Of a stretch of 64,000 bases of DNA, positions 1 through 64,000 are shown piece after piece. The translations under genes and the position numbers were made by a program. This DNA is from a virus. Under the pieces are notes generated by a model. It searched no databases and was not told the origin of the DNA. It saw only the letters and a list, made by a program, of their open reading frames with translations. Numbering within the stretch: the stretch's first letter is position 1; each line of letters opens with the position of its first letter. The stretch lies in the IMG/VR virus record IMGVR_UViG_3300025030_000006; one strand, written 5' to 3'.

Positions 1-30
1 TTATGATTATAAAACTTGAAAGGAAATTTT

Positions 31-255
31 ATGGCTTGTAATATTTGTGGAAAAACAGGAACACATTTAGAAGATTTAAATAAAGAATACCAAACTGAAA
101 AAATAAAACAAATTTGCTCAAGTTGTACCGCCGATGTAAACAAACACCTTTGGGACATAAGAAGATTATCATCAAAAATGACTGAACATTGGCTTAAAAG
201 ATTTATGACCACCCTAAAAGAAAAGTTTACTGGAAAGGAAACAAGAAATGATTAG
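31..255 (+). CDS. hypothetical small protein, CxxC...CxxC zinc-ribbon-like
   Basis: Track ORF 16..255. ATG at 31 follows a GAAAGGAAA purine-rich RBS. Contains CNICG and CSSC pairs. Confidence 0.55.
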   Translation: MACNICGKTGTHLEDLNKEYQTEKIKQICSSCTADVNKHLWDIRRLSSKMTEHWLKRFMTTLKEKFTGKETRND

Positions 256-385
256 TGTCTATTGTTGTGAAGCAACAACCTGCAAATGGAATGAAAATAA
301 ACGATGTTGTCATTCTGCTGATGAAATTACCATAGATTCATTTGGTCATTGTGAAGAATATGAAATGAATTCAATGGAGAAATAA
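248..385 (+). CDS. small Cys-rich hypothetical protein (45 aa)
   Basis: Below the track cutoff; translated by eye (MISVYCCEATTCKW...). ATG overlaps the upstream gene's 3' end. TAAATG junction to the next ORF. Confidence 0.35.
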   Translation: MISVYCCEATTCKWNENKRCCHSADEITIDSFGHCEEYEMNSMEK

Positions 386-562
386 ATGGCTATTCGTGAA
401 TTTGAATGTCCTAAATGTGGTTTGGTTAAAGAATTATTGATTAATTCAAATCAAATTATTCCAAAAACAATTTTAAAAGGTTGTGATAATTGTCAGGAAG
501 ATTTAAATTATAAACTTAGTGTTCCCGGTTTTCACAGGAATAAAACCATTTATGGAGAATAA
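386..562 (+). CDS. small zinc-ribbon protein (FmdB-like CxxC...CxxC, 58 aa)
   Basis: Translated by eye: MAIREFECPKCG...GCDNCQ. Tight packing between neighbouring genes. Confidence 0.45.
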   Translation: MAIREFECPKCGLVKELLINSNQIIPKTILKGCDNCQEDLNYKLSVPGFHRNKTIYGE

Positions 563-567
563 ATAAA

Positions 568-894
568 ATGAACATTAATATTGGTGATAAATGTTTGATT
601 ACAACAGATAATTATTTTGTTGCTCCTGATGGAAAACAATATCGTTCCGTCTTTGGTACTGTTAAAGCTGTTCATGATGCCCAAACTGTTTTGGGAATTA
701 AGCCAAATGCAAAATCAACAAATTGGTATGTAGAAATTGGAAACATGATTCTTGCTGGCTGTCAAATTCATTATTTAGTTAAAACGGATAAAGTTTCTTA
801 TAATATGATTACTGATACCACTTGGGGGGGTGGTATTTATACCACTTTCACAAGAGAGACAGTAATTTACAATGCTGACGGAGAACAATTATGA
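568..894 (+). CDS. hypothetical protein
   Basis: Track ORF. GGAGAATAAATAAAATG RBS context. Confidence 0.6.
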   Translation: MNINIGDKCLITTDNYFVAPDGKQYRSVFGTVKAVHDAQTVLGIKPNAKSTNWYVEIGNMILAGCQIHYLVKTDKVSYNMITDTTWGGGIYTTFTRETVIYNADGEQL

Positions 895-1139
895 ATTGGG
901 AGCTAACATCAAAAAACAAGAGTGGGGAAATACAAGTTAATTTTTTCTGGGTATGTACTCTTATTGTTTTTATTGGTTTTCTTTTGGGCATTGGTTTTAC
1001 TGTAGCTTATTTTGTGATTCATTATATTCTTGGAAATGATGGTTTCTATATTTACTTTTTCTTTAAAAAATATTGGGTTGCTCTGTTTATTGGTTTTATT
1101 GTTTTTTGTGCTTATAAAATTAAAAAGGAGAATATTTAA
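891..1139 (+). CDS. small membrane protein
   Basis: Track ORF. ATGA start/stop overlap. Two long hydrophobic segments. Confidence 0.55.
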   Translation: MNWELTSKNKSGEIQVNFFWVCTLIVFIGFLLGIGFTVAYFVIHYILGNDGFYIYFFFKKYWVALFIGFIVFCAYKIKKENI

Positions 1140-1502
1140 ATGAGTATAGAATGTTATCATGGTCATTGTGAACACCATGACAAAGAGGAACCATATTGCA
1201 ACCTAGATGAATGTGTTAGTGGTAATGACACTATAAAAGAAAATAAAACCATTCCTTTGGATAAATTTGACAAATTAAAAAAATGTAAAAATTACAAAAT
1301 ATTTAATATAGGTAAATACCTATTTGCAATTGCATTTGCTTCAGAAAAAGGTGACAGAATTTGGGCTAAACAAAATGAAGAAGGAACAGAAAGAACAAAT
1401 TATTATTTATCAATAAGCAAAACTAAAATGATAAAAGTTAAAAGCACCACAACATTATATACCCTTATTTTTGGTCCATTTAATTTTACCATTGGAAAAT
1501 AA
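1140..1502 (+). CDS. hypothetical protein with Cys/His-rich N-terminus
   Basis: Track ORF. AAGGAGAATATTTAAATG RBS. Contains CYHGHCEHH...C..C. Confidence 0.55.
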   Translation: MSIECYHGHCEHHDKEEPYCNLDECVSGNDTIKENKTIPLDKFDKLKKCKNYKIFNIGKYLFAIAFASEKGDRIWAKQNEEGTERTNYYLSISKTKMIKVKSTTTLYTLIFGPFNFTIGK

Positions 1503-1515
1503 AGGAGAATGTTTA

Positions 1516-1686
1516 ATGTGGTATAATTTTAAATCATGGTTCAATAGTAATATTATGTTTTTTAGTTTTGGAAAATATTGGAAAGGCGTTTATATCCATT
1601 TTCTTCCTAAATATTGCTACAGATTTTTTTATACAAATTGTTTTAAGATTGATAAACATAAAAAACCAGGGGGGCACTTTAAATGA
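1516..1686 (+). CDS. hypothetical small protein
   Basis: Track ORF 1471..1686. Start moved to the ATG after the AAAGGAGA RBS. Confidence 0.4.
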   Translation: MWYNFKSWFNSNIMFFSFGKYWKGVYIHFLPKYCYRFFYTNCFKIDKHKKPGGHFK

Positions 1687-1946
1687 TAAAGCGTGGCAAC
1701 ATAAAATCGTGCAAGGTTTATATTAAAGAAAACGGCAAAATGGTCACAAAATATTCAGTACAAGTGAGACTTAGAAATAAACAAGATTGGATTCAGGCCA
1801 GAAAAGGGGAGGAACAACTTATCTTTATGACGCCTGAAGAAGCAAATAAAGTAGTTATTGATTATGTAGAAGAAATTAAAAAATCTATGAATGATAAAAT
1901 TAAAGAAGGAAAAGTAAAACTCAAAATGGAAAGGAAAATAAAATGA
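1683..1946 (+). CDS. hypothetical protein
   Basis: Track ORF. ATGA overlap with the upstream stop. Confidence 0.55.
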   Translation: MIKRGNIKSCKVYIKENGKMVTKYSVQVRLRNKQDWIQARKGEEQLIFMTPEEANKVVIDYVEEIKKSMNDKIKEGKVKLKMERKIK

Positions 1947-2197
1947 GTAAACGAGGAGAAAATTGGAAAAAGTTTTCTGATGAAGTTCTTCTTCATATTG
2001 AAAATTATACTGTTCCTCAATATGGAGATGAAGGAGAAGACCAAGTTTCTGAGTGGGAAATTAGTGATTTTCTAACCACTATTAAAAAGTACCTTGCACG
2101 TTATGGAAAAAATGTGCGTGAAGGGGAACAAAGAAGAGACTTTGTAAAAATTGCTCATTACGCTTCTATGGTTGCTGAAAAATATTCGGAGGAATAA
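1943..2197 (+). CDS. hypothetical protein
   Basis: Track ORF. ATGA overlap with the upstream stop. Confidence 0.55.
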   Translation: MSKRGENWKKFSDEVLLHIENYTVPQYGDEGEDQVSEWEISDFLTTIKKYLARYGKNVREGEQRRDFVKIAHYASMVAEKYSEE

Positions 2198-2198
2198 A

Positions 2199-2426
2199 AT
2201 GAGACAATGGTTTAATAATTATATTACTAAAATATATACGAGGTTTACCCTTTGGCTTATGAAAGGAACAAATGTAACAGTTTTATTTACAGAAGATAAA
2301 AGATATATTGTTTTGATGAATGAAGAAAAATATAAAGAATGGGAAGATTTTGAAAATAATTTCTTTGTTGTATATGAGAACGAACAACAATTAAAGATGG
2401 ATTTTCCAAATGCGGAAAAAATATAA
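2199..2426 (+). CDS. hypothetical protein
   Basis: Track ORF 2151..2426. Start moved to the ATG after the GGAGGAATAAA RBS. Confidence 0.5.
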   Translation: MRQWFNNYITKIYTRFTLWLMKGTNVTVLFTEDKRYIVLMNEEKYKEWEDFENNFFVVYENEQQLKMDFPNAEKI

Positions 2427-2538
2427 ATGCCCTTATTGTAAAAAGATTCTTGAAAGAGAATCAAAAAAACAATGGATAAAATCTTATTGCGTGCTAAAAG
2501 ATGGATATATCAGATTACAAATTATAAGAGAGGAATAA

Positions 2539-2985
2539 ATGAAATTATGGTTTTCTTCAACGAAGTACGGAATGACACTACCACAAAAACTTAAAGTACA
2601 AGAATTCTTGGTCAAAAATAAAGAAATTATAAAAACAATCAGGCATGAAGATTTCATTGGCGGTGAAGAAGAATTTCATAGAATGTGTTTAAATTTTGAT
2701 TTATTTAATAAAATAATTATTCATCCACCAAAAGATAGAACCAATAGGGCTTTATGCAAAGCATCGGTTATTCTTGACCCTATGATGGATTCCACCAGTA
2801 GAAGAAGTAATATGGCTATTAAATCTGATTTTCTTTTAGCCACACCTCACAGTTATTCAGAAAATATCAGGAAGGGTTGCTGGCAATCAATCAGAATAGC
2901 AAAGCAAAAAGAAATGGATTTATTAATTGTTTTTCCTGACGGGAGTCTTTGTAATGAGTATGAAATTAGCAGAAATAAAAATTGA
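2539..2985 (+). CDS. hypothetical protein, tentatively SLOG-fold (DprA/DUF2493-like)
   Basis: Track ORF; AGAGGAATAA RBS. The pattern GGEEEF..IIHPP...RSN..IKSDFLLA...G.W..I..A resembles SLOG/DprA-type Rossmann proteins. This is from memory only. Confidence 0.4.
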   Translation: MKLWFSSTKYGMTLPQKLKVQEFLVKNKEIIKTIRHEDFIGGEEEFHRMCLNFDLFNKIIIHPPKDRTNRALCKASVILDPMMDSTSRRSNMAIKSDFLLATPHSYSENIRKGCWQSIRIAKQKEMDLLIVFPDGSLCNEYEISRNKN

Positions 2986-3148
2986 TAAAGACAAAGCAGA
3001 AGACTATGTTTTTATCAGAGAACAATTAATACAAAACAATTTTAAATTAAATAAGGATTACCCACAATACATAATGCCTGTTTCTGAAACATCAATAATA
3101 AAATACGTGGAAAAAGATTTTATACTCTATGTTCAGGAGAAAACATAA
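2954..3148 (+). CDS. hypothetical small protein
   Basis: Track ORF 2927..3148, trimmed to its first ATG. Confidence 0.45.
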   Translation: MSMKLAEIKIDKDKAEDYVFIREQLIQNNFKLNKDYPQYIMPVSETSIIKYVEKDFILYVQEKT

Positions 3149-3149
3149 T

Positions 3150-3335
3150 ATGTATACAGGAGAGGATATTATAAATGGAATAAAACACATGCAAAATAAT
3201 GGAAAATATTATATAACAGCGGATGCAGAAGAATTTGCAAAAAGAGTGATTAATCATATAAATATGTATAGACATGATAAATACATTGAAGAAGTATTTG
3301 ATAAATCAAAACAAGATATGGAAGAAAAACTATAA
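3150..3335 (+). CDS. hypothetical small protein
   Basis: Track ORF 3129..3335. Start moved to the ATG after the CAGGAGAAAA RBS. Confidence 0.5.
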   Translation: MYTGEDIINGIKHMQNNGKYYITADAEEFAKRVINHINMYRHDKYIEEVFDKSKQDMEEKL

Positions 3336-3336
3336 A

Positions 3337-3373
3337 ATATAGCCCCTTTCCAAATCATAGGAAAGGGGCTATA
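3337..3373. terminator. bidirectional intrinsic-terminator-like hairpin between convergent blocks
   Basis: ATATAGCCCCTTTCC / GGAAAGGGGCTATAT perfect arms with an 8-nt loop. A/T runs on both sides. Lies between the + block and the - block. Confidence 0.7.
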
Positions 3374-3437
3374 TTTGTGTCTATAATCACTATAAAATAA
3401 TGAATATTCCAGTAAAACATACCAATAATTCTGAATA

Positions 3438-3572
3438 TTAGAACTTAAAAAGCGTATAATTTATTATAATTCCATCCTCTAATCTTTCATCAAAATCCCT
3501 TCTAGCACGTTCTTTTTCCAAAACACAACCATACAAAATAAAAGTCATAAGGAATAAAAGAATTAGTTTCAT
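3438..3572 (-). CDS. small lipoprotein (44 aa, lipobox L-Y-G-C), possibly o-spanin-like
   Basis: Translated by eye: MKLILLFLMTFILYGCVLEK... ATGA overlap with the upstream gene. Confidence 0.4.
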   Translation of the reverse strand: MKLILLFLMTFILYGCVLEKERARRDFDERLEDGIIINYTLFKF

Positions 3573-3847
3573 ACAATAACCCTTTCTTTATCATATTTCT
3601 CTACAATCCTGAATGGGGTATCAAAAGCCTTGTTTTCCTCTTCCATTGAATTGAAATAGTAATCATGAATAGCCAAGAGAGCAATCAAGGCAATACGGAT
3701 AATTTTAATAGTGCTGGTCACTTCTCCGGTATGGTAATTCAGATAGGCTTTCAAACCAAATATGCTTATTTTATGAGTAACCACAATAGCAGTCTTGGCT
3801 ACCTTTAAAACTTTCCTTTTAATTTCTTTTCTTCCTTGTTTATTCAT
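3569..3847 (-). CDS. membrane protein
   Basis: Track ORF. Hydrophobic segment IIRIALIALLAI. Confidence 0.5.
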   Translation of the reverse strand: MNKQGRKEIKRKVLKVAKTAIVVTHKISIFGLKAYLNYHTGEVTSTIKIIRIALIALLAIHDYYFNSMEEENKAFDTPFRIVEKYDKERVIV

Positions 3848-4520
3848 TATTTAATTCCTTTTCATCAATGTATGTTCTATCATCTTTTCTTATTTGCCAC
3901 CATGCAGCTGCACCATATTTTCTAAACCAGTCTCTTCCCTTTACCCAAAATTTACCTTTAGCAGAACAAACAACGTGGATAAACTCTTCTTGTGAAGCAC
4001 AAATGAAATTATTATTTTCATCATATTGGTTTACCCATACTTTTTTAATTCCATCCACGATAACAATATGGTCTGTTCCTTTAAACATAAGTTTCTCATC
4101 ATAAGGACCAGTACCACTCATTGATATACTTGTTAAAATAACCCAACCACTTCTCAATAAACCTTCTATTCTATCAGTATATTCCCTTGCAGGTTCAAAA
4201 TGATAAAAATTAGGATTGAATCTGCTTGTATAAAAATTAGGAAGAACACAATCAGTATAAATATCAACGGTTCTATCATTTTGGTGATTGCACAAAGCAT
4301 AAAAAGCAAAATGGTAAAAATCCCATGAATTACATAAATGTCCTTGCTTATCTTTAAATGCCTCAAAGACCTCATCAAAGGTTACTTTGTTTTCTGGAAA
4401 TAAATAATTGATTGCAGCAGTAGTGGCACAAGCAAAACAATCCCCACCGGGATTTTTCTTTGGGTAGGGTTGTAAATGTGGTTCAATGTTTAGACAGAAT
4501 TCCATTTTATTGTTCCTCAC
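3840..4520 (-). CDS. papain-like/C39-like cysteine peptidase-like protein (tentative)
   Basis: Track ORF. The N-terminal GGDCFACATTAAINY resembles a catalytic-Cys helix. Overlaps both flanking genes. Confidence 0.45.
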   Translation of the reverse strand: MRNNKMEFCLNIEPHLQPYPKKNPGGDCFACATTAAINYLFPENKVTFDEVFEAFKDKQGHLCNSWDFYHFAFYALCNHQNDRTVDIYTDCVLPNFYTSRFNPNFYHFEPAREYTDRIEGLLRSGWVILTSISMSGTGPYDEKLMFKGTDHIVIVDGIKKVWVNQYDENNNFICASQEEFIHVVCSAKGKFWVKGRDWFRKYGAAAWWQIRKDDRTYIDEKELNNE

Positions 4521-5097
4521 ATATTTGGTTTTTAGAAAAAATAGTTCTTACATAAGTATCTTCAAACCATTCACGTTCTTTTTTATCAAAACATAATCCC
4601 CATTTTTCTTTTATCATTATCCAAAGAATTCTGTATTCTACTCTATTAATCAATGGCATCCAATCAGACGGGTTTTTAGCTCCCTTTTCCCGATTACTCT
4701 TGGCTGTGACTGCAATTAAATGATTTGGGTCAGCAAGATAATTTGCATACTCAATACGTCTTTCCTGACTCCATTTATCAGCGCCAGAAATCCATGCTTC
4801 TTTTAAAGGAATAAAATGGTCTATATCCAATTCAGAAGGATTTGTAATAATACTTCCGGTATATCTGCAAATCCAGATTCCCCATTCTACTTTTCCATTT
4901 TTATCAAATCGAACAGGAATAATACTTTCCTCAATTAGAACTTCCTGCCTTGTGTCCCTCCCGTTGTTATCGGTGTCAATCCAGCCATTACCAAAATGCT
5001 TTTCCCTATTATATTTCTCCGCAAAACAAATTCCAAAACTTAATAAAGTAATAACTAAACAGGAAATTAATATTCTCATTATTCTTCTCCTTAACAA
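4507..5097 (-). CDS. secreted DUF1524/His-Me-finger type nuclease
   Basis: Track ORF. N-terminal signal-like segment ILISCLVITLLSFGICFA. DIDHFIPLKEAW...NHLIAVTAKSNREKGAKNPSDW matches my recollection of the DUF1524 (GmrSD C-terminal) motif. Confidence 0.7.
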   Translation of the reverse strand: MLRRRIMRILISCLVITLLSFGICFAEKYNREKHFGNGWIDTDNNGRDTRQEVLIEESIIPVRFDKNGKVEWGIWICRYTGSIITNPSELDIDHFIPLKEAWISGADKWSQERRIEYANYLADPNHLIAVTAKSNREKGAKNPSDWMPLINRVEYRILWIMIKEKWGLCFDKKEREWFEDTYVRTIFSKNQICEEQ

Positions 5098-5267
5098 TCC
5101 GTATTTTTCTCTTCCGGTAATTCATAATACATGGCAATCGAAGCACACTCTTCATCTGTATATTCTCCTTCCAAATCATCGGAGAAACAACATGGAATAA
5201 AAGGAGTTTGTAATTTAGGTTCCTGAAAAGGTTCAGAATACCAATAACGAGATTCACTAACACACAT
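5091..5267 (-). CDS. small highly acidic protein (58 aa), possible nuclease partner or inhibitor
   Basis: Translated by eye: MCVSESRYWYSEPFQEPKLQ...EEKNTDC. GGAG lies 9 nt upstream of the ATG. Overlaps the nuclease start codon. The track ORF 5009..5281 is in a different frame. Confidence 0.45.
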   Translation of the reverse strand: MCVSESRYWYSEPFQEPKLQTPFIPCCFSDDLEGEYTDEECASIAMYYELPEEKNTDC

Positions 5268-5290
5268 TTAATTTTCTCCAAAATAATAAA

Positions 5291-5575
5291 TCAATTATTT
5301 TCTGCATAAAAGTCATCCCATTTTTGTTTGTATTTTTGCCACGGACCCGTAGCACGTTCATTGTTTCAAGAACTGCAAGCAATTTGTAAATTCAAAAAAT
5401 GCCAGTTTCCCCCCAAGGATAATGGATGAAGATGTTCAATCGTTGCCAAATGAAAGGGTAATTTTTCTCGGCAATAGAAACATGGTGCTTTTTTTCTCGA
5501 ACCATATTTTTTAAAAAGTTTCTTTTTGATTTCCTTTTTCTGACTGCTATTTCTTGCACTGGAAAACTGACTCAT
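5291..5575 (-). CDS. HNH endonuclease with in-frame TGA (5366..5368) at the expected Cys of the C-x-x-C-N motif; either a pseudogene or a UGA-readthrough/selenocysteine candidate
   Basis: Track ORF 5366..5575 reads CFYC...TIEHLHPLSLGG...NLQIACSS*. The frame stays open for 24 more codons (NNERATGPWQKY...) to the stop at 5291..5293. Confidence 0.55.
5338..5353 (-). promoter_or_regulatory. SECIS-like hairpin GCUACG-GGUC-CGUGGC, +16..+31 from the U of UGA
   Basis: 6-bp stem with one G.U pair and a GGUC tetraloop at +22..+25. GC-rich in an AT-rich context. Confidence 0.4.
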
Positions 5576-5608
5576 AAGGATATGTCCTCCTTATAATAAA
5601 ATTAATTT

Positions 5609-5869
5609 CTAGATATAATGTTCTTCTTCGATTAATAATCCGTTTTCGTTAAAATAAAACCTTTCCATTTTATAATCAGGATTACAAGAACAGGACGGGC
5701 AGTTTTCAATTAACAAAGCAGCATCATCCGGGTCTATACCATAAATCCTTACCATATTACTTTTATGCACGTTGCATTTATTACAAAATAAATGTATCCG
5801 ACCTTCCTGTAATTCTTCAAATAATTCCATTCCCATTCTGAAACAACCATCCCATACAAAATCATTCAT
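5609..5869 (-). CDS. hypothetical Cys-rich protein
   Basis: Track ORF. Contains CNKCNV and CPSCSC pairs. AAGGAGGTAATCAAAAATG RBS. Confidence 0.55.
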   Translation of the reverse strand: MNDFVWDGCFRMGMELFEELQEGRIHLFCNKCNVHKSNMVRIYGIDPDDAALLIENCPSCSCNPDYKMERFYFNENGLLIEEEHYI

Positions 5870-6023
5870 TTTTGATTACCTCCTTTTCCTTACAATAATT
5901 ACAGATACCAGATTCAATCCCCATACAAATAAATAATTTATTACATTTTAAAATAACAGAACAATACATACATTTTATTTCCTTATCCATAACAATAAAC
6001 GAGTGATTGCATACTAAATTCAA
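5862..6023 (-). CDS. small Cys-rich protein (53 aa, TTG start)
   Basis: Translated by eye. AAAAGGAGG lies 8 nt upstream of a TTG start. Contains CMYC...CNYC. Overlaps the next start codon. Confidence 0.35.
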   Translation of the reverse strand: MNLVCNHSFIVMDKEIKCMYCSVILKCNKLFICMGIESGICNYCKEKEVIKNE

Positions 6024-6058
6024 TTAATCACCTCCTTTTATTAATTTTACTTTAATCC

Positions 6059-6087
6059 ATTATCTCTCTCTTTATTTTTCAGGTCAA
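6059..6087 (-). promoter_or_regulatory. sigma70-like promoter for the leftward operon
   Basis: On the minus strand: TTGACC, 17 nt, GATAAT. Lies about 35 nt upstream of the RBS of the 6023 gene. Confidence 0.45.
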
Positions 6088-6636
6088 ATATAAAATAATA
6101 TTTGAATTAAAATAATAACCAAATTTTTTATAAAATTTTAAATAGAGATTTATTTTTATAGAATATGGAAAACAAAAGAAAGTATATGACAAAAACCAGA
6201 AGACTACAGAGGATAGACTAGGGAAGGAATCTTTGATTATAAAAAATTTTGAATAAACTAAAAAATAAAAATACTAAAAAATCTACGGGCTGCCTATATC
6301 TATATAAACATACCTTGAATAAAGCAGTTTATTATTTTTATCAGAATTTTGTTACGCTACCTCTTAGCCTCGGGATTTTAAAAAATTCTATACGGTGGGA
6401 TTATTGGTATGAATTATTTATTTCATTTAATTCAATTGTTTTTGGCATGATATTTAATTCAATTAAATAATAATATCAGAAAATGAATTATATTCTATTT
6501 GTTCCAAATTTGCCCTACAATCCATTTAATGTTGAAACCATTATCAGGATATTAGTTTTTAGATAAGGAATGGCAGAGGACCGAATAGAGCCATTAAACC
6601 CTGAATCAATCCCCTGCCATTATCACCGATAAACAA

Positions 6637-6819
6637 TTAACCATTGATTACCTTTCCAAGCCATCCAAGGGAAAACACAGAGGGGAAGGATACAATACGT
6701 TTCCCTGTTACCTTACCGACAATGGATTGTTTATAATCATTCTGATTTAATCGGCTATTGATATTCCGTTTATCCTTTGCTTCTTTCCTCATATAGTTCT
6801 GACATCCTGTATTTTTCAT
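6637..6819 (-). CDS. hypothetical small protein
   Basis: Track ORF. AAAGAAAGGAGTTATTAGATATG RBS. Confidence 0.5.
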   Translation of the reverse strand: MKNTGCQNYMRKEAKDKRNINSRLNQNDYKQSIVGKVTGKRIVSFPSVFSLGWLGKVING

Positions 6820-6848
6820 ATCTAATAACTCCTTTCTTTATTGTTTGT

Positions 6849-7004
6849 TTAATGTTTTGTTCTGTCCAGCAACACAGGTTGCCAGTTAGATAAAAAGATA
6901 TGTAGTGCTAATGCCTCTTGCTCCTTTTCCTTTGCTGTCTCAATTTTCCATGTCCAGTAATCTCTTGAGCTGGTGAACGTTTTTCCATCGATAGTAACTG
7001 GCAT
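6849..7004 (-). CDS. hypothetical small protein (51 aa)
   Basis: Translated by eye: MPVTIDGKTFTSSRDYW... GAAAGGAGTTATTACCATG RBS. Confidence 0.4.
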   Translation of the reverse strand: MPVTIDGKTFTSSRDYWTWKIETAKEKEQEALALHIFLSNWQPVLLDRTKH

Positions 7005-7147
7005 GGTAATAACTCCTTTCTTTTATTATTTATTGGTCTAATTACCAATAAATTCATTTTTAAATACTTAAACATATTCTTTATACAGGGCTTCCAAATT
7101 TGCCTTGTATTAAACGATAAGCCTTAGACCTATGGTAAACCCTACCT

Positions 7148-7183
7148 TAGAATCCCTTTGTTTTAAATGGTAAAGGGATTCTA
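7148..7183. terminator. hairpin TAGAATCCCTTT / AAAGGGATTCTA (12 bp)
   Basis: Perfect 12-bp stem with a 12-nt loop, located just downstream of the minus-strand gene 7191..7337. Confidence 0.4.
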
Positions 7184-7190
7184 TAAACAT

Positions 7191-7337
7191 TTAATTGATG
7201 TTTATTTCGATTTTGGTCAACAGTAAATGGCGCATACCACGGATAAATCCACGGTATTTAAAATGACACAACCAATCCTGCAAGGTGTAATTATACAGAC
7301 CACACCCGCAAAGAAATTTTATTTTTATTTTTTTCAT
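7191..7337 (-). CDS. hypothetical small protein (48 aa)
   Basis: Translated by eye: MKKIKIKFLCGCGLYNY... GGAGTTTATTTATATG RBS. Confidence 0.35.
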   Translation of the reverse strand: MKKIKIKFLCGCGLYNYTLQDWLCHFKYRGFIRGMRHLLLTKIEININ

Positions 7338-7536
7338 ATAAATAAACTCCTTTTTGGTTATTGGTTTAAAACGAAAGAATAAAACCTATGCACAGAATAA
7401 ACAGGATGCACAGAAACAAAGAATAAAAGAATTGAATCATTTTATAAACTCCTTTTTCTTGAATTATTGAATTTAGTATAAAGAGAAAGTGTAAGGGGGA
7501 AGACAGTAAACAGTATCTTACATTATGTTTTATTTT

Positions 7537-7866
7537 TTAAACTCCTTTCCGTTGTTTGATTTTTTCTTTCATGATTTCCAATTTGCTTTTGGGTTTATCC
7601 CGTATCTCATCCTCTGGACTCAATTCTATAATATCTTCCATTTGTTTCTTTTCTTTTACAGGTTTAATAACCTGAATTCCCTCAATACAATATTCTTGTA
7701 TTTCATTGTGATTGATTAAACCTTTATCTGCCAATAACTGCAAAAGTCCAAAAAGCCTATATTCATTTTTTTCAAACCTATTCAATTCCTGTTTTGTTTC
7801 CGGTGTTAATTGTTTCTTTTCCTTTTGCTCCTGTAATTGTTTTCGTTTCAATTCAAGTTTGTTCAT
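7537..7866 (-). CDS. hypothetical coiled-coil-like protein
   Basis: Track ORF. Charged, heptad-like composition. Confidence 0.55.
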   Translation of the reverse strand: MNKLELKRKQLQEQKEKKQLTPETKQELNRFEKNEYRLFGLLQLLADKGLINHNEIQEYCIEGIQVIKPVKEKKQMEDIIELSPEDEIRDKPKSKLEIMKEKIKQRKGV

Positions 7867-7908
7867 TTTGTTATTTCTCCTTTCTGTGGTGTTGCGTTAA
7901 TGAATTTA

Positions 7909-7954
7909 ATAGAATCCCCTATCAGTCAATTAATAAATCAATAAGGGATTCTAT
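7909..7954. terminator. hairpin ATAGAATCCC / GGGATTCTAT (10 bp), same arm sequence as 7148..7183
   Basis: Intergenic, between minus-strand genes 7969..8937 and 7537..7866. Confidence 0.4.
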
Positions 7955-7968
7955 AAATCAATTAACGG

Positions 7969-8937
7969 TTAAAACTTTGCTTTGCAGAATTCAATAAATT
8001 CGGAATAAGCATTATCATCTACGTCCTCGTTTTCTTCAAGGATGATATCCAAAATTTCATTTTCCTCGGCATCACCGAAGCAATCATAACCATCAACCAT
8101 TTCCAAAATATCTTTAATCGTGCTTTTTTCAATTCCCAGATTTTTAGCAAAGGTTGAAACACTGAAAACAGGAGAATTCCCTTTTCCCTTTTCTCCCTTT
8201 GCCGTTTCTGTTTTCCCTTTGGTATCAATATAGGTTTGCCAAAGTGCAGAAACAAATTGCTTTTTGCTTTTTCTTGCACAGATAAACCCTTTACCATTAT
8301 CTTGATTTTTCTTTTCCACTGCTTTCAGTGTTGTTTCCATTGTTTCAATCGTGGAAAAATCACAGCCTTTAAAAGCAAGATTGAAATTTTCTTCGGTGAC
8401 ATTCCCGGAAAAATACTTTTGAAATTGTTTGAAAGCATTACCCGGAAGATTGTTATTTGTTGTTTCCTCTTCTTTCTTTTGTTCAGTAGGTTTTACTGAT
8501 TCAACCTGTTTTGTTTTCACGTTCAAATCAACAAGATTTTTCAAGAGAGTGATAATTTGATCGTTATTGTTATTGAACGTAATACTGTGCAGTTTTTCCA
8601 ATTTTGCGTTGTTTTCTGTCAATTGCGCCTCAATGACCATTAACCGGGAAATAATAGCATCAAGAGATTGTTTGACTTCCTTGACAGCTGCAAATCCTTC
8701 AAGAGATAATGCCGGTTTGGTTTGGATATTGATTGATTGTTTCTTTTCCTGTGCGAGTTTTTTAGCCGCTGCAAGTTTACTCATGGTTTTAAACTCCTCT
8801 GTTAATGGTTTAAAAACATCGAAAAAATGCGTTTTTCCATTGTGGCTGTAAAACTGTCTCACCTGATAATGGTTAACTCTCAATTCCCTTTCTAATTTCC
8901 CGTTTGTTTTAATGCTTTTTTCTAAAAGATAGTTCAT
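7969..8937 (-). CDS. hypothetical protein (322 aa)
   Basis: Track ORF. AAAGGAAAGGAGAATG RBS. No family recognised. Confidence 0.6.
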   Translation of the reverse strand: MNYLLEKSIKTNGKLERELRVNHYQVRQFYSHNGKTHFFDVFKPLTEEFKTMSKLAAAKKLAQEKKQSINIQTKPALSLEGFAAVKEVKQSLDAIISRLMVIEAQLTENNAKLEKLHSITFNNNNDQIITLLKNLVDLNVKTKQVESVKPTEQKKEEETTNNNLPGNAFKQFQKYFSGNVTEENFNLAFKGCDFSTIETMETTLKAVEKKNQDNGKGFICARKSKKQFVSALWQTYIDTKGKTETAKGEKGKGNSPVFSVSTFAKNLGIEKSTIKDILEMVDGYDCFGDAEENEILDIILEENEDVDDNAYSEFIEFCKAKF

Positions 8938-9131
8938 TCTCCTTTCCTTTTGTTAGCGGTTTAAGGCAATTGAATTGCTTTTGCAACCTGATTAAATACT
9001 GGGATGACATAGCAAAACATAATCAAAAGAAAAAAGCATAGGGGAAGAAGCATCAAAATTGCTTTCATGGTAAAAGCTCCTTTCAACTAATAGCAAAGTT
9101 AATTCCCTGCTATTTTTCAAGGGATAGAATG

Positions 9132-9163
9132 TTAGATGTTTATTCAATTAGATGTTTATTCAA
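9132..9163. repeat. perfect tandem duplication, 2 x 16 bp (TTAGATGTTTATTCAA)
   Basis: Read directly from the sequence. Confidence 0.75.
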
Positions 9164-9323
9164 TGATTTTTCCAGCTAAGGACCAAAAAAGCAATTTTTC
9201 CGCGTTTATTGCTGATTCTATATCGTTAAACCTTTCTTCAGTCCGTAATGTGCGTTCACCTTTTTTATTCAATTTGTAAATTGTTATCCAATTTCTTTCA
9301 TCTCTTATAATTTTGTATTTCAT
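9156..9323 (-). CDS. hypothetical small protein (55 aa)
   Basis: Translated by eye: MKYKIIRDERNWITIYKL... AAAGAAAGGATGAAACAAAATG RBS. Confidence 0.4.
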   Translation of the reverse strand: MKYKIIRDERNWITIYKLNKKGERTLRTEERFNDIESAINAEKLLFWSLAGKIIE

Positions 9324-9771
9324 TTTGTTTCATCCTTTCTTTTCTATCCCTTGAAAAATAACAGGCAAAAGATACCTGTTATTTAAATCGGTATTTTGGG
9401 GGATTGTTCCTAGTTGTTTCTAGGGCCACCGTTACCGTTATTCAGTTTTTAAAGAGCAAAAATGGTACGCCTAAATATATATCAAGAATTGCAAGGAATG
9501 CAATACCCAAAAACGCATTTTTTCATATTTTTTTTCCTTCCCCCTGTTTTCGTGGTTTTATCCTATTTTGTGTCCTATTTATTTTCCTGATACCTCTGCA
9601 CACCATTAAAAAATAAGTTTTTCTGTAGTTATCAGGATATACATTTTTTCGTTATGTTTTAAATAACCCTAATAGTCGAAATCATAACGTTATAAACTAT
9701 TAAATTCATTATGTTTTTTATTTTCTATTGGATAAATTAGCTTTTAATCGTGCCGGGAAAACCCAATGTTT

Positions 9772-9819
9772 TCAATAGTTTAAAACCTCTTGACACTACT
9801 TTATATTTTCTGTTAGTAT
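9772..9819 (+). promoter_or_regulatory. sigma70-like promoter with a conserved upstream block
   Basis: CAATAGTTTAAAACCTCTTGACA, 18 nt, TAGTAT. About 45 bp is homologous to 18342..18388. Confidence 0.5.
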
Positions 9820-9864
9820 TTTGAGGTGTTTTAAAAGCATAATTTTCAGAAAGGAGTGCAAAAA

Positions 9865-10068
9865 ATGCTATTAGATAGTTTATTGTTTATTTGTTTTCTG
9901 TTGTTCATTCTGATTCATTCAACGCACCTTGCCTTGTCTGGTTTTAAACCCGTTGACAGTTTGCCTTTATCCATTGGTTTAATTGAATTGATTATGTTTA
10001 ATTCAATTGTTTTCTGCTATCCATTTGCTTTCAACCAATCCAATTCATTCTTAGATTATTTTAATTAA
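9865..10068 (+). CDS. small hydrophobic protein
   Basis: Track ORF 9856..10068. ATG at 9865 lies 8 nt after GAAAGGAG. Downstream of the promoter at 9790. Confidence 0.35.
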   Translation: MLLDSLLFICFLLFILIHSTHLALSGFKPVDSLPLSIGLIELIMFNSIVFCYPFAFNQSNSFLDYFN

Positions 10069-10147
10069 TAAATTTTAATTAGAACTAATTTTCCCCTCTG
10101 CGCCGTAATTCCTGTATAGTCTATTCAATTAATTTTTATCTTATATA

Positions 10148-10276
10148 CATATATAATGTAACAAGGGCATCGAATCCATTTTTTCAATTTTGTTTTCACT
10201 TTTAAAATCAATTCTTTTTATTATTTCATATAATGTAACAAGGTCATCGAATCCAAAATTTTCATTTTATTTTCAG
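10148..10276. repeat. two imperfect ~50-bp direct repeats (10148..10199, 10227..10276)
   Basis: CATAT(AT)AATGTAACAAGG[G/T]CATCGAATCCA...TTTTCA.. occurs twice, immediately upstream of the promoter at 10294. Confidence 0.65.
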
Positions 10277-10293
10277 GTACTTACAAAAATTTC

Positions 10294-10323
10294 TTGACAG
10301 TATTCAAATTGATGATGTAGTTT
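10294..10323 (+). promoter_or_regulatory. sigma70-like promoter
   Basis: cTTGACA, 18 nt, TAGTTT. Precedes the long rightward gene array. Confidence 0.5.
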
Positions 10324-10389
10324 GGCGGAAAATTGGTTTCAATAGCTTCAATAGCAAGTAAACAATTAACATGTGAAAGGAGAAACAAA

Positions 10390-10704
10390 ATGACACGTAA
10401 AGAGTATATAGCTAATTCAAGCGAATTGCACAGACAATACAATGCACAGTTTGTTAATAACAGTATAAAGGTGGCTGTAAAGAATTATTTTGGAATTGAT
10501 GCACTATTGAATAGTAATGATAAACATTTAAATGACATTCCATTAGAACAATGGGATTCTGTCGGCACAAGGTTTAAAAGTCATTTGAATAAAGAAATGA
10601 AGAAACAAGGTGATTTTGTTAGTATGGCTGGAATTGTTTGCGTAATGAAAGAAGCCGCAAAACAATTGATTGAAGAAAATAGAAAGGGGATGCAAAATGA
10701 TTAA
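10390..10704 (+). CDS. hypothetical protein
   Basis: Track ORF 10333..10704. Start moved to the ATG after the GAAAGGAGAAACAAA RBS. Confidence 0.55.
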   Translation: MTRKEYIANSSELHRQYNAQFVNNSIKVAVKNYFGIDALLNSNDKHLNDIPLEQWDSVGTRFKSHLNKEMKKQGDFVSMAGIVCVMKEAAKQLIEENRKGMQND

Positions 10705-10858
10705 ACATAAAACAATTGGATTGACCAGACCATGCAATGCGCATGATTTGATTTTAACGTCAAATGGATTGCAGTGTGCTAATTGTTTGACAATGGATAA
10801 TAATAAGTATATTAAATATGATTTGAATAGAGAAAAAGATAATAGAAAGGAGAATTAA
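10697..10858 (+). CDS. small zinc-ribbon-like protein
   Basis: Track ORF 10670..10858, trimmed to the ATG at 10697. Contains C..H...C..C. Confidence 0.45.
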   Translation: MIKHKTIGLTRPCNAHDLILTSNGLQCANCLTMDNNKYIKYDLNREKDNRKEN

Positions 10859-11041
10859 ATGGAAAAGGTTATTCCATTTAAATCAAGAAAGGATATAGGG
10901 GAAAGTATAGCAAAGGATTATTTTGATGAAATGGATAAATGGTACAATTCCTTGATTGAATATCTTGGAAAGCTGGAACAAGAATTCTTTATTAGTGAAA
11001 GGCGAAGGGGATTTAAAGTATTTAAACAATTAACCAAATGA
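10859..11041 (+). CDS. hypothetical small protein
   Basis: Track ORF. AAAGGAGAATTAAATG RBS. Confidence 0.55.
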   Translation: MEKVIPFKSRKDIGESIAKDYFDEMDKWYNSLIEYLGKLEQEFFISERRRGFKVFKQLTK

Positions 11042-11051
11042 AAGGAGATTT
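11015..11051. repeat. left copy of a 37-bp perfect direct repeat bracketing the Cys-repeat gene
   Basis: AAAGTATTTAAACAATTAACCAAATGAAAGGAGATTT is identical to 11822..11858. Confidence 0.8.
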
Positions 11052-11055
11052 TAAA

Positions 11056-11832
11056 ATGAAAAAAGAAAATGGCTGGTATATCGACGATAATAATAATAAA
11101 TGGGATAGTAATTATTACACAAAGGAACTAGCAATTGAATTATCAAAAACTCTAATTGATTGCAGTGATTGCAGTGATTGCAGGTATTGCATTAATTGCA
11201 GGTATTGCATTAATTGCAGGTATTGCAGTGATTGTAGTGATTGCAGTAATTGCAGTGATTGTAGTGATTGTAGTGATTGCAGTGATTGCAGTAATTGCAG
11301 TAATTGCAGTGATTGTAGTGATTGCAGTGATTGCAGTAATTGCAGTAATTGCAGTAATTGCAGTAATTGCAGTGATTGTAGTGATTGCAGTGATTGCAGT
11401 AATTGCAGTAATTGCAGTGATTGTAGTGATTGCAGTGATTGTAGTGATTGCAGTAATTGCAGTAATTGCAGTAATTGCAGTAATTGCAGTAATTGCAGTA
11501 ATTGCAGTGATTGCAGTGATTGCAGTGATTGCAGTAATTGCAGTAATTGCAGTAATTGCAGTAATTGCAGTAATTGCAGTAATTGCAGTAATTGCAGTAA
11601 TTTTGAAAATAACCCTAATAGATATATTGGTAATAAAATTGGTAGCAGAAAAGCACAAACTACCACTTATTGGTTAAATGATAATATTCAAGTTGTTTGT
11701 GGTTGTTTTAAAGGAAATTTAATTGAATTTGAAAAAAGAGTAAATGAAGTATATAAGGGAAATGAACATCATAAAGAATATATGGGTTATATTTCAATTG
11801 TTAAGAAAATAATGGAGATGGAAAGTATTTAA
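11056..11832 (+). CDS. Cys-triplet repeat protein (49 consecutive C-x-x units: CSD/CSN/CRY/CIN) with unique N- and C-terminal domains
   Basis: Track ORF 11038..11832. ATG at 11056 follows the AAAGGAGA RBS. The repeat keeps three other overlapping frames open. Confidence 0.7.
   Translation: MKKENGWYIDDNNNKWDSNYYTKELAIELSKTLIDCSDCSDCRYCINCRYCINCRYCSDCSDCSNCSDCSDCSDCSDCSNCSNCSDCSDCSDCSNCSNCSNCSNCSDCSDCSDCSNCSNCSDCSDCSDCSDCSNCSNCSNCSNCSNCSNCSDCSDCSDCSNCSNCSNCSNCSNCSNCSNCSNFENNPNRYIGNKIGSRKAQTTTYWLNDNIQVVCGCFKGNLIEFEKRVNEVYKGNEHHKEYMGYISIVKKIMEMESI
11161..11601. repeat. 49 x 9-bp tandem repeat (TGCAGTGAT / TGCAGTAAT / TGTAGTGAT and variants)
   Basis: Counted directly: 441 nt = 49 units. Confidence 0.9.
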
Positions 11833-11858
11833 ACAATTAACCAAATGAAAGGAGATTT
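11822..11858. repeat. right copy of the 37-bp perfect direct repeat
   Basis: Identical to 11015..11051. Covers the 3' end of the repeat gene plus the RBS of the next gene. Confidence 0.8.
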
Positions 11859-11861
11859 AAA

Positions 11862-12350
11862 ATGATTGAATTGGAAAGAGCAAAACAATTGCAGCATGGG
11901 GAAATTATCCATTACTTTAATGGCAAATGTCAAAATTGGAGAGTATCGGGAAAAGTTAAATTGTGGAAAACAAGGCCGGACGAATTGAAAGTACCAATTA
12001 AATATGATTTGTATGGTAATTCCTATTTGACTGAAAAAGTATTGGATATAATACATTTGGCTAGTGAATGCCCATTATGTAAAGAGGGAAGATTGACTAT
12101 TGCAGAATGTATTGATTTGGCTATTAATAAAAGTGAATTGGCAAAGCATTATGGATTGAAGAATTTTGATAATGCAATTCCTGAAATGTTGTTTGCTGAA
12201 TTGATTAGGGGAACTGATTTGACTATTTATCATTTTGTTTATTCCTATGACAGATATAAATCATTTGGTGAATTGTTTCCATTGACTATTGAGGCGGAAA
12301 ACAGAATGAAAGAATTGGAGATAAATATTCCTGATATGCCTAACAAATGA
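11862..12350 (+). CDS. hypothetical protein
   Basis: Track ORF. AAAGGAGATTTAAAATG RBS. Confidence 0.6.
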   Translation: MIELERAKQLQHGEIIHYFNGKCQNWRVSGKVKLWKTRPDELKVPIKYDLYGNSYLTEKVLDIIHLASECPLCKEGRLTIAECIDLAINKSELAKHYGLKNFDNAIPEMLFAELIRGTDLTIYHFVYSYDRYKSFGELFPLTIEAENRMKELEINIPDMPNK

Positions 12351-12382
12351 ATTGAATCTATTTTAAAGAAAGGAGATTTAAA

Positions 12383-12751
12383 ATGAAAAGTTATCAAGAG
12401 GAAAACGTACATCTTAAAGGAATCCATTTGTTTTCTGATTTCTTATCCAATCCAATCCCATTTAAACAACCCAACTTGTATAAACCAATTCCATTCCAAT
12501 TGTCTCAAATAAGTTCTTACCTTCAAATTATGAATAGAAAATGTCAATATTCTTTTGAAGTATTTGAAGTAATGCCAACTGATAAATTGATTGATTTTGT
12601 AAAAGAAAATATGTTGGCAATTGATTATGATTCCATTTATTTTGAAATCATTTGTTATGAGAATAATACAGCCATGTTAATTGCAAAATACAATCAAATC
12701 ATAGGTAGCCGTTGGATTGCCATGATTGATATTAATTCAATTCCCAAATAA
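12383..12751 (+). CDS. hypothetical protein
   Basis: Track ORF. AAAGGAGATTTAAAATG RBS. Confidence 0.6.
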   Translation: MKSYQEENVHLKGIHLFSDFLSNPIPFKQPNLYKPIPFQLSQISSYLQIMNRKCQYSFEVFEVMPTDKLIDFVKENMLAIDYDSIYFEIICYENNTAMLIAKYNQIIGSRWIAMIDINSIPK

Positions 12752-12778
12752 CCAATAACAAATGAAGGGAGAATTAAA

Positions 12779-13645
12779 ATGAACAAACAAGTAAAGAAAT
12801 TGGCTAATGGGATTAAATACATTTCTTGTGATTATCTTTCCTTTGGGGATTATGACAATTCCTGTGCCATTGAAAGGGCGAATGTTAGATATTTAAAAAG
12901 TAAAGTTAGGAAATCCTCAATTGATTCCCATTCAATGAATGACTGGGAATATCTATCCAAGGAATATACAATTGAAAGGGGTCATATTTGGTCTCCAATT
13001 GAAACGAAAAAGAAAATGGTTGAGACATATGGTGGCTATGGTTCAATTCAATTGTGGATAAGGGAAGACGTTTGGAAAGAAATGGAATTGGCTTCATTGG
13101 ATAATTATCCTGCATTGGATGATGAATTGGTTTCTGAAATTGAAATGGAAATGGAAAATGAAGCATGGGAAAATGATGTTAAATCTGATCTGATTAAAAC
13201 ATTATCAGAGGAACATACAGAAGAGGAAATGGATAATCAGGAATGTAAATGTTTAAACTGCAATTGGGAAGGAAAAGTAAATGAATTGAAAGAAGATGGT
13301 ATTTATGGTTGCCCCAATTGCAATAATCATTATTCAATAAAATATTATGATATTGATAAACAAACATTGCAGGAATTTGCTGATGAATTGGATAATGAAA
13401 CCCTTTGGGAAATTTATCGTTATTGCTGCGATAAAACCAATACCTATGGGGAAGTTGAATCCGGTGGCAATTGGTTTATCCAAATTGATGATTTGAAAGA
13501 ATGCTTTGCTAATGTAATTGAAAAATACAGAAATGGAAATGAATTGTGTGATTGTCATGGTAATGGTAGATGGGATAATGAGTTTAAAACAATTGAATGC
13601 GCCTTGTGTCATAATACTGGATTTATTGTTAGCGTAACAGAATAA
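12779..13645 (+). CDS. hypothetical protein with zinc-ribbon and DnaJ-like CxxCxGxG motifs
   Basis: Track ORF. Contains CKCLNC..GCPNC and CDCHGNG...CALCHNTG. Confidence 0.6.
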   Translation: MNKQVKKLANGIKYISCDYLSFGDYDNSCAIERANVRYLKSKVRKSSIDSHSMNDWEYLSKEYTIERGHIWSPIETKKKMVETYGGYGSIQLWIREDVWKEMELASLDNYPALDDELVSEIEMEMENEAWENDVKSDLIKTLSEEHTEEEMDNQECKCLNCNWEGKVNELKEDGIYGCPNCNNHYSIKYYDIDKQTLQEFADELDNETLWEIYRYCCDKTNTYGEVESGGNWFIQIDDLKECFANVIEKYRNGNELCDCHGNGRWDNEFKTIECALCHNTGFIVSVTE

Positions 13646-13682
13646 TTGAATCAATAATTTAACAGATGAAAGGAGAATCAAA

Positions 13683-14147
13683 ATGTATAAACAGGAATTT
13701 AATAATTTAACCCTTTGTCAATTGACTTCTGAACAGAATAAACAAACCTGTGATTATTGGTTTATAGTTCAAAGTGATAGTATGGCTCATACAGCGTTTA
13801 GAACAAAGGATGAATTGAATAGATGGTTACTTGAACGGAATATTGAATTGACGCAAGAATTGGTAGAACATGGAAAGCATTCATTTCAGAAATTGAAAGG
13901 ACATTATTTTAGAACAAGTTACATGGATTATAATGTTTTTTATTCTTTGGATTATATTCAGAAAGCAAGAGTAATGGATAATGATAGATATACTCTTGCT
14001 TTAATAACAGAAGAAAATGGAATCAGAACAATTAATCATTTGAATTGTAATATGAAATTTAGAATTGAATATCATTACAGAACAGGTGAAATGGTATTGG
14101 CAAATAAAATGAAATCATATTCGGATTACACTTATCGTTATAATTAA
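13683..14147 (+). CDS. hypothetical protein
   Basis: Track ORF. AAAGGAGAATCAAAATG RBS. Confidence 0.6.
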   Translation: MYKQEFNNLTLCQLTSEQNKQTCDYWFIVQSDSMAHTAFRTKDELNRWLLERNIELTQELVEHGKHSFQKLKGHYFRTSYMDYNVFYSLDYIQKARVMDNDRYTLALITEENGIRTINHLNCNMKFRIEYHYRTGEMVLANKMKSYSDYTYRYN

Positions 14148-14173
14148 TTCAATAACAAGAAAGGAGATTTAAA

Positions 14174-14350
14174 ATGAGAGATGATTCTTGTAGGCGTCTT
14201 GAAAAAAATACTGTTAAATCAAGGACAAATAGAGCTGATTCAATTGATTTATATTGTGGTGAATGCTTAAAAGAATCTACTATAATTGCTAATATTTCTT
14301 TGTTGATTTATTGTCCCCATTGTGGAAATGGAATTATAATTGGCGCATAA
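14174..14350 (+). CDS. small zinc-ribbon protein (58 aa)
   Basis: Translated by eye: MRDDSCRR...YCGEC...YCPHCG. AAAGGAGATTTAAAATG RBS. Confidence 0.5.
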   Translation: MRDDSCRRLEKNTVKSRTNRADSIDLYCGECLKESTIIANISLLIYCPHCGNGIIIGA

Positions 14351-14368
14351 CAATAAAGGAGAATTAAA

Positions 14369-14554
14369 ATGTTTTACGTTTTTTTTGAAAGGGATAACGA
14401 TTCATTTATTGGTGACAGTAACAAGGAAAAGGAATCAGCTAAAATTCTAAGGGAATTGGCTGATAGGGTTGAAAAGGGGGATAAATCAGGTAAAATATTT
14501 GATTCAAATGGAAATTCAATTGGTATCTTTGGAATTAAAGGAAAGGAGAAATAA
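14369..14554 (+). CDS. hypothetical small protein
   Basis: Track ORF. AAAGGAGAATTAAAATG RBS. Confidence 0.55.
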   Translation: MFYVFFERDNDSFIGDSNKEKESAKILRELADRVEKGDKSGKIFDSNGNSIGIFGIKGKEK

Positions 14555-14714
14555 ACAATGATTTATAATCAGCAAGAAAAAGATATACTCCAAAAAATTT
14601 ATTGGAAAACACATATACACAATAAATAAACAAATGGTTGTGTTTGTTGGGGGTAGATTTTTATTTCACGAAACCTGCTCTAATATATTAAATAAAGGGA
14701 AGGAGAAATAAAAA

Positions 14715-14882
14715 ATGAATGAATTATTCTTGTTTCTTTCCGTACCTTACTTTTTTGTTTTTGGTTTGCTTTGGGAAAAGAAAACATTTGTGAATCTCTT
14801 TCTAAAAGTATTTCACTTGATTATGGCAATTTTTGGAATTATTCTTTTGTTATTGCATTTTGGTTTTGTTATTAAACAATAA
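14715..14882 (+). CDS. small membrane protein (55 aa)
   Basis: Translated by eye: MNELFLFLSVPYFFVFGLLW... GGAAGGAGAAATAAAAAATG RBS. Confidence 0.45.
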   Translation: MNELFLFLSVPYFFVFGLLWEKKTFVNLFLKVFHLIMAIFGIILLLLHFGFVIKQ

Positions 14883-14899
14883 AGAAAGGGGATTTAAAC

Positions 14900-15220
14900 A
14901 TGGTTTCTTTTAAATTCAAAACAAGATATGGATATACGTCTGTAATTGCTGAATTGATAGGTAAAAGAATCAGGTTTAAATTATCCCCATTGAAAGGTTT
15001 CAGACCGTTTCCAATTGAATGTTTTGCAGAATACAACCGTGAACTGCTTTATAAAAAGAAAATCGCTTCTGTCGTAATTGTGTGTGATTCCAATAAACTA
15101 TCCATGTTGGAAATAGTTCGATTAAAAGAAAAAGCCAAGGAATTGTTACCTGTTCCAATTCAGGCAATTGATTTAGTATTTGAAAGACTTGCAAAGGGAG
15201 ATTATTCTGTAGTACGCTAA
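14900..15220 (+). CDS. hypothetical protein
   Basis: Track ORF. AAAGGGGATTTAAACATG RBS. Confidence 0.55.
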   Translation: MVSFKFKTRYGYTSVIAELIGKRIRFKLSPLKGFRPFPIECFAEYNRELLYKKKIASVVIVCDSNKLSMLEIVRLKEKAKELLPVPIQAIDLVFERLAKGDYSVVR

Positions 15221-15265
15221 CAAGCAATTCAAATCCAAATTTTAACAATTGAAAGGAGAATTAAA

Positions 15266-15631
15266 ATGAAAATTGGAACTGATGGAAGCATTGTTGAATG
15301 TCGAAATGAAGGATACACAGTAATTGAATTTGCAAAAAACAAATTATTTAAAAATGGTATATTAGATAAAGATTTTCCTGTGCATGTTACAATCTCAAAT
15401 CCGTATAATTGGGAAAATGGAAAACCATTAATTGGATATAAAAAAGAAGATTTATATTTGTATGATACTTATTATTCTTTTAACGATGCTTTTGAAGTTT
15501 ATTGTACTTATAAAGACGCAATTGATTCTTTTGCTGATTTGAAAAACTGTCCAATTGAAATGGATAATCCTAGTGAATATGATTTGCTTCATTTAATTGA
15601 TGTTGTAAGTCATTATTGTGGTCTTGATTAA
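15266..15631 (+). CDS. hypothetical protein
   Basis: Track ORF. AAAGGAGAATTAAAATG RBS. Confidence 0.6.
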   Translation: MKIGTDGSIVECRNEGYTVIEFAKNKLFKNGILDKDFPVHVTISNPYNWENGKPLIGYKKEDLYLYDTYYSFNDAFEVYCTYKDAIDSFADLKNCPIEMDNPSEYDLLHLIDVVSHYCGLD

Positions 15632-15660
15632 ACAAATTAACAAATGAAAGGGGAATTAAA

Positions 15661-15888
15661 ATGAGAACGTTTATTGAAGAAGTAAAGGTTTATAAGTTTA
15701 ATGAGTTGAGTGATGAAGCAAAACAAAAGGCAATTGAAAATCTGCATGATTTAAATACAAGTTACGATTGGGATCAGTTTATTACTGATGATTTCAAAGA
15801 GAAAATGAATGCAATTGGATTTGTTGTAAGTAATACTTATTTTTCTGGTTTCTGGTCACAAGGGGATGGTGCCTGTTTTGAAGGATAA
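15661..15888 (+). CDS. hypothetical protein, N-terminal part (SGFWSQGDGACFEG motif); ends at a TAA in frame with the next ORF
   Basis: Track ORF. The stop at 15886..15888 is immediately followed by an in-frame ATG at 15889. Confidence 0.55.
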   Translation: MRTFIEEVKVYKFNELSDEAKQKAIENLHDLNTSYDWDQFITDDFKEKMNAIGFVVSNTYFSGFWSQGDGACFEG

Positions 15889-16233
15889 ATGGAAGATTTA
15901 GAATTTTTTATAAAAACACATAAAATGGGGAATAAATTCAGAAAGTTTTTGAATAATGCAGATGATTTGTCAATTACTACAAAACATAGGGGACATTATT
16001 ACCATGAAATGTGCATGGATATTTCGGTAATTGAATATCATTTGTCTGATTCAATTACTCAATCTGAATTTACTGAATTTGAAGAATGGATTACTGAAAC
16101 ATTGAGGGATTATGCAAAAGAATTGTATAGAGATTTGGAAAAGGAGTATGAGTATTTGTCAAGTGAAAAAGTAATCATTGAAACAATTGAGGCAAATGAA
16201 TATGAATTTACCGAAGATGGAAAATTGTATTAA
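15889..16233 (+). CDS. hypothetical acidic protein, apparent C-terminal continuation of 15661..15888
   Basis: Track ORF. Same frame as the upstream ORF. No separate RBS other than GAAGGA inside the upstream coding sequence. Confidence 0.5.
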   Translation: MEDLEFFIKTHKMGNKFRKFLNNADDLSITTKHRGHYYHEMCMDISVIEYHLSDSITQSEFTEFEEWITETLRDYAKELYRDLEKEYEYLSSEKVIIETIEANEYEFTEDGKLY

Positions 16234-16258
16234 TTTATAACAAGAAAGGAGAATTAAA

Positions 16259-16444
16259 ATGAAAGATAAATATTATGATTGGGTAAAGAGATTGGGACAA
16301 TATCATTTATCAATTGGTGGTCAATCAACAACTCTTTGTGGAATGCCAATGATGGGCAATAATTATGCTAAAGTAATTCCAAAGGATGAAAGAACTAAAT
16401 GTAACAAATGTTTTAATATAGCAGAAATTAGGTCATTAACTTAA
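16259..16444 (+). CDS. hypothetical small protein
   Basis: Track ORF. AAAGGAGAATTAAAATG RBS. Confidence 0.55.
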   Translation: MKDKYYDWVKRLGQYHLSIGGQSTTLCGMPMMGNNYAKVIPKDERTKCNKCFNIAEIRSLT

Positions 16445-16465
16445 TAAAGAAAGGAGAATTAAATA

Positions 16466-16648
16466 ATGGATAATGAAGAGTTTAATTTTATTGTAACAAC
16501 AATTGTCAAAGGTAAGAAACAAAACAGAATTGTGAAAGCAGAGAATTCATTATCTGCCAGATTTAAAGTTTATCATCAATTAATGGCAGCAGATAAGAAA
16601 GGCAATTTCACAATTATTGATGTTAAACAGAAAGGAGAAAAACAATGA
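16466..16648 (+). CDS. hypothetical small protein
   Basis: Track ORF. AAAGGAGAATTAAATAATG RBS. Confidence 0.55.
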   Translation: MDNEEFNFIVTTIVKGKKQNRIVKAENSLSARFKVYHQLMAADKKGNFTIIDVKQKGEKQ

Positions 16649-16833
16649 GAAAGGATTCAACAGAGAGACTAATTGATGCTAAAGGTATCCTTGACAATTT
16701 ACTTTTTACTAGAAGTCAAGAAATGTCTGCAATAATTAATCAAGAAATAAGTGTTGTAAGAAGTATTATTTTTAATGTTTTGGTAGCTGAAAACGTTTAT
16801 TGGTGGGAAGAACAGAAAGGAGAAAATAAATGA
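16645..16833 (+). CDS. hypothetical small protein
   Basis: Track ORF. ATGA overlap with the upstream stop. Confidence 0.5.
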   Translation: MRKDSTERLIDAKGILDNLLFTRSQEMSAIINQEISVVRSIIFNVLVAENVYWWEEQKGENK

Positions 16834-17021
16834 CTAAACTTAATCTTCATCATAAAGAAGTTAAAAAGGAAACAAATATAATGATGTTTCGTTGTCCTGA
16901 ATGTCACAAGGATTCTGAATTCAGTAAATGGATTAAATCAGTAAATCATGCAGAACATTCCATTTGTCCTAGTTGTAAAAAGGAAGTAAAAGATACTATG
17001 GTAAAACGAGTGAAATCATAA
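16830..17021 (+). CDS. small zinc-ribbon protein
   Basis: Track ORF. Contains CPECH...CPSCK. Confidence 0.55.
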   Translation: MTKLNLHHKEVKKETNIMMFRCPECHKDSEFSKWIKSVNHAEHSICPSCKKEVKDTMVKRVKS

Positions 17022-17064
17022 CAGATTAATTGAATCCATTTTTATAAAAGAAAGGATAAATCAA

Positions 17065-17254
17065 ATGGATAAAATAAGAATAAATGTAATAAGCAAATAT
17101 GGTAACATTGATGAAATTTTTGAATTCACACCAAAAAAAAACAAAAAGAAACATATTTACAGTTAATACACAAAAAATATTTATGGAAGCAATAAACCAT
17201 GCAAAAGATATAAAAGGCAAAATTGAGATTACTTTTGAGTCTATTCATTTTTAA
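17065..17254 (+). CDS. small gene in two frames joined at an A9 run (17133..17141); frameshift, slippage or homopolymer error
   Basis: AAAGAAAGGATAAATCAAATG RBS. Frame 1 reads MDKIRINVISKYGNIDEIFEFTPKK and stops at 17164..17166. The +1 frame continues ..TKRNIFTVNTQKIFMEAINHAKDIKGKIEITFESIHF*. Confidence 0.35.
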
Positions 17255-17275
17255 ATAAAAGAAAGGAGAAATAAA

Positions 17276-17470
17276 ATGAAAGAATTGCTGGTTATTAAAA
17301 AGGAAATTGAAAGAGTCATTGTAATTGGAGAGAATCACAATTTTGAAAAAGCCAAAAGGCAATATGAGAATCAGGGATACAGAATTATTAGAACGGGGGC
17401 TAGACCAATTACATTGAATCAATACAGTAAAGACGAATTCAAAATGATTGCTGAACGAACAATTGATTGA
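17276..17470 (+). CDS. hypothetical small protein
   Basis: Track ORF. AAAGGAGAAATAAAATG RBS. Confidence 0.55.
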   Translation: MKELLVIKKEIERVIVIGENHNFEKAKRQYENQGYRIIRTGARPITLNQYSKDEFKMIAERTID

Positions 17471-17482
17471 AGGGAAAATTAT

Positions 17483-17767
17483 ATGGATTATTTAAAAAAG
17501 AAAATACATTCTATTAACAGAATAATTGAACATTTAGGAAAGGAAATTAAAATCCAAATTGTGGTTACTTGTTCAATTGACAACATTGGAAGACGTTACG
17601 AATCCAAAGGAACATTTTTGGATAATAGAGCAACAAAACAAACAATCAAAAATGCTTTATGGGATGAAACAATTTATCTAATTCATTTTCTGGAAGCATT
17701 GGGTTTCCCTGAAAATTATGTAATTGAAAAAATGAATGAATTCATTGAAGAGGAAATAAACAAATGA
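17483..17767 (+). CDS. hypothetical protein
   Basis: Track ORF. Confidence 0.55.
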   Translation: MDYLKKKIHSINRIIEHLGKEIKIQIVVTCSIDNIGRRYESKGTFLDNRATKQTIKNALWDETIYLIHFLEALGFPENYVIEKMNEFIEEEINK

Positions 17768-17889
17768 AAAAAGAAATATCGACTGTAGGTTATTGCCCTT
17801 CATGTAGAAAGAAAGTTATGTTTATTAAAACAAAAGATAAGAATGAATATACTTGTGTAACTTGTAAACTTCCATTTTTTAAACAATAA
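17764..17889 (+). CDS. small zinc-ribbon protein (41 aa)
   Basis: Translated by eye: ..YCPSC...CVTC. ATGA overlap with the upstream stop. Confidence 0.4.
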   Translation: MKKEISTVGYCPSCRKKVMFIKTKDKNEYTCVTCKLPFFKQ

Positions 17890-17903
17890 TTGAAAGGAGA
17901 AGA

Positions 17904-18077
17904 ATGAAAAGAATAAATGATAATCAATTGAGAATGGTAAATGATTCTTGTCCATTTTGTTTTGCTGAAATGTATCCGTTACAATCACTTACTTTGGAAG
18001 TCATTTACCGTTGTGGTTCTTCGGGTAGCAGAATAACGGGTTTATATATTAAACAATGTGGAAAGGGGAATAAATAA
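17904..18077 (+). CDS. small zinc-ribbon protein (57 aa)
   Basis: Translated by eye: ..SCPFC...YRCGS. GAAAGGAGAAGAATG RBS. Confidence 0.45.
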   Translation: MKRINDNQLRMVNDSCPFCFAEMYPLQSLTLEVIYRCGSSGSRITGLYIKQCGKGNK

Positions 18078-18078
18078 A

Positions 18079-18279
18079 ATGAATGAACAACAAAAGAAAG
18101 ATGCAGAAGACACAATAAACTTATTGAAAGAAATGGATTATAATTTTATTAGACCAGCAGATTTGATTTTAAAAGAATTTGCTGATGTTTTGTTACTTCA
18201 AGAAGAGGAAATAAATAACTTGAAAACAAGATTGGATTTTGTAGAAAGAGTAAACAAAAGAAATTTGCCCATGAGATAA
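18079..18279 (+). CDS. hypothetical small protein
   Basis: Track ORF 18058..18279, trimmed to the ATG after the GGAAAGGGGAATAAATAAA RBS. Confidence 0.5.
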   Translation: MNEQQKKDAEDTINLLKEMDYNFIRPADLILKEFADVLLLQEEEINNLKTRLDFVERVNKRNLPMR

Positions 18280-18341
18280 TTACCAGATAAATACTTAAAT
18301 CAATTCTTTTATTTTCATGTATTTTAAAAACAGTAACAATT

Positions 18342-18388
18342 TCAACAGTTTAAAACCACTTGACAGAATTATATTTTTCCGATAGACT
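18342..18388 (+). promoter_or_regulatory. sigma70-like promoter, homologous to 9772..9819
   Basis: CAACAGTTTAAAACCACTTGACA, 17 nt, TAGACT. Confidence 0.5.
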
Positions 18389-18446
18389 TTTAACTTCCTA
18401 CAAGTCATTCGACTCCAAGTTTTCAAACTCAAAAGGAGAATTCAAA

Positions 18447-18719
18447 ATGATTGAAATCAAAGTTAATTATCCATCAAAGAAAGCTGAGAAAAATAATTAT
18501 CCTTATATTGGTGTAAAGGAGTTTATTTATGTTCTTTTTACAAAACCACGTGAGGGGTTTGTAATTGCCATTGATGAAGACTTTTGTGAAATTGATATGA
18601 GTATACCAGAGGATGATGAAAGTTATTCTGAAAGTTATTCAATTGGTGATTATAGAAAAACATGGTCAGAAAAATATTTTAAAAAAATTGAGGGTGAATT
18701 GATTTTGAAAAACAAATAA
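18447..18719 (+). CDS. hypothetical protein
   Basis: Track ORF 18360..18719, trimmed to the ATG after the AAAAGGAGAATTCAAA RBS. Confidence 0.55.
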   Translation: MIEIKVNYPSKKAEKNNYPYIGVKEFIYVLFTKPREGFVIAIDEDFCEIDMSIPEDDESYSESYSIGDYRKTWSEKYFKKIEGELILKNK

Positions 18720-18735
18720 AAGAAAGGAGAATTAA

Positions 18736-19149
18736 ATGGATGAAAAGAAAAAATTCAATCCCTATCCAGAAGGAATAATTCATCCCATTCCAAAAGAGCA
18801 ATATCCCAAACTCAATTCAGAACACAAACAAATGCTGGAATTATTTAATCGGAAAAAACAATTGGAAGAAGAACTCAAGGAAGTCAATGAATCAATTGAC
18901 AGAAAGGAGAAACTGATTTTAAAACAAATTGATTCAGGTAAAACATTTAATTGGTGTTGGAAATGGATTTTTACCAGAACTAATATTTCGTGGAAAGATG
19001 TTTGTATTAAGTTTATTGGTAAAAAGAAAGTAGAGGAAATATCCGCAAGAACGGAAGCAACCAAATATCCCCATGTTGGAATTGAGGGATTCCACCCTAG
19101 ACCATTTCAGAAACCAAGGCGTTTCAATCTTAGAAGACCAATTAAATGA
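18736..19149 (+). CDS. hypothetical protein with basic C-terminal tail (..KPRRFNLRRPIK)
   Basis: Track ORF. AAAGGAGAATTAAATG RBS. Confidence 0.6.
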   Translation: MDEKKKFNPYPEGIIHPIPKEQYPKLNSEHKQMLELFNRKKQLEEELKEVNESIDRKEKLILKQIDSGKTFNWCWKWIFTRTNISWKDVCIKFIGKKKVEEISARTEATKYPHVGIEGFHPRPFQKPRRFNLRRPIK

Positions 19150-19163
19150 AAGGGGAAAAGGAA

Positions 19164-19373
19164 ATGAGTAACCATAATAAAATTGATTTTAAAAATGCTT
19201 CCATAGAATTGCTTGATTCAGCTATAGTTGTGCTTGGTTTGGCTATTAAATGGTATGAAGCAGAAAATTTTGATAGGGAGGAACTTTGTGGTGGTGAACA
19301 ATGTGATACTTGCAATCTGGCAAAAGGGGTCAAAGAATTTTTGAACAAACAAAATAATGAAACCGAAAGTTAG
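19164..19373 (+). CDS. hypothetical small protein
   Basis: Track ORF 19146..19373, trimmed to the ATG after the AAAGGGGAAAAGGAA RBS. Confidence 0.5.
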   Translation: MSNHNKIDFKNASIELLDSAIVVLGLAIKWYEAENFDREELCGGEQCDTCNLAKGVKEFLNKQNNETES

Positions 19374-19374
19374 A

Positions 19375-19404
19375 TTGCCAATTTGGAAAGTATATTTGTA
19401 TAAT
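19375..19404 (+). promoter_or_regulatory. near-consensus sigma70-like promoter
   Basis: TTGCCA, 18 nt, TATAAT. Followed by an approximately 260-nt leader before the strong RBS at 19654. Confidence 0.5.
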
Positions 19405-19665
19405 CTGCTTTATCGTTTCAGACGATTTAAATGGATAAATACAGGTATGCTTGAATTCGGCATGACCAACAAGGAAAAAGGTTTATTGCATGGGATGTTG
19501 CACAAATATCTCAGAAAGGAGGTAATGCGACAAGTAAAAGCAGTTCAGTATTATGAATTGGTAAGTCTCGTGCTTGGTAGTAAAATTGCCATAGCTACCA
19601 AGGAAGAAATTCAATTGGCAAATAAACTATTCATCTCTTACAAAATCAACACAAAGGAGCTAATC

Positions 19666-20859
19666 ATGGAAATGAAACAATTGAAGAAATTCGCTGAAGA
19701 AGTTGGTCTTACTGCTAAAGCAATTAAAGGAATGGAAGAAGATGAATTGATTCTTGAAATTGTGAAGAATTTGGATGCTGATACCACTTATTCTGATGAT
19801 TTCATTGCTTGGTATGATGAATTGCCGGAAGAAATGTTTGATGAGGCTGACGCAATTGATGAAGAGAAACCCAAGGGCAAAGGCAAGAAGGAAAAAGAAG
19901 TAGAGAAGGAAGAGGAAGAAGAAAATGATTTCTCTGAATTGATTGGAGCAATTGAAGAATGTACGGAAATTGATGAATTGGTAGAGATTGCCCAAGATGA
20001 AGATTTTGAAGAAATTTTTGCTGAGGTGGATACTGATACCAAATTGGTTAAGAAACTGAAAAAAGCAATGCTTAAAGCAATTGAAGATTATGAACCTGAA
20101 GTGGAAGAAGAAAAACCTGAAGTAAAAGAAAAAGGCAAAAAGGAAGAACCCATTAAAGAAGAAAAGAAACGTGGCCGTCCTGCCAAAGAAAAAGAAGAAG
20201 TGGAAGAAGTTGAATTGGATGACGAAGCCAAGGAAGAATTGGTTACTGCAATCAATGAAGCTGATTCTACTGAAGACCTGAAAGAAGTAGCTGATTCGGT
20301 AAAAGAAGATTATCCCGAATTGTTTAAAGGTATTGCTTTCCGTTCTGGTCGGGGCAAATCCCCTTATCGTGAATTGGAAGAAGTTCAGGCAGAAATGCTT
20401 GAAAAATTGGGCGCTGAAGTAGAAGAAAAAGAAGAGGAAGAAGAAACTGAAACGGAATTGGAAATCACCGCTGAATCCGTAAATGATGCAGTTGAAGCAG
20501 ATGATAAGGAAACTCTGGTTGCAATGTGTGAGCAATTGGAAATTGAATTGAAACCTTTGATGAAAAGGTCTGCTAAGAAAATGGCTGAAAAGATTGTTGA
20601 AAAACTTCCCAAAGAAAAACCGGGGAAACGCGGATTGAAAGGGAAAGACAAAAAAGAAAAAGTAGAAGAGGTTGCAGAAGAAAAAGGAGAAAAACAATCT
20701 GTTTTCGCTTTGGTTGAACAAATGGTAAATGATGGTGCCAAAGAAAAAGATATCGTTGCAGCGTGTGAACCTATTCTCGCTGAAAGAGGAAAGAAAAAAC
20801 TCTTTGTAGCAAAGTTTGTTAAATCTTTGATTGCCATTGTTGAATCTCTTGAAGATTAG
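19666..20859 (+). CDS. highly acidic Glu/Lys-rich protein with an AT-hook-like KRGRPAK
   Basis: Track ORF 19357..20859. Best RBS (CAAAGGAG, 6 nt, ATG) is at 19666; an alternative in-frame ATG lies at 19525. Low-complexity EEK composition. Confidence 0.6.
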   Translation: MEMKQLKKFAEEVGLTAKAIKGMEEDELILEIVKNLDADTTYSDDFIAWYDELPEEMFDEADAIDEEKPKGKGKKEKEVEKEEEEENDFSELIGAIEECTEIDELVEIAQDEDFEEIFAEVDTDTKLVKKLKKAMLKAIEDYEPEVEEEKPEVKEKGKKEEPIKEEKKRGRPAKEKEEVEEVELDDEAKEELVTAINEADSTEDLKEVADSVKEDYPELFKGIAFRSGRGKSPYRELEEVQAEMLEKLGAEVEEKEEEEETETELEITAESVNDAVEADDKETLVAMCEQLEIELKPLMKRSAKKMAEKIVEKLPKEKPGKRGLKGKDKKEKVEEVAEEKGEKQSVFALVEQMVNDGAKEKDIVAACEPILAERGKKKLFVAKFVKSLIAIVESLED

Positions 20860-20868
20860 TTGGTTAAA

Positions 20869-20913
20869 GGGGGATTAGGTTATATAATTTTTGTCAATAT
20901 AACCTAATCCCCC
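20869..20913. terminator. 17-bp perfect hairpin (GGGGGATTAGGTTATAT / ATATAACCTAATCCCCC)
   Basis: Starts 10 nt after the stop of the acidic-protein gene. 11-nt loop. Confidence 0.6.
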
Positions 20914-20951
20914 ACATCTAAAATAAATAATAAATGAAAGGAGAAAACAAA

Positions 20952-21266
20952 ATGAAAAAGGTTATTGATGGTAAAGTTTATAATACTGAAACGGCAGAGG
21001 AAGTTCATAATTGGTCTAATCATTATTACAGAAATGATTTTGGTTACTGTGAAGAAACACTTTATAAAACAAAGAAAGGCAATTACTTTTTGTATGGTGA
21101 GGGTGGTGCAATGAGTAAATATTCAAGACCAGTAGGAAACAATGGTCAAACTGGTGGGGATGGAATTACTGTAATGACAAAATATGAGGCAGTTAAATGG
21201 TTGGAAAACCATGATGGGGATAATGTTTTAATTGGGTTGTTTTCAGAAGAAATAGAAGAAGCATAA
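20952..21266 (+). CDS. hypothetical protein
   Basis: Track ORF 20934..21266, trimmed to the ATG after the AAAGGAGAAAACAAA RBS. Confidence 0.55.
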   Translation: MKKVIDGKVYNTETAEEVHNWSNHYYRNDFGYCEETLYKTKKGNYFLYGEGGAMSKYSRPVGNNGQTGGDGITVMTKYEAVKWLENHDGDNVLIGLFSEEIEEA

Positions 21267-21279
21267 TTGATTTCTGAAT

Positions 21280-21361
21280 AAATGGGGTTGCCCTTCTTTT
21301 ATTGGTTAAAAGGATTCCTCCTTTTGAGTGGGTTAATGGACAATGAAAGGCAATCCCATTT
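21280..21361 (+). other. structured element upstream of the tRNA (13-bp closing stem plus an internal 7-bp hairpin)
   Basis: AAATGGGGTTGCC pairs with GGCAATCCCATTT (one G.U). Internal hairpin AAAAGGA-TTCC-TCCTTTT at 21308..21325. A T-rich run follows. Confidence 0.4.
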
Positions 21362-21374
21362 TTATTATTCTTGT

Positions 21375-21466
21375 GGGGTAGTGGCGAAGCTGGTTGAAAC
21401 GCAACGGTCTTAAAAACCGTTACTGATAAGTTCACACCGTCGGTTCGATTCCGACCTACCCCACCA
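21375..21466 (+). tRNA. tRNA-Leu(UAA): tRNA-Leu (anticodon UAA), class II with a long variable arm and encoded CCA
   Basis: Acceptor GGGGTAG/CTACCCC. Anticodon stem ACGGT/ACCGT with loop CTTAAAA. T-arm GTCGG-TTCGATT-CCGAC. ACCA at the 3' end. Confidence 0.85.
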
Positions 21467-21490
21467 ATTAAAAAGAAAGGAGAAAATAAA

Positions 21491-21667
21491 ATGGGTAAAA
21501 CTCTTTGTGCCTTTATTTTTGGATTGCTTTTTTCAAGTTCTTTTTGGGTTTTCTTTGTGTTTGGTGAAGGTAATTTGAAAAATGGCTTGGTATTTTTTCC
21601 AATTGCATCATCAGCTATTCTTACTATTGTAATAACAGTATTTATTTTAGACAATTGGAATAATTAA
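21491..21667 (+). CDS. small membrane protein (58 aa)
   Basis: Translated by eye: MGKTLCAFIFGLLFSSSFWVFFVF... AAAGGAGAAAATAAAATG RBS. Confidence 0.45.
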   Translation: MGKTLCAFIFGLLFSSSFWVFFVFGEGNLKNGLVFFPIASSAILTIVITVFILDNWNN

Positions 21668-21685
21668 AAAGAAAGGATAAAATGA

Positions 21686-21970
21686 ATGGAAAGAGAATCA
21701 ATTGGAAAAGGCTTTAGAGAAAAGAATAAAAGAATCCTATTGTATAAAAGTATAAACCCAGAAACAAATAAAAATGAATATTGTCTTGTAACAAAAGTTT
21801 TGAAGGAAAATAGAAAAATTGAAATACAGGAAATATTTCTAAAAGAAGAAACTATCTACAGATTTATTGATTTATTTATGGTGCTAAATGAAACAGCAAG
21901 AATGAATTGTTATTACGAAGATAATTTATTTAAGGCTGAATTGTATAAAAAGAAAGGAGAAAATAAATGA
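21686..21970 (+). CDS. hypothetical protein
   Basis: Track ORF. AAAGGATAAAATGAATG context. Confidence 0.55.
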   Translation: MERESIGKGFREKNKRILLYKSINPETNKNEYCLVTKVLKENRKIEIQEIFLKEETIYRFIDLFMVLNETARMNCYYEDNLFKAELYKKKGENK

Positions 21971-22140
21971 AATGGAAAGCATTAAATGAGTTAAAAGAAG
22001 TATTGCAAGAACATCTATCAATTGAGTTAAATACAAAAACATTTGCTATGAAAGTAATGGTTTTGAAATAAAAATTAAATTCGATGATGAAGTCATTTGT
22101 TCTGATTGGATTTATTTGTCACAATTAAAGGAATAAGATT

Positions 22141-23805
22141 ATGTCTTTCTATTTTGAATTTCCCTCCATAGAAAGAAAATCAAAAACTAATTTTGATTGC
22201 AACAAATGCACTTTAAAGAATAATAAAATTCAATCCCCAGAAATGCAAATGTATGTTGGAGAACAATACGAAGGATTAATTATTTTAGGAAACAAAGCAT
22301 CAAAACATGATGATGAAAAGGGATTTCCTTTTGCTGATTCCCGTTCAAAAATATTGAGAAGTACAGCCGCAAAATTCAGAATTAATTTATCAAAACAAGC
22401 CGCAATGCTTCATGCTGTTTCCTGCTATAACCCTACCAAAAAGAAAACTTCTGATACACATTTTAAATGCTGTCAAAGTATTTTAGATGCACGTCTTAAA
22501 GAATTACGTCCTAAATTGATTATCTGTTGTGGTGAATTGGCTTTTAAATATATTTTTGGGTTGAAAAACAAATATGCCATTTCAAAATTAAGAAACAGAA
22601 TCATTCCTAATTACCAATACAACTGTCTGGTTTTTCCTGTTTACGACCCTTATAATTATGAAATGTATAACACCAGAAAAGAAGAGGAAGAACTAAGTTA
22701 TTATTACGAACATGCTTATAAATGGGACTTACAAAGAATATTTGAATTATGGGATAAGAAATTTCATAAAAGAACGGAGGTCAACAAAGTTCTGAAAGAA
22801 AGAAAAATTCTTGAGAATATTGAAATAAAAGAAGTAACTGATTTCCATGAAGCCAAGGAATTATTCAGACTTTGGAATAAATCTAAAGCCATTTGCCTTG
22901 ACTATGAAACCACTAATTTGTTTCCTTATGATAATCATTTTGAAATTGTTTATGCTGCCTTTGGAAATAAAACAAATGCTTGGGTTTTCCATGAAGATTT
23001 TTGGAAAGATAATCCATTCGTAAAGATTTGGTTCAAACGTCAAATGCAAAGGATTCTGGTTAATCAGAAAGTATTGAAAGTAGTTCAGAACAGCAAGTTT
23101 GAAGATTTATGTTCTAGGTTTGTTTATGGAATAAAAGAAATAAAGAATTCATTTTGTACCATGCTGGCGCAACACGTAATTGATGAAAGAGAAGGATGTA
23201 CTTCATTGGATTTCCAGAATTTAATACGGTTTGGAATTCCTCCTTATAATGAAACCATAAAGAAATATTTGATAACGGATAAGAAAGCCAAGGAAATTGA
23301 ATCGGATGATTCAGAAGATGAGATGGAAGAAATCATTGAATTGGATGAAGCAAAAGCATATACGTTTCAGAAAGTAAATAAAATCAGAGAAGCACCAAAA
23401 CAAGATATGATTCAATACAACGGCCTTGACGTTATTACAGCATTTAATCAGTGGGTTTTATTTGAAAAAGATTTGTTGGATTCCTATCCTAAAGCCAGAG
23501 AGAATTACGAATTCTTGAATGAAGGTCATTGGTTGTTTGCCAGAATGAGTCAAAGAGGAGTTAATATTGGTGAACAGGAATTAAAAGATTTTGAATTGTT
23601 CTTGGAAAAAGAAATTGAAAGAATAGAAAAGAAAATAATGGAGATACCGGAAATTCAAGAATATAACAAGCATTTGGAATCAAAAAGTTCAAAGACAAAG
23701 AAGAAAAAGAATGATAAGCAATTGGAAGATTTATGTTTTTCTAAACCTAAAAAGATTCGGTTGATTAATAGAAAATTTGATTTTACGGAAGGAGAAGAGA
23801 AATGA
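22141..23805 (+). CDS. family A DNA polymerase, N-terminal fragment: UDG-family-4-like domain, 3'-5' exonuclease and start of the polymerase domain
   Basis: The first ~170 aa resemble a family-4 UDG fold (GNKASKHDDEKGFPFADSRSKIL; FPVYDPYNY). ExoI-like motif ICLDYETTNL. Ends ..KKIRLINRKFDFTEGEEK at a TGA. Confidence 0.75.
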   Translation: MSFYFEFPSIERKSKTNFDCNKCTLKNNKIQSPEMQMYVGEQYEGLIILGNKASKHDDEKGFPFADSRSKILRSTAAKFRINLSKQAAMLHAVSCYNPTKKKTSDTHFKCCQSILDARLKELRPKLIICCGELAFKYIFGLKNKYAISKLRNRIIPNYQYNCLVFPVYDPYNYEMYNTRKEEEELSYYYEHAYKWDLQRIFELWDKKFHKRTEVNKVLKERKILENIEIKEVTDFHEAKELFRLWNKSKAICLDYETTNLFPYDNHFEIVYAAFGNKTNAWVFHEDFWKDNPFVKIWFKRQMQRILVNQKVLKVVQNSKFEDLCSRFVYGIKEIKNSFCTMLAQHVIDEREGCTSLDFQNLIRFGIPPYNETIKKYLITDKKAKEIESDDSEDEMEEIIELDEAKAYTFQKVNKIREAPKQDMIQYNGLDVITAFNQWVLFEKDLLDSYPKARENYEFLNEGHWLFARMSQRGVNIGEQELKDFELFLEKEIERIEKKIMEIPEIQEYNKHLESKSSKTKKKKNDKQLEDLCFSKPKKIRLINRKFDFTEGEEK

Positions 23806-24053
23806 TATTAATTATGAATATATTGGTTATCGTTTTTACCATCTTTGTTTTTGGTTACTGTATTGGTTGGGTTTTTTGCAATAGAGAATGGCGTTGGTAT
23901 GCAAAATATAATGTACCTCACAGGCATAAAGGAAATTGGTATTTTGTAGAAAAGGAAAACAATGACAAAAAAGAAAGCACACCCTATAAAGAATTAAATG
24001 AAGCTCTTAATAGAATGGATGCAAAATTAAAGGAGAAGAGAAATGATAATTAG
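23802..24053 (+). CDS. small membrane protein, between the polymerase fragments
   Basis: Track ORF. ATGA overlap with the upstream stop. N-terminal hydrophobic helix. Confidence 0.5.
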   Translation: MILIMNILVIVFTIFVFGYCIGWVFCNREWRWYAKYNVPHRHKGNWYFVEKENNDKKESTPYKELNEALNRMDAKLKEKRNDN

Positions 24054-24276
24054 TAAAGATATTACTGAAAAAATTATTATTGGTGAAGGTTTTACAGATG
24101 AAGAATTAAATAAAGCAATAAATTTTTATTCTAATTTATGTGATTCTATTAAATGTCTTGGAATACGTTATGATTTGGTTTTTTGTGATTTATTTCACAC
24201 ACTGGATAATTTGCAATCAATTAGATATTTTAGGGAGAAAAGAAATGAACAAGAGCAAATATGTAAAAGGATATAA
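24043..24276 (+). CDS. hypothetical small protein, between the polymerase fragments
   Basis: Track ORF. AAAGGAGAAGAGAAATG RBS. Confidence 0.5.
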   Translation: MIISKDITEKIIIGEGFTDEELNKAINFYSNLCDSIKCLGIRYDLVFCDLFHTLDNLQSIRYFREKRNEQEQICKRI

Positions 24277-24619
24277 TGACAGATATACCCATTTGGGTTT
24301 GGCAAAAATTGAAGAATTATTGAAAAATCATAAAGTTCCAATTGATTTGAAAATTGAAGATGTTTATGCAAGAGCAGATGTAATGGTAAAAGAAATAAAT
24401 AAAAATCTCCCCAATAATACAAAACAATTTAAACGTGGTCAATTGTTAGAACATATTTCTTGGAATGAATATGGATTTTATAAATGGAATGCCTTGAAAG
24501 CATTGCTTATGAGTAGAGAGAAATTGAGGGAACAAAGAGAAAAAGAAAAGAATAAAAATTTTGCAAAGAATTATGGTAAACAGGTTAATAAAATTAGTGA
24601 AGCAATTCATGGAGTATAG
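24245..24619 (+). CDS. hypothetical protein, between the polymerase fragments
   Basis: Track ORF 24140..24619, trimmed to the ATG after the TAGGGAGAAAAGAA RBS. Confidence 0.5.
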   Translation: MNKSKYVKGYNDRYTHLGLAKIEELLKNHKVPIDLKIEDVYARADVMVKEINKNLPNNTKQFKRGQLLEHISWNEYGFYKWNALKALLMSREKLREQREKEKNKNFAKNYGKQVNKISEAIHGV

Positions 24620-24625
24620 AATAAA

Positions 24626-26038
24626 ATGGATATGTTATTCAATACCCAAAGTAATATGCAGCTTCAGGAGTTTTTATATGAATTCCTAGAATTGAAACCA
24701 CCAAGGGCAAAGAATGATAAAGGTAATTATTCGGTAGCAGAAGAAATATTAATTCATCATGCAGAGAAAGATGAAGTTGAATTCTGCAAATTACTGTTGA
24801 ATATACGTAAATTGAAAAAAGCAAGAAATACTTATGCAAGGGGATTTAGAAGATATAAGGATGAATTGGAAGGAATGATTCATCCTGATTTTTGGCTTAA
24901 CACAACAAAAACTTATCGGAGTTCTTCATCAAACCCAAATTTTCAGAATTTGCCAAAACACGGTGAAATTATTCCCGGTATTGAGTGGCAAACGATTCGT
25001 AAAATATTCACCAGAAAATTATTAATTGAAAAGATAAAAGCTGGAGAAATAGAATTTACAATTCAAAATGGATTCATTGGTGAAGTTGACTATGTTGGTG
25101 CTGAAGTTAAAGTTGCCGCCGCTGAAGCAGACGATGAACAATTGATTACTGATTTAAATAATGGATTCGACCAACACTCACATTGGGCTGGCGTTTTATT
25201 CGGAATCAATAAAGCAATTGAGGAAATAAAAAAGATACACACTGAAGAAAGATTCCTTGCAAAGAATAACTTTACCTTTGCCAATCTCTTTGGTGCTGGC
25301 AATACTTCAATTGCGGAGGAAATGCGTAAAAGTGAATTCTACGTTGAATTTGTAAGAAAAGCATTTGAAAAAGCAAGACAATCAAAGGGGTTTAAATCCT
25401 CATGGAATGATTTTTTTAAAGAGTATTCGGAACAACATATTCAGGAATGTCAAAATGTTTTTTATGACCGATATAAAGATGTAAAAGCATGGCAAGAATG
25501 GGTAGTAAAAAAATATTATGACGTTGGCTATGTAGAGAACAAATTTGGGTTTAGAAGAAGATACCCAATGAAGCGTAATGAAATAATTAATTTTCCAATA
25601 CAGTCAACAAGTTTTCATTTACTCCTTCATTCATTGATTGAAATTGAAAAGAAAATGGAACAATTGGATTTACAATCTAAATTGGTTGGTCAGATTCATG
25701 ACTCTGGATTTTTTAATATTGTGAGAAGAGAAGCAGAACAGGTTATGGATTTAATTGAATATGAAATGACTCACAAATCATTTGATTGGCTTAAAAAAAT
25801 TAACCTAGAAGCTGAATTCGAGTTGTCTGATGATAGCTGGTACAATTTGAAATTGGAAAATAAATGGTTTGAAGCAAAACATATTAAATCAGAAGAAGTA
25901 TTTAGAGAAAAATTCCTGCATGGATTTACAACTGATATAGGAATGGATGTTGATTTAATTGCAAAGATTCTGGCAGGGAAAAAGGACAAGGAAGGTAATC
26001 TGTATAAACTAGAAAATTGGTCTTTTTCCTATATTTGA
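24626..26038 (+). CDS. family A DNA polymerase, C-terminal fragment (thumb/palm/fingers)
   Basis: Contains FNTQSNMQLQEFL and SSSNPNFQNLP. Motif A VDYVGAEVKVAA, motif B RFLAKNNFTFANLFGAG, motif C QIHDS. Confidence 0.85.
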   Translation: MDMLFNTQSNMQLQEFLYEFLELKPPRAKNDKGNYSVAEEILIHHAEKDEVEFCKLLLNIRKLKKARNTYARGFRRYKDELEGMIHPDFWLNTTKTYRSSSSNPNFQNLPKHGEIIPGIEWQTIRKIFTRKLLIEKIKAGEIEFTIQNGFIGEVDYVGAEVKVAAAEADDEQLITDLNNGFDQHSHWAGVLFGINKAIEEIKKIHTEERFLAKNNFTFANLFGAGNTSIAEEMRKSEFYVEFVRKAFEKARQSKGFKSSWNDFFKEYSEQHIQECQNVFYDRYKDVKAWQEWVVKKYYDVGYVENKFGFRRRYPMKRNEIINFPIQSTSFHLLLHSLIEIEKKMEQLDLQSKLVGQIHDSGFFNIVRREAEQVMDLIEYEMTHKSFDWLKKINLEAEFELSDDSWYNLKLENKWFEAKHIKSEEVFREKFLHGFTTDIGMDVDLIAKILAGKKDKEGNLYKLENWSFSYI

Positions 26039-26051
26039 GAAAGGAATTAAT

Positions 26052-26363
26052 ATGTCTGAAATTTATAAGGGTGGAAAAAGAATTCTTATTGTGGACAAGA
26101 TTTCAAAAATGCCCACAGGTTTACTAAAATGTAAATCAACATCAGCAACGTTTGGAGAATTAAAATTTAAAATTGAGTTGTTGTCAGAAGCAATGGGGAA
26201 AGCACATAAAGAGGCTGAAGAAGCAGCCAAAAACTTTAATTTAGCAATTGCAGAATTAACAGCAAAAACACTTATTGAATTGCCAAAAATTAAAGAAACA
26301 AAAGAAAAACATTTTGAGAAATTCAATTACAAAATGAAACGTGGAAAAAGGAAATGGAGATAA
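26052..26363 (+). CDS. hypothetical protein
   Basis: Track ORF. Confidence 0.55.
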   Translation: MSEIYKGGKRILIVDKISKMPTGLLKCKSTSATFGELKFKIELLSEAMGKAHKEAEEAAKNFNLAIAELTAKTLIELPKIKETKEKHFEKFNYKMKRGKRKWR

Positions 26364-26364
26364 T

Positions 26365-26541
26365 ATGAAAAGAATTAAACTGAAGGAAAAAAATAAAACA
26401 TATTCAGAAGGGGTAAAATGTTTTGACAGATTTATAAAAATGAATAGGGTTCATATTGATAAAATGAAGGATGAAGGAAAAGAAATGTATCTGTTCCTTG
26501 CTGGCTATTATGCCAAATGTAAAAGGGATAAAGGGGAATAG
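26365..26541 (+). CDS. hypothetical small protein, paralog of 26545..26748
   Basis: Track ORF 26341..26541, trimmed to the ATG at 26365. Both copies start MKRIKLK and share ..F(M/Y)LF(L/M)(A/S)G(Y/F)YA.C. Confidence 0.5.
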   Translation: MKRIKLKEKNKTYSEGVKCFDRFIKMNRVHIDKMKDEGKEMYLFLAGYYAKCKRDKGE

Positions 26542-26544
26542 TAT

Positions 26545-26748
26545 ATGAAAAGAATTAAATTAAAAGGAACAACAAAAGATTTTCAAACAAATTTTGATGA
26601 TTATGCTGTTGGTAAAGGAAAATTTCAAATGTACATGAGATTAAATAAACAACATTTGGATAAGGCAACAGAAAATGAAAAAGAATTTATGTTGTTTATG
26701 TCAGGATTTTATGCTGCTTGTCAGTATAAACTATCAGGAAATAAATAA
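26545..26748 (+). CDS. hypothetical small protein, paralog of 26365..26541
   Basis: Track ORF. Confidence 0.5.
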   Translation: MKRIKLKGTTKDFQTNFDDYAVGKGKFQMYMRLNKQHLDKATENEKEFMLFMSGFYAACQYKLSGNK

Positions 26749-26759
26749 TTTTTTGGTAC

Positions 26760-26789
26760 TTGACAGATTAGTAATTCAAGATGTATATT
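26760..26789 (+). promoter_or_regulatory. sigma70-like promoter
   Basis: cTTGACA, 18 nt, TATATT. Intergenic. Confidence 0.5.
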
Positions 26790-26820
26790 TACCAAACATT
26801 TAACGGAAAGGAGAAAACAA

Positions 26821-27066
26821 ATGAAAAAAAGAGTTTATATTTATTCAGGTGAATATGAAAATTACTTGGAAGATGAACCTGATTATTTAACATCTGTTGT
26901 TGAAATCAATGAAGAACTTTATAAACGGATAAAGGATTATGAAAAGGAACATCAAGAAATACAAAAAATAATGGATAAACTTTATGATGATGGAAAAATA
27001 TTGGATTCACAAACAAAAGTTAAATTGGAAAAAATGAAAAGGAAGGAGAAAAAATATGAATCATAA
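26821..27066 (+). CDS. hypothetical protein
   Basis: Track ORF. AAAGGAGAAAACAAATG RBS. Confidence 0.55.
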   Translation: MKKRVYIYSGEYENYLEDEPDYLTSVVEINEELYKRIKDYEKEHQEIQKIMDKLYDDGKILDSQTKVKLEKMKRKEKKYES

Positions 27067-27373
27067 AACAAGGCATTTGATTTATGAATGTATTTCAGAT
27101 TATTTTCAAATACCAATTTCAACGGCAAGGCAACTTTGTTATATGACTATAGTTGGTGCTGATTTCAGTTTTAAAATGTCAGAAGAAATTGTATGGCATA
27201 ATATTTATCATTCCTTGAAAACAAATGATGAAAGATTTATCAAGGTATTGGAAAATGAAATGGAAGCAATAAATAAAGATGCAGAATTAAAAAGAAAATT
27301 GGATAAATTCATTTTGTATAATGGCATTGAATCAGGGGAATTGAAGAGTTTTAAATCTTATTTGAAAGGATGA
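27056..27373 (+). CDS. hypothetical protein
   Basis: Track ORF. GGAAGGAGAAAAAATATG RBS. Confidence 0.55.
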   Translation: MNHKTRHLIYECISDYFQIPISTARQLCYMTIVGADFSFKMSEEIVWHNIYHSLKTNDERFIKVLENEMEAINKDAELKRKLDKFILYNGIESGELKSFKSYLKG

Positions 27374-27552
27374 ATATGAAAAAAAATATTATAATAAAAA
27401 AAGTAAACAATAAAAGTGATGTTTGTTTACTTTGCAATAATGGAAATGAGGCAGAACAATTGTGGAGTATTAAATTAGGAAATAATATTCTAATTCTTTG
27501 TGGTTTTTGTTGTGGTAATCTAGGATATAAACTAATCCATGAAACTGACTAA
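27370..27552 (+). CDS. small Cys-rich protein
   Basis: Track ORF. Contains CLLC...CGFCCG. Confidence 0.5.
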   Translation: MNMKKNIIIKKVNNKSDVCLLCNNGNEAEQLWSIKLGNNILILCGFCCGNLGYKLIHETD

Positions 27553-27648
27553 AGAAAGGATGAATATGATTCTTTGTGTTTTGTTAATTTTGGAGGTAAT
27601 TTTTCTTTTGTGGATTGACACAACTAAATAAAGAAAGGAGAATAGAAA

Positions 27649-28602
27649 ATGCAAATTACAAACTATCTTAGGGCTGGTTATGCTTCTGTTTTTTGTGAGG
27701 CAATTGAAATTAAACGCTGTGTTAAATCCATTTCAGTTGATTTGCCATTTGAGAAATTGGAATGGGACTTTGTAACAGGATTGGAAGTTAATAAACAAAA
27801 GGAAGAAGCCAATCAAGTTGAAATTCTTAACAAGGCAACTGAATTACAACAAAAGGCAATCATTCTGGAAAACTTTGATTTGTTTCTGGAAAACCCCATT
27901 ATTATGCAAACATTCCTGAATAATTATGAAACATATAAATCCAATCAGGTTTGTTTGGTAATGGTAGGAAATTCCTCATCCAAGATTCCCGTTATTTTAA
28001 AAGAACTGATTCCTGTAATTGAGTTCAATCTTCCCAATAAAGAAGAAATCAGGAAGATTGCAGAAATTATTTCCACCACAGCGGAAGAAGATTTTAAACA
28101 ATCCAAAGATTATGATAAGAATAAAAAGGAATTCGATTTCCATGTATCTGAAGAATTGATTTCCGCTTGTCTAGGATTAAGTCATGAAGAGGTTGAAAGC
28201 ATTTTAGCCCTGTCGCTCATTGAACATAAAAAATTGGATACAAAAACAGTCTTAGAAAGAAAAAGGCAAGTAATAAGACAAACTGGATTTATGGATTTTA
28301 TAAACCCAGAACCAATAGAAAATTTAGGAGGGTTAGATAAATTAAAAGAGTATATTTTTAAAAGAAAAGAAGCGTTTATTGAGGGAAGTATAAAACCAAA
28401 AATAAAATCAATGGTGATGGCCGGTTTTCCCGGAACAGGTAAAACGATGGCCGCAAAGGCAATTATTTCTATTTTTGATTGGCCAGGAATAATTCTTGAC
28501 GTAGGTTCTTTAAAAGGTGGAATCGTTGGTGAAACAGAAAAAAATGTAAGACATGCCTGCAAAACAATTGACGCTTTTGGAAGATGTATTGTAATACTGG
28601 AT
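27649..28602 (+). CDS. AAA+ ATPase, exon 1 (N-domain, Walker A, Walker B through ..VILD)
   Basis: Walker A GFPGTGKT. The coding sense ends at ..CIVILD|. The track ORF runs 4 codons into the intron. Confidence 0.8.
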
Positions 28603-28837
28603 AAACAAATCTAATCTTGTTCAGTATAAATCCCCTTAATTGCTGGAAACCCCTTAGAGCCAATTGAACTACAACGTAGCTGGAAACGGCAAGCGTGAAT
28701 GTTTGAAAATCAATTGGATTGGGCAATCAGCAGCCAAGTGCCTTTAAAATGGTGAAGGTTCAGAGACTATCCCGTAAGGGAGTAGGATTCAAGTGAATCC
28801 GAAATGGGGGACAAATAACAAAAATTCCTTTATTTTC

Positions 28838-28866
28838 TTGACTTCATAAATTCTCTATCCTATATT
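28838..28866 (+). promoter_or_regulatory. sigma70-like promoter inside the intron, upstream of the HNH ORF
   Basis: cTTGACT, 17 nt, TATATT. Lies 47 nt upstream of the HNH ATG. Confidence 0.45.
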
Positions 28867-28912
28867 CTTAAAATAAGTTTTCAGCACAAAATAGGACAAG
28901 GGAGATTTTATT

Positions 28913-29500
28913 ATGTGGTCCAAGAAACGTGGTAGATGCAAAGGGTGCCGTTCTATTCGTTACCGTCATCAAGCAAAGGGATTATGCACAAAATGTTATT
29001 TAGAAAAATATCGTAATAACCCACAAAACAAAGAAAAAAGCAAGAAACACAAAAGTGAATGGCTTAAAAAACAACCAAAAGAATATGGCAAAATGCGTAG
29101 AGAACAACTACATTTTGGTGGTAAAAGAGAATTAGCTTTAGAAAGAGATAATTATACTTGTCAAAAATGTGGGGAAAAAGATATTCCTAAATTAACTGTG
29201 CATCATATTGATGGTAATGGTAGAAAGCATAAAACACCAAACAATAAACTTAGTAATTTGCAAACTTTATGCAGAACATGTCACATTAAAATCCACAAGT
29301 ATGATTTAGTAAAAGGAAGAAGAACAATAAAAAGTGGATTTTGGAGCAAACACCATGATTTATGCAAAGTTTGCGAAACAACCGAAAGAAAACATTATGC
29401 TTTGGGCCTTTGTGTCTTATGCTACAAAAGGGTAGTTAGAAAAGCCAAAAAGGAAGGCTTGTTATTTGAAGATATAGTCCGAACTTATGAGAAATCATAA
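28913..29500 (+). CDS. intron-encoded HNH homing-endonuclease-like protein
   Basis: Contains CQKCGEKDIPKLTVHHIDGNG...NLQTLCRTCHIKIH. AGGGAG RBS. The 3' end overlaps intron core element S. Confidence 0.8.
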   Translation: MWSKKRGRCKGCRSIRYRHQAKGLCTKCYLEKYRNNPQNKEKSKKHKSEWLKKQPKEYGKMRREQLHFGGKRELALERDNYTCQKCGEKDIPKLTVHHIDGNGRKHKTPNNKLSNLQTLCRTCHIKIHKYDLVKGRRTIKSGFWSKHHDLCKVCETTERKHYALGLCVLCYKRVVRKAKKEGLLFEDIVRTYEKS

Positions 29501-29537
29501 GAGGAATAATGGAAACGATTATTCCAAAACAAAAAAG

Positions 29538-30074
29538 GAGATTGAAAAAGCCTTTGCAGGTGCGTCCGGTCAAAATCTTGATTCTGGTGTAAGTCAAGGG
29601 ATGTTGGGTTATTTTTTAACATGGATGCAAGAGCGTAAATCAGAAGGAATTGTTATTGCTACTGCAAATGATTTATCAAAATTACCTCCAGAATTTCTTC
29701 GTGCTGGTAGGTGGGATTGTATTTGGTTCGTTGATACGCCAAATGAAAATGAAGTAAAAGTTATCATTGAAATTATGAATAGGCGGTATCATTCAAAACT
29801 TCCTACCGATTCCAATTTCTGTAAAGAATTGGCTGAACAACAATGGACTGGTGCTGAAATTGAACAATTGGCTAAAGATTCCCATTTCGATGATTTGGAT
29901 ACGGCAATGAATAATATTCCTTTGCTATCCAGTTTCAGAAAAGAAGAAATGGATGAAATCAGGAAGAAAGCTAAAATGTTTCGTGCTGCCAGTAGTAAAG
30001 GAGAACCAATCAGAAAGAAAATTCAATTGAAAACAAAACCTGTTGCTGCCGGTAGAAAACTGAATCTTCATTGA
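29538..30074 (+). CDS. AAA+ ATPase, exon 2 (Walker B Glu, sensor 1, Arg finger, lid)
   Basis: Contains EIEKAF, IVIATAN and RAGRWD (classical AAA pattern). In frame with exon 1 after intron removal. Confidence 0.8.
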   Translation, partial: EIEKAFAGASGQNLDSGVSQGMLGYFLTWMQERKSEGIVIATANDLSKLPPEFLRAGRWDCIWFVDTPNENEVKVIIEIMNRRYHSKLPTDSNFCKELAEQQWTGAEIEQLAKDSHFDDLDTAMNNIPLLSSFRKEEMDEIRKKAKMFRAASSKGEPIRKKIQLKTKPVAAGRKLNLH

Positions 30075-30085
30075 AAGGAGAAAAT

Positions 30086-30340
30086 ATGACAAGGGAAGAG
30101 ATTGAAAATACTGATTGGGCAAAGGAATTTAAAGCTGATTCTCCTATTAGTTATGAAAAAGGAATTAAATATGCTTTGCAGGAAAATTTAGAAGTTTTTC
30201 TTGCTTTTAATTGTGATGTTGGTTTTTGGCAATATTCCATTTGTGTTTCAGAATACCCTCTATTTTGGATGGATGCAAAAGAAACGAAGGAAGAAGCTAT
30301 CAAATTATGCAAAAAAATGGGTTGGAAAATTATTGAATAA
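30086..30340 (+). CDS. hypothetical protein
   Basis: Track ORF 30071..30340, trimmed to the ATG after the GAAAGGAGAAAAT RBS. Confidence 0.55.
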   Translation: MTREEIENTDWAKEFKADSPISYEKGIKYALQENLEVFLAFNCDVGFWQYSICVSEYPLFWMDAKETKEEAIKLCKKMGWKIIE

Positions 30341-30357
30341 AGGAAAGGAGAAAATAA

Positions 30358-30561
30358 ATGGAAACTTTAATTGATTGTGTGTTTCAGGAATGTCTTTTGA
30401 ATAATGAAGAAAAATGTACGGGAGAAGAACATAAAAGTATTCCCAATTCAATTTATTGTAAAAAATTTAAAGTACAAAGAATGAGTAAAATTGTTACCCA
30501 AGAAATTTTGAATGAAAGGCTACTGGTTAAAAACATCAGACAAGCATTAAAGGAGGTATAA
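30358..30561 (+). CDS. hypothetical small Cys-containing protein
   Basis: Track ORF. AAAGGAGAAAATAAATG RBS. Confidence 0.55.
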   Translation: METLIDCVFQECLLNNEEKCTGEEHKSIPNSIYCKKFKVQRMSKIVTQEILNERLLVKNIRQALKEV

Positions 30562-30563
30562 TT

Positions 30564-31001
30564 ATGAGTCACTTTAGCCGTATTGACCTAAAAATTACTG
30601 ATTTGAATTGTTTGAAAAAAGCAGTTAAGAGACTTGGTGGGGAATTCAGGGAAAATCAAACAAGTTATAAATGGTGGGGGAGATATATGGGTGATTCCCC
30701 ATTGCCTGAAGGATTGACTGTAAACGATTTGGGGAAATGTGACCATGCAATCTCATTTCCCGGCAAAGCACAATATGAGATTGGCGTTGTTAAATCAAAA
30801 ACAAAACCAAAAAATTATGAGTTGCTTTATGATTATTGGCAATCAGGTGGTTTGAATCAGGTTGTTGGTCAAAATGCCGGTTTGCTTAAACAGGCTTATG
30901 GAATTGAAGCAGCAAAAACGCAAGCACTGTTATCTGGATATACTACAACAGAGAGAAAAGAAAAAGATGGTTCTGTTAAATTGGTAATCAGTGTAAGTTG
31001 A
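30564..31001 (+). CDS. DUF1257 (Ycf35-like) family protein
   Basis: The N-terminus MSHFSRIDLKITDLNCLKKAVKRLG matches my recollection of the DUF1257 signature. Confidence 0.6.
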   Translation: MSHFSRIDLKITDLNCLKKAVKRLGGEFRENQTSYKWWGRYMGDSPLPEGLTVNDLGKCDHAISFPGKAQYEIGVVKSKTKPKNYELLYDYWQSGGLNQVVGQNAGLLKQAYGIEAAKTQALLSGYTTTERKEKDGSVKLVISVS

Positions 31002-31013
31002 AGGGAAAACAAT

Positions 31014-31265
31014 ATGGAACTTAATCTTAAAATAAATCCAGATGGTACAATTGAATCATTGTATAATGATTTCTTGTCTGACTTTGAAGGAAATAAAGAA
31101 ATCCAGAGAGCAAGCGAAGTGGAATTTTCTGATGATATGCAAAATTGGATTGTTACAATTCTAATTGGCAATTATAAAGGGTGCTGCTTGCCAAGATTGT
31201 TTAACAAGAGACAGGAAGCCATTAACGCAGAAATTGAATTCTTTAATCAGGAATTATTCAATTAA
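31014..31265 (+). CDS. hypothetical protein
   Basis: Track ORF. Confidence 0.55.
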   Translation: MELNLKINPDGTIESLYNDFLSDFEGNKEIQRASEVEFSDDMQNWIVTILIGNYKGCCLPRLFNKRQEAINAEIEFFNQELFN

Positions 31266-31283
31266 AAGAAAGGAGTAAATAAA

Positions 31284-31472
31284 ATGAAGGAAATTGTGGT
31301 AATAATTAAACCAGACGGCAGTTCAAGCGTAGAGGCTTTTGGATTCAAAGGAACAAGTTGTAAAGACGCAACAAAAGAAATTGAAAAGGCATTGGGTAAA
31401 GTTGCTTCTGATAAGTTGAAGCCTGAGTATTATGAAACAGAACGTGTAGGAACAACAATCAAGATTAAATAA
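31284..31472 (+). CDS. DUF2997 family small protein
   Basis: The pattern IKPDGSSSVEAFGFKGTSCKDATKEIEKALG matches my recollection of DUF2997. Confidence 0.55.
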   Translation: MKEIVVIIKPDGSSSVEAFGFKGTSCKDATKEIEKALGKVASDKLKPEYYETERVGTTIKIK

Positions 31473-31529
31473 AACAATTCGGGGAGTTGCCTCCCTGAAA
31501 ATAAATAAGTAAGGGAGGCTGATTTAATT

Positions 31530-32321
31530 ATGAGAAAAGATGGACTGACAACTTATGAAAGAGTTGAAATTGAAGAAAGAATTGATACTTGGTTTGAAGG
31601 AAAAAATGATAATCAAATTGATGGATATGATTTTGATGATATTGTAGAAGCAATTATTGGAATAGTTGAAAATACTATTACGGTTGATTTGGTAAATGTG
31701 AGAAAATTCACTGATGTAAATAAATTCATTGAAAATAAAGTACAAAATAAATTAAAAGAAATTGAAAGTAGAATAAGGGAAAAAGAAATAAAAAGTGTAA
31801 GGGGAAAATTTAAAAAGAAAGAAAAAGTAAGCCTTGGAATTGAAGTAACCAATGCCATATTTAAACAAAAGAGGATTGGGTATAATGACAGATATACACC
31901 AACAAAGGCACTAAGTAATGTAATATTTTCTTCTGTAGAAAAAAATTCTAGAGATGAAATAGTATTCTCCATATTTTGTAACAATAAAAATGAATTTAAA
32001 GATGTAAAATATGTAAAGGGAACATTTGCATTTAATGTGTTGGATGAAAATAAAAAAGAAGAAACACCAAATTATATAGAAAGAATGGTTTATAATTATA
32101 CAAACAATAATTACAATAGACAGTATAGTTATGAGGGGTTGCTAAAAGTATTATCTATTGATAATACTGAGGTTTTTATTGAATTTATTGGTAAAAGTTT
32201 AAATGGGGATTTTTTAAAATATATGGCTGATAGAAAAGAATTTATTTTAAAGAGATTGGAAGAAGAAAAGAAAAAGGAAATGCTGGCTAATAGAAAAATA
32301 AATAGGCGATTTCATTTTTAA
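31530..32321 (+). CDS. hypothetical protein ending in KINRRFHF
   Basis: Track ORF. GTAAGGGAGG RBS. Confidence 0.6.
   Translation: MRKDGLTTYERVEIEERIDTWFEGKNDNQIDGYDFDDIVEAIIGIVENTITVDLVNVRKFTDVNKFIENKVQNKLKEIESRIREKEIKSVRGKFKKKEKVSLGIEVTNAIFKQKRIGYNDRYTPTKALSNVIFSSVEKNSRDEIVFSIFCNNKNEFKDVKYVKGTFAFNVLDENKKEETPNYIERMVYNYTNNNYNRQYSYEGLLKVLSIDNTEVFIEFIGKSLNGDFLKYMADRKEFILKRLEEEKKKEMLANRKINRRFHF
32292..32318. repeat. 27-nt exact repeat at the gene 3' end (copy 1)
   Basis: AGAAAAATAAATAGGCGATTTCATTTT is identical to 32796..32822. Confidence 0.85.
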
Positions 32322-32336
32322 AGAAAGGAGGAAATA

Positions 32337-32828
32337 ATGAGTTTAAGTGATTCATTTGATATAAAAGAAAAATATGATGAATATAAAATAGAAGTAGACA
32401 TTGAAACAGCACAAAGGGAATTTTTACCTATAGATATTCAATTTAACACTGTAAAAACCAAATACAAAATATTTAGTATTGTAGAACCACTTAAATTCAA
32501 TGTGGTGACTAGAAAATTATTAGGCAATTCTGGAGAAATAATTGGACAATCACCAACAACAATTGAAATTGATATAGTTACAAGTGGAACATTCTTTGAT
32601 TCAAATGATATTAAAAATGAAGTTTGTTTAAGTTTTAAAAACAAACAATATGGTTTAATTTATGGATATATAAAGGATACAAAGATAAGTCAGAAAGTAG
32701 GTAGCAATTACGTTTGTCTTGAATTTAAATTTGTTGGTGTGCTTGGTACATATTTTATGGATACAAAGAACGAAGAAGAAATTAAGAAAACAATAAGAAA
32801 AATAAATAGGCGATTTCATTTTGATTGA
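32337..32828 (+). CDS. hypothetical protein ending in KINRRFHFD
   Basis: Track ORF. AAAGGAGGAAATAATG RBS. Confidence 0.6.
   Translation: MSLSDSFDIKEKYDEYKIEVDIETAQREFLPIDIQFNTVKTKYKIFSIVEPLKFNVVTRKLLGNSGEIIGQSPTTIEIDIVTSGTFFDSNDIKNEVCLSFKNKQYGLIYGYIKDTKISQKVGSNYVCLEFKFVGVLGTYFMDTKNEEEIKKTIRKINRRFHFD
32796..32822. repeat. 27-nt exact repeat at the gene 3' end (copy 2)
   Basis: Identical to 32292..32318. Confidence 0.85.
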
Positions 32829-32882
32829 CGAGAAAAAATCCATTGGCTACAATGGAACTTCTTGATTGAAAGGGCACAATTT

Positions 32883-33053
32883 ATGAAGAATAAAAAATTT
32901 ATAGCCCACGTTGAATTTGATTCTCTTGTGATCTATGTTTCTGCAAAAAACATGGCTGAAGCCAAGAAAAAGATTATTGGAAAGGTAAGTAAAAGAAGTA
33001 TTAAAAAACTTATAGATAAACACAATTTTTTCATTGATGAATGTTCATTTTAA
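32883..33053 (+). CDS. hypothetical small protein
   Basis: Track ORF 32862..33053, trimmed to its first ATG. Weak RBS. Confidence 0.4.
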   Translation: MKNKKFIAHVEFDSLVIYVSAKNMAEAKKKIIGKVSKRSIKKLIDKHNFFIDECSF

Positions 33054-33106
33054 AATTTTAGAACTATTAAAAACTACTAAACAACAAATAAAGAGAGGAG
33101 GAAGTA

Positions 33107-34054
33107 ATGAATGAGAAAACGGGTAAAATTAAAAGGCTAAAATTGAGAGGAAAAGAAAGACCAAAAATCGCAACGGGTAAATCGAATGAGATTAATATCT
33201 TTAACCTTGGAACCCTTCTTCAGTTTGAATCCCATTGTTGGCAAGCGGTAAAAAGAATTCCCAAAGATAAAGCTAAAAAATATGGTAAGGATTTTGAAAA
33301 GGGTTGGATGAAAGCCAATAAAAACCTGATTAATAGGAAAAAATTGGAAGACATTCAATCTTATATTTCTGAATCCAGAAAAATGATTAATTCCTATGCC
33401 CTTCCTTTTCCAATCAAAGGTATTTACTTTATTCCCAATAATGCTGTTGAAAAAATCAATAGTGGTCTGAGAACCATTGCTGATGAAATGGGAGTCAGAG
33501 TAGAAGAATTTTCCCAACAATACTCTGAATACATTTTGGAAGCTAAGGAAGAATTGGGGGAGGAATCTTTCAATGAAGCAGATTATCCAATTAATATTAA
33601 ATCTAGGTTTGGTATTTATTGGAGATTCTTTGAAATGACTGTTCCCTCTTCCATCACCAATGAAATCAAAGAAGAAGAAACAAAACGGTTTAATGATTTG
33701 ATGCAACAGGCTAAGACGGAAGCTGTTATTGCATTGCGGGAAGGGTTTGCAGAAATCGTAAATCATTTGACTGATACTCTTTCGGGAAAGATTGATGGAG
33801 AAGAAAGGAGAATTAGGGCAACATCCCTTGAAAAAGTATCTGAATTTTTCAATGAGTTCCAATCTAAAAACGTATTTAAAGATAGTGAATTAGAATTGTT
33901 GATTAAGAAAGCGAAAGAGGTAGTCAGGGGTGTTTCTCCCAAAGATTTGAGAGATGATAATTCTTTGGTTAAATTGATTCATAATCAATTGGGGGAAATC
34001 AAAGAACAGTTGGATAATTCCACGGAAACCATTCGTAGACGTTTCACTTTTTAA
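33107..34054 (+). CDS. DUF3150-like protein ending in IRRRFTF
   Basis: Track ORF. AGAGGAGGAAGTAATG RBS. Overall pattern (..YALPFPIKGIYFIP.., ..YPINIKSRF..) recalled as DUF3150-like. Confidence 0.5.
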   Translation: MNEKTGKIKRLKLRGKERPKIATGKSNEINIFNLGTLLQFESHCWQAVKRIPKDKAKKYGKDFEKGWMKANKNLINRKKLEDIQSYISESRKMINSYALPFPIKGIYFIPNNAVEKINSGLRTIADEMGVRVEEFSQQYSEYILEAKEELGEESFNEADYPINIKSRFGIYWRFFEMTVPSSITNEIKEEETKRFNDLMQQAKTEAVIALREGFAEIVNHLTDTLSGKIDGEERRIRATSLEKVSEFFNEFQSKNVFKDSELELLIKKAKEVVRGVSPKDLRDDNSLVKLIHNQLGEIKEQLDNSTETIRRRFTF

Positions 34055-34071
34055 ATGGGAGGATAAAGAAA

Positions 34072-34272
34072 ATGACAAAGAATCAAAAACATGCTTTGAA
34101 AATTGCCCTTGACTGTAACTTTGGTTTTAGTCAAGAGAGAACATTAAAACACTTTGATTCCTTTTGTTCTATAGCAGATGAAAGGGGAATTAACTTAGAA
34201 CATACTGATGATTGGGAAAATAATTGGATTGATTTTATGCTCGGTGCCTATTTTGAAGCCAAGGAAGGATAA
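34072..34272 (+). CDS. hypothetical small protein
   Basis: Track ORF. GGGAGGATAAAGAAAATG RBS. Confidence 0.55.
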   Translation: MTKNQKHALKIALDCNFGFSQERTLKHFDSFCSIADERGINLEHTDDWENNWIDFMLGAYFEAKEG

Positions 34273-34273
34273 T

Positions 34274-34504
34274 ATGGATTACATTGAAATATTTAAAAAC
34301 TATACTCTCTGTGTTTATTTGTTTTTTACAATTTGTTTTTGGGTATATCTTATTCATTTCTGTATTCAGAAATTTAAACAACAAAAACAAAGTATTTTTG
34401 TAACAATTGTTTTCTTTGTTTTGTCAGTTATTACAACTCCTTTCATTTGGCCTTATATTTCTGCTCGTTTCCTTATTAAGTACATGACAAAGGAAACAAA
34501 ATGA
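34274..34504 (+). CDS. small membrane protein
   Basis: Track ORF 34208..34504, trimmed to the ATG after the AAGGAAGGATAAT RBS. Two hydrophobic helices. Confidence 0.5.
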   Translation: MDYIEIFKNYTLCVYLFFTICFWVYLIHFCIQKFKQQKQSIFVTIVFFVLSVITTPFIWPYISARFLIKYMTKETK

Positions 34505-35016
34505 AAAAACTATCCTTGAAATCAAAAGAAAATTCAGAGGAAGAAAGGAGTAATAAATCAGAAAGTGATTTAGAATTCATTATTAATAATCTGCAAATAG
34601 ATAAATTCAAACTGGATGATGCTGCTGTTAAACAAATTGAATTATTTAACAAAATATCCAAAATTCTGCCAAAAGCAAGAGAGGCAGCATTAAGGGCAAA
34701 AAATAGGTTAGAAATCATTGAATCAGAATTATCAAAAGAAATGAGAAAAAATCCAAAATTGTACGGTTTGGATAAAACAAGTGATACCGTAATCACAAAG
34801 GAGGTAAAGAATCAAGATACATATAAACGGGCATTTTCAGCTTATTGTTTTGCAAAAGCAAAAGAAGATGAGTTTTCTATTACATTAAACAATATTCAAG
34901 AAAGGGGAAGAATGATAAAACTGCTTTATGATATGTGGGTTAATAGTTACTATGTTGATAATCACCAATTTGTAACAAAGAAAAAGCACCCATTAAAAAC
35001 AACAGAGGATTACTAA
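34501..35016 (+). CDS. possible UvsY-like recombination mediator
   Basis: Size, helical pattern and position next to the gp32-like and RecA-like genes. Only weak similarity to T4 UvsY as I recall it. Confidence 0.35.
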   Translation: MKKLSLKSKENSEEERSNKSESDLEFIINNLQIDKFKLDDAAVKQIELFNKISKILPKAREAALRAKNRLEIIESELSKEMRKNPKLYGLDKTSDTVITKEVKNQDTYKRAFSAYCFAKAKEDEFSITLNNIQERGRMIKLLYDMWVNSYYVDNHQFVTKKKHPLKTTEDY

Positions 35017-35032
35017 CAGGAGGAACAAACAA

Positions 35033-36169
35033 ATGGCTTTGAAAAAGAAATTGGGAAAAGGTAAATCGTCTGATTCTGATATCCGCGGAAAATTCAAAAA
35101 GAGGGATAAAACTATTCTTGAAAAAACGTACAATGAAAGGGAGGATAGAAGTAAAGCAGGTGGTGGTGGAAAATCTTATTTCAATCAGGAAAAATTGGAA
35201 GAATTCAATATCAAAGAATATCAACCTCACAAGGGGGATAATTACTTTGAAATTCTCCCGGTTTCTTATGAATCGGATATTCCCTATCATTTTGGTTGTT
35301 CCGTCCATTTTGGTACAGGCATTGCCAATGATATTTTTCTTTGTTTGCTTCGGTATAATGGAAAACCCTGCTATCGTTGTGAACAACAGCAATTGAAATA
35401 CAGGGAACACCCTAAAGGTGCTAAACCTACGGATGAAATCAAAAAACTTTATCCCACAGACAGGGAAATTTATCTGCTTTGGGATAGAACAGAAGAATTG
35501 GCAGAAAATAAAGACCCCGAATATCAATTGTATCTTTGGGGTGCTCCGAAAACAAAAGTACATGCTGAAATCCAGATTCTTGTCAGGGATAAGAAAAAGA
35601 AAACCACTCTTGATATTTCTGACGTTGATGAAGATGGAGAAGGCAGAACGGTTAATTTTGAAAAGATTCAGAAAAATAAAGATGATTTTCCCGAATATAA
35701 AGGATTTTCACTTTTGGGAAGGGATGAACCTATCCCTGATGAAGTTCTTTCCCAATTGAAAGAAATCATTGAAGCAGCAGAAGAATGCAATTATAAACAT
35801 CCTCTGGAAATGTTTTTGCATATTCCTGAATATAAAGAAGTCAAGGAATCCATGCTGACTGAAGGGGGTGGTGAAAGTGATGAAGAGGAAGAAGAAGACA
35901 AACCAAAGGATAAAAAGAAAAAGTTTGGAAAGGATAAAGATAAAAAGAAAGATGAAGAGGAAGAAATTGATGAGGATGCCCTTCTTGAAAAACTTGAGGG
36001 GCTTAAAGAAAAACTTGGGGATATGAATAGATTTAAGTTTAAAAAATGGTGCGAAGAAAATGATTATGAAGATGCGGCTGAAATGGATAAAGAAGAAGCC
36101 ATTGAAGCCATTGTTGATGACTTATACTCAAAAATGCTGGACAAAACAATTGGGGCAATTCCATTTTAG
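35033..36169 (+). CDS. gp32-like single-stranded DNA-binding protein
   Basis: Basic N-terminus. YFEILP resembles T4 gp32 VIRFLP. Zn-site-like H..C...CYRC. Long acidic C-terminal tail (DEEEEEDK...). Confidence 0.55.
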   Translation: MALKKKLGKGKSSDSDIRGKFKKRDKTILEKTYNEREDRSKAGGGGKSYFNQEKLEEFNIKEYQPHKGDNYFEILPVSYESDIPYHFGCSVHFGTGIANDIFLCLLRYNGKPCYRCEQQQLKYREHPKGAKPTDEIKKLYPTDREIYLLWDRTEELAENKDPEYQLYLWGAPKTKVHAEIQILVRDKKKKTTLDISDVDEDGEGRTVNFEKIQKNKDDFPEYKGFSLLGRDEPIPDEVLSQLKEIIEAAEECNYKHPLEMFLHIPEYKEVKESMLTEGGGESDEEEEEDKPKDKKKKFGKDKDKKKDEEEEIDEDALLEKLEGLKEKLGDMNRFKFKKWCEENDYEDAAEMDKEEAIEAIVDDLYSKMLDKTIGAIPF

Positions 36170-36180
36170 TATTTAAATGA

Positions 36181-36364
36181 ATTCATAGTGGGTAAGAAAA
36201 GTAAAACGGAGAATGGAAAAAGGTTTGTCAGTTGCCGTCATTGAGGGCTGAGAAATGAATATACCTTGGCTAGCCAGCAAAAGAGGACACTGTTTATTTC
36301 TTGGAGCGACCTGATTCGGTTTCGATGAAGCAAATCTTTAATACCTCACCGGCCCACTATGAAT
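36181..36364 (+). ncRNA. 184-nt rod-like structured element (candidate RNA) in the SSB 3' intergenic region
   Basis: Nested helices: 36181-92/36353-64 (12 bp perfect); 36219-27/36331-39 (9 bp); 36238-44/36322-28 (7 bp); 36248-61/36291-304 (14 bp, 4 G.U). Apical CUAG tetraloop hairpin. A T5 run follows. Confidence 0.5.
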
Positions 36365-36387
36365 TTTTAAAAAGAAAGGAATAAATA

Positions 36388-36906
36388 ATGAAAGAAACAA
36401 AAAATTTAGTAGCAATTGAATCATTATTAATGGGGTTATATTTACACATAGAAATTCTTATTCTAGGACATAAATTAAATAAAGATGCAAAACAATTACT
36501 TGATAATTTTTGTGATTCATTTAATAAAAATGAAGAAAATGGTTTGGGTGCTTTTTGGCATAGTCGAAACCAAATGTATAAACTGATTTATTTTGATTCC
36601 CCAAACTTAATAAAAGAAATAGAAAAAAATCCAACATTCTCTGCATCAGATTTGGATAAAGAATTAATAAATTTTATACAATCTTATAGGGAATTTAAAG
36701 AAACAGATGACTCCATTTTTGATGGTGATGTTAAAAATTATCCCCATGGTGTAATTGAACGTGAGATTAAAAAATTACTGCCAGATGCAGCAAATAAATT
36801 AAGAACAATTTTAAATGAAATAGAACACGCAAGGAAGAAATTAAGGGAAATTGAAGATGATATTTATTGGAAGAAAGTATCATTGGGTTTAATTGAAAAG
36901 GAGTAA
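36388..36906 (+). CDS. hypothetical protein
   Basis: Track ORF. AAAGGAATAAATAATG RBS. Confidence 0.6.
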   Translation: MKETKNLVAIESLLMGLYLHIEILILGHKLNKDAKQLLDNFCDSFNKNEENGLGAFWHSRNQMYKLIYFDSPNLIKEIEKNPTFSASDLDKELINFIQSYREFKETDDSIFDGDVKNYPHGVIEREIKKLLPDAANKLRTILNEIEHARKKLREIEDDIYWKKVSLGLIEKE

Positions 36907-36909
36907 ATA

Positions 36910-37413
36910 ATGAAATACCTTATTATATTTATTCTGTGCTTTTGTTTTATTCTTTATTGTGGACATAAAATTGCAGAGTATAAAGTAAATGAGGTAACAA
37001 AATTATTTGAAGAAAAAATCAATTATATAAAAGAACAAAAAGATAAAAAATCAGAATTGTTAAAAAAAGTATTTGGTGAAAGAATAGGAAATAAACCCAT
37101 ATTATCATTGCAGGTTACGGCAACAGGTTATACAGCAAGAAAGGAAGAATGTGATGATAACCCCGAAACAACAGCAAACGGCACTCCTTCAAGAGTAGGC
37201 GTAATTGCTATTTCAAGAGATTTGGAAAAGGAAATAGGTTTATCCCTTGGTCAATTTGTTTTAATTGAGGGATATGGATTATTTAAAATAGAAGATAGAA
37301 TGAATTCAAGATGGAAAAGACGAATTGATATATTACATGGAAATTTAAAAGCAGCACAATTATTTGGAACCAGAAAAGTTGAAATCATTTGGATAGGAAA
37401 AGGAGAAGCATAA
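36910..37413 (+). CDS. 3D-domain (MltA/YocH-like) cell-wall-active protein with an N-terminal anchor
   Basis: ATGYTARKEECDDNPETTANGT...VIAISRDL...IEDRMNSRW..RIDIL matches the 3D-domain pattern. Hydrophobic N-terminus. Confidence 0.65.
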   Translation: MKYLIIFILCFCFILYCGHKIAEYKVNEVTKLFEEKINYIKEQKDKKSELLKKVFGERIGNKPILSLQVTATGYTARKEECDDNPETTANGTPSRVGVIAISRDLEKEIGLSLGQFVLIEGYGLFKIEDRMNSRWKRRIDILHGNLKAAQLFGTRKVEIIWIGKGEA

Positions 37414-38547
37414 ATGAGCCGTCTTAAATTGAGTAATAAACATATTGAAGAAGAAAAACCAAAAAAGAAAATATCTCTGAAAAAAGCATTGACAGAAGAA
37501 CCAGAAGAAAAAAAGGAAAATGAAAGAATTGATTTTCTTAATACTGGTTCCATTGTTTTAAATCTTGCTGCTTCTCAAAAAGGAAGAAGGGGAGGATGGG
37601 CAAGGGGTAGGGTTATTAATATAGTCGGAAATGAGTCAAGTGGCAAGTCGCTTTGTAATTTAGAAATGTTAGCAAATGCTTTTCATACATTTAAAAAAGA
37701 AAATAACCTTCCTTCTTATGTTTTCCCAAAGGTTAAGAATCTGATTATGGTTTATAATAATGTAGAAGGGATTATGGATTTTCCCTTGGAGTCCCTTTAT
37801 GGTGAAGATTTTGTAAAAGCAATTGAATGGGTTTCTTCTAAAACCTGTGAAGAATTTGGTAGAGATGTTCAAAGAAGAGTTGATGCTTTAAAACAGGGTG
37901 ATTGTCTTTTATACGTTGTTGATTCTTTGGATGCAATGGTTTCTTCAGCACAAAAGGAAAGAACAGAAAAAGCATTGAAGACAGACAAGGATGAAGATGC
38001 CGCTTATGGTGCTGAAAAAGCCAAATATTTTTCTGGTGCATTTTTCAATAACCTTTGTGAAAAACAACAGGGGAAAGATGCTACCATTTTTATGATTTCT
38101 CAATTGAGAGAAAATATTGGTGGTGGAATGTTTGCAGAAAAATATAAAAGAACAGGTGGAAAAGCATTGGATTTTTATTCTCACCAAGTTTGTTGGTTGC
38201 GGGTAAAAGATAAATTGAAAAAAACATTTAGAGGGCATGATAAAATCTTTGGTGTTCGTGACCATGCACTTTTCAAAAAGAATAAATGTGCAAAACCCTT
38301 CAGGGAAGCAGAATTTACTATTCTATTTGATTACGGTTTGGATAATATCGGTTCCATGACAGATTATTTGTTTGGGCCACAAGTTAAAGTTATTGAATGG
38401 AATGATGAGAAGTATAAACGGGATGAATTTATTGATTTGATTGAAAACAATAAAAAAGAATATGAAAAATTGGTGGATAAGATAGAAAAAGATTGGGCTG
38501 AAATTGAGGACGCAATTAAACCAGATAGAAAAAACAGGTGGGAATAA
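37414..38547 (+). CDS. RecA/UvsX-family recombinase
   Basis: GGWARGRVINIVGNESSGKS resembles RecA [20 protein letters not shown]. Walker B-like LLYVVDSLDA. Confidence 0.75.
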   Translation: MSRLKLSNKHIEEEKPKKKISLKKALTEEPEEKKENERIDFLNTGSIVLNLAASQKGRRGGWARGRVINIVGNESSGKSLCNLEMLANAFHTFKKENNLPSYVFPKVKNLIMVYNNVEGIMDFPLESLYGEDFVKAIEWVSSKTCEEFGRDVQRRVDALKQGDCLLYVVDSLDAMVSSAQKERTEKALKTDKDEDAAYGAEKAKYFSGAFFNNLCEKQQGKDATIFMISQLRENIGGGMFAEKYKRTGGKALDFYSHQVCWLRVKDKLKKTFRGHDKIFGVRDHALFKKNKCAKPFREAEFTILFDYGLDNIGSMTDYLFGPQVKVIEWNDEKYKRDEFIDLIENNKKEYEKLVDKIEKDWAEIEDAIKPDRKNRWE

Positions 38548-38783
38548 TGTCTAAGAAAAATTATCTTTCCAAATCCCAAATTGCAATTATTGGCAAACTT
38601 AAAATGGGCTGGTATCTTCAATGTGATTTGGTTACTCTTATGTGGCAAATCAAGAATGAAGAATTAAGTGAAGCGGAAAGAATAAATAAAAATTCAATAA
38701 ATAAGTTGTTTCTGAATAATATGCTTAAAAAACTTCCTTCGGATGATAGAAGCCTATATAACCTTTATATTTTAAAAGAATGA
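38547..38783 (+). CDS. hypothetical small protein
   Basis: Track ORF 38538..38783, trimmed to the ATG in the TAATG overlap. Confidence 0.45.
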   Translation: MSKKNYLSKSQIAIIGKLKMGWYLQCDLVTLMWQIKNEELSEAERINKNSINKLFLNNMLKKLPSDDRSLYNLYILKE

Positions 38784-38796
38784 AAGAGGGGGTGAT

Positions 38797-39102
38797 ATGG
38801 AGACAATAAAACAAACAATCATAATCATTCTTATTTATGCCTTTTTTGCTTTTCTTCTAATTCACGTTCCTTCTTCTCATGCTAAGGATGCTGTGATTCA
38901 TACTTATGATGATTCTTATTTCTTTTTGGATTACAGTAAACAAGAAATTATTGTCTTACCTAATGATGAAATAATTAATACTGAAGACTTGGATAATTTA
39001 AAAGAAAATGATGAACCATTAAGAACAAACGAGGGAATTGAAATTTACAGAGGATATGATAATCAATATTTCATGGAAGAGGAAAACCATGATGAAGATT
39101 AA
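38797..39102 (+). CDS. secreted or membrane-anchored small protein
   Basis: Track ORF. N-terminal hydrophobic segment IIIILIYAFFAFLLIHV. Confidence 0.5.
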   Translation: METIKQTIIIILIYAFFAFLLIHVPSSHAKDAVIHTYDDSYFFLDYSKQEIIVLPNDEIINTEDLDNLKENDEPLRTNEGIEIYRGYDNQYFMEEENHDED

Positions 39103-39421
39103 ATTGAAGGAATCAAAATATGGAAATTATCAATTTTGTAAAAGAGATGATTTAATAAATTTATGGATTAACCAATATTATAAAGATAAAGTCGTAGTTG
39201 TTCTTTATGACTCTTACAAAGCATTTGAATCCATTCCTTTTCTGAATATTCTGAAAAGGGATAGGTTGCCTGTCTACCTTGAAGGTATCCAATCAGAGTA
39301 TACTTTTGTTGAATTTGAAACACCAGAAAAAGCCTGTGATTTTGTATTTGGATTTGAATATAAAACTGAATTAAAATGGGTTATTTATAATAATGGAAAA
39401 CTTCACATGAGGTCAAAATGA
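39089..39421 (+). CDS. hypothetical protein (starts MMKIKLKE)
   Basis: Track ORF 39038..39421, trimmed to the ATG after the GGAAGAGGAAAACC RBS. Confidence 0.5.
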   Translation: MMKIKLKESKYGNYQFCKRDDLINLWINQYYKDKVVVVLYDSYKAFESIPFLNILKRDRLPVYLEGIQSEYTFVEFETPEKACDFVFGFEYKTELKWVIYNNGKLHMRSK

Positions 39422-39957
39422 ATGTCCATACTTTGGTATCTCCACAAAATGTTTCTTTTCTTATTGAGCAAGCTAGAAAAACCCCTACAGGTATTTTTGT
39501 GGAGGTTGGGGTTTATAAGGGTGGCACAGCATATTACTTGAATCAATTGGCTAAAGAAAGAGGAAATGAATTATGGTTGTTTGATACATTTGAAGGAATG
39601 CCAGAAAGTACACCGGGAATTGATTCTCACTTGGTTGGTGATTTTGCTGATTGTTCTTATGAAGTGGTTAAAAAATTAATTCCTGAAGCAAGAATATTTG
39701 CGGGTGTATTCCCCAAAACATTCTTTGATTTCACTTTTAAATATGGAATGAATCCAATTGCCTTTGCACATATTGATTGTGACCAGTATGAAAGTATTAA
39801 GAATTGCATAAGATATCTTATACCATTTCTGGTTACTGATGGAATTATGTACTTTGATGATTATGGTTGTTTGGAAGGGACAACAAAAGCAATTGATAAA
39901 TTTTGTCCTGATAGAATCATATTGGAAAATGGAAAAGCCATGTATGTAAAAATTTAA
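39418..39957 (+). CDS. class I SAM-dependent methyltransferase, TylF/MycF-like
   Basis: Contains FVEVGVYKGGTAYYL, LFDTFEGMPE, HIDCDQYES and GIMYFDDY. Confidence 0.7.
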   Translation: MNVHTLVSPQNVSFLIEQARKTPTGIFVEVGVYKGGTAYYLNQLAKERGNELWLFDTFEGMPESTPGIDSHLVGDFADCSYEVVKKLIPEARIFAGVFPKTFFDFTFKYGMNPIAFAHIDCDQYESIKNCIRYLIPFLVTDGIMYFDDYGCLEGTTKAIDKFCPDRIILENGKAMYVKI

Positions 39958-39970
39958 TGGAGTAATTAAA

Positions 39971-40660
39971 ATGGCAAAAGGCGGTTTATTTGAAGGTGAA
40001 GTCAGTAAGAAATTATCATTGTGGTGGACGGAAGATAAAGAAGAATCTGTTTTTTGGCGTACATCTTCTTCAGGAGCAAGGGCAACATCAAGAAGGAAAA
40101 CAAATAAAGATGTTCAAAAGGATGATTTTGGAGATTTAAAAGCAGAAGCAGATATAGGAAAGCCATTTACCAATTTCTTTTCACTTGAATTAAAAACAGG
40201 TTATGCTAAAAAATCCAAATCAAAAGCAAAAAAGCATGAAGGAAAAGAAGTTTTAAAAATTGTCAATTGGGATATTCTTGACCTTATTGATTCTTCACAG
40301 AGTAAATGCCAATTTGCTTCCTTTTGGGAGCAAGCGGAAAAAGACTCTCAAGAAGCAAAAAAGGAACCATTACTTATTTTTAGAAGGAATAACAAGCAAT
40401 CAAGTATTGCAATGTATTCTGATATATTCAATGCCATTATTAGAAAATGTAATCATCCAGAATTTGAATATATTACAATAAATTTCTGTTCTGAACATTT
40501 GTGTTTTCCTCCAATTACTATTTGTAATCTTTACAAGTTCTTTGAGTGGACTAAAGGAAAAATAAAACCGTCATTAGGTGATGGTGGAAATTATAAATGC
40601 AACTTTATTGATTTTAATTTAAAACGGGTTTTATTTAACAGGAACAGAGGAAAGGAATAA
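39971..40660 (+). CDS. possible PD-(D/E)xK nuclease / resolvase-like protein
   Basis: Contains G.FE..V near the N-terminus and D...ELK (GDLKAE..SLELKTG). Tentative. Confidence 0.35.
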   Translation: MAKGGLFEGEVSKKLSLWWTEDKEESVFWRTSSSGARATSRRKTNKDVQKDDFGDLKAEADIGKPFTNFFSLELKTGYAKKSKSKAKKHEGKEVLKIVNWDILDLIDSSQSKCQFASFWEQAEKDSQEAKKEPLLIFRRNNKQSSIAMYSDIFNAIIRKCNHPEFEYITINFCSEHLCFPPITICNLYKFFEWTKGKIKPSLGDGGNYKCNFIDFNLKRVLFNRNRGKE

Positions 40661-40663
40661 AAT

Positions 40664-40858
40664 ATGGATAATGATAGAGAAGAAATAATTTTAATAAAAT
40701 CACCAACAGAACAAAGAATTTTTACAGTTTCTAAAAAATGTAACATTTTGATTCTTCCAACACCAGTATTAACAGAAGAAGACAGTTTTGGTTGTTTTGG
40801 TAGTATTCAATATACTAGAACCAATTTAAAGATTGATGGAAGAACAGTATTTAAATAA
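40664..40858 (+). CDS. hypothetical small protein
   Basis: Track ORF. Confidence 0.5.
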   Translation: MDNDREEIILIKSPTEQRIFTVSKKCNILILPTPVLTEEDSFGCFGSIQYTRTNLKIDGRTVFK

Positions 40859-40873
40859 TGAAAGGAGTGATAT

Positions 40874-41350
40874 ATGAGTCTATTTAAGAATCCACATGCT
40901 AATCAAAGATATTTTGAAAGAGTACATCCTGATACTGCATCCAAGAAAGATATTGTCAAAGCATTACAACATCCAAGTAATGTTGAATATATCAAAAGAC
41001 TGACCGAAGGGAGGTCAATGGTTTATATTCATCTGCCAAATGATAATATTGTAAAAGCTATCATAAATAAAAGGAAAAAAGAAATTGTAACAATTTTGCC
41101 GTGGAAAGATATTTATAAAATTGAAATTCCCATTCATAATTTAATAAATTATTATATTGTTGATTTTTACCCTGATTGTTTTTTAGAAACAAATAATCCA
41201 TCAACTTTGAACAAAATAAAAAAATATCAATATGCAAATTTCATGTACGAATATATTGAATACAACAATTCTGACTTTGAACCAATTATTTTAAAAGCAT
41301 GGGAAAAATATGAAAAAAATAATCCTGAAAAAGAAACCAAAGAAAGTTGA
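40874..41350 (+). CDS. hypothetical protein
   Basis: Track ORF. AAAGGAGTGATATATG RBS. Confidence 0.55.
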   Translation: MSLFKNPHANQRYFERVHPDTASKKDIVKALQHPSNVEYIKRLTEGRSMVYIHLPNDNIVKAIINKRKKEIVTILPWKDIYKIEIPIHNLINYYIVDFYPDCFLETNNPSTLNKIKKYQYANFMYEYIEYNNSDFEPIILKAWEKYEKNNPEKETKES

Positions 41351-41693
41351 ATTAAAGAAAAAAGAAAATAATAAAGACAGACAACCAAGTAATGACACAT
41401 ATCCAAGTAAAAAGGTTGAACAATTTCATAATACACTTGATAGAAATATAAAGTTATCAGAAGAAAGGAATAAAACTTTAGGAAAACCAGAAATTGGTAA
41501 ATGGTACAATTATAAAGAAAGATTTCCCCCTAATGACTTCAACCAATGGATTGCTGTTGAATCAGAACAAGAAAATATAGAAGCACATAAATCAGCGGTT
41601 ATGCTACAACATTATATTTCTGACGTTTTTTGTTGTGATAGAAAACCAAGATACCCAAAATGGACACTAATTCCAAAACAAAAGGAGAAATAA
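41310..41693 (+). CDS. hypothetical protein with basic N-terminus (MKKIILKKKPKKVELKKK)
   Basis: Track ORF. Overlaps the upstream gene by 41 nt. Confidence 0.5.
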   Translation: MKKIILKKKPKKVELKKKENNKDRQPSNDTYPSKKVEQFHNTLDRNIKLSEERNKTLGKPEIGKWYNYKERFPPNDFNQWIAVESEQENIEAHKSAVMLQHYISDVFCCDRKPRYPKWTLIPKQKEK

Positions 41694-41695
41694 AA

Positions 41696-41884
41696 ATGGA
41701 ATGGCCTGAAAGTTTTACTTTTGTTGGTTTATTTGCTTGCGTTGCTTTTGTAATTTTTTCCTTATCACAGTGTCAAATTAATGCAAACAATAAGGAAGCA
41801 GAAACAGTACAAAATTTTGTAAATGAGGGTTATATTCAAGAAACAGGAAGAGATGGTAAAATTTGGATTAAAAAGGAGAAATAA
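41696..41884 (+). CDS. small membrane protein
   Basis: Track ORF 41660..41884, trimmed to the ATG after the AAAAGGAGAAATAAAA RBS. Confidence 0.5.
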   Translation: MEWPESFTFVGLFACVAFVIFSLSQCQINANNKEAETVQNFVNEGYIQETGRDGKIWIKKEK

Positions 41885-41889
41885 ATAAA

Positions 41890-42129
41890 ATGGATATTAA
41901 AGATTTGAAAGACATTCCTTGCGGTAAATGTGGTTCTTTGTTTTTTACTCAAATCACCAGACTTAAATATGTATCTGCTTTACAGAATCCAGAAGGAAAA
42001 GAAAGTATTGCCAGAATGGTTGGTTTGGTTTGTACTGATTGTGGTTGTTCTGATTCAGAATCATTTAAAGTATTTGAAGAAAAGCAAAAGGAAGAATTTG
42101 AGAGTAATATTATTCCTATTAGGAGATAA
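41890..42129 (+). CDS. small zinc-ribbon protein
   Basis: Track ORF. Contains CGKCGS...CTDCGC. Confidence 0.55.
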   Translation: MDIKDLKDIPCGKCGSLFFTQITRLKYVSALQNPEGKESIARMVGLVCTDCGCSDSESFKVFEEKQKEEFESNIIPIRR

Positions 42130-42134
42130 ATAAA

Positions 42135-42266
42135 ATGACTACAAATCATTACATTGGTTTGATTATTGGTATTCCATCCATTATCTGGTTTGGTTTTTGT
42201 ACTAATGCAGAAACAACAGTGGCATTATTTCTCTGCCTTTTTGCAAATAATCTTTCCCAAAAATAA
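42135..42266 (+). CDS. small membrane protein (43 aa)
   Basis: Translated by eye. AGGAGATAAATAAAATG RBS. Confidence 0.4.
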   Translation: MTTNHYIGLIIGIPSIIWFGFCTNAETTVALFLCLFANNLSQK

Positions 42267-42281
42267 AAGGAGGTAAATAAC

Positions 42282-42431
42282 ATGGGTGGTCCATTTTGTT
42301 TGTGTACTGAATGCAAAGCAGAAAGAAATAAAAGATATGCAAAAGAGGAAAAAGAAAGAGAAAGAGTAGCACGAATGATATATGAAATAAAAAATCCACC
42401 TGAAGATTTTTTGGATGATATTTTGCCATGA
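42282..42431 (+). CDS. small protein (49 aa) with CLCTEC
   Basis: Translated by eye. AAGGAGGTAAATAACATG RBS. ATGA overlap into the next gene. Confidence 0.4.
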   Translation: MGGPFCLCTECKAERNKRYAKEEKERERVARMIYEIKNPPEDFLDDILP

Positions 42432-43465
42432 TTAAAAAATTATCAATAAAGGAATTTCTAATACACAAAAATAAAGAAATTGAGTTTACCAATGGAATTA
42501 ATGCTATCGTTGGAGAAACTGCCAAAGGTAAAACTGCTATTATCTATGCCTTAACCATGCTTCTTGAAAACCAACCAAGAAGTGCAGAAAAGATTTTCCA
42601 TAGGAAAGGAGCAAAAACACCAATAGAAATTGAATTAGAAGATAATAAAGGAAATATCATAAAAAGAACTAAAAAGAAATATTCTTTGAATGGTGTTGCT
42701 TTCAAAGCGTTCAATAAAGAAGTCCCACAACCAATTAGAGAATTATTTCCACTTAAATCCATTAACTGGCACAATCAATTTGACCCTCATTTTCTTATTA
42801 TGTCTACACCGGGAGCAGCAGCTAAGGTTCTCAGTGCTTCTACTGGATTGGAAGAACAGGAAGAAATTGTAAAAGAAATAAAAGATAGATTATCTGACTG
42901 TAAATCAGAAATAAAAAGACTACATGTTAATAACAATGAAGCTAAAGAAAGGATGAAAAAACTTAGACCTGTTGTTAAACACTTAATGCAAGCTAGGTCT
43001 ATTAAATCAAAACAAGGCGAATTAGATAAAATTCAAGTGGAAATGGAGGAAATAGAAACTTTAGTTGTTAAATCTAATGAAATTGAGAAAAAAATCAGAA
43101 AATACAATATAGAACAATATTTGTCAGATATAACCAAAACCATTGATTTACTGAAAGAACTTGAAAAAGTTGCAGAAGAACATGAACTTTTAGTTGACAT
43201 TTTGGGTCATCTGAAAGACACTGAAGCCGTTATTCCTGTTGAACGTATTTCTTATTTTATAGGAGAAATAAACAACATCAATAAACTACTCCCCGCCCTA
43301 TCAAACGATGAATCTTCCTATAATGCTATTCAGCAAATCCTAGATACACTCCAAAATTTTGATAATGATTTAAAAAATAATGAAAAAGAAATAAAGGAAA
43401 AAGAAAAAGAATTTAATAGTCTGGTGAAAGAATTAGGTGTTTGTGAAAATTGTCCATTATTCTAA
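42428..43465 (+). CDS. Rad50/SbcC-like ATPase, N-terminal half (Walker A head, ascending coiled coil, CxxC hook at the C-terminus)
   Basis: Walker A in INAIVGETAKGKTAII. Long heptad-rich region. Ends ..LGVCENCPLF. Confidence 0.7.
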   Translation: MIKKLSIKEFLIHKNKEIEFTNGINAIVGETAKGKTAIIYALTMLLENQPRSAEKIFHRKGAKTPIEIELEDNKGNIIKRTKKKYSLNGVAFKAFNKEVPQPIRELFPLKSINWHNQFDPHFLIMSTPGAAAKVLSASTGLEEQEEIVKEIKDRLSDCKSEIKRLHVNNNEAKERMKKLRPVVKHLMQARSIKSKQGELDKIQVEMEEIETLVVKSNEIEKKIRKYNIEQYLSDITKTIDLLKELEKVAEEHELLVDILGHLKDTEAVIPVERISYFIGEINNINKLLPALSNDESSYNAIQQILDTLQNFDNDLKNNEKEIKEKEKEFNSLVKELGVCENCPLF

Positions 43466-43481
43466 AAAGGAGATATTTTAA

Positions 43482-43625
43482 ATGGAGGATAGTACAATTG
43501 TAACCTATTATGTTTATTGTTATGACTGTGGTAAAACTTTTCCAGCAGAACAATTGGTTGAGGACAAATTAGGAAATACCAAATGTGCTCATTGCGGCAG
43601 TACAAAACATACAGAAAATGATTAA
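43482..43625 (+). CDS. small zinc-ribbon protein (47 aa)
   Basis: Translated by eye: ..YCYDCG...CAHCG. AAAAGGAGATATTTTAAATG RBS. Confidence 0.45.
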   Translation: MEDSTIVTYYVYCYDCGKTFPAEQLVEDKLGNTKCAHCGSTKHTEND

Positions 43626-43627
43626 TT

Positions 43628-44548
43628 ATGTTAATTCTTATTTGTGGTGACTTCCATATAACGGGTAAAAACCCAATAAGCCGATTGGATGATTTAACTG
43701 AGACACAATTTTTAAAATTAAATGAGATTAAAGATTTTGCAAATAAACATAATTGCCCCATTGTTTCTGTTGGTGATTTTTTTCACGTTCCTATAATTGC
43801 TAATAGTATTCTTAATAGAGTTGGAGAAATTTTAAATCAATTAGATAACCCTTGGTATACTTGTTGGGGCAATCATGACACACTTTATCATTCAGTTGAG
43901 TTAGCCAATCGTACAAGTCTTGGGGTATTATTGACAAATCATCCAAAGATAAAACATATAACAAAGTTTAAAAATGATTATGGCGTTTCCTTCGATTATA
44001 CCGATTGGGATACACCAACAAAGGAAAATAATTCAAAGTTTCTTTTATCTCATAAGGCTATAATTTCTGAAAAACAATCCAAGTCAAATTTCTGGATTGA
44101 GAAAGATGAAACCTTTGCAAAACAAGTTGGAAAATGGTCTGACAAATATAAAATAATTATATGTGGACATTGGCATATCTCATACCGTTTCAAACACAAT
44201 AAAACACTGATAATCAATAGTGGTCCAATTAATCGCTTGACCATAGAAGATAATCTGCAACCATCTGTTGTTTTACTTAATTTAGAAACAGGTATTTTTA
44301 AAAGACACTACTTAGAATCTGCAAAACCATTCGATGAAATCATCTCTGCCAAACATATTATCAGAAAGGAGAATAATTCAGAAAATATTAAAAAGTTTAT
44401 TTCCGCAATTAATAAAAAAAGAAGTAATTATGATTCAGCATTTATGGATTATTTAATGGAAATTGTTGATAACCATGAGTTAGATAAAGACATGGAGGAA
44501 TTATTGGTTAATATTCTAGCTAAAACAAAAGAAAGGAAAAACAAATGA
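43628..44548 (+). CDS. Mre11/SbcD-like metallophosphoesterase nuclease
   Basis: Contains ICGDFH, GDFFH, GNHD and GHWH motifs. Confidence 0.75.
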   Translation: MLILICGDFHITGKNPISRLDDLTETQFLKLNEIKDFANKHNCPIVSVGDFFHVPIIANSILNRVGEILNQLDNPWYTCWGNHDTLYHSVELANRTSLGVLLTNHPKIKHITKFKNDYGVSFDYTDWDTPTKENNSKFLLSHKAIISEKQSKSNFWIEKDETFAKQVGKWSDKYKIIICGHWHISYRFKHNKTLIINSGPINRLTIEDNLQPSVVLLNLETGIFKRHYLESAKPFDEIISAKHIIRKENNSENIKKFISAINKKRSNYDSAFMDYLMEIVDNHELDKDMEELLVNILAKTKERKNK

Positions 44549-44817
44549 ATGATGGAAACAACAGTAGAAGATTTAAAGTAATGACAATTTCAAACGAAAA
44601 CATGCTTAAACTTATGACAGGAGAAATACGAATTAAGAATATTCCAGAATATACAAAACTGCGTGAGGCTTTTCCTAGGGATTTTTCAAGGTGTTGGGGA
44701 ATAGTTATTGAACATCCTAGTTTTCCAGAAGTACCATTAGGAATGGAATGTGAAAGTTTTGTTCTTGAGATTGAAGAAACTGGAAAAAGAAATGGAAGAA
44801 AACTTTACTTTGACTAA
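44545..44817 (+). CDS. hypothetical protein (C-terminus ..NGRKLYFD)
   Basis: Track ORF. ATGA overlap with the upstream stop. Confidence 0.55.
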   Translation: MNDGNNSRRFKVMTISNENMLKLMTGEIRIKNIPEYTKLREAFPRDFSRCWGIVIEHPSFPEVPLGMECESFVLEIEETGKRNGRKLYFD

Positions 44818-44855
44818 TTGCTAAAATAAATAATTAAAAAGGAGAAATTGTTACA

Positions 44856-45578
44856 ATGAAAGTCATCGAACCATCTTTTGAAATTATTGAAGGATTATCC
44901 TATCAACAAATGCTTCAAATTGTTGAAGGTGCTTATCGTATCTGTTATGCTTCAGAACCTAAAGGAGATTCCGAAGAATTTATTCGTTCCAAAATGAAAT
45001 TGAAACATTATAGCCCATTGGAGCATTGCTCAATTACCGTTGATTTTTCTTTTGACCGAGGAATAAGCCACGAAGTAGTCAGACACCGCTTAGCAGCATT
45101 TTCACAATCAAGTACACGTTATTGCAATTTTTCCAAAGATAAATTTGGAAAAGAAATTACTGTAATAAATCCCTTCTTTTTTAATCCCTCTGATAAAACC
45201 AAAGATATAGCACTTCCATTTCCTGTATTTTATGAAGAAAACACTTCATGGAATTTAATTGATGATACTGGTTGTGATATTTGCACTCTGAATAAATTTG
45301 ATGTTTGGTATATTGCTTGTCTTTATTCTGAATGGGCATATTTGACCTTATTGGAAATGGGTGCTAACCCTCAAGAAGCACGTTCCGTATTACCTAATTC
45401 CCTTGCTACAAAAATAAGAGTTACTGCAAACATTCGTGAATGGATTCATATTCTTAATTTAAGAGCAATTGGGACTACAGGCAAACCACATCCACAGATG
45501 GTTGAAGTAATGGTGCCTCTACTTAATCAACTCAAAAAAGATTACCCTGTATTCTTTGAAGACTTAATTGTGAATTAA
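44856..45578 (+). CDS. thyX: FAD-dependent thymidylate synthase ThyX
   Basis: ThyX signature VVRHRLAAFSQSSTRY (RHR...S..S.RY). Length about 240 aa. Confidence 0.85.
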   Translation: MKVIEPSFEIIEGLSYQQMLQIVEGAYRICYASEPKGDSEEFIRSKMKLKHYSPLEHCSITVDFSFDRGISHEVVRHRLAAFSQSSTRYCNFSKDKFGKEITVINPFFFNPSDKTKDIALPFPVFYEENTSWNLIDDTGCDICTLNKFDVWYIACLYSEWAYLTLLEMGANPQEARSVLPNSLATKIRVTANIREWIHILNLRAIGTTGKPHPQMVEVMVPLLNQLKKDYPVFFEDLIVN

Positions 45579-45632
45579 TAATAAAATCATATTATTAATT
45601 CTTGTATTTCTTTGGATTATGGAGTACCATAT

Positions 45633-45896
45633 ATGGGAATAAATACTATTAAAGAGAGAAAAAGATTAGAAAATATCAAAGAACAATTAGAAAAATTGAA
45701 AGAAAAGCAAAGGGAAACAGAAGCAGAAAAGAAAATGCTAATGAAGAAGTTAAAAGATGATTATGGGTGTTCTAACATAAAAGAAGCTGAAACACTGTTG
45801 GAAGAACTGGAAGAAGAAAAGGAAGAAAAAGAAAAAGAAATAAATAAAAGAAATGAAAAACTGATTAGTGATATGAAAGCTGAAGGACTGATGTAA
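45633..45896 (+). CDS. coiled-coil protein, likely the descending coiled-coil segment of the split Rad50/SbcC
   Basis: Track ORF 45612..45896, trimmed to the ATG after GGAG. Heptad-rich. TAATG coupling to the next gene. Confidence 0.45.
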   Translation: MGINTIKERKRLENIKEQLEKLKEKQRETEAEKKMLMKKLKDDYGCSNIKEAETLLEELEEEKEEKEKEINKRNEKLISDMKAEGLM

Positions 45897-46468
45897 TGGA
45901 TATAAATAGAACTATTAAATTATTGGAGGCAAAAAATACTGAATTAAATATTGCCATAGATACCTATACAAAAACGAATGAACAGATAAGAAAGGAAAAA
46001 GATAATCTACTAAAACTTGATAAATTAAAAAACCTGATAATTGATGTTGGTCAAAAAAGTCAAAAAGATATTGTTGAATATATTACGTCAACTGTTGGTC
46101 TTGCCATTAAAGGAATATTTGGGGAGGAATATGATTTTAAAATTGAATTTGAAATAAAGCGGGACCAGACAGAATGTAAGTTCTTTGTTGAAAAGGATGG
46201 ATTGTTATTGGAGCCACGTTTAAATGTGCAGGGAGGAGGTATTGCCGATGTAGTAGCTTTTGCAATGCACATTCTGATTTTAACTTTGGAAAAAACACCA
46301 CCGATATTAATAATGGATGAGCCGCAATTTAAAAATGTTTCAAAAGAACATCTGGATAAAGTTGCAGAAATGGTAAAAAATTTAATTTCATCTATGAATA
46401 TACAATTAATTATGGTTACACATATTTCAGAAATGATAGATATAGCCGATAATATTATTGAGATTTAA
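45896..46468 (+). CDS. Rad50/SbcC-like ATPase, C-terminal half (signature-like motif, Walker B, H-loop)
   Basis: QGGGIADVV is signature-like. ILIMDEP is Walker B. MVTH is the H-loop. Confidence 0.65.
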   Translation: MDINRTIKLLEAKNTELNIAIDTYTKTNEQIRKEKDNLLKLDKLKNLIIDVGQKSQKDIVEYITSTVGLAIKGIFGEEYDFKIEFEIKRDQTECKFFVEKDGLLLEPRLNVQGGGIADVVAFAMHILILTLEKTPPILIMDEPQFKNVSKEHLDKVAEMVKNLISSMNIQLIMVTHISEMIDIADNIIEI

Positions 46469-46484
46469 AAAGGAGAATAGTACA

Positions 46485-46802
46485 ATGAAACCAATTGAAT
46501 TTCCTGAACAAACAGGTGTTTATGCCAAAGACCCTGAACAAACAGGTGTTTATGCCAAAGACCAACCCGAATATATTCCTCTACCAGTTTACAAAAATGA
46601 TGAGGGGCAACTGATTTCCTGTTGGCAATTAACTTGGAAAGAAAGATTTAAAATTCTATTCGTTGGTAAATTGTGGCTAAGTGTTTTGACATTTCATAAA
46701 CCTTTGCAACCTTTATTGCCTCAAGTGGAATATCCTTTTATTAAAACAAAAAGCATTACTAAATCTGTTATGTCTCTTTTTAAAAAGGAAGAAAACAAAT
46801 GA
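46485..46802 (+). CDS. hypothetical protein containing an exact 10-aa tandem duplication
   Basis: Track ORF 46458..46802, trimmed to the ATG after the AAAAGGAGAATAGTACA RBS. PEQTGVYAKD occurs twice. Confidence 0.55.
   Translation: MKPIEFPEQTGVYAKDPEQTGVYAKDQPEYIPLPVYKNDEGQLISCWQLTWKERFKILFVGKLWLSVLTFHKPLQPLLPQVEYPFIKTKSITKSVMSLFKKEENK
46503..46562. repeat. perfect 2 x 30-bp tandem duplication
   Basis: CCTGAACAAACAGGTGTTTATGCCAAAGAC occurs twice, in frame. Confidence 0.9.
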
Positions 46803-47548
46803 GAATTTATAAGGAGAAATACAAAAAGGAAATTTATTACAATGCAGTATTAACCCATGAATTATACGATAAGATTCAAGTTGCTGATATTTTTACTAGT
46901 GCTAATCCAATGACATTAAATTCTATTATTAATTTCTTTTCCAGTCTTAGAAGTTCTGACAAAGAATCGGAACATTCTCATTCAGGATTTTTCACTAATT
47001 TAAAAGGAATATCTTTTGAAATAGATTGGAAAGCAGGATGTTTTAATTTTGCAGAGAAATATGAGGGAAAGAAAGTTCTTATTGGTCGTTTCCTTGATAC
47101 CAATAATATTGAGTGCGAAAAGGCCAGTGAAAAAATAATTGAAAAATACAAAGGTCAAATTTATCCTGTTCATCGTCTTATTCTTCACGCTTTAAATGTG
47201 GCACATATTATTCACTGGCAATCGGTTGTTTGTAGTGAGGCAACAGCAGAATTACTTTTTAAATTGGGTGGCTGGTCATTTAAAACTCATGGTGTTAGTC
47301 CCGATAATATTGCTGATTCCATAAAAAGGGATTTAAGTAAAACCAGAAAAGGACCAAAGTTTGATATTATTTTTGAAGGTGTGATGCCAATAAATATTTT
47401 TAAACAGTGTGTTTGTTGTTCCATTAATTTTCTTGTACCCGTTGATTCTGTTGATTGTCCTCTTTGCAAAGAAAAACGTGCATTATCTCCTTATGCAATT
47501 TCAAAAAATATGATTGATTATAACAAAGCAAAGGGAGTAAACATTTAA
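46799..47548 (+). CDS. hypothetical protein (possible permuted papain-like fold; Cys-rich C-terminus)
   Basis: Track ORF. Contains SHSGFF and CSEATA motifs. CCS...CPLC at the C-terminus. Tentative. Confidence 0.5.
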   Translation: MRIYKEKYKKEIYYNAVLTHELYDKIQVADIFTSANPMTLNSIINFFSSLRSSDKESEHSHSGFFTNLKGISFEIDWKAGCFNFAEKYEGKKVLIGRFLDTNNIECEKASEKIIEKYKGQIYPVHRLILHALNVAHIIHWQSVVCSEATAELLFKLGGWSFKTHGVSPDNIADSIKRDLSKTRKGPKFDIIFEGVMPINIFKQCVCCSINFLVPVDSVDCPLCKEKRALSPYAISKNMIDYNKAKGVNI

Positions 47549-47616
47549 TTCAATTTATCTATAACCAATAGGAAGGAATCGTATTTTATTGACTCTTTTT
47601 GTGAAGGGATAAACAA

Positions 47617-47916
47617 ATGCTGTGTGAAAGGTATCATTGCCAGCTTTCAACAGAAATATGTTTAAAAAGGCAAGAAAAGGCTAAATCACAATCAGAATCA
47701 CTGTCCTTCTGTGAGTCATTAATTTTCTGCAATAAATGTGAACAAGGTTCTAAAATATCAATAAAGGAAAACAAAATATATGATTTAGATATTTTTAAAT
47801 TAAAGAAAAAAACCATTAAAGATTTAATTTGTAGAAAAGATTTTAGAATGTTCAAAATTAAACGGGTGGAATTGAAAAGGAAACCTAAACGAATTCAATT
47901 GAAAAGGAGAAGATGA
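47617..47916 (+). CDS. Cys-containing protein with a basic C-terminal tail (..KRVELKRKPKRIQLKRRR)
   Basis: Track ORF. Confidence 0.5.
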   Translation: MLCERYHCQLSTEICLKRQEKAKSQSESLSFCESLIFCNKCEQGSKISIKENKIYDLDIFKLKKKTIKDLICRKDFRMFKIKRVELKRKPKRIQLKRRR

Positions 47917-47917
47917 A

Positions 47918-48508
47918 ATGGCTTATCTGGAAAAAGAAAATTTAAGGAGTGTATTACAAGACAAAGGAATCCTTCAGGAAGCCAACAGAACCTTCTTTCA
48001 CCCTCTTGGATTGGCATTAACCATTATTTATTTTGAACAAACAGAAAGAACAGAGCTGAAATTGCAATATACAGAACACGAAGAGGGTTTTGTATTTGAT
48101 TCGTTGGATAAAATTAAAAGAGATATTTTCAGGGATTTTGCCAATGACAAGTATGAAAAACGGCAGGATTATTTGGGTTTCCTGATTCAAATTCAGGATA
48201 TGCTTGATAATGATATTAATGTAAAAAGAAAAACAAATATTAAAACAGACAGAATGGAAATCATTTTTAAATACTTGAAAGAATTTATTTTTTCCATGCA
48301 GTTTCGTTTTATGAAAGAGCACCAGAGTAAAGACTTTGATAATTCCTTTTTGTCAAAAGAAGATTTGATTACTAAACTTAATGTTAATATGATTCGTGAA
48401 GATTGGGCAAGCGTTGCGAATTATGCCATGATTATTAATTGTTATGACAAATTGGAAAAGGAAATATCAGAACTTGTTATGGAAGAAGAGGTAATTGAAA
48501 ATGATTAA
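47918..48508 (+). CDS. hypothetical protein
   Basis: Track ORF. AAAAGGAGAAGATGAAATG RBS. Confidence 0.6.
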   Translation: MAYLEKENLRSVLQDKGILQEANRTFFHPLGLALTIIYFEQTERTELKLQYTEHEEGFVFDSLDKIKRDIFRDFANDKYEKRQDYLGFLIQIQDMLDNDINVKRKTNIKTDRMEIIFKYLKEFIFSMQFRFMKEHQSKDFDNSFLSKEDLITKLNVNMIREDWASVANYAMIINCYDKLEKEISELVMEEEVIEND

Positions 48509-48998
48509 AATGAAATTAAAGAAAAAAAGTAATGGGCCAATATTATCAGACCAAGAACTATCAGAGTTAAAGCAACATGACGTTACTTATAATAGAGCAC
48601 TGATAAAAAACAATGTCTTACCTATTGGTCCTTTTACACGTTCTGATTTTCCTTTGTTAAAAGGAGAAAAGAAAAACAAAGAATTTTATATACGAATTGA
48701 CCTTTATACCATTGACCGTTATTTTATTGACTCTTTAACAAGAAAAAGAACCAAAGAGACTTTATTCTACCCCAACAGTACTTTTAGAAAAGAATATGAT
48801 GAAGTAAAGGGAAAAGGAAAAGATTGTGATGGTTATATTTTTAAATTATATGAAAAATTGAAAGTTGATGGTCTTGGAACTTTGACTTTGGGAATTAAAA
48901 GAATTTCAGTTCAAAAAATGCAATTGAAAAGAAAAGAAAAACCTAAAAAATTAGTATTGAAAAAGAAATCTAAAAAATTACTATTGAGGAAAAAATGA
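48501..48998 (+). CDS. hypothetical protein with basic N- and C-terminal tails
   Basis: Track ORF 48495..48998, trimmed to its first ATG. Starts MIKMKLKKK and ends ..KMQLKRKEKPKKLVLKKKSKKLLLRKK. Confidence 0.55.
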   Translation: MIKMKLKKKSNGPILSDQELSELKQHDVTYNRALIKNNVLPIGPFTRSDFPLLKGEKKNKEFYIRIDLYTIDRYFIDSLTRKRTKETLFYPNSTFRKEYDEVKGKGKDCDGYIFKLYEKLKVDGLGTLTLGIKRISVQKMQLKRKEKPKKLVLKKKSKKLLLRKK

Positions 48999-49903
48999 AA
49001 CGAATAATATTAAAAAGGAAGATACCTAAACGAGAAGAAAGAACGAGAACTCTAGTAGTGGACGGTAAATGGTTTGCATATAAAAGTCGATTTTCTCAGG
49101 GGCAATCTTTTTTAACTCATAATGATGTTAAAACGGGAGTCTACTATGGTTTCTTCAGTTCTATTCTTTCCCTTGCAAAAAAACTAAATACCAATAAAAC
49201 AATAATTTGTTGGGATATTGGTGATGAATCAAAAAGAAGAAATGTTTATCCTGATTATAAAAGAAAAAGAAACACAAAACCACTGACTCAATTTGAATTA
49301 GATTTAAATAAACAATTTAAAGAAGAATATTTAAATTTGGTTGAATACTGTAAAGAAATAGGTTTTGGTGGTAATTATATTTTGGGTTATGAAAGTGATG
49401 ATTTAATGGCAGCTTATTGTTTACAAAATCCAAACGAAGAAATATTTTTGGCAACAAAAGATGAGGATATGTATCAATGTTTAAATGACCATGTAACTAT
49501 TTACAATAATGACGATAAAATTAAAAAAACTGATAAATGGTTTCAAAAGGAATATGGAATTGACCCTTTGGATTGGAATATGGTGAAAGCAATAAGTGGT
49601 TGTTCAAGTGACAATGTAAAAGGAATAGAGGGCATTGGTGAAAAAACAGCATTAAAATATCTAAGAGAGGAATGTAGTGAAAAACAATTACAAAAAATAA
49701 AAGATAATTGGAAAACTGTAGAAGAATGTTTAGCCGTTGTAACTCTGCCTCATCCTGATTTGCAAAATGATTTTATATTTGGGTTTACTCAAAGTAATAT
49801 TGATGTGGATAAATTTATCAGTTGGTGTCAACGCTTTGGAATGAAAGATTTTTTAAATAATATTTCAGATTTTAAACTATATTTCACTAAAAATAAAATG
49901 TAA
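48995..49903 (+). CDS. 5'-3' exonuclease / flap endonuclease (T4 RNase H / FEN family)
   Basis: Contains VVDGKWFAYKSRF, GYESDDLMAAY, and the H3TH motif SSDNVKGIEGIGEKTALKYL. Confidence 0.8.
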   Translation: MKRIILKRKIPKREERTRTLVVDGKWFAYKSRFSQGQSFLTHNDVKTGVYYGFFSSILSLAKKLNTNKTIICWDIGDESKRRNVYPDYKRKRNTKPLTQFELDLNKQFKEEYLNLVEYCKEIGFGGNYILGYESDDLMAAYCLQNPNEEIFLATKDEDMYQCLNDHVTIYNNDDKIKKTDKWFQKEYGIDPLDWNMVKAISGCSSDNVKGIEGIGEKTALKYLREECSEKQLQKIKDNWKTVEECLAVVTLPHPDLQNDFIFGFTQSNIDVDKFISWCQRFGMKDFLNNISDFKLYFTKNKM

Positions 49904-49928
49904 TTAATTTATCTTGGAGGTAAGAAGA

Positions 49929-51356
49929 ATGTCCAAGAATGATAAAGCTGAATTTCTATCAGAAATGATTGGTACAAACCAGTTTTTAAATAACGTAATT
50001 TATTATTCCATCTTTGATACTAACTTCCTGAAAAAGATTCGTAGAATTTTCCCCCTTGAGGTTTTTCGTTCAAAAGAGCGTAAAATAATCATGAGAGAAA
50101 TTTTTCGATACTTCGATGATTATCAGCAAAGTCCAGAATCACATTTCTACGATATGTTCAAAGAGATGGAAAAGAATTTATCTGATTCAGATTATGACAA
50201 ATGTATGGGTTTGATTGGGATTCTAAAAGGTTTCAGCGGGAAAAACAGCCAGTATATTCTTGATAGAATACAAGAAAATTTAAAACACTATTACCTTGAA
50301 GAAGGCGCAGTAGAATTTGCATCATTAATAAAAAGAAGAAAATATGATGATGCAAAGGCAGTTATTTTAAAAGCAATGAAAAGAACAGAGGGGGAGGAGG
50401 AATCTGATTACTTTGATTATTTTACAGATAAAAGTTATATAGAAACAAGACTAAAGGAAAACAAACACAAAATGAAAACACTAATAAAAGGATTAGATAA
50501 CATTATTGGTGGATTCAACGCTCCTTGGCTTGTAACAATATTAGGAATTCCAAAAGGTGGAAAATCGTACATACTATTAGAATTGGCTGTTGCTGCTGTT
50601 TTTCAGGGTTTAAATGTTATTTTTGTTTCTCTTGAGATGGATAAAAATGTTATAGAAGGAAGACTTGACCAAATGATAGGTTTTATGTCTTCAAGGGAAA
50701 CAGATGAACCACAAGAGGTAATGAAATATAAAAGGGAACAATGGGTAAAAGATAAAGAAGTTATTCCATCTATATTTGATATTGGTGCTGTTGAAAAAAA
50801 TAGAAGTCGTTTTAAAAGAATTGGTGGTGGTGGTTTAAAAGTCATTGCACATCATCGTGGTAGAATGAATTATACTGATATTGAGAATGTTTTAAATGAA
50901 GCAGAAGAACGAGATGGGTTTATTGCTGATGTTTTGGTTGTTGATTATTTGGGAATTATGCGTGAAACAGCACCACAACAATCCAAAAAAGAAAGAATAA
51001 GTGAAAATTGTCTAGGCTTAAAAGAATTGTGTGGAAAAAGAAATCTGATTGGTTTAACCGCCATGCAAGGAAACAGAAAGGCAATGACAGCAAAGGTGTT
51101 TCATGCTCATTTCATTGCAGATGATATAGATTGTATTCACCATTCTGACATTGCAATAAGTATTTGCCAAACAAAAAGGGAAGAATCTGAAGGAAAGTGT
51201 AGGCTGTATGGTGCAATAAATAGGCATGGACCCCAAGGCTGGACAATTGGAACGATAAGGGATTTAACAATAGGTCAGCCTGTTTTAGGGGAGTACAATA
51301 TTGAAGAAGAAAAAGATTCTGGTGAAGAAGAAAAAGAAGCTGAAAATTATTATTAA
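49929..51356 (+). CDS. DnaB-like replicative helicase
   Basis: Walker A GIPKGGKSY. Walker B-like VLVVDYLGIM. RecA-fold C-terminal domain pattern. Start moved to the ATG after GGAGG. Confidence 0.7.
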   Translation: MSKNDKAEFLSEMIGTNQFLNNVIYYSIFDTNFLKKIRRIFPLEVFRSKERKIIMREIFRYFDDYQQSPESHFYDMFKEMEKNLSDSDYDKCMGLIGILKGFSGKNSQYILDRIQENLKHYYLEEGAVEFASLIKRRKYDDAKAVILKAMKRTEGEEESDYFDYFTDKSYIETRLKENKHKMKTLIKGLDNIIGGFNAPWLVTILGIPKGGKSYILLELAVAAVFQGLNVIFVSLEMDKNVIEGRLDQMIGFMSSRETDEPQEVMKYKREQWVKDKEVIPSIFDIGAVEKNRSRFKRIGGGGLKVIAHHRGRMNYTDIENVLNEAEERDGFIADVLVVDYLGIMRETAPQQSKKERISENCLGLKELCGKRNLIGLTAMQGNRKAMTAKVFHAHFIADDIDCIHHSDIAISICQTKREESEGKCRLYGAINRHGPQGWTIGTIRDLTIGQPVLGEYNIEEEKDSGEEEKEAENYY

Positions 51357-51367
51357 GGATAAATTAA

Positions 51368-51703
51368 ATGCCCCTGTTTACATGCTCTCAGTGTGAAAAC
51401 ATAGATAATACTGCCACAAGTGATTATTTTATTCAGGTATATGTTAAAAAACAAAAGCCACTGTGCTTTCGTTGTTTATATAATAAATGGCATAATCATT
51501 TTCAAGAAAGAAAGGTTACAACCGAAGAACTACTGAAAGGAAATATTATTTATTTTGAACATTCCAAACATGCAAAGGAAACTAAAAACAAAATGATTGA
51601 TTTTATTACCAATGATAATTCAAGTTGTATTCCTAGAGATAAATTTGAAAAAATGAATATCAATGAAATCTTGGTTATTTATCGTCAACTGAAAGGAAAA
51701 TAA
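51368..51703 (+). CDS. hypothetical Cys-containing protein
   Basis: Track ORF. Contains CSQC...CFRC. Confidence 0.55.
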   Translation: MPLFTCSQCENIDNTATSDYFIQVYVKKQKPLCFRCLYNKWHNHFQERKVTTEELLKGNIIYFEHSKHAKETKNKMIDFITNDNSSCIPRDKFEKMNINEILVIYRQLKGK

Positions 51704-51704
51704 A

Positions 51705-52280
51705 ATGTTTCCAGAAAAACAATGCACTTGTTTTGATGAGACCACAAGAGAATGTCCAACTCATAGAAACCAATTACATTCTTGTGAAGATTATTATGAT
51801 GAAAAAGGACCGACATGGTTTACTGATAACCTTATTCCAAATCTACAAATAGTAAAGTGTAAATGTGTCAAAACACCCGAAAGAGCATATAAATGGGATG
51901 CTGGTATTGATTTCTTTATACCTAATTTTGAGAAACCAATTGCTTTGTTCCCTCAACAAAGAAGAATGATTCCTTCAGGGATTCATGCAAAAATTCCTCA
52001 TGGTTATATGTTAAAAGCTGAAGATAAATCAGGAGTGGGAATTAAAAAAGGACTAAAATATATTGGTGGTGTTATTGATGAGGGTTATATGGGAGAAATA
52101 AATATCTGTTTATTTAATACTTCTGATGAAAAAGTAATGATTCATGCTGGTGAAAAAATTATTCAATTTATTCTTATTCCTGTACTTTATTCTAAAGTTG
52201 AATTAATTAATTCCTTGGAAGAACTTTATCCTGAAAAAACTGAACGGGGTAAAAATGGTTTTGGGAGTACAAACAATTGA
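51705..52280 (+). CDS. dut: dUTPase with a ~60-aa Cys-rich N-terminal extension
   Basis: Contains GGVIDEGYMGEI, GEKIIQFI, and the C-terminal RGKNGFGST. Confidence 0.8.
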   Translation: MFPEKQCTCFDETTRECPTHRNQLHSCEDYYDEKGPTWFTDNLIPNLQIVKCKCVKTPERAYKWDAGIDFFIPNFEKPIALFPQQRRMIPSGIHAKIPHGYMLKAEDKSGVGIKKGLKYIGGVIDEGYMGEINICLFNTSDEKVMIHAGEKIIQFILIPVLYSKVELINSLEELYPEKTERGKNGFGSTNN

Positions 52281-52573
52281 ATGATAATAAAGAAATTGTT
52301 TATAAACGCTTTTCAAAACAATGCACACAAGTTGTAAAAATAATGCTTTCAGCTAAAAATCCCAAAGTGCGTTGTTATGGTACACAACCAAGTAGACCAG
52401 ATGGAAAAGGACATAAAGGTTGTGGAAAATGGGTAAGAATAGATTTTGCCTACAAATGCCTTTATTGTGGTTTTTGGTTTTGTGCTGCATGCGCTGAAGT
52501 TCATTTTGGCAAAACAAGAGAAGAACACATAGAAGAGTTAAAAGCTAAAGGTGAATATCATGGTATGTTATAA
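52277..52573 (+). CDS. zinc-binding small protein
   Basis: Track ORF. Contains C..GC and CLYCGFWFCAAC. Confidence 0.55.
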   Translation: MNDNKEIVYKRFSKQCTQVVKIMLSAKNPKVRCYGTQPSRPDGKGHKGCGKWVRIDFAYKCLYCGFWFCAACAEVHFGKTREEHIEELKAKGEYHGML

Positions 52574-52604
52574 GAGATATGATTAAAGGAAGTGGAGATA
52601 ACCG

Positions 52605-52835
52605 ATGACAAATAATAATTTTAACAACCAATATATGCAAAAGCCATTTGTTGATGTAAATTTTCAAAGGACAAAGATGATGCTGGATAAACTGATTGAA
52701 CAAGATAAAAGAGGATATATAAATAATGAATGGGCTTCCAATTTTATTTGGGATATGAAAAAGAAAACAAATAATGGTCAAGAATTGACGGCAAAACAAT
52801 TGGAGAAATTAGAAGAAATCTTTGAACAATATTAA
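52605..52835 (+). CDS. hypothetical small protein
   Basis: Track ORF. GGAAGTGGAGATAACCGATG RBS. Confidence 0.55.
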   Translation: MTNNNFNNQYMQKPFVDVNFQRTKMMLDKLIEQDKRGYINNEWASNFIWDMKKKTNNGQELTAKQLEKLEEIFEQY

Positions 52836-52850
52836 CAATTGGAATTATTC

Positions 52851-54251
52851 ATGAAGAATAAAACAATAACAATTCAGCAAATAAACGCACATTGGGCCAA
52901 GGTTATTGGTTCGGAAGAACAGATATTGGCTGTATGGGAAATATTATCTTATGAAAAAATGGTTCGTCTAAAATGGAAATCCCACCCTGAAAAAATGACT
53001 TTTTCTTTTTTAAATCGTAAAGGGAATAAGTTCCCTTATGGTTTGGTTTCCTATGTAACAGATAAATTAAATGAAAAAGGATATGAAGTAGAAATTCAGG
53101 AAATAGATTTCAAATTAAAGACCAATTTATTTCCAAAAGTTAATGACATAAAATGGGAAGATTATCAAAGAAAAGTGCTTAAAAAAATAGGCAATAAAAA
53201 TAAAAGAGGAATTATTGTCGCACCAACAGCCGCAGGAAAAACGGTTATTTCTGCTGGTATTATTTCACGATTGAATATACCTATAACTTTGTTTGTAACT
53301 ATAAATAAAACCATATTTCATCAAACGGTTAAAGACTTTGAAAAATGGTTTCCAGATATTGAAATAGGAAGAATAGGAGATGGAATTTGTGATGTTTCTC
53401 ATATAACCGTGGCTTTATATCAATCCCTCTCAAGATTTGATTTGAAGAAATACTCACAAATTCTTGAATTATTAATTTCAGATGAAGTACATTCAGCAGG
53501 AAAATCAATTGGCAAGATTTTGGGACAACTAAATAAAACATATTATCGTTACGGTTTGTCAGCAACTCCGCATAAAATAAAAAATGATAAGCAAAAATAT
53601 TTTGAGATGGTTGGAAATATCGGACCCATTATCGAAGAACTTGAAGACGATGTTGTTAAATCAAGAGTTGTTGATTGTGATGCTTATATGATTACTTATG
53701 TCTGTGATAAACCAGAAGGACACAATTATCATTCGGTATTTCGGCAAGATATTTGTTGTTCAGAAAAAAGAAACAACAAGTTACTAAAAGCAGCAAAAAT
53801 GTTGGCATTGGATAAAGGCAAATCTGTTTTATTTCTTGTTGATGAAATCAGCCAAGCAGAACTTGTAAAACATTTGGCTGAAGTAATGGGAATAAAATGT
53901 AGGGTTGCTCATGGTAAAAATAAAACTGGATTAAATGAAAAAATAAAAAGTGCTCTGAATGATAAGAAAATAAAGTTGGTTGTGGCAACAGCCGTATTTA
54001 AGACTGGTATGAATTTACCTTCCTTGGATTGTTTGGTTTTGGGTTCTGCTAGGAAGTCTGAAATATCCTATATGCAAGCCATAGGAAGGGCAAGACGTTC
54101 ATTTGAAGGAAAGGATAAGGCTATTATCATTGATTCTTTTGACATAATAAAAGGAAATAAAAAATTTCACAATTATTTTTCTGAGTACAGTGAAGGTAGA
54201 TTGGAATTGTATAAATCGAAAGGCTGGTTTAAGAAAAAATTACTTATTTGA
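52851..54251 (+). CDS. superfamily 2 DEAD/DEAH-type helicase (UvsW/RecG-like role possible)
   Basis: Motif I APTAAGKT, motif II SDEVH, motif III SAT, motif VI QAIGRARR. Confidence 0.75.
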   Translation: MKNKTITIQQINAHWAKVIGSEEQILAVWEILSYEKMVRLKWKSHPEKMTFSFLNRKGNKFPYGLVSYVTDKLNEKGYEVEIQEIDFKLKTNLFPKVNDIKWEDYQRKVLKKIGNKNKRGIIVAPTAAGKTVISAGIISRLNIPITLFVTINKTIFHQTVKDFEKWFPDIEIGRIGDGICDVSHITVALYQSLSRFDLKKYSQILELLISDEVHSAGKSIGKILGQLNKTYYRYGLSATPHKIKNDKQKYFEMVGNIGPIIEELEDDVVKSRVVDCDAYMITYVCDKPEGHNYHSVFRQDICCSEKRNNKLLKAAKMLALDKGKSVLFLVDEISQAELVKHLAEVMGIKCRVAHGKNKTGLNEKIKSALNDKKIKLVVATAVFKTGMNLPSLDCLVLGSARKSEISYMQAIGRARRSFEGKDKAIIIDSFDIIKGNKKFHNYFSEYSEGRLELYKSKGWFKKKLLI

Positions 54252-54263
54252 TAAGGAATAATA

Positions 54264-54551
54264 ATGCCAAATTATCATCATATCCCGCCTGATTTACAAG
54301 CCGCAATTTTCATATCATCGAATATAGGGGGTCTTCTGCAATTAAAATATGGTGAAAAGGATATAAGGAAACTGAGGAAAATAGAAGAATTAATAAAAAG
54401 ACACCAAGAATTGCTGATGCTTTATCCTAGTTGGAAATCGTATGATTATGTTGCTATTGGCACAGCAATACATTTAAAAATAGAAGATGAGTTACAAAAA
54501 TTGATAAACCAACAATTGGAAAAACAAAATGAAGAAAAAGTATCAGAATGA
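54264..54551 (+). CDS. hypothetical protein
   Basis: Track ORF. Confidence 0.55.
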   Translation: MPNYHHIPPDLQAAIFISSNIGGLLQLKYGEKDIRKLRKIEELIKRHQELLMLYPSWKSYDYVAIGTAIHLKIEDELQKLINQQLEKQNEEKVSE

Positions 54552-55536
54552 TATGGATTTCCAAGATATTAGAATACAAAATGGATTAGAACAACTAGAT
54601 ATTTATGAATTACTAGATGAAGGTGGTTTTGAGTATTCAGATGAGGGTAGAAACATTTCTTCCGGTTTTATTGGTATTTCCCCTTGCCCTGAGTGTGGTG
54701 ATACTCGATTCCATGCAGCACTAAAAAAAGATGAATTTTTCATTACGTGTTTTATTTGTAAATGTCATTTATCCCCAATCAAAACGGTAGCATATTTAAA
54801 ACACACAAATGTTTATAATGCTGCAAAGTATCTAATTGAATTGGGGGAAGGTGATGAAGAAGACATAGAACAAAGAGTAAGAAATGTTTTAAAAACAAAT
54901 CACAGAGAAAAAGATTACTCCTATCGTGGCACTGACCCTCTCCCCGAAAATAAAATTATTACAAAGGCAATTATTAAGCGAGACAAACAACTTTCACTCT
55001 TTTTAAAAGAAAGGAGAATTAAATCTTGGGAAATAAATAAATATGATTTGAGAATAGGAATAAACAAAAACAAATTAATTTTTCCAATATACGTTGACAA
55101 TAAATTGGTCAGTTATCAATCAAGACGAATTGACAGAAAGCAATATCACGTGCCTCAATTTCTCAGTCATTATTTGCTATGGGAAGATGAAATTTCCAAT
55201 AAGAAACCACTGATAATAGTAGAAGGTTATTTAGATGCAATAAGAATAAAAACATTTGTTGATTTGTTTTATAAAAATCAATTTTGTATAACTACTGGAT
55301 TTGTTAAATCAATATCAGCGGAACAAATAAAAATATTAATTGAAAAAAACCCAAAATATCTTATTACAGTTTTTGATTCAAAAGCATGGTGGGATTATAA
55401 AAGACTAAAAGATAATTTGCCATTTGATGTTACCTTTGTTACTATACCAGATAATGGTTGTAAAGAAAAAGACCCATCATCACTTTCTTATAGGGAATTA
55501 AAATTACTATTTCAGGAGCAGATTTGTTATGAATAA
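54529..55536 (+). CDS. DnaG-like primase (zinc finger plus Toprim)
   Basis: Zinc finger CPECGDTRFH...CFICKCH. Toprim motifs IIVEGYLDAIR and VFDSKAWWD. Confidence 0.7.
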   Translation: MKKKYQNDMDFQDIRIQNGLEQLDIYELLDEGGFEYSDEGRNISSGFIGISPCPECGDTRFHAALKKDEFFITCFICKCHLSPIKTVAYLKHTNVYNAAKYLIELGEGDEEDIEQRVRNVLKTNHREKDYSYRGTDPLPENKIITKAIIKRDKQLSLFLKERRIKSWEINKYDLRIGINKNKLIFPIYVDNKLVSYQSRRIDRKQYHVPQFLSHYLLWEDEISNKKPLIIVEGYLDAIRIKTFVDLFYKNQFCITTGFVKSISAEQIKILIEKNPKYLITVFDSKAWWDYKRLKDNLPFDVTFVTIPDNGCKEKDPSSLSYRELKLLFQEQICYE

Positions 55537-55714
55537 ATTAAATTTAAGTGTAATGGATAAATTTCTATTAAAAACATTCTGCAAAGAAACACATGATGTT
55601 TACTACTGCCCAAAGCATTTAACACTGTTTACCATTAAAAAATCAGACGTAAGAAAGCACCGTTGTGACGAAGATTATTGTAGACATGCACCAACCCTTT
55701 ATCAGGAGGATTAA
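55529..55714 (+). CDS. hypothetical small protein
   Basis: Track ORF. Confidence 0.5.
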   Translation: MNKLNLSVMDKFLLKTFCKETHDVYYCPKHLTLFTIKKSDVRKHRCDEDYCRHAPTLYQED

Positions 55715-56164
55715 ATGGGAATCACAAATAAACCAAGTTGGTTGGTTATTGCTGAAGGAGAAATTGGAGTAAAAGAAATTGATGGTTCTGGAAATAATCC
55801 AAGGGTAATTGAATACCATAGTGTTACCTCTTTAAAAGCAACAGACGATGAAACCGCTTGGTGTGCTAGTTTTGTTAGTTGGTGTTTGGAACAGGCTGGA
55901 ATTAAAAGTACAAGGTCAGCAGCAGCAAGGTCTTATTTAAATTGGAGAATAAAACTGGATAAACCTATAATTGGTTGTATTGTGGTATTTAAAAGGGGAA
56001 CAAGCAAAACATCTGGTCATGTTGCTTTTTATATGGGTGAAACAGAACATAGTATTTTAGTTTTGGGGGGAAATCAGGGGAACAAGGTAGGAATTGCAAA
56101 ATACTCTAAAGTGGATTTACTTGATTATCGTTGGCCTGATAATGAGCCTCTTTGTTATTCATAA
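55715..56164 (+). CDS. CHAP/NlpC-P60-like peptidoglycan hydrolase (TIGR02594-like), candidate endolysin
   Basis: Contains GVKEIDGSGNNPRVIEY, AWCASFVSWCL and SGHVAFY. Confidence 0.7.
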   Translation: MGITNKPSWLVIAEGEIGVKEIDGSGNNPRVIEYHSVTSLKATDDETAWCASFVSWCLEQAGIKSTRSAAARSYLNWRIKLDKPIIGCIVVFKRGTSKTSGHVAFYMGETEHSILVLGGNQGNKVGIAKYSKVDLLDYRWPDNEPLCYS

Positions 56165-56166
56165 TT

Positions 56167-56325
56167 ATGAATAATGTTATTTGTACTTCCAGAACAAAAG
56201 AATGTACCGATGAATATAATACTTTTAAATGTCCTCATTCTTATCACCATAATCTTGAATCATGTGGAAAAGTTATATGTAGAAAATTAAACAAATATAC
56301 AGAATGTAAATGTGAAAAAGAATAA
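56167..56325 (+). CDS. small Cys-rich protein (52 aa)
   Basis: Translated by eye. Last gene before the terminator. Confidence 0.4.
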   Translation: MNNVICTSRTKECTDEYNTFKCPHSYHHNLESCGKVICRKLNKYTECKCEKE

Positions 56326-56327
56326 AG

Positions 56328-56361
56328 AAAAGCCTTTGGGAAATTAATCTCAAAGGCTTTT
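56328..56361. terminator. bidirectional intrinsic-terminator-like hairpin
   Basis: AAAAGCCTTTG / CAAAGGCTTTT (11 bp) with a 12-nt loop. Lies between convergent blocks. Confidence 0.7.
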
Positions 56362-56390
56362 CTATGTTTATCCGTGTTTATCCTGCTTTA

Positions 56391-56687
56391 TCACCGAAGT
56401 CGCCAAATACAGCCTATTTCCTCTAAAATGTTTTCCTCAAACATTCTATCAAAAACTTCTGTATAACTAAATTTTGCTTCGTTTCCATCATGTTTCTCAT
56501 ATCCAATATAGTAATCAAAGTAGAAATTACAAAACCGCATTCCTTTTTCATCTTTGCTTTTCATCAAAGCCAATGATTTCTTAATCCTCTCTTCCAATAC
56601 ACTTTCAGACATATCAGTTTTCCTTTTTATTTTCTTCCACGTTGGTTTGTTTCTTTCCAAAAAGACCATACAATTTTCCAAGTACAT
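56391..56687 (-). CDS. hypothetical protein
   Basis: Track ORF. Confidence 0.55.
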   Translation of the reverse strand: MYLENCMVFLERNKPTWKKIKRKTDMSESVLEERIKKSLALMKSKDEKGMRFCNFYFDYYIGYEKHDGNEAKFSYTEVFDRMFEENILEEIGCIWRLR

Positions 56688-56802
56688 TATGAATCACTTG
56701 AAAAACACTATTAGCTTTAATTGCTGGAATTTGCGCTAGGGTTTCAGAAGCCAGAAAAAGAGCAGTTACAATTACAACAGAATAAGTTACAAAATCATCC
56801 AT
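56614..56802 (-). CDS. small single-TM protein, holin-like candidate
   Basis: Track ORF. TM segment YSVVIVTALFLA followed by a charged C-terminus. AAAGGAGGAAATGAAATG RBS. Confidence 0.4.
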   Translation of the reverse strand: MDDFVTYSVVIVTALFLASETLAQIPAIKANSVFQVIHNVLGKLYGLFGKKQTNVEENKKEN

Positions 56803-56815
56803 TTCATTTCCTCCT

Positions 56816-56995
56816 TTACTTTTTGATTATTTTACTTTCAAAGGGTCTATCTACTGTAGTGCATTCAGGCTTTACACACCGTTTTTCTTTAACACATTTG
56901 TCTAAATTTCCTTTATTTGAACAAAGGCCTGAAGGGGAATTAATACATTTTGACGTTGTATCTTTAAAACAATCTTTATCACACATAATCAGCAT
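56816..56995 (-). CDS. small Cys-rich protein (59 aa)
   Basis: Translated by eye: MLIMCDKDCFKD...CVKPEC. The + strand track ORF 56721..57077 is judged spurious. Confidence 0.4.
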   Translation of the reverse strand: MLIMCDKDCFKDTTSKCINSPSGLCSNKGNLDKCVKEKRCVKPECTTVDRPFESKIIKK

Positions 56996-57001
56996 CCTTA
57001 T

Positions 57002-57376
57002 CTATTCTGACATGTCACCGTTGATAAGAGAGGCAAGGATTGTTTCATCTAATCCCTGTTTGGTTCCAATTAAATGAAGTATTTTTTTTATTTCCACATT
57101 TTGTTTTATAATCTTTTTTGTAAATGGCTCCAACCAAGAAAGTGACTCGTGTCTATGAGCGCCACAAGCATCCATTTTGGCTTTACAAAGGGTTTCCCTT
57201 TCTAATTTGTTTTCTTTTATATATTCATCGAATTCTTGTTTAGAAATATATTCCGTTTTTGTTTTTTTAATAAGAAAATCAAACAATGAATCAAAGAGTT
57301 TTTTTCCAGCATAAAGAACAAGTAGTGCCAAGGCAAACAAAATAGGATTAGATACCCACTCTTTGATTACTTCCAT
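57002..57376 (-). CDS. membrane-anchored protein
   Basis: Track ORF. N-terminal TM segment PILFALALLVLYA. Confidence 0.55.
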   Translation of the reverse strand: MEVIKEWVSNPILFALALLVLYAGKKLFDSLFDFLIKKTKTEYISKQEFDEYIKENKLERETLCKAKMDACGAHRHESLSWLEPFTKKIIKQNVEIKKILHLIGTKQGLDETILASLINGDMSE

Positions 57377-57388
57377 TGTAGTATCCCC

Positions 57389-57847
57389 CTATTTAATCAA
57401 TTTAAGCATTTGACGCTGTTTATTCAAATGCAATAGAATAAGTGCTTTATCACATGGAGAAACAATTTCAGGGGTATCAAGAACGGTTACATATTGAGAA
57501 ATCAAGAATAACTCCAGACCATAAGAATTATTTACAATCCCTGCTTGTTTTGTTGCTTCATCAATTAAACCATTAAATGTAATATCTTTACTAAGAATTG
57601 ATTCAATGATATCAAGAGAAATTAGTGCTTCATCTACGGTATAACCAGCAATGTTTTTTACTGCTTCCAAATTAGCAAGCTGAAGAAGTAATGAGGCACT
57701 AGCAGGGTCAGGAATCCTTTGAAGAATAATTGAATCATAATTACCACTGGCATCTTTCACACAAACATCAGGAGGAACATATAAATTATTTTTAGCACAA
57801 CCAAAAACAAACAACAACAAAATGGTTAAAACAATTAGCCTTTTCAA
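57389..57847 (-). CDS. lipoprotein (lipobox VFGC)
   Basis: Track ORF. Starts MKRLIVLTILLLFVFGCAKN. Confidence 0.6.
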   Translation of the reverse strand: MKRLIVLTILLLFVFGCAKNNLYVPPDVCVKDASGNYDSIILQRIPDPASASLLLQLANLEAVKNIAGYTVDEALISLDIIESILSKDITFNGLIDEATKQAGIVNNSYGLELFLISQYVTVLDTPEIVSPCDKALILLHLNKQRQMLKLIK

Positions 57848-58665
57848 TTTAACCTCCTTTGATTTGTTGTTAATAAATTATAAATTGAACCTTCCCTATA
57901 ATTTTTTACATTCACAATGTTTATACTTCTTGGTAAATAATTCTGAATCTGTTTTTGATTCTCCAACCCAATAATACCCCTTTCTCCCAATAAAGATAAA
58001 CTTAAATATAAAACACCATTATCCACACATATTACTTTTTTACATTTCTTTATTTCATTAAATAACAAAAGTAAATTTGGCTCTTGAAACCTTAACGAGT
58101 TACTTTCATTTGTTAAATTAAAAGCATCCGGTACTTTTCCATCAATATAATAATCTTTTATAAAATTCACCCCCTGATACAATTCAAATGGTTCATATCC
58201 TGCTGATTGAATTTCCCCCCAAATCCTTTCTGCTGTTTTTGTTGGACAAAATTTGCTTTCTTTGTTGCTTCCAGTTATACCAAAAAAACAAACACCAATT
58301 CTTTTACTATTTGAATTATCATAATCATTTTTAAATCTATATGGTTCCCAAATGAAATCATCTAATCCAAATTCATTCTTAGCACATAAATAAGGCTTAG
58401 ATAATATTCCATTTGGTTCTCCATACCTCACACTATAAAAAAATGAATATTTTGATTTTATATCGCTTCCTATTTTATCAACCAAAACAACATCAGGATA
58501 AATCAAATGAAACTGTCTTTTACTGTGTACCCCTAATTCAATTCTTTTATTTGTTTGTTTTTGTATTTCATGATAGATAGGAAGAAATAAAATTGTGTCC
58601 CCAAGTCCATGACAAAATGAGAGTAATGTCCTTTGTTCATATTTAATTCTGTCAATTAAACTCAT
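57844..58665 (-). CDS. GT9-like (heptosyltransferase-family) glycosyltransferase
   Basis: N-terminal GLGDTILFLP. C-terminal ..KKCKKVICVDNGVLYLS.. pattern typical of the GT9 fold. From memory. Confidence 0.5.
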   Translation of the reverse strand: MSLIDRIKYEQRTLLSFCHGLGDTILFLPIYHEIQKQTNKRIELGVHSKRQFHLIYPDVVLVDKIGSDIKSKYSFFYSVRYGEPNGILSKPYLCAKNEFGLDDFIWEPYRFKNDYDNSNSKRIGVCFFGITGSNKESKFCPTKTAERIWGEIQSAGYEPFELYQGVNFIKDYYIDGKVPDAFNLTNESNSLRFQEPNLLLLFNEIKKCKKVICVDNGVLYLSLSLLGERGIIGLENQKQIQNYLPRSINIVNVKNYREGSIYNLLTTNQRRLN

Positions 58666-58728
58666 GGTGTTTGTTCCTATAAAATAATAACATGATTGAC
58701 TTTATAGTTCCACAAAAAATAAATTGAT

Positions 58729-59607
58729 TTAATATTTCAAAACACAATTAATGATTTCATCGACGCTAATCAATTCCATACAATGTGCTATTCCATTATT
58801 ATAATTTTCACAATCCTGAATTGTTGCTTTCCAACATGCAGTTTCTTTGCAGCAGTTCAAATAACCAACAGAATGTAAATATTGTTGATTTTGGTAACAG
58901 TTCCAATTAATTCCCTCTCTACCACCTGCAACAACGATGGAGGGTTTATTTAAAGCCGCTGCCAAATGCATTTGCAAAGAAGGATATCCTATTAACCCCT
59001 TACTTAAAGATGCTATTGCAAAATATTTTCTTAAATTCTTTGTTTTTCCAACCAATGATTTAATATTTTTGAATCGTGGATTAATGGCGTGATTATCTCC
59101 GGTTTGAATAATTTCAATTCCATATTCATACATCACATTAATAAATTCCTGCCATTTTGCAGCAGAATAATTCTTTAAGACAATATCTTGTTTGTAACCG
59201 GGAGAAAGTAACCAAAAGCCATTTTTAATTTTGTTTTCTTCTAAAGTATCTAAAGCATTTTCTATTTCTTCAGAAGATAAAAATATTTCTGGTTTGCAAT
59301 CCGTTAATTGAATATTTAAATTTAAAGTATCATTTAGAAAAGTAATATATCCCTGTGCAAAAGGTTTTCCCGATGATTTTTTATATTGAAATTCTTTGGC
59401 ATAATTTACGTTTATAATCAAAATATTCTTTGCTTCTTCCTTATCAAATTTTGCAATGTAGGGATTATTTTCATAAACTTCTGGATAATAAGAAAATATA
59501 CCAGTCTGATACTTTTCGGGATATTGTTTATGTAATTCCCTTAATGCTACTGTGAAAACCAGATTATCACCAATCGCTAAAGCATTTGAAAATATAATTT
59601 TTTCCAT
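58729..59607 (-). CDS. GT9-like (heptosyltransferase-family) glycosyltransferase
   Basis: Contains ALAIGDNLVFTVALRELHKQYP, LVGKTKNLRKYFAIASLSKGLIGYPSLQMHLAAALNKPSIVV. Confidence 0.6.
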   Translation of the reverse strand: MEKIIFSNALAIGDNLVFTVALRELHKQYPEKYQTGIFSYYPEVYENNPYIAKFDKEEAKNILIINVNYAKEFQYKKSSGKPFAQGYITFLNDTLNLNIQLTDCKPEIFLSSEEIENALDTLEENKIKNGFWLLSPGYKQDIVLKNYSAAKWQEFINVMYEYGIEIIQTGDNHAINPRFKNIKSLVGKTKNLRKYFAIASLSKGLIGYPSLQMHLAAALNKPSIVVAGGREGINWNCYQNQQYLHSVGYLNCCKETACWKATIQDCENYNNGIAHCMELISVDEIINCVLKY

Positions 59608-59690
59608 TTAGTCCTCTCCCTAAATAAAAATAAAAGGCAATACCTTTAGAAGCATATTACCTTTTATCATTTAAATTTTCAATTTAAAAC

Positions 59691-60374
59691 TTATGATTCC
59701 ATAAATAAACTATTTACTTCCTCTAAAGTCACAACACGATTATATACACGTACATGGTCAATAAGTCCATCCCAACTGCCATAAGCAGTATGTCCTTTGC
59801 CTATTTGGAACTGAACATACGCAGATGGAGCAGACAGTGTCCCAGTTACCTCGTTAGTATTGTCTAACCAAATAACAACTGAGCCATCGTTAGCCCGAGT
59901 AAATACGACATGGTGCCAATTAGTATTAGTTATTTGTGTTGTACCATTAATCACAGCACCCGCATGAAGTAGACATTGCAAAGCATTAGATGAATCATCT
60001 ACCTGCAAAGATAATGTACCATTCACATTTGTGGCATTTGTAGTAGAAAACAAACATCTTTCATTTGTATAAGCAGTATCATCAGACTTAATCCACATAG
60101 AGATTGAAAAAACAGATAAATTTAATCCGGCATTATTAACATAAAAATAATCATCTGTTCCATCAAAGTTCAGTGCTTCGCCAATATGCCCCAGGCTCCC
60201 AGTAGTCTGAATAGCCCCCACAATAGTAGCATCGTAGGTATTTAATTCATCTTCAAGTGTAGCCCCGTTAATATTATCCATTGTCCAATAAGCAATTAAT
60301 CCATCGGTAGGCGGGGGAGAAATTCCACTACCACCACTAACACCTATTCTTCTCCCACGCATACTAAGAGGCAT
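59691..60374 (-). CDS. LamG/concanavalin-A-like lectin domain protein (tail-fibre-associated)
   Basis: Contains LNFDGTDDYFYV, FSISMWIK, WHHVVFTR and IDHVRVYNRVVTLEE. Confidence 0.7.
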   Translation of the reverse strand: MPLSMRGRRIGVSGGSGISPPPTDGLIAYWTMDNINGATLEDELNTYDATIVGAIQTTGSLGHIGEALNFDGTDDYFYVNNAGLNLSVFSISMWIKSDDTAYTNERCLFSTTNATNVNGTLSLQVDDSSNALQCLLHAGAVINGTTQITNTNWHHVVFTRANDGSVVIWLDNTNEVTGTLSAPSAYVQFQIGKGHTAYGSWDGLIDHVRVYNRVVTLEEVNSLFMES

Positions 60375-61134
60375 GATGGACTCCTGTATACCAAGTTGTG
60401 TCTATTCTAATTGCTTCTACTAATAATTCGCCAGAAGAAGTAACACCAGTTGTATCAATTGTTATTCCTTGTAATGTAATAGAAGAAGGAACAGCCCCGG
60501 CTAATTCCAATCTTAAAGTAGCAGAACAACTTTTACCTATAGGAAGATTGGTAAAAGTAAGTGCTGCATCAACACCAGCACCTATTGTTACTCTTTGTAT
60601 ATTTCCAGCAGCGTAATCAATGTTTGCTGTTCCACTAGAAGCATCTACAGGCCCAACTTCAGTCTCGGAATACCCTCTGAGTTCAATTCCAGTACCAGTC
60701 ACAGGAGTGAACCAATTAGACCGAATAGCAGCAGGATAAAAATTATCGCTTGCTGTGTTTCTATAACCCAAAACAACCCTACCAACACCAACATATCCAG
60801 CAGCAGAACCAGTTGTAATGGTAGTTTTAGAAACAGTTAAAACAGAATTATTTGTTTCATTTAAATCAATATAGGCATATTCATTATCTGATAGTGCAAT
60901 ATTTCCAGCAGCGATCTCATTTGCAATAGCAAGGCCAGCAGCAGATATAAAAATAATCCTCATTTTATCTGACCAAGTAAGGGTGCCGCCTGACCAAGTA
61001 ATATTCCCATCACAATGAAAAAGAAAATTATGCTTATAAGTAATTGCCTTATCTAAACTAGCTAATGCAGGATTTAGTGCATCAGCATCAAATGGTGTTG
61101 TACCATTAATCCATGCAGTATGAAAATTAGGCAT
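60364..61134 (-). CDS. tail-fibre-like structural protein
   Basis: Track ORF. Gly/Thr/Ala-rich beta-type composition. Overlaps flanking genes. Confidence 0.5.
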   Translation of the reverse strand: MPNFHTAWINGTTPFDADALNPALASLDKAITYKHNFLFHCDGNITWSGGTLTWSDKMRIIFISAAGLAIANEIAAGNIALSDNEYAYIDLNETNNSVLTVSKTTITTGSAAGYVGVGRVVLGYRNTASDNFYPAAIRSNWFTPVTGTGIELRGYSETEVGPVDASSGTANIDYAAGNIQRVTIGAGVDAALTFTNLPIGKSCSATLRLELAGAVPSSITLQGITIDTTGVTSSGELLVEAIRIDTTWYTGVHHAS

Positions 61135-61302
61135 TTAAGACTCCTTCGGCGTTAGATATTTACTGATACTTTCTGGAAGCATAGACATAACTTCTTTCAT
61201 TACTTCCTTTGGGTCACGTTGGGTTACTTGAATATTTTGTTGCCTTTCAAGCAATGACCTAATCATTTTTAACTCATTTAAAATTTGTTCTTGCATATTC
61301 AT
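61135..61302 (-). CDS. hypothetical small protein (55 aa)
   Basis: Translated by eye: MNMQEQILNELKMIRSLLERQ... Abuts the next gene. Confidence 0.4.
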   Translation of the reverse strand: MNMQEQILNELKMIRSLLERQQNIQVTQRDPKEVMKEVMSMLPESISKYLTPKES

Positions 61303-61325
61303 TTAACAATCCTTTCGCATTAAGG

Positions 61326-62684
61326 TTATTCTGTAGGCAGGGGCTCACCGATAGGTGCCAAAGCACAATTACTGCCAGTAACAACACCACCTGAAGGACT
61401 TAATCCAACCAAGGATGTAAAACTAAACAGTGGTAAATTTATTCCTAATGATTTCAAATAGCAATATGTAACTGGATGATTTATCACATTTCCAGCTTCA
61501 TCAAGCTGTATAGTTAATGCCACCATGTTCTCAGAGAGAACCGGCGAATGCCATTTAGAGATTTGAACATAATAACCAGGAACACCACCGCTGCTAGAAT
61601 GATAACCTATTGCATCATTACCAACTCTACCATCATTACTGAGATAAAAATCCCCACCAGCATTATTAATTTCAAAAATAACCTCATCTGTCTCATTACT
61701 TACTGGTATATATTGCCTACTGTATTGATCTAATAATTTCCACCTAATTCTTTGAAATCCCGGGAAATCAGCATAAACTATTGGTGAATACAGATAGGGA
61801 TAATTATTGTATTGCCCCATACAAGCAGAACCACCATTTTCAAGTTTATACAAGAAAATCTGTGCAGGAATCGCTTGTGCCCATTCTTTATTTATTTGAT
61901 TCATTTCTATAGTAGATACATAAGTAGAGCCTTTTAGGTTTAACAAAAAGTAAGTTTCATAAACAACCCATTCATCATTAGTCTGGATTTTACCACCAAA
62001 TACAAAAACATGAGCAACCTTAACATGTCCTGAAGGCACAACAGGGTAATTAGCATCAACAGCAGTATTCAAGAAATTAGAACCTTTAACAACGTCCAAA
62101 ACACCATCAGCGCCAACCACAATCAAATCAACTCTGGTATACCCAGCAGCAGGAGGCGCATCAAAAGTAATAGTATGTAATAAACCAACTCCCATATACA
62201 TATTACTGCCTGCTTCCATTGTATAATTATCACCCATTATGGGCAATATATCATCCATCTCATACTCAACACCATTAAGCCTAAAAGTGCCAGAAGCAAC
62301 ACTTACCGACATACTAGCCGGAACCGTTGGCAACACACTAAACCCAGTTAATACCTTATTAGGTGAACCTTCAACAACAGGTGAGGTTGTGCCTGTAGGA
62401 AATGTAGGTACATTCATTCCATGCCCAACTATTTCAAGTATATTCCTATTACCCCCTCTATGAGCCACCCTTACCGCATTGCCACTTTTTAAATACGCTG
62501 GTGTTGATTCCCAATTCTGAGGATATCTAGCGTATAAAAAATTATTAGACCCTTGAATTTTTATTTTACAAATTCGTTGGTCTGGTAATACTTCCCAAAC
62601 AATGGCATCCCTTGTTTCCTGCCTTGATTTGGATATTTCAAAAGCACTTTTTCTTATAAGTTTTCTGTTATTAAATAATCCCAT
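61326..62684 (-). CDS. tail fibre / receptor-binding-like structural protein
   Basis: Track ORF. Position and composition only; no family recognised. Confidence 0.5.
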   Translation of the reverse strand: MGLFNNRKLIRKSAFEISKSRQETRDAIVWEVLPDQRICKIKIQGSNNFLYARYPQNWESTPAYLKSGNAVRVAHRGGNRNILEIVGHGMNVPTFPTGTTSPVVEGSPNKVLTGFSVLPTVPASMSVSVASGTFRLNGVEYEMDDILPIMGDNYTMEAGSNMYMGVGLLHTITFDAPPAAGYTRVDLIVVGADGVLDVVKGSNFLNTAVDANYPVVPSGHVKVAHVFVFGGKIQTNDEWVVYETYFLLNLKGSTYVSTIEMNQINKEWAQAIPAQIFLYKLENGGSACMGQYNNYPYLYSPIVYADFPGFQRIRWKLLDQYSRQYIPVSNETDEVIFEINNAGGDFYLSNDGRVGNDAIGYHSSSGGVPGYYVQISKWHSPVLSENMVALTIQLDEAGNVINHPVTYCYLKSLGINLPLFSFTSLVGLSPSGGVVTGSNCALAPIGEPLPTE

Positions 62685-62685
62685 A

Positions 62686-64000
62686 TTAAACTCTCCAACC
62701 CTCTATTTCATCAATACAATAACCGTTTTCTCCTAACTTCCATTTTCTTTTTAAATCACTGATAAACAATTTTACAGGAAAACCAGTATAAAGATGAGGA
62801 ATCTGAATTGTGTCTCCTTCTTCATCCTGTAAATGGGATATTTTATTAAAAGAAACCCTTCTTCTTTGCATTTTTAAAATCATCATTTCAAATTCAGCAA
62901 CAAAACGACAATCACCAACAGTGTAACACGCAAAGCCTTCCATTAAATTAGAAATAATTTTTCCCATTTCTACTTGGAATTCTGTATCATTTTCAGTATA
63001 TTCCACACTTCGGCGGACATACCCAAGTGGTCTGCCGTGAATTTCATACTGAAAATTAACCACAGAACCCAAAACATTTAATGCTGTCATTATTGCCACG
63101 TTACAAATATAAGAACCAACCGGTTGTGTTTTTCCTCCAATAACAACATCTCCAATAAGCATCCCAGCAACCAATGTAGCAATCGCCCCAGCAAGCACAG
63201 GAGTCAAATCAGGTACATCAACCTCAACAACACAGTATTGTTCATTAATATCAATTTCAGAAATTTCCTCATGCACTTTGCCAACCAAAGTAAAAGCGAT
63301 ACTTCTAGTTGATGATATAACTTCCAAACGAGGATACCTGACTCTTCTACTTTGATCTTCTGAGTAATAAACAGTATAATGTTTTATTCCTCCCCACCAA
63401 CCAATAGTTCCTGACAAACTTTCAACCCGTTCTTCAGCAAATAAAACTTCAATTTCATCCCTTTCTTCTCCTGTAACAATGATTCTATTTACAAAGGAAG
63501 AATATTTATCATCAGGTGTATATTCCAAAATTTTACTTTTATCAGAATAAACATGAGCAACAGAATTGGAATCAGAAATCAGTTCTAAAGTAAAAACATC
63601 ATCAACTGCTATTTTTGGGAAATAACCAAACCGTTTGCAAATAGTATTCACAATTTCAGCAACATTACCCTCAGCCCATTGTGCATCTATTCTTGTACTT
63701 CCCTGCATTGTTGTAGGAATACTAATTTCTTCAGAAGAAAGACCAACATAGTTTGTTAAAAAATCATCCAAAATATTTTCAGGATATTCATTTACATACC
63801 CAACAGAAATTTGATTATCTTCTTCCCATAAAGTTCTTTTATCTTCTGCTTTAACTCTTATTTCAGGATATTCATTTGGGGAATATTTAATTGAATTTTC
63901 AGTTACCGTAAATGTCCCTTGATTATGAAAATATTCAACATCAGATACTTTTTCCCCTGCTTCAAGGGTTATTTTTCTTCCTTTTTTAACATAAGGGGAA
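62686..64000 (-). CDS. baseplate/tail structural protein, 5'-partial (continues beyond the window)
   Basis: Track ORF 62686..63771 begins at an internal TTG. The same frame stays open to position 63999 (..SPYVKKGRKITLEAGEKVSDVEYFHNQG..). Confidence 0.55.
   Translation of the reverse strand, partial: SPYVKKGRKITLEAGEKVSDVEYFHNQGTFTVTENSIKYSPNEYPEIRVKAEDKRTLWEEDNQISVGYVNEYPENILDDFLTNYVGLSSEEISIPTTMQGSTRIDAQWAEGNVAEIVNTICKRFGYFPKIAVDDVFTLELISDSNSVAHVYSDKSKILEYTPDDKYSSFVNRIIVTGEERDEIEVLFAEERVESLSGTIGWWGGIKHYTVYYSEDQSRRVRYPRLEVISSTRSIAFTLVGKVHEEISEIDINEQYCVVEVDVPDLTPVLAGAIATLVAGMLIGDVVIGGKTQPVGSYICNVAIMTALNVLGSVVNFQYEIHGRPLGYVRRSVEYTENDTEFQVEMGKIISNLMEGFACYTVGDCRFVAEFEMMILKMQRRRVSFNKISHLQDEEGDTIQIPHLYTGFPVKLFISDLKRKWKLGENGYCIDEIEGWRV

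What the first reader, a model, noticed from the sequence alone, without database searches (positions are those of the whole stretch)
5291..5575. In-frame UGA at a conserved Cys of an HNH endonuclease, followed by an fdhF-like SECIS hairpin: candidate phage selenoprotein
The minus-strand ORF 5366..5575 encodes a small HNH/His-Me protein (APCFYC ... TIEHLHPLSLGG ... NLQIACSS). It stops at TGA (5368..5366), exactly where the family's second knuckle normally reads C-x-x-C-N; here it is C-S-S-[TGA]-N-N-E-R.

The same frame stays open for 24 more codons (NNERATGPWQKYKQKWDDFYAENN, stop at 5293..5291). It ends just before the RBS of the next gene, so the apparent 98-nt gap behaves like coding sequence in an otherwise tightly packed operon.

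Counting the U of UGA as +1, nucleotides +16..+31 fold as GCUACG-GGUC-CGUGGC. That is 6 bp including one G.U, an optional U15-A32 pair, and a GGUC tetraloop at +22..+25. As I recall the E. coli fdhF SECIS (UGA CAC GGC CCA UCG GUU GCA GGU CUG CAC C), its SelB-binding apical hairpin has the same loop, G22 G23 U24 C25, at the identical distance.

The stem is built from the codons GCT ACG GGT CCG TGG. ACG and CCG are G-ending codons that look atypical for this AT-rich genome, which suggests selection on RNA structure.

The trivial alternative is a TGY-to-TGA nonsense mutation, making this a pseudogene.
Basis: partly seen in the sequence, partly recalled or inferred. Interest (0 to 1): 0.85.

Follow-up and report, generated by a model that had tools for sequence, protein, structure and literature searches.

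The report
Possible selenocysteine codon in phage HNH nuclease
A conserved nuclease gene of an uncultured groundwater phage has a UGA stop codon exactly where all relatives have a zinc-binding cysteine, followed by an RNA hairpin that closely matches the bacterial signal for inserting selenocysteine; if it is decoded that way it would be the first natural phage selenoprotein, but a simple nonsense mutation is not excluded.

Summary
The minus-strand ORF 5575..5369 is an HNH nuclease. An in-frame TGA (5368..5366) replaces the fourth zinc-ligand Cys, which is invariant in all relatives inspected. The frame stays open for 24 conserved codons. A 7-bp hairpin with a GGUC loop sits at +15..+32, with G23/U24 at the same positions as in E. 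coli fdhF, fdnG and fdoG.

Evidence for a real signal:
- This is the only GGUC-loop hairpin with a stem of at least 6 bp in the window.
- It depends on three minority codons (CGT, ACG, CCG).
- None of 113 Cys-bearing family genes from IMG/VR has such a hairpin.
- Chance is about 1e-3 to 1e-4.
- The gene keeps its position in four related phage contigs, all with Cys, and the tail shows no decay.
- TGA is otherwise a normal stop, and independent assemblies from several runs agree.

Evidence against:
- There is only one genotype and no second TGA ortholog with a hairpin.
- The bulged U17 needed by E. coli SelB is absent.
- Sec as a structural zinc ligand is unprecedented.
- The host is unknown, and no Sec genes lie in the ~82 kb of phage DNA seen.

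Verdict: selenocysteine recoding ~0.5, recent nonsense allele ~0.33, SelB-independent leaky readthrough ~0.1.

The parts
5586..5590 (-). Shine-Dalgarno GGAGG of the HNH gene. It lies partly inside a 9-bp hairpin (about 5596..5570) that pairs it with the start-codon region.
   Evidence: Sequence read; inverted repeat I3; fold (z-score only -1.1, function not tested).
5369..5575 (-). HNH nuclease ORF, codons 1-69: C32-x-x-C35 knuckle, E47-H48 catalytic His, N62, C67.
   Evidence: ORF; PF14279 E=2e-8, PF01844; alignment to PDB 4H9D, in which C38/C41/C73/C76 bind Zn, PMC3765158.
5366..5368 (-). In-frame TGA at codon 70. This is the column of the fourth Zn-ligand Cys (Cys76 of 4H9D). It is the candidate Sec codon.
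   Evidence: orthologs have TGT/TGT/TGC/TGT and the Cys is invariant in the family members inspected.
5337..5354 (-). Candidate SECIS apical hairpin, +15..+32 from the U of UGA. 5' arm 5354..5348, GGUC loop 5347..5344 (G23=5346, U24=5345), 3' arm 5343..5337. It has 7 bp including one G.U and no bulge.
   Evidence: MFE -9.4; unique in the window; synonymous resampling gives the hairpin in 49 of 20000; family nulls; E. coli SECIS comparison.
5294..5365 (-). 24 in-frame codons after the TGA (NNERATGPWQKYKQKWDDFYAENN). They encode the catalytic-metal Asn (N71) and the C-terminal helix of the HNH fold.
   Evidence: +10 bits when included; N71 N72 R74 W79 K83 D87 E92 conserved; tail identity to orthologs 9-11 of 24, against 10-12 of 24 among intact orthologs.
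5291..5293 (-). TGA stop of the extended 94-codon frame, 23 nt before the next gene's ATG (5267).
5091..5267 (-). Next gene of the operon (58 aa), with RBS GGAG at 5279..5276. It sets the lower boundary of the feature.

Best explanation
The HNH gene is a selenoprotein gene of bacterial type.

Proposed mechanism:
- During infection of a host that has SelA, SelB, SelD and tRNA-Sec, the ribosome reaches UGA-70.
- The 7-bp GGUC hairpin 11 nt downstream is then at the mRNA entrance and is bound by host SelB carrying Sec-tRNA-Sec.
- Sec is inserted in place of the fourth zinc-ligand Cys, and translation continues for 24 codons.
- The result is a 94-aa nuclease that has the catalytic Asn and the C-terminal helix.
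- Ribosomes that terminate instead make an inactive 69-aa fragment.
- The UGA would therefore also keep full-length nuclease output low and dependent on the host's selenium supply and Sec machinery.

Shown here: the TGA, its alignment to the Cys column, the conserved downstream frame, the hairpin geometry and its rarity, the minority codons, and normal use of TGA as a stop elsewhere.

Inferred: SelB binding, Sec insertion, a host with Sec machinery, and any regulatory benefit.
For: 1. TGA sits at an invariant Cys. Orthologs carry TGT/TGT/TGC/TGT. All 24 inspected representatives have C-x-x-C-N. The column equals Zn ligand Cys76 of 4H9D (PMC3765158).
2. The downstream frame is open and conserved as well as between intact orthologs. 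Pfam scores rise by 10 bits when it is included.
3. The hairpin meets the published general bacterial criteria. There are 18 nt between UGA and the loop, within 16-37 (PMC10778597). The stem has 7 bp, within 6-8, with a conserved G about 20 nt downstream (PMC4605307). It spans +15..+32 with G23 and U24, as in the E. coli minimal SECIS at +15..+31 (PMC8659212).
4. The hairpin is rare. It is unique in the window. 10 of 2691 TGAs meet the E. coli-type descriptor. Family-peptide nulls give 1.1e-3 and 1.5e-4. 0 of 113 real Cys-form family genes meet it, and only 1 of 42 low-GC ones folds as stably.
5. The pairs depend on minority codons: CGT 13%, ACG 7%, CCG 6%. Synonymous resampling gives the hairpin in 0.25% of draws. 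One pair is G.U, so the structure is specific to the sense-strand RNA.
6. The four Cys orthologs lack a G/U-loop hairpin at this position.
7. The gene keeps its position in four related phage contigs, so it is retained by selection and is not a decaying selfish insert.
8. The TGA is present in every one of 17 contigs from several sequencing runs, which come from sediment and groundwater metagenomes.
9. There is no genome-wide recoding: stop codons are 67 TAA, 33 TGA and 12 TAG, and full-length polA and helicase genes end in TGA.
Against: - There is a single genotype with no sequence variation. Covariation and selection on the tail therefore cannot be tested.
- No other ortholog is truncated at this column.
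- The only other TGA-at-this-Cys HNH found (L172) has no SECIS-like hairpin. This shows that plain nonsense alleles do occur at this codon.
- The bulged U17, which is essential for E. coli SelB, is absent (PMC8659212).
- Known Sec residues are redox or catalytic. A structural Zn-ligand Sec has no precedent that I know of or could find.
- No natural phage selenoprotein appears in the held literature.
- No selA/B/D or tRNA-Sec lies in the window or 18 kb of flanks. The host is unidentified.
- The family's peptide context already favours some hairpin here: a tetraloop at +22 occurs in 1.4% of back-translations. Ortholog L008 has a different 7-bp hairpin.
Confidence: 0.5

Rival explanations
1. This is a recent nonsense allele. 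A single T-to-A change turned TGT into TGA in a gene the phage can do without. The 69-aa product is inactive, the tail has not yet had time to decay, and the hairpin is a coincidence helped by the GC-rich codons of this stretch.
For: - One base separates TGA from the orthologs' TGT.
- There is only one genotype and no second Sec-form.
- A second HNH with TGA at the same Cys but no SECIS-like hairpin exists (L172), so such alleles do arise.
- The phage carries several other HNH or homing-type nucleases that could compensate.
- The family context raises the hairpin odds, and L008 and L007 fold to -7.0 kcal/mol here.
- There is no bulged U17, and Sec as a Zn ligand is unprecedented.
Against: - It requires a coincidence of about 1e-3 to 1e-4: the E. 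coli-type hairpin in exactly the right register, built from three minority codons.
- It also requires the stop to fall on one of four Cys codons. By my own estimate, not computed, a few dozen codons in the gene could mutate to a stop in one step.
- The gene is conserved in position in all relatives.
- The tail shows no excess divergence, indel or stop.
- The allele is fixed in all assemblies from both sample types, sediment and groundwater.
Confidence: 0.33
2. This is programmed or tolerated leaky UGA readthrough without SelB. A near-cognate tRNA (Trp or Cys) occasionally reads UGA, perhaps helped by the hairpin at the mRNA entrance. That gives a small amount of full-length nuclease, much as phage Q-beta makes its A1 protein. 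The stop would act as an expression attenuator for a potentially toxic nuclease.
For: - The downstream frame is conserved.
- The hairpin begins 11 nt after the stop.
- The gene also has a hairpin over its SD and start codon, which hints at tight down-regulation.
- This reading needs no Sec machinery, which suits an unknown host.
- Q-beta UGA readthrough is a phage precedent (my own knowledge).
Against: - Trp, the usual insertion at UGA in bacteria, would destroy the fourth Zn ligand.
- Hairpin-stimulated readthrough is not an established bacterial mechanism.
- This reading does not explain why the loop is GGUC with G23/U24 in the SelB register.
Confidence: 0.1
3. TGA is a sense codon in this phage or its host (genetic code 4 or 25), or a phage suppressor tRNA reads it.
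For: The genome is AT-rich (30.9% GC) and comes from a site rich in candidate-phyla bacteria, some of which use TGA as Gly (my own knowledge). About 16 kb of the genome was not seen.
Against: - 33 of 112 ORFs end in TGA, including polA, a helicase and UDG-exo that have full domain coverage.
- Treating TGA as coding does not merge real genes.
- The only tRNA found is Leu(UAA).
- Gly or Trp would not fit an invariant Cys column.
Confidence: 0.02
4. The TGA is a sequencing or assembly error.
For: None specific.
Against: The 69-aa ORF is identical on 17 contigs from independent assemblies and assemblers (MEGAHIT-style contig names, Logan, JGI and ANAN16 scaffolds) across several runs. The loci compared cover the region at 100% identity. 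No 94-aa near-identical variant exists in the protein collection.
Confidence: 0.01

Closest known systems
E. coli fdhF (and fdnG/fdoG) UGA-SECIS selenocysteine recoding
   Same: In-frame UGA at a Cys-homologous position. An apical hairpin starts 11 nt after the UGA and spans about +15..+31. G23 and U24 lie in the loop. The GGUC tetraloop is identical to that of fdhF (PMC8659212).
   Different: There is no bulged U17/U18. The stem is 7 perfect pairs, one of them G.U. There is no lower helix. The setting is a phage gene, not a host oxidoreductase. The residue replaced is a structural Zn ligand, not a catalytic one. No Sec-form orthologs are known.
Minimal 5/6-bp SECIS hairpins of Epsilonproteobacteria and the general bacterial SECIS consensus
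   Same: A short hairpin a few nucleotides after the TGA with an invariant G in the loop (PMC4607533). A 6-8 bp stem with a conserved G about 20 nt downstream (PMC4605307). 16-37 nt from UGA to the loop (PMC10778597).
   Different: Those elements are supported by covariation across many orthologs. Here there is a single sequence.
Gmet_0936 HNH endonuclease (PDB 4H9D) and phage [CxxC]2 HNH nucleases
   Same: Same fold family (phmmer E=1.8e-5, residues 8-82). The Zn site is made of Cys38/41/73/76, and the window's C32, C35, C67 and TGA-70 align to these (PMC3765158, PMC3592412).
   Different: The fourth ligand codon is TGA. The window protein belongs to a small (~90-120 aa) subfamily with an N-terminal RNSxQKKxxKKxLF motif.
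Phage Q-beta A1 protein (leaky UGA readthrough)
   Same: A phage ORF in which a UGA must be read through to make a C-terminally extended functional product.
   Different: In Q-beta the stop follows a complete coat protein and Trp is inserted. Here the stop interrupts a single domain at a Cys ligand and is followed by a SelB-type hairpin. This comparison rests on my own knowledge.
Selenoproteins of eukaryotic viruses
   Same: A viral gene that uses the host Sec machinery at a UGA. PMC8310308 states that a few viruses redefine UGA as Sec.
   Different: Those use eukaryotic 3'-UTR SECIS elements and encode redox enzymes. No bacteriophage case was found in the held literature.

Membership tests
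Bacterial selenoprotein gene (UGA + SECIS) | In-frame UGA with the coding frame continuing on both sides | tested here: met
   74 open codons upstream and 24 downstream. The tail is conserved with orthologs.
Bacterial selenoprotein gene (UGA + SECIS) | Cys-containing homologs align at the UGA | tested here: met
   TGT/TGT/TGC/TGT in four orthologs. Cys in all 24 inspected representatives and, by the pattern used, in at least 120 IMG/VR family genes.
Bacterial selenoprotein gene (UGA + SECIS) | Hairpin directly downstream: 16-37 nt from UGA to the apical loop, 6-8 bp stem, conserved G in the loop about 20 nt downstream | tested here: met
   18 nt to the loop, 7 bp, G22/G23 at 19-20 nt, dG -9.4. 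Criteria taken from PMC10778597 and PMC4605307.
Bacterial selenoprotein gene (UGA + SECIS) | Sec-form orthologs in other genomes with a conserved or covarying SECIS | tested here: not met
   No other member truncated at this column was found in 1.84 billion representatives, the profile search at 90% clusters or IMG/VR. All copies are one genotype.
Bacterial selenoprotein gene (UGA + SECIS) | selA, selB, selC (tRNA-Sec) and selD available in the host or the phage | not testable with these tools
   None in the window or 18 kb of flanks. About 16 kb of the phage was not seen. The host was not identified.
Bacterial selenoprotein gene (UGA + SECIS) | Selenium actually incorporated (75Se labelling or mass spectrometry) | not testable with these tools
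   Experimental.
E. coli fdhF-type minimal SECIS | 17-nt hairpin at nt 15-31, 11 nt from the UGA | tested here: met
   The hairpin runs +15..+32. Definition from PMC8659212. E. coli sequences were verified.
E. coli fdhF-type minimal SECIS | G23 and U24 in the apical loop | tested here: met
   Loop G22 G23 U24 C25 = window 5347..5344.
E. coli fdhF-type minimal SECIS | Bulged U17 (a SelB contact; its mutation abolishes readthrough in E. coli) | tested here: not met
   C17 pairs with G30 and U18 pairs with G29. No bulge appears in the MFE or centroid fold. Requirement from PMC8659212. The element is therefore not a strict member of the E. coli type.
HNH (beta-beta-alpha-Me) nuclease with a [CxxC]2 zinc site | Pfam HNH/HNH_5 above the gathering score | tested here: met
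   PF14279 34.3 bits (cut-off 27.5) for the 69 aa and 44.3 bits with the tail. PF01844 22.9 and 32.9 bits (cut-off 21.4).
HNH (beta-beta-alpha-Me) nuclease with a [CxxC]2 zinc site | Four Cys ligands and the catalytic His...Asn...Asn | tested here: inconclusive
   C32, C35, C67, H48 and N62 are present. The fourth ligand is the TGA, and N71 lies beyond it. The set is complete only if the TGA is decoded.
Stop-codon reassignment (code 4 or 25) | TGA not used as a terminator; many genes interrupted by TGA | tested here: not met
   33 of 112 ORFs end in TGA, including full-length polA, helicase and UDG-exo. No other TGA-interrupted conserved gene was found.

The most novel reading that the evidence does not exclude
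A bacteriophage encodes a selenoprotein. It borrows the host's SelB and tRNA-Sec through a minimal SECIS hairpin to insert selenocysteine as the fourth ligand of the structural zinc site of an HNH nuclease. Production of active nuclease would then be gated by the host's Sec machinery and selenium status. This would be the first natural phage selenoprotein and the first Sec that replaces a structural rather than a redox or catalytic Cys.
Probability: 0.45. Interest if true: 0.85.

Novelty: new variant of a known kind. Interest (0 to 1): 0.7.

Why it matters
Selenocysteine recoding is known in cells and in a few eukaryotic viruses, but I found no natural bacteriophage example. Gene callers silently truncate such genes, so phage selenoproteins could be systematically overlooked.

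A confirmed case would show three things:
- Phages can exploit host SelB and tRNA-Sec.
- There is a new way to couple expression of a phage nuclease to host physiology or host range.
- Sec can be used as a zinc ligand, outside the redox or catalytic roles that define known selenoproteins.

It would also provide a compact natural SECIS (7 bp, no bulge) inside ordinary coding sequence, which is useful for engineering. If the gene is only a nonsense allele, it is a cautionary example of how closely chance can imitate a SECIS.

Tried and rejected
- **Genome-wide TGA recoding:** rejected. Stop usage is 67 TAA, 33 TGA and 12 TAG, and full-length genes end in TGA.
- **Suppressor tRNA or tRNA-Sec in the phage:** only tRNA-Leu(UAA) was found in the window, and nothing in 18 kb of flanks.
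- **Rfam:** no match at the site. No bacterial SECIS model matched, and I believe Rfam has none, so this result is uninformative.
- **Terminator reading of the hairpin:** rejected. There is no T-run and the terminator scan does not call it.
- **Other Sec candidates in the phage:** 69 TGA sites with long frames on both sides were screened. The next best hairpin (TGA 32826) is an intergenic hairpin between two genes with no Cys relation.
- **More relatives:**
  - The first metagenome scan was swamped by A-rich patterns.
  - A CFYC..ATIEHL DNA pattern found only distant high-GC HNH genes, all with Cys.
  - Searches of IMG/VR for TGA at this codon gave none with the strict pattern and one unrelated HNH (L172) with the loose pattern.
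- **Host identification:**
  - polA is only about 25% identical to polymerases of cultured phages, mostly of Firmicutes.
  - The GT9 glycosyltransferase has no match in phages or GTDB genomes.
  - The helicase has no match in GTDB genomes.
  - The endolysin is TIGR02594-type and widespread. The few named homologs are from Gram-negative bacteria, which gives no further resolution.
- **Walking to the unseen 16 kb:** the phage is not in IMG/VR, and look-ups are restricted to proteins encoded in the window.
- **Covariance model from the E. coli SECIS elements:** considered and not built. Two distinct sequences that share fdh coding constraints would not generalise.
- **In-frame TAG between 24140..24619 and the polA domain ORF:** the upstream ORF has no polymerase similarity. 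This is adjacency, not recoding.

Full report
**1. What is there**

The window is 30.9% GC and is part of an uncultured phage of about 98.5 kb. The phage was recovered repeatedly from aquifer sediment and groundwater metagenomes.

It carries a replication and nucleotide-metabolism module:
- a UDG-exonuclease ORF and a separate PolA domain ORF;
- DnaB-like and DEAD helicases, a primase and a RecA-like protein;
- ThyX, dUTPase and a 5'-3' exonuclease;
- a CHAP/TIGR02594 endolysin and a GT9 glycosyltransferase.

On the minus strand, ATG 5575 opens a 69-codon ORF that ends at TGA 5368..5366. The same frame runs 24 more codons to TGA 5293..5291. The next gene starts at 5267 behind its own GGAG.

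**2. The protein**

The 69 aa hit HNH_5 and HNH above Pfam's thresholds. Adding the tail, with Cys at the stop, raises both scores by 10 bits, and 24 PHROG families, most annotated as HNH endonucleases, match.

The nearest solved structure is Gmet_0936 (4H9D). Its zinc is held by Cys38, Cys41, Cys73 and Cys76 (PMC3765158). In the alignment, the window's C32, C35 and C67 and the TGA fall on those four residues, and N71 follows as in the C-x-x-C-N motif. The 69-aa product therefore lacks one zinc ligand, the catalytic-metal Asn and the final helix. It should be inactive.

**3. Relatives**

- Only three protein clusters are close, plus one IMG/VR locus and P0004.
- All four orthologs read TGT, TGT, TGC and TGT at the TGA column. 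All share the tail pattern C-N-N-x-R...W..[YF]K..[WFY][DE].
- They sit in the same gene order: orf86, HNH, a small ORF, a GmrSD_C-like nuclease, orf226, orf92. This is a vertically inherited, retained gene, not a decaying mobile insert.
- The window's tail is as similar to the orthologs (9-11 of 24 residues) as intact orthologs are to each other (10-12 of 24).
- An exhaustive profile search gave 10,945 family members at E<=1e-3. In the top 150, only the window's own protein ends at that column. The 24 sequences inspected all have the Cys.
- A profile search of the collection clustered at 90% identity found no other truncated form among 75 hits.
- In IMG/VR, a strict family DNA pattern with TGY at this codon matched at least 120 contigs. 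The same pattern with TGA matched none.
- A looser pattern found one unrelated HNH (L172) with TGA at the same Cys and an intact downstream frame. Its downstream structure is not SECIS-like: a 7-nt AAGACAA loop only 13 nt from the UGA, z-score -0.55. Plain nonsense alleles at this codon therefore do occur, rarely.

**4. The hairpin**

- **Fold.** RNAfold puts U15-A32 through G21-C26 around the loop G22 G23 U24 C25, at -9.4 kcal/mol.
- **E. coli comparison.** fdnG and fdoG were read from MG1655. All three put G23 and U24 in the loop of a hairpin that starts at G15. That is the published minimal element: nt 15-31, 11 nt from the UGA (PMC8659212).
- **General criteria.** All are met: 16-37 nt from UGA to loop (PMC10778597); a 6-8 bp stem with a conserved G about 20 nt downstream (PMC4605307); a 5/6-bp hairpin with an invariant loop G in Epsilonproteobacteria (PMC4607533).
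- **What is missing.** There is no bulged U17, which E. coli SelB requires (PMC8659212). The element is fdhF-like in register and loop, but it is not a strict member of the E. coli type.

**5. Is the hairpin chance?**

| Test | Result |
|---|---|
| Hairpins with a stem of at least 6 bp and a GGTC tetraloop, both strands of the window | 1 (this one) |
| TGAs meeting the E. coli-type descriptor | 10 of 2691; only this one has long frames on both sides |
| TGAs passing a very loose rule | 4.3% |
| Synonymous resampling of this peptide that gives the hairpin | 0.25% |
| Family tails back-translated with this phage's codon usage: tetraloop at +22 | 1.4% |
| Same null, plus G23/U24 | 1.5e-4 |
| Same null, E. 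coli-type descriptor | 1.1e-3 |
| 113 real Cys-form family genes meeting the descriptor | 0 |
| 42 low-GC genes among those folding to -9.4 kcal/mol or lower | 1 |

- **Codons.** The stem uses CGT (13% of Arg), ACG (7% of Thr) and CCG (6% of Pro).
- **Local context.** The family null shows that the peptide context favours some structure at this spot.
- **Orthologs.** They fold to -7.0, -7.0, -4.0 and -0.8 kcal/mol here, with different shapes and no G/U loop.
- **Conclusion.** My estimate of chance is 1e-3 to 1e-4. That is not negligible given how many genes exist, but it is strong for one pre-specified site.

**6. Alternatives excluded**

- **Genome-wide recoding.** Excluded: TGA ends 33 of 112 ORFs, including full-length polA and helicase.
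- **Sequencing error.** Excluded: the ORF is identical on 17 contigs from independent assemblies. No near-identical 94-aa form exists.
- **Terminator.** Excluded.
- **Suppressor tRNA or tRNA-Sec.** None in the window or 18 kb of flanks. About 16 kb of the phage remains unseen.

**7. Weighing**

- **For Sec:** the stop falls on an invariant Cys; the frame is preserved; the gene is retained by selection; and the one TGA-bearing lineage is also the one with a SelB-register GGUC hairpin built from rare codons.
- **Against Sec:** there is a single genotype with no covariation and no second Sec-form; U17 is absent; the chemical role would be unprecedented; the host is unknown; and L172 is a reminder that nonsense alleles occur.
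- **Host clues:** only a TIGR02594-type endolysin whose few named homologs are from Gram-negative bacteria, a heptosyltransferase-family gene, strong SD use and low GC. Both scans of GTDB genomes were empty.
- **Probabilities:** I put Sec recoding at about 0.5, a recent nonsense allele at about 0.33, SelB-independent leaky readthrough at about 0.1, and the rest on other causes.

**8. Novelty**

- **Mechanism.** It would be the known bacterial one.
- **What would be new.** The phage setting and a Sec in a structural zinc site.
- **Literature.** No paper in the held library reports a natural phage selenoprotein or an HNH selenoprotein.
- **Label.** For these reasons I label it 'new variant of a known kind'.
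- **Next.** Section the next steps lists the read-level, host-level and reporter tests that would settle it.

Noticed in passing
L172:1-240 (minus strand; TGA at about 46-48), IMGVR_UViG_3300047297_000015: An unrelated phage HNH (…CYWCG…VDHIVPVAKGG…NLVAACKK*NFSKQDKLPDEF) also has TGA at the fourth zinc-ligand Cys, with the frame continuing to the contig end. Its downstream structure is not SECIS-like. It is probably a plain nonsense allele or an error, but it is the only other case found.
   Followed up: partly
window 27649-30074 (+): An AAA ATPase appears split. ORF 27649..28614 matches Pfam AAA positions 1-64 and ORF 29487..30074 matches positions 70-129. A 195-aa HNH ORF (28913..29500) lies between them. 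This looks like a homing-endonuclease or intron-type insertion.
   Followed up: no
window 22141-26038 (+): The family A DNA polymerase is in pieces. A UDG plus 3'-5' exonuclease ORF (22141..23805) comes first, then two small ORFs with no family match, then the polymerase domain ORF (24626..26038). ORF 24140..24619 ends in TAG in the same frame as the polymerase ORF. It has no polymerase similarity, so this looks like adjacency rather than recoding.
   Followed up: partly
window 5570-5596 (-): A 9-bp hairpin (UUAUAAGGA / UCCUUAUGA) pairs part of the HNH gene's Shine-Dalgarno sequence with its start-codon region. It may hold down translation of the nuclease. The fold z-score is only -1.1.
   Followed up: partly
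window 4507-5097 (-): A GmrSD_C (DUF1524-like) nuclease-domain protein with a hydrophobic, signal-like N-terminus lies two genes downstream of the HNH. It keeps that position in all related phage contigs (55-72% identity). The two nucleases may work together.
   Followed up: partly
L008:3211-3240 (Cys-form ortholog, IMGVR_UViG_3300037722_000807): The ortholog with TGC has its own 7-bp hairpin (AACGGGG-AAAC-UCCUGUU, loop at +18..+21, -7.0 kcal/mol) in the same stretch. Back-translated family peptides form a tetraloop hairpin at +22 in 1.4% of draws. The region seems predisposed to structure, which could be the raw material for a SECIS.
   Followed up: partly
window 21375-21466 (+): This is the single tRNA gene, Leu(UAA). 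It has a long variable arm and an encoded CCA end, and it overlaps an antisense 153-aa ORF call. It probably supplies UUA decoding for this AT-rich genome.
   Followed up: no
window 32826-32860 (+): A 7-bp hairpin (UCCAUUG-GCUA-CAAUGGA) follows directly after the TGA stop of ORF 32337..32828, in the gap before the next gene (likely ATG 32884). It is probably a regulatory or stabilising intergenic hairpin. It is not a Sec candidate.
   Followed up: partly
L013:942-5939 versus L014:3565-5973; L015:5706-7250 versus L016:819-2361: Strain variants of the same phage are more than 99.8% identical elsewhere but differ in a very large ORF (1665 aa versus 802 aa) and in a GT2+GT9 glycosyltransferase (514 aa versus 415 + 90 aa). 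This suggests variable tail-fibre or surface-modification cassettes.
   Followed up: no
L015:1-385 (-), upstream of the window: An 860-aa protein with an intein signature (Hom_end_hint, Hom_end) lies about 9 kb before the window start. The 98.5-kb contig ends where the window continues, which suggests a circularly permuted or terminally redundant genome.
   Followed up: no

Follow-up and report, generated by a model that had tools for sequence, protein, structure and literature searches.

The window, a stretch of 64,000 nucleotides, comes from a groundwater phage of ~98.5 kb. Its early/replication gene block holds a gene whose product carries Cys at every third residue of a long central tract (hereafter, the Cxx gene and Cxx protein), and the window also contains recombination genes (a RecA/UvsX-type recombinase, an SbcCD-like gene and an exonuclease). 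The features of the locus are listed below.

10859..11041, plus strand: upstream gene F, 60 aa; its homologue in L043 adjoins the gene C homologue
11015..11051, plus strand: direct repeat copy 1; last 9 codons (stop included) of gene F and the SD of the Cxx gene
11056..11832, plus strand: Cxx-repeat protein gene, 258 aa, 51 Cys, pI 4.3; from the ORF list, PHROG 15341 and homologues
11056..11160, plus strand: N-module, residues 1-35, three short strands and a helix; from AlphaFold2 (pLDDT 94-97) and tblastn
11161..11601, plus strand: 9-bp tandem array of 49 units (C-S-D/N, C-R-Y, C-I-N), length-polymorphic; from TRF
11602..11829, plus strand: C-module, ~76 aa, four strands and two helices; from AlphaFold2 (pLDDT 92-98)
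11822..11858, plus strand: direct repeat copy 2, the duplicated junction; last two codons and stop of the Cxx gene and the SD of gene C
11862..12350, plus strand: downstream gene C, 162 aa; conserved in L043 (87%) and L039 (51%)

The Cxx gene and its translation

The Cxx protein has a mass of 28.5 kDa and is built of the N-module, (Cxx)49 and the C-module, in that order. Structure prediction of the terminal domains, which an earlier note on this DNA had proposed, yielded two folded end modules with the high AlphaFold2 confidence listed above. The start of the gene was placed at ATG 11056, where an SD (AAAGGAG) lies 8-9 nt upstream and with which the MKKENG N-terminus of the homologues agrees; ATG 11038 falls within the SD region and was rejected as the start. 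The N-terminus (MKKENGWYIDDNNNKW) is hydrophilic. No signal peptide was found in it; therefore, the protein is expected to be cytoplasmic.

Open reading frames on the minus strand and in the other frames of the array (LQLLQ..., ITAITA..., IAVIAV...) were discarded as frame artefacts of the repeat. Public gene calls take the wrong frame in the array, and the Cxx protein is absent from protein databases because gene callers misframe it. A search of an annotated phage collection with the 9-14 kb portion of the window DNA returned no match, and no relative of downstream gene C was found in IMG/VR. Among 120 homologues, Cys was retained in 99.5% of 2486 units with diverse codons. Since Cys is kept with diverse codons, the array contains 0 indels, deletions come in multiples of 9 bp and the SD is strong, the gene appears to be translated and selected; judged from its sequence, the Cxx gene is a real, translated accessory gene.

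The 9-bp array and its length in different assemblies

TRF delimited the array at 11159-11602 (49.3 copies, 91% matches, 0 indels), and the in-frame units at 11161-11601 comprised 23 CSN, 21 CSD, 3 CRY and 2 CIN. These counts agree with the earlier note, which had reported 49 tandem 9-bp units with Cys at every third residue over 147 residues and G/A (Asp/Asn) changes arranged in runs; the runs are visible in the unit string DDYIYIYDdNDddDNNDdDNNNNDdDNNDdDdNNNNNNDDDNNNNNNNN, in which lower case marks a TGT Cys codon. The array also holds recurring higher-order blocks (NNDdD).

Assemblies of one and the same phage differed, in frame, in their number of 9-bp units. The 49-unit count is taken from a single short-read assembly, and a second assembly (L037) contained 42 units, a clean in-frame loss of 63 bp that joins ...DNNDdD to NNDdDd..., with 0 mismatches to the window over the 8302 bp upstream of the array. 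A sister phage had 14 units in L051-L055 and 6 in L056, with 0-1 mismatches in the flanks. Both length changes are in frame, are multiples of 9 bp and fall between internal repeated blocks. The repeat-number heterogeneity that the earlier note had asked about is therefore seen as 49 versus 42 units, and its expectation of length change by slippage is borne out by this pair and by the 14 versus 6 units, with the caveat that every length variant is a short-read assembly, in which a 441-bp array may be collapsed artificially. As at VNTR-type loci, an in-frame unit occurs here at differing copy numbers in otherwise identical genomes, again as read from short-read assemblies.

Short-read assembly might instead have produced the length differences, and perhaps even the count of 49 units, from an array that is stable in vivo. 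The array (441 bp) is longer than an Illumina read, contigs break in or beside it (L030 starts at 11539, and L037 stops 36 nt past the array), and internal repeats can be collapsed by iterative-k assemblers. However, the k=141 junction sequence of the 42-unit contig is missing from the 49-unit version, a single read is long enough to cross either sister-phage array (126 and 54 bp), and the 14-unit sister allele was assembled independently in five samples. Moreover, the unit number varies from 9 to 49 across the family, and DNA-homogeneous arrays with different codons occur in the unrelated lineages L017, L002, L006 and L011, indicating repeated recent expansion. We therefore consider an assembly origin unlikely; slipped-strand or unequal recombination between the internal higher-order blocks is consistent with the differences.

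Length-variable repeats are on record for the Campylobacter phage CP220, where they are ~75 bp and lie outside genes with one exception (PMC2853527). The present array is similar to such VNTR/contingency loci in its short tandem units and in a population length heterogeneity of the kind ascribed to slipped-strand mispairing/recombination, but its unit is 9 bp and strictly in frame; thus, variation alters the length of the protein and does not switch its expression. The repeat length varies between assemblies of one aquifer study (Rifle-type groundwater samples), the read sets of which are public.

The 37-bp repeat and the position of the Cxx gene

The perfect 37-bp direct repeats described in the earlier note at 11015-11051 and 11822-11858 were recovered as exactly two copies. 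No further copies of the 37-mer were found at up to 3 mismatches, nor any in 100 shuffles, and the exact 37-mer was absent from IMG/VR and JGI metagenome contigs. The copies stand in different frames relative to their upstream genes, as had been stated ((11015-10859) mod 3 = 0 and (11822-11056) mod 3 = 1), and beyond the 37-mer a 1-nt T indel is followed by 7 more identical bases through the ATG. The description of the repeats as flanking the whole gene held in that copies are present on both sides; however, the final 11 nt of the gene already lie within copy 2, and the gene ends in MEMESI and a stop in the window versus MEMENK and a stop in L043.

The 3' ~27 nt of the 37-mer belong to a wider family of stop/SD/start junctions in the gene block (families D2/D3), and the ~27-nt motif TTAACAAATGAAAGGAGAATTAAAATG is common to at least 8 junctions there. 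In other pairs of junctions, the identity does not exceed 32 of 45 positions (median 18), and the exceptional feature of the repeat pair is only its perfect 37/37 identity. At the Cxx genes of other phages, no long flanking direct repeats were found, the longest shared string being at most 13 nt; this is a comparison of raw lengths, as the control windows overlapped the query.

In L043, the homologue of the upstream gene (81% aa) abuts that of the downstream gene (87% aa) at a single junction with no Cxx gene between them, and the Cxx gene of L043 itself lies two genes downstream of this empty site. The empty site was also found in L044, and across four related phages the Cxx gene occupied three different slots (synteny table). 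The earlier note had regarded the gene as a cassette and had suggested a search of related phages for its presence or absence; the empty F/C site in L043 and L044, with the gene elsewhere, and the three slots in four phages support this view. Within the gene block, the Cxx gene is mobile and can sit at different stop/SD/start junctions. In the window it lies inside the F/C junction, whose native sequence was duplicated to give the 37-bp repeats; copy 2 is identified as the duplicated target because 27 nt of the 37-mer are coding sequence from the end of gene F. A deletion product carrying a single 37-mer (GGGGATTT-37-mer-AAAATGATTGAA) was not found in this phage's own assemblies.

We weighed whether the repeats are a conserved regulatory junction (translation-coupling/SD) that has been kept identical by selection or gene conversion, with the gene as a fixed resident. 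The recurrence of the ~27-nt motif at so many junctions of the block, as well as the SD within the 37-bp repeat, would suit such a junction. However, the other junction pairs fall well short of an identity of 37/37 plus 7 more bases, and the 5' 27 nt of the repeat are the coding end of gene F, homologous to the F end in L043. Regulation gives no reason why an F coding end should replace the last two codons of the Cxx gene. In addition, the gene is missing from the F/C junction in L043 and stands in other slots in L043, L039 and L051. A regulatory origin of the identity is thus very improbable, and we retain duplication of the junction.

Identity to L043 is 60% and 74% for the terminal modules and 70-87% for the neighbouring genes; the Cxx gene may be either a relocated orthologue or a copy acquired from a relative. 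Insertion would have involved one joint in the conserved SD/start motif and one AAA microhomology joint at the last codons, possibly through template switching or through single-crossover integration of a circular intermediate. The RecA/UvsX-type recombinase, SbcCD-like and exonuclease genes of the phage could in turn delete the gene precisely between the repeats.

The PeSL cassettes and mini-circles of T4-type phages carry accessory ORFans in the hyperplastic early region, with repeated intergenic elements that end in an SD and start codon and span ~100 bp (Arbiol et al. 2010, PMC2839356; PMC4122927). The locus is similar in that early-region accessory ORFans are bracketed by repeated elements ending in an SD/start codon, a filled site contrasts with a single-element empty site in close relatives and has the repeated element at its borders, the same gene recurs in another slot, and the phage has its own recombination machinery. 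However, the junctions here are stop/SD/start motifs of ~27-37 nt instead of ~100 bp, and the flanking copies are perfect and include coding sequence of the upstream gene, which indicates target duplication and not exchange between two pre-existing elements. No sigma-70 promoter was assigned to the flanking element, as the 9-14 kb region contained 20 promoter-like sites versus 30.6 expected by chance; the only promoter-like match near the repeats, at 11030-11057, overlaps copy 1 and is weak (9/12). Likewise, no stem-loop was supported at four junctions (MFE -1.3 to -3.7 kcal/mol, z-scores -0.03 to +1.27). The locus is a compact natural example of phage accessory gene movement without the known PeSL signals.

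Family, predicted fold and candidate functions of the Cxx protein

The Cxx protein matched PHROG 15341 (E 7.4e-41, 141 bits, residues 1-135), and its C-module also matched phrog_20532 (5e-12) and phrog_7964 (8e-6). The earlier note had not recognised the family, and PHROG 15341 indeed has no assigned function and there is no Pfam/NCBIfam model; no Pfam family matched the window protein at E up to 1, and the curated NCBIfam and PADLOC libraries gave nothing usable. We defined the family in this analysis from 524 homologues that share an N-module, an in-register Cys tract and an IGSR...CGCF C-module, an architecture that the window protein fits. The wider family consists of the N-module and a Cxx tract of widely varying length, the C-module being an addition of this subfamily. 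The window protein has 49 units versus 9-36 among the top 120 database matches, and the wider set of Cxx genes on viral loci reaches 42. Short homologues are P0121 with 6 units, the L043 protein with 8 and P0011 with 11. In literature searches on CXXCXXC/Cys-rich phage repeats, pentapeptide anti-defence and Campylobacter phages, nothing turned up on the Cxx family. A 99.5%-invariant repeat with Cys at every third residue, in 9 to 49 units, is thus without a Pfam model, a solved structure or literature that we could find.

The C-module is conserved as IGSR...T..Y....CGCF.G.L.EFE, with CGC almost invariant. An exhaustive search of the representative library gave 518 matches, and the module also occurs as a stand-alone protein. 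It is common to pentapeptide and YdcK/hexapeptide solenoid proteins (library-wide phmmer E 1e-7 to 1e-9), which match Pfam Pentapeptide, B_solenoid_ydck and Hexapep, and structural matches in BFVD fell into the same solenoid classes (e.g., A0A6J7X720 and A0A8S5N619). Phage beta-solenoid proteins of this kind (P0211, P0227, P0252, A0A6J7X720 and A0A8S5N619) have a homologous ~70-aa C-terminal alpha/beta module and the same order of cap, repeat rod and C-module, and they are phage-borne. Their repeats, however, are of 5 or 6 residues versus the 3-residue Cys-x-x here, their N-module is unlike, and no Pfam repeat model matches the window protein. Membership in the pentapeptide/hexapeptide (LbH/YdcK) beta-solenoids was therefore rejected, as only the C-module is in common. 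Because this module is shared, there may be a whole class of phage accessory proteins with a 'rod plus cap' build.

The earlier note had proposed a metal-binding or disulfide-ladder solenoid. The solenoid part of this claim is favoured by position, since the Cxx tract occupies the place of the beta-solenoid in proteins sharing the C-module, but not by the models: AlphaFold2 confidence in the tract was low (pLDDT 28-70 in the window protein; 47-52 for a homologue with 11 units), there was no coil periodicity, and no significant PDB neighbour was found. Foldseek searches of PDB with both models gave nothing below E 0.3, and the C-module profile matched no PDB sequence. Unit types showed no 12- or 18-residue periodicity; lag-4 did not exceed z = 2.1, and avoidance at lag-2 was the only strong signal. 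The proposed solenoid would still be plausible.

The only PDB sequence neighbour of the Cxx protein is the antifreeze protein of Tenebrio molitor (1ezg/1l1i, PF02420), likewise a Cys/Ser/Thr/Asp/Asn-rich short-period repeat with a Cys ladder. The tract might then be a TmAFP-type disulfide-bonded right-handed beta-helix of an extracellular or ice-/surface-binding protein. phmmer matched 1ezg at E 6e-5, 1ezg was also the top, non-significant Foldseek match in PDB, and the GenBank annotation of a Campylobacter phage homologue carries weak PF02420 flags. However, the phmmer match was driven by composition bias (bias 44 of 25 bits), and Pfam PF02420 did not match the window protein at E up to 1. 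In the Tenebrio protein, which is secreted and disulfide-bonded, each coil comprises 12 residues and Cys recurs every 6, whereas Cys spacing in the Cxx protein is 3, there is no 4-unit (12-residue) periodicity, and the protein lacks a signal peptide and so remains in the reducing cytoplasm. An antifreeze-type helix is accordingly very unlikely.

Our best guess for the Cxx protein is an accessory early protein that contains a cytoplasmic rod stabilised by thiolates. With lower confidence, we suggest that the tract may form a rigid rod-like ladder through metal-thiolate (most likely Zn) or Cys-Cys contacts, and that this rod may replace the beta-solenoid of the sister architectures, spacing the terminal modules and presenting them to a host or phage partner. 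A change in tract length would tune their spacing. Taken as a whole, a translated accessory gene with a slippage-variable tract, mobile among junctions and encoding a cytoplasmic rod-like ladder, is the reading that we hold to be probable. That the tract is a new fold, an unbroken metal-thiolate (Zn/Fe-S chain) ladder whose length is set by slippage in the 9-bp array and which phages would employ instead of a beta-solenoid, as a tunable rigid spacer or a redox-/metal-active rod, and carry from genome to genome in a junction-targeted cassette, is a bolder and rather unlikely version.

Instead of a structural spacer, the tract could be a metal sponge or Fe-S carrier (metallothionein-/poly-CxxCxxC ferredoxin-like) that sequesters or delivers metal. 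CxxC and CxxCxxC are classic ligand spacings for Zn and 4Fe-4S, Cys makes up 33% of the tract, the protein is cytoplasmic, and the CGC motif of the C-module is almost invariant. However, no Pfam Fer4 or metallothionein model matched; Tyr fills 17% of position 3, unlike in metallothioneins, whose Cys content of about 30% the tract does match, the whole protein having 28.5 kDa and folded end modules; and the tract lacks the CP or hydrophobic context of ferredoxins. A 4Fe-4S ferredoxin-type CxxCxxCxxxCP site was rejected on the missing Fer4 match and the lack of CP in the tract. The conserved folded end modules and the exchange with non-Cys solenoids point to a scaffold role, and we regard a metal carrier as improbable.

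Acidity suggested another role. The window protein (pI 4.3, net charge about -19) presents 21 Asp along the tract at multiples of three residues, its gene sits among early accessory genes, and sister architectures carry pentapeptide repeats, a known DNA-mimic fold seen in Qnr and MfpA. The protein might therefore be an acidic DNA mimic, an anti-restriction/anti-defence decoy comparable with Ocr, ArdA, pentapeptide Qnr and MfpA. However, acidity is not a trait of the family: homologues have a median pI of 6.1 and 34% of them are basic, the net charge of the tract varies between -0.21 and +0.56 per unit, and some paralogues have Lys-rich basic tails. On these charge statistics, we rejected DNA mimicry as a family-wide property. 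A search of PADLOC and known anti-defence families gave no match, and a decoy function of the window protein is quite improbable.

Alternatively, the repeat tract might be modified after translation, as in RiPP or His-Xaa-Ser systems with a radical SAM maturase. HxsA4, whose repeats likewise have three residues, was faintly matched in NCBIfam (E 0.012, 16 bits), and a radical SAM gene lies three genes downstream of the Campylobacter phage homologue; both hint at such a role. The HxsA4 score, however, was 16.4 bits against a cut-off of 55, no conserved maturase gene stands beside the homologues in the window and four other phage contexts, and the folded terminal domains are unlike leader-core precursors. 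His-Xaa-Ser (Hxs) membership was rejected on the score and the maturase-free neighbourhoods, and modification of the tract is extremely unlikely. More generally, no conserved partner gene was found next to homologues in three further phage contexts.

Members of the Cxx repeat class are spread over hundreds of phage genomes, with hosts in many phyla, and cultured Campylobacter phages are among them. The N-module gave tblastn matches in the Campylobacter phages CP21, CPt10 and CP220, and CPt10_1641, CP21_165 and H6SUK4 (Eucampyvirinae) combine an N-module of 46-56% identity with an uninterrupted Cxx tract. These proteins, annotated as hypothetical only, are cultured-phage members of the wider family, but unlike the Cxx protein they lack a C-module, and the second positions of their units are more hydrophobic (CID, CYK and CLN).

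The Cys-x-x array and its length variation

Tandem Repeats Finder reported a single array at 11159-11602 (period 9, 49.3 copies, 91% matches, 0 indels). Counted in the frame of the ORF at 11038/11056-11832, it comprises 49 uninterrupted Cys-x-x (Cxx) units (23 CSN, 21 CSD, 3 CRY and 2 CIN), confirming the 49 tandem 9-bp units described in an earlier note. The locus is organized as follows.

Features of the Cxx locus
10859-11041, upstream gene F
11015-11051, copy 1 of the 37-bp direct repeat
11056-11832, + strand, Cxx gene (258 aa)
11161-11601, (Cxx)49 tract
11822-11858, copy 2 of the 37-bp direct repeat
11862-12350, downstream gene C
12779-13645, gene B (288 aa)

We took ATG 11056 as the real start codon because a canonical AAAGGAG lies 8-9 nt 5' of it and all homologues share an MK..NG N-terminus. 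Public gene calls for the phage read the array in the wrong frame, as a 170-aa IAVIAV... product (window 11165-11677; 7304-7816 of contig L029); therefore, the real Cxx protein is missing from protein databases, where an exact-sequence look-up gave no match.

Spelled out by DNA unit type, the array is DDYIYIYDdNDddDNNDdDNNNNDdDNNDdDdNNNNNNDDDNNNNNNNN. The units differ mainly by G/A (Asp/Asn) and synonymous C/T (Cys) substitutions, in runs and repeated higher-order blocks, which bears out the claim of mostly G/A variation arranged in runs. The array had also been predicted to vary in length by slippage, and two independent in-frame polymorphisms support this. A different sample of the study yielded a contig of the same phage (L037; ERZ27254729) that matches the window without mismatch across the 8302 bp leading up to the array and runs on into unique 3' sequence; it carries 42 units versus 49, through a clean 63-bp loss (units NNNNDdD) between repeated NNDdD blocks, although all length variants come from short-read assemblies and a collapse artefact is possible for the 441-bp array. 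Other assemblies break within the array; one (L030) begins at 11539. The same aquifer also yielded a sister phage, whose orthologous gene has a 14-unit allele (P0006; L051-L055, five samples) and a 6-unit allele (P0121; L056, one sample); an in-frame deletion of 72 bp between two 36-bp blocks separates the two, and their flanks show 0-1 mismatches. These arrays are short enough to be spanned by single reads. Among the top 120 hits, family members have 9 to 36 units (median 19), and the 49 units of the window are the most seen. DNA-homogeneous arrays of differing codons occur in unrelated lineages (TGCTCGAAC in L017, TGCTCCGGT in L002 and TGTTCAGAC in L006), indicating repeated, independent and recent expansions.

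The flanking repeats and mobility of the gene

The 37-mer AAAGTATTTAAACAATTAACCAAATGAAAGGAGATTT occurs exactly twice. Its two perfect copies differ in frame with respect to the ORFs running into them, as previously claimed. No further copy was found at up to 3 mismatches; shuffled sequence also gave 0. Past a 1-nt indel, the identity extends another 7 nt, through the ATG. Copy 2 overlaps the final 11 nt of the Cxx gene and overwrites its last two codons (MEMESI* versus MEMENK*, KMEKEN* and QMEGE* in relatives).

Similar stop/Shine-Dalgarno (SD)/start junctions of ~27 nt stand at the start of many genes between 10 and 17 kb. The motif, TTAACAAATGAAAGGAGAATTAAAATG, was seen at 77-100% identity at + strand starts of at least 8 gene boundaries (window 10356-17280). 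Across 22 junctions, pairs other than copies 1 and 2 share at best 32 of 45 positions (median 18); thus, the 37/37 pair around the Cxx gene is an outlier in a family of related junctions. No stem-loops were found at the junctions, and promoter-like sites were not enriched. The motif is more conserved than SD function alone needs; it may act in translation coupling and also offer a foothold for recombination.

Two relatives of downstream gene C were informative. In L043, an F homologue (81%) directly adjoins a C homologue (87%) through a single junction, ...TTTAAAGTAATTAACCAATAACAATTGAAGGGAGATTTAAAATG, i.e., an empty site; L044 has the same empty site. The 37-mer opens with 27 nt of F coding end (...FKVFKQLTK*), whose homologue in L043 is ...FKVINQ*. 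A second occurrence of these 27 nt, where the Cxx gene ends, is explicable only as a duplication. Gene order in four related phages places the Cxx gene in three slots.

Gene order around the Cxx gene (A) in related phages
Window: F-A-C-D-B
L043: E-.-F-C-.-A-B-G
L039: E-.-.-C-.-H-.-D-A-B
L051/L052: H-E-A-D-B-G

The empty F|C sites and this positional mobility support the cassette proposed in the earlier note, with the 37-mer as a duplicated target junction. A lies immediately 5' of B in two of the related phages, which is probably the older position; the D|B junction of the window carries no remnant. On the right, the insertion is joined within the shared SD/start motif; on the left, the joint shows AAA microhomology only. 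From these joints, insertion could have proceeded by a two-step template switch or by integration of a circular copy.

Long flanking repeats were not seen around the Cxx genes of other phages. On either side of the L043 Cxx gene (2095-2622) lies one copy of a degenerate direct repeat of ~28 nt (AACAATCAAACCCAATCAAATGAAAGGA and AACAAACAAAACCCAATCAATGAAAGGAG), which may be an older junction duplication. By comparison, the perfect duplication in the window looks recent. Precise excision through the 37-44 bp identity and a phage-encoded recombination system is plausible; no excision was observed. One Logan contig (L038) terminates precisely where copy 1 does, as expected of a k=31 graph at a 37-bp repeat, and is uninformative on excision. 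Of described mechanisms, the closest is the shuffling mediated by PeSLs in T4-type phages (PMC2839356), which shares the filled-site/empty-site logic; however, the promoter and stem-loop that define a PeSL are absent from the window junctions, so the cassette is not a PeSL.

Protein family and nature of the tract

The Cxx protein had no family match in Pfam, NCBIfam or PADLOC searches. It matched PHROG 15341 (unknown function; E 7e-41), and its C-terminal part matched phrog_20532 and phrog_7964. A search of 5.8 billion proteins gave 524 hits, all unnamed; the family is in databases only as 'hypothetical', is present on MAG contigs from many phyla, and no paper on it was found in the literature searched. 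The architecture of homologues is constant: an N-module of ~35 aa (MK..NG.W.D.NNN.W....YT.E.A...S.TL.NC), a (Cxx)n tract and a C-module of ~75 aa (NP.RY....IGSR..QTT.YW.....QVVCGCF.G.L.EFE..V). Structure prediction of the terminal domains, which the earlier note had suggested, was confident for both: AlphaFold2 gave three short strands and a helix for the N-module (pLDDT 94-97) and four strands and two helices for the C-module (pLDDT 92-98).

The C-module alone retrieved 518 proteins from a library of 1.8 billion representatives, including stand-alone proteins of 60-90 aa. It also follows pentapeptide or YdcK/hexapeptide solenoid repeats, and BFVD structure matches fell in the same classes. 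Thus, within a common plan, the Cxx tract stands where these proteins have a beta-solenoid rod. The N-module and tract also occur with other C-termini. Clusters of 5-7 paralogous N-module + Cxx genes (L007, 787-7434; L004/L005; L008) end, in L007, L004 and L008, in a Lys/Pro-rich basic linker and a conserved ...IRQEYNINDRKLELEL (tail ...RKLELEL); L017 has an unrelated 107-aa domain, a third type; and L009 and Campylobacter phages CPt10, CP21 and CP220 have no C-terminal module. In three further large phages, no conserved partner enzyme was found near Cxx genes, whose neighbours are runs of small unannotated genes.

The prediction was not confident for the tract itself: pLDDT was 28-70, and the model placed a bridge at each Cys of residues 121-178; an 11-unit homologue gave the same picture. 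Among 2486 units, Cys fills position 1 in 99.5%; the main residues are Ser (60%) and Arg (15%) at position 2, and Asp (34%), Asn (19%), Tyr (17%) and Gly (14%) at position 3. Unit types showed no 4-unit or 6-unit periodicity, the sole signal being lag-2 same-unit avoidance (z = -5.9), and TmAFP-like 12-residue and LbH-like 18-residue coils are therefore misfits. TmAFP was the only PDB sequence neighbour, through a composition-driven match, and Foldseek found no significant match in PDB. Since it has no signal peptide, the protein should remain in the reducing cytoplasm, where, given what is generally known of CxxC sites, coordination of metal by thiolates would be more likely than a disulfide ladder. 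With a pI of 4.3 and a charge of about -19, the window protein is very acidic, suggestive of DNA mimicry; across the family, however, pI has a median of 6.1 and one member in three is basic, which rules out mimicry as a family property. A Cys-ladder solenoid, possibly metal-binding, is an unproven reading consistent with the domain architecture. We rated the protein as a repeat-rod phage accessory protein moved by junction-mediated cassette shuffling, both known kinds; the probability is modest that the tract represents a novel fold or metal-binding principle.

Genomic setting

The phage genome to which the window belongs, ~98.5 kb in size, was recovered in several assemblies of groundwater metagenomes; one of these, ENA ERZ27254732 k141_400306, is identical to the window wherever compared (2859-21645). 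The Cxx gene lies at the beginning of a long + strand block with positive GC skew from 10 to 56 kb, whose first genes are small, closely spaced and without a known family. DnaB and another helicase are in the same block, together with the following.

Features of the gene block
21375-21466, tRNA-Leu (anticodon TAA), among the early genes
22141-23805 and 24626-26038, split family-A DNA polymerase (phrog_17 positions 478-893 and 896-1257)
37414-38547, RecA/UvsX-like recombinase
42428-43465, SbcC/Rad50-like ATPase
43628-44548, Mre11/SbcD-like phosphoesterase
48995-49903, 5'-3' exonuclease

The last four form a T4-style recombination toolkit. A 159-aa ORF (24140-24619) with no Pfam hit occupies the ~820-bp gap between the polymerase halves. 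The upstream minus-strand block holds a GmrSD_C-like nuclease-domain ORF (4507-5097, -) and neighbours (L029 646-1714), with an HNH_5 ORF two genes away and a 58-aa ORF between; a nuclease domain of this type IV restriction family is unusual in phage. Gene B carries paired CxxC motifs and weakly matches the Anti-TRAP zinc-binding domain (PF15777, E 0.02). Three short contigs from other samples (L031, L032 and L033) all break near 12969/12970, inside this gene, and L031 has 10 nt in place of 30 nt of the window (12971-13000), which shifts the frame of the gene; 12969-13001 is a second variable spot of the same gene block.
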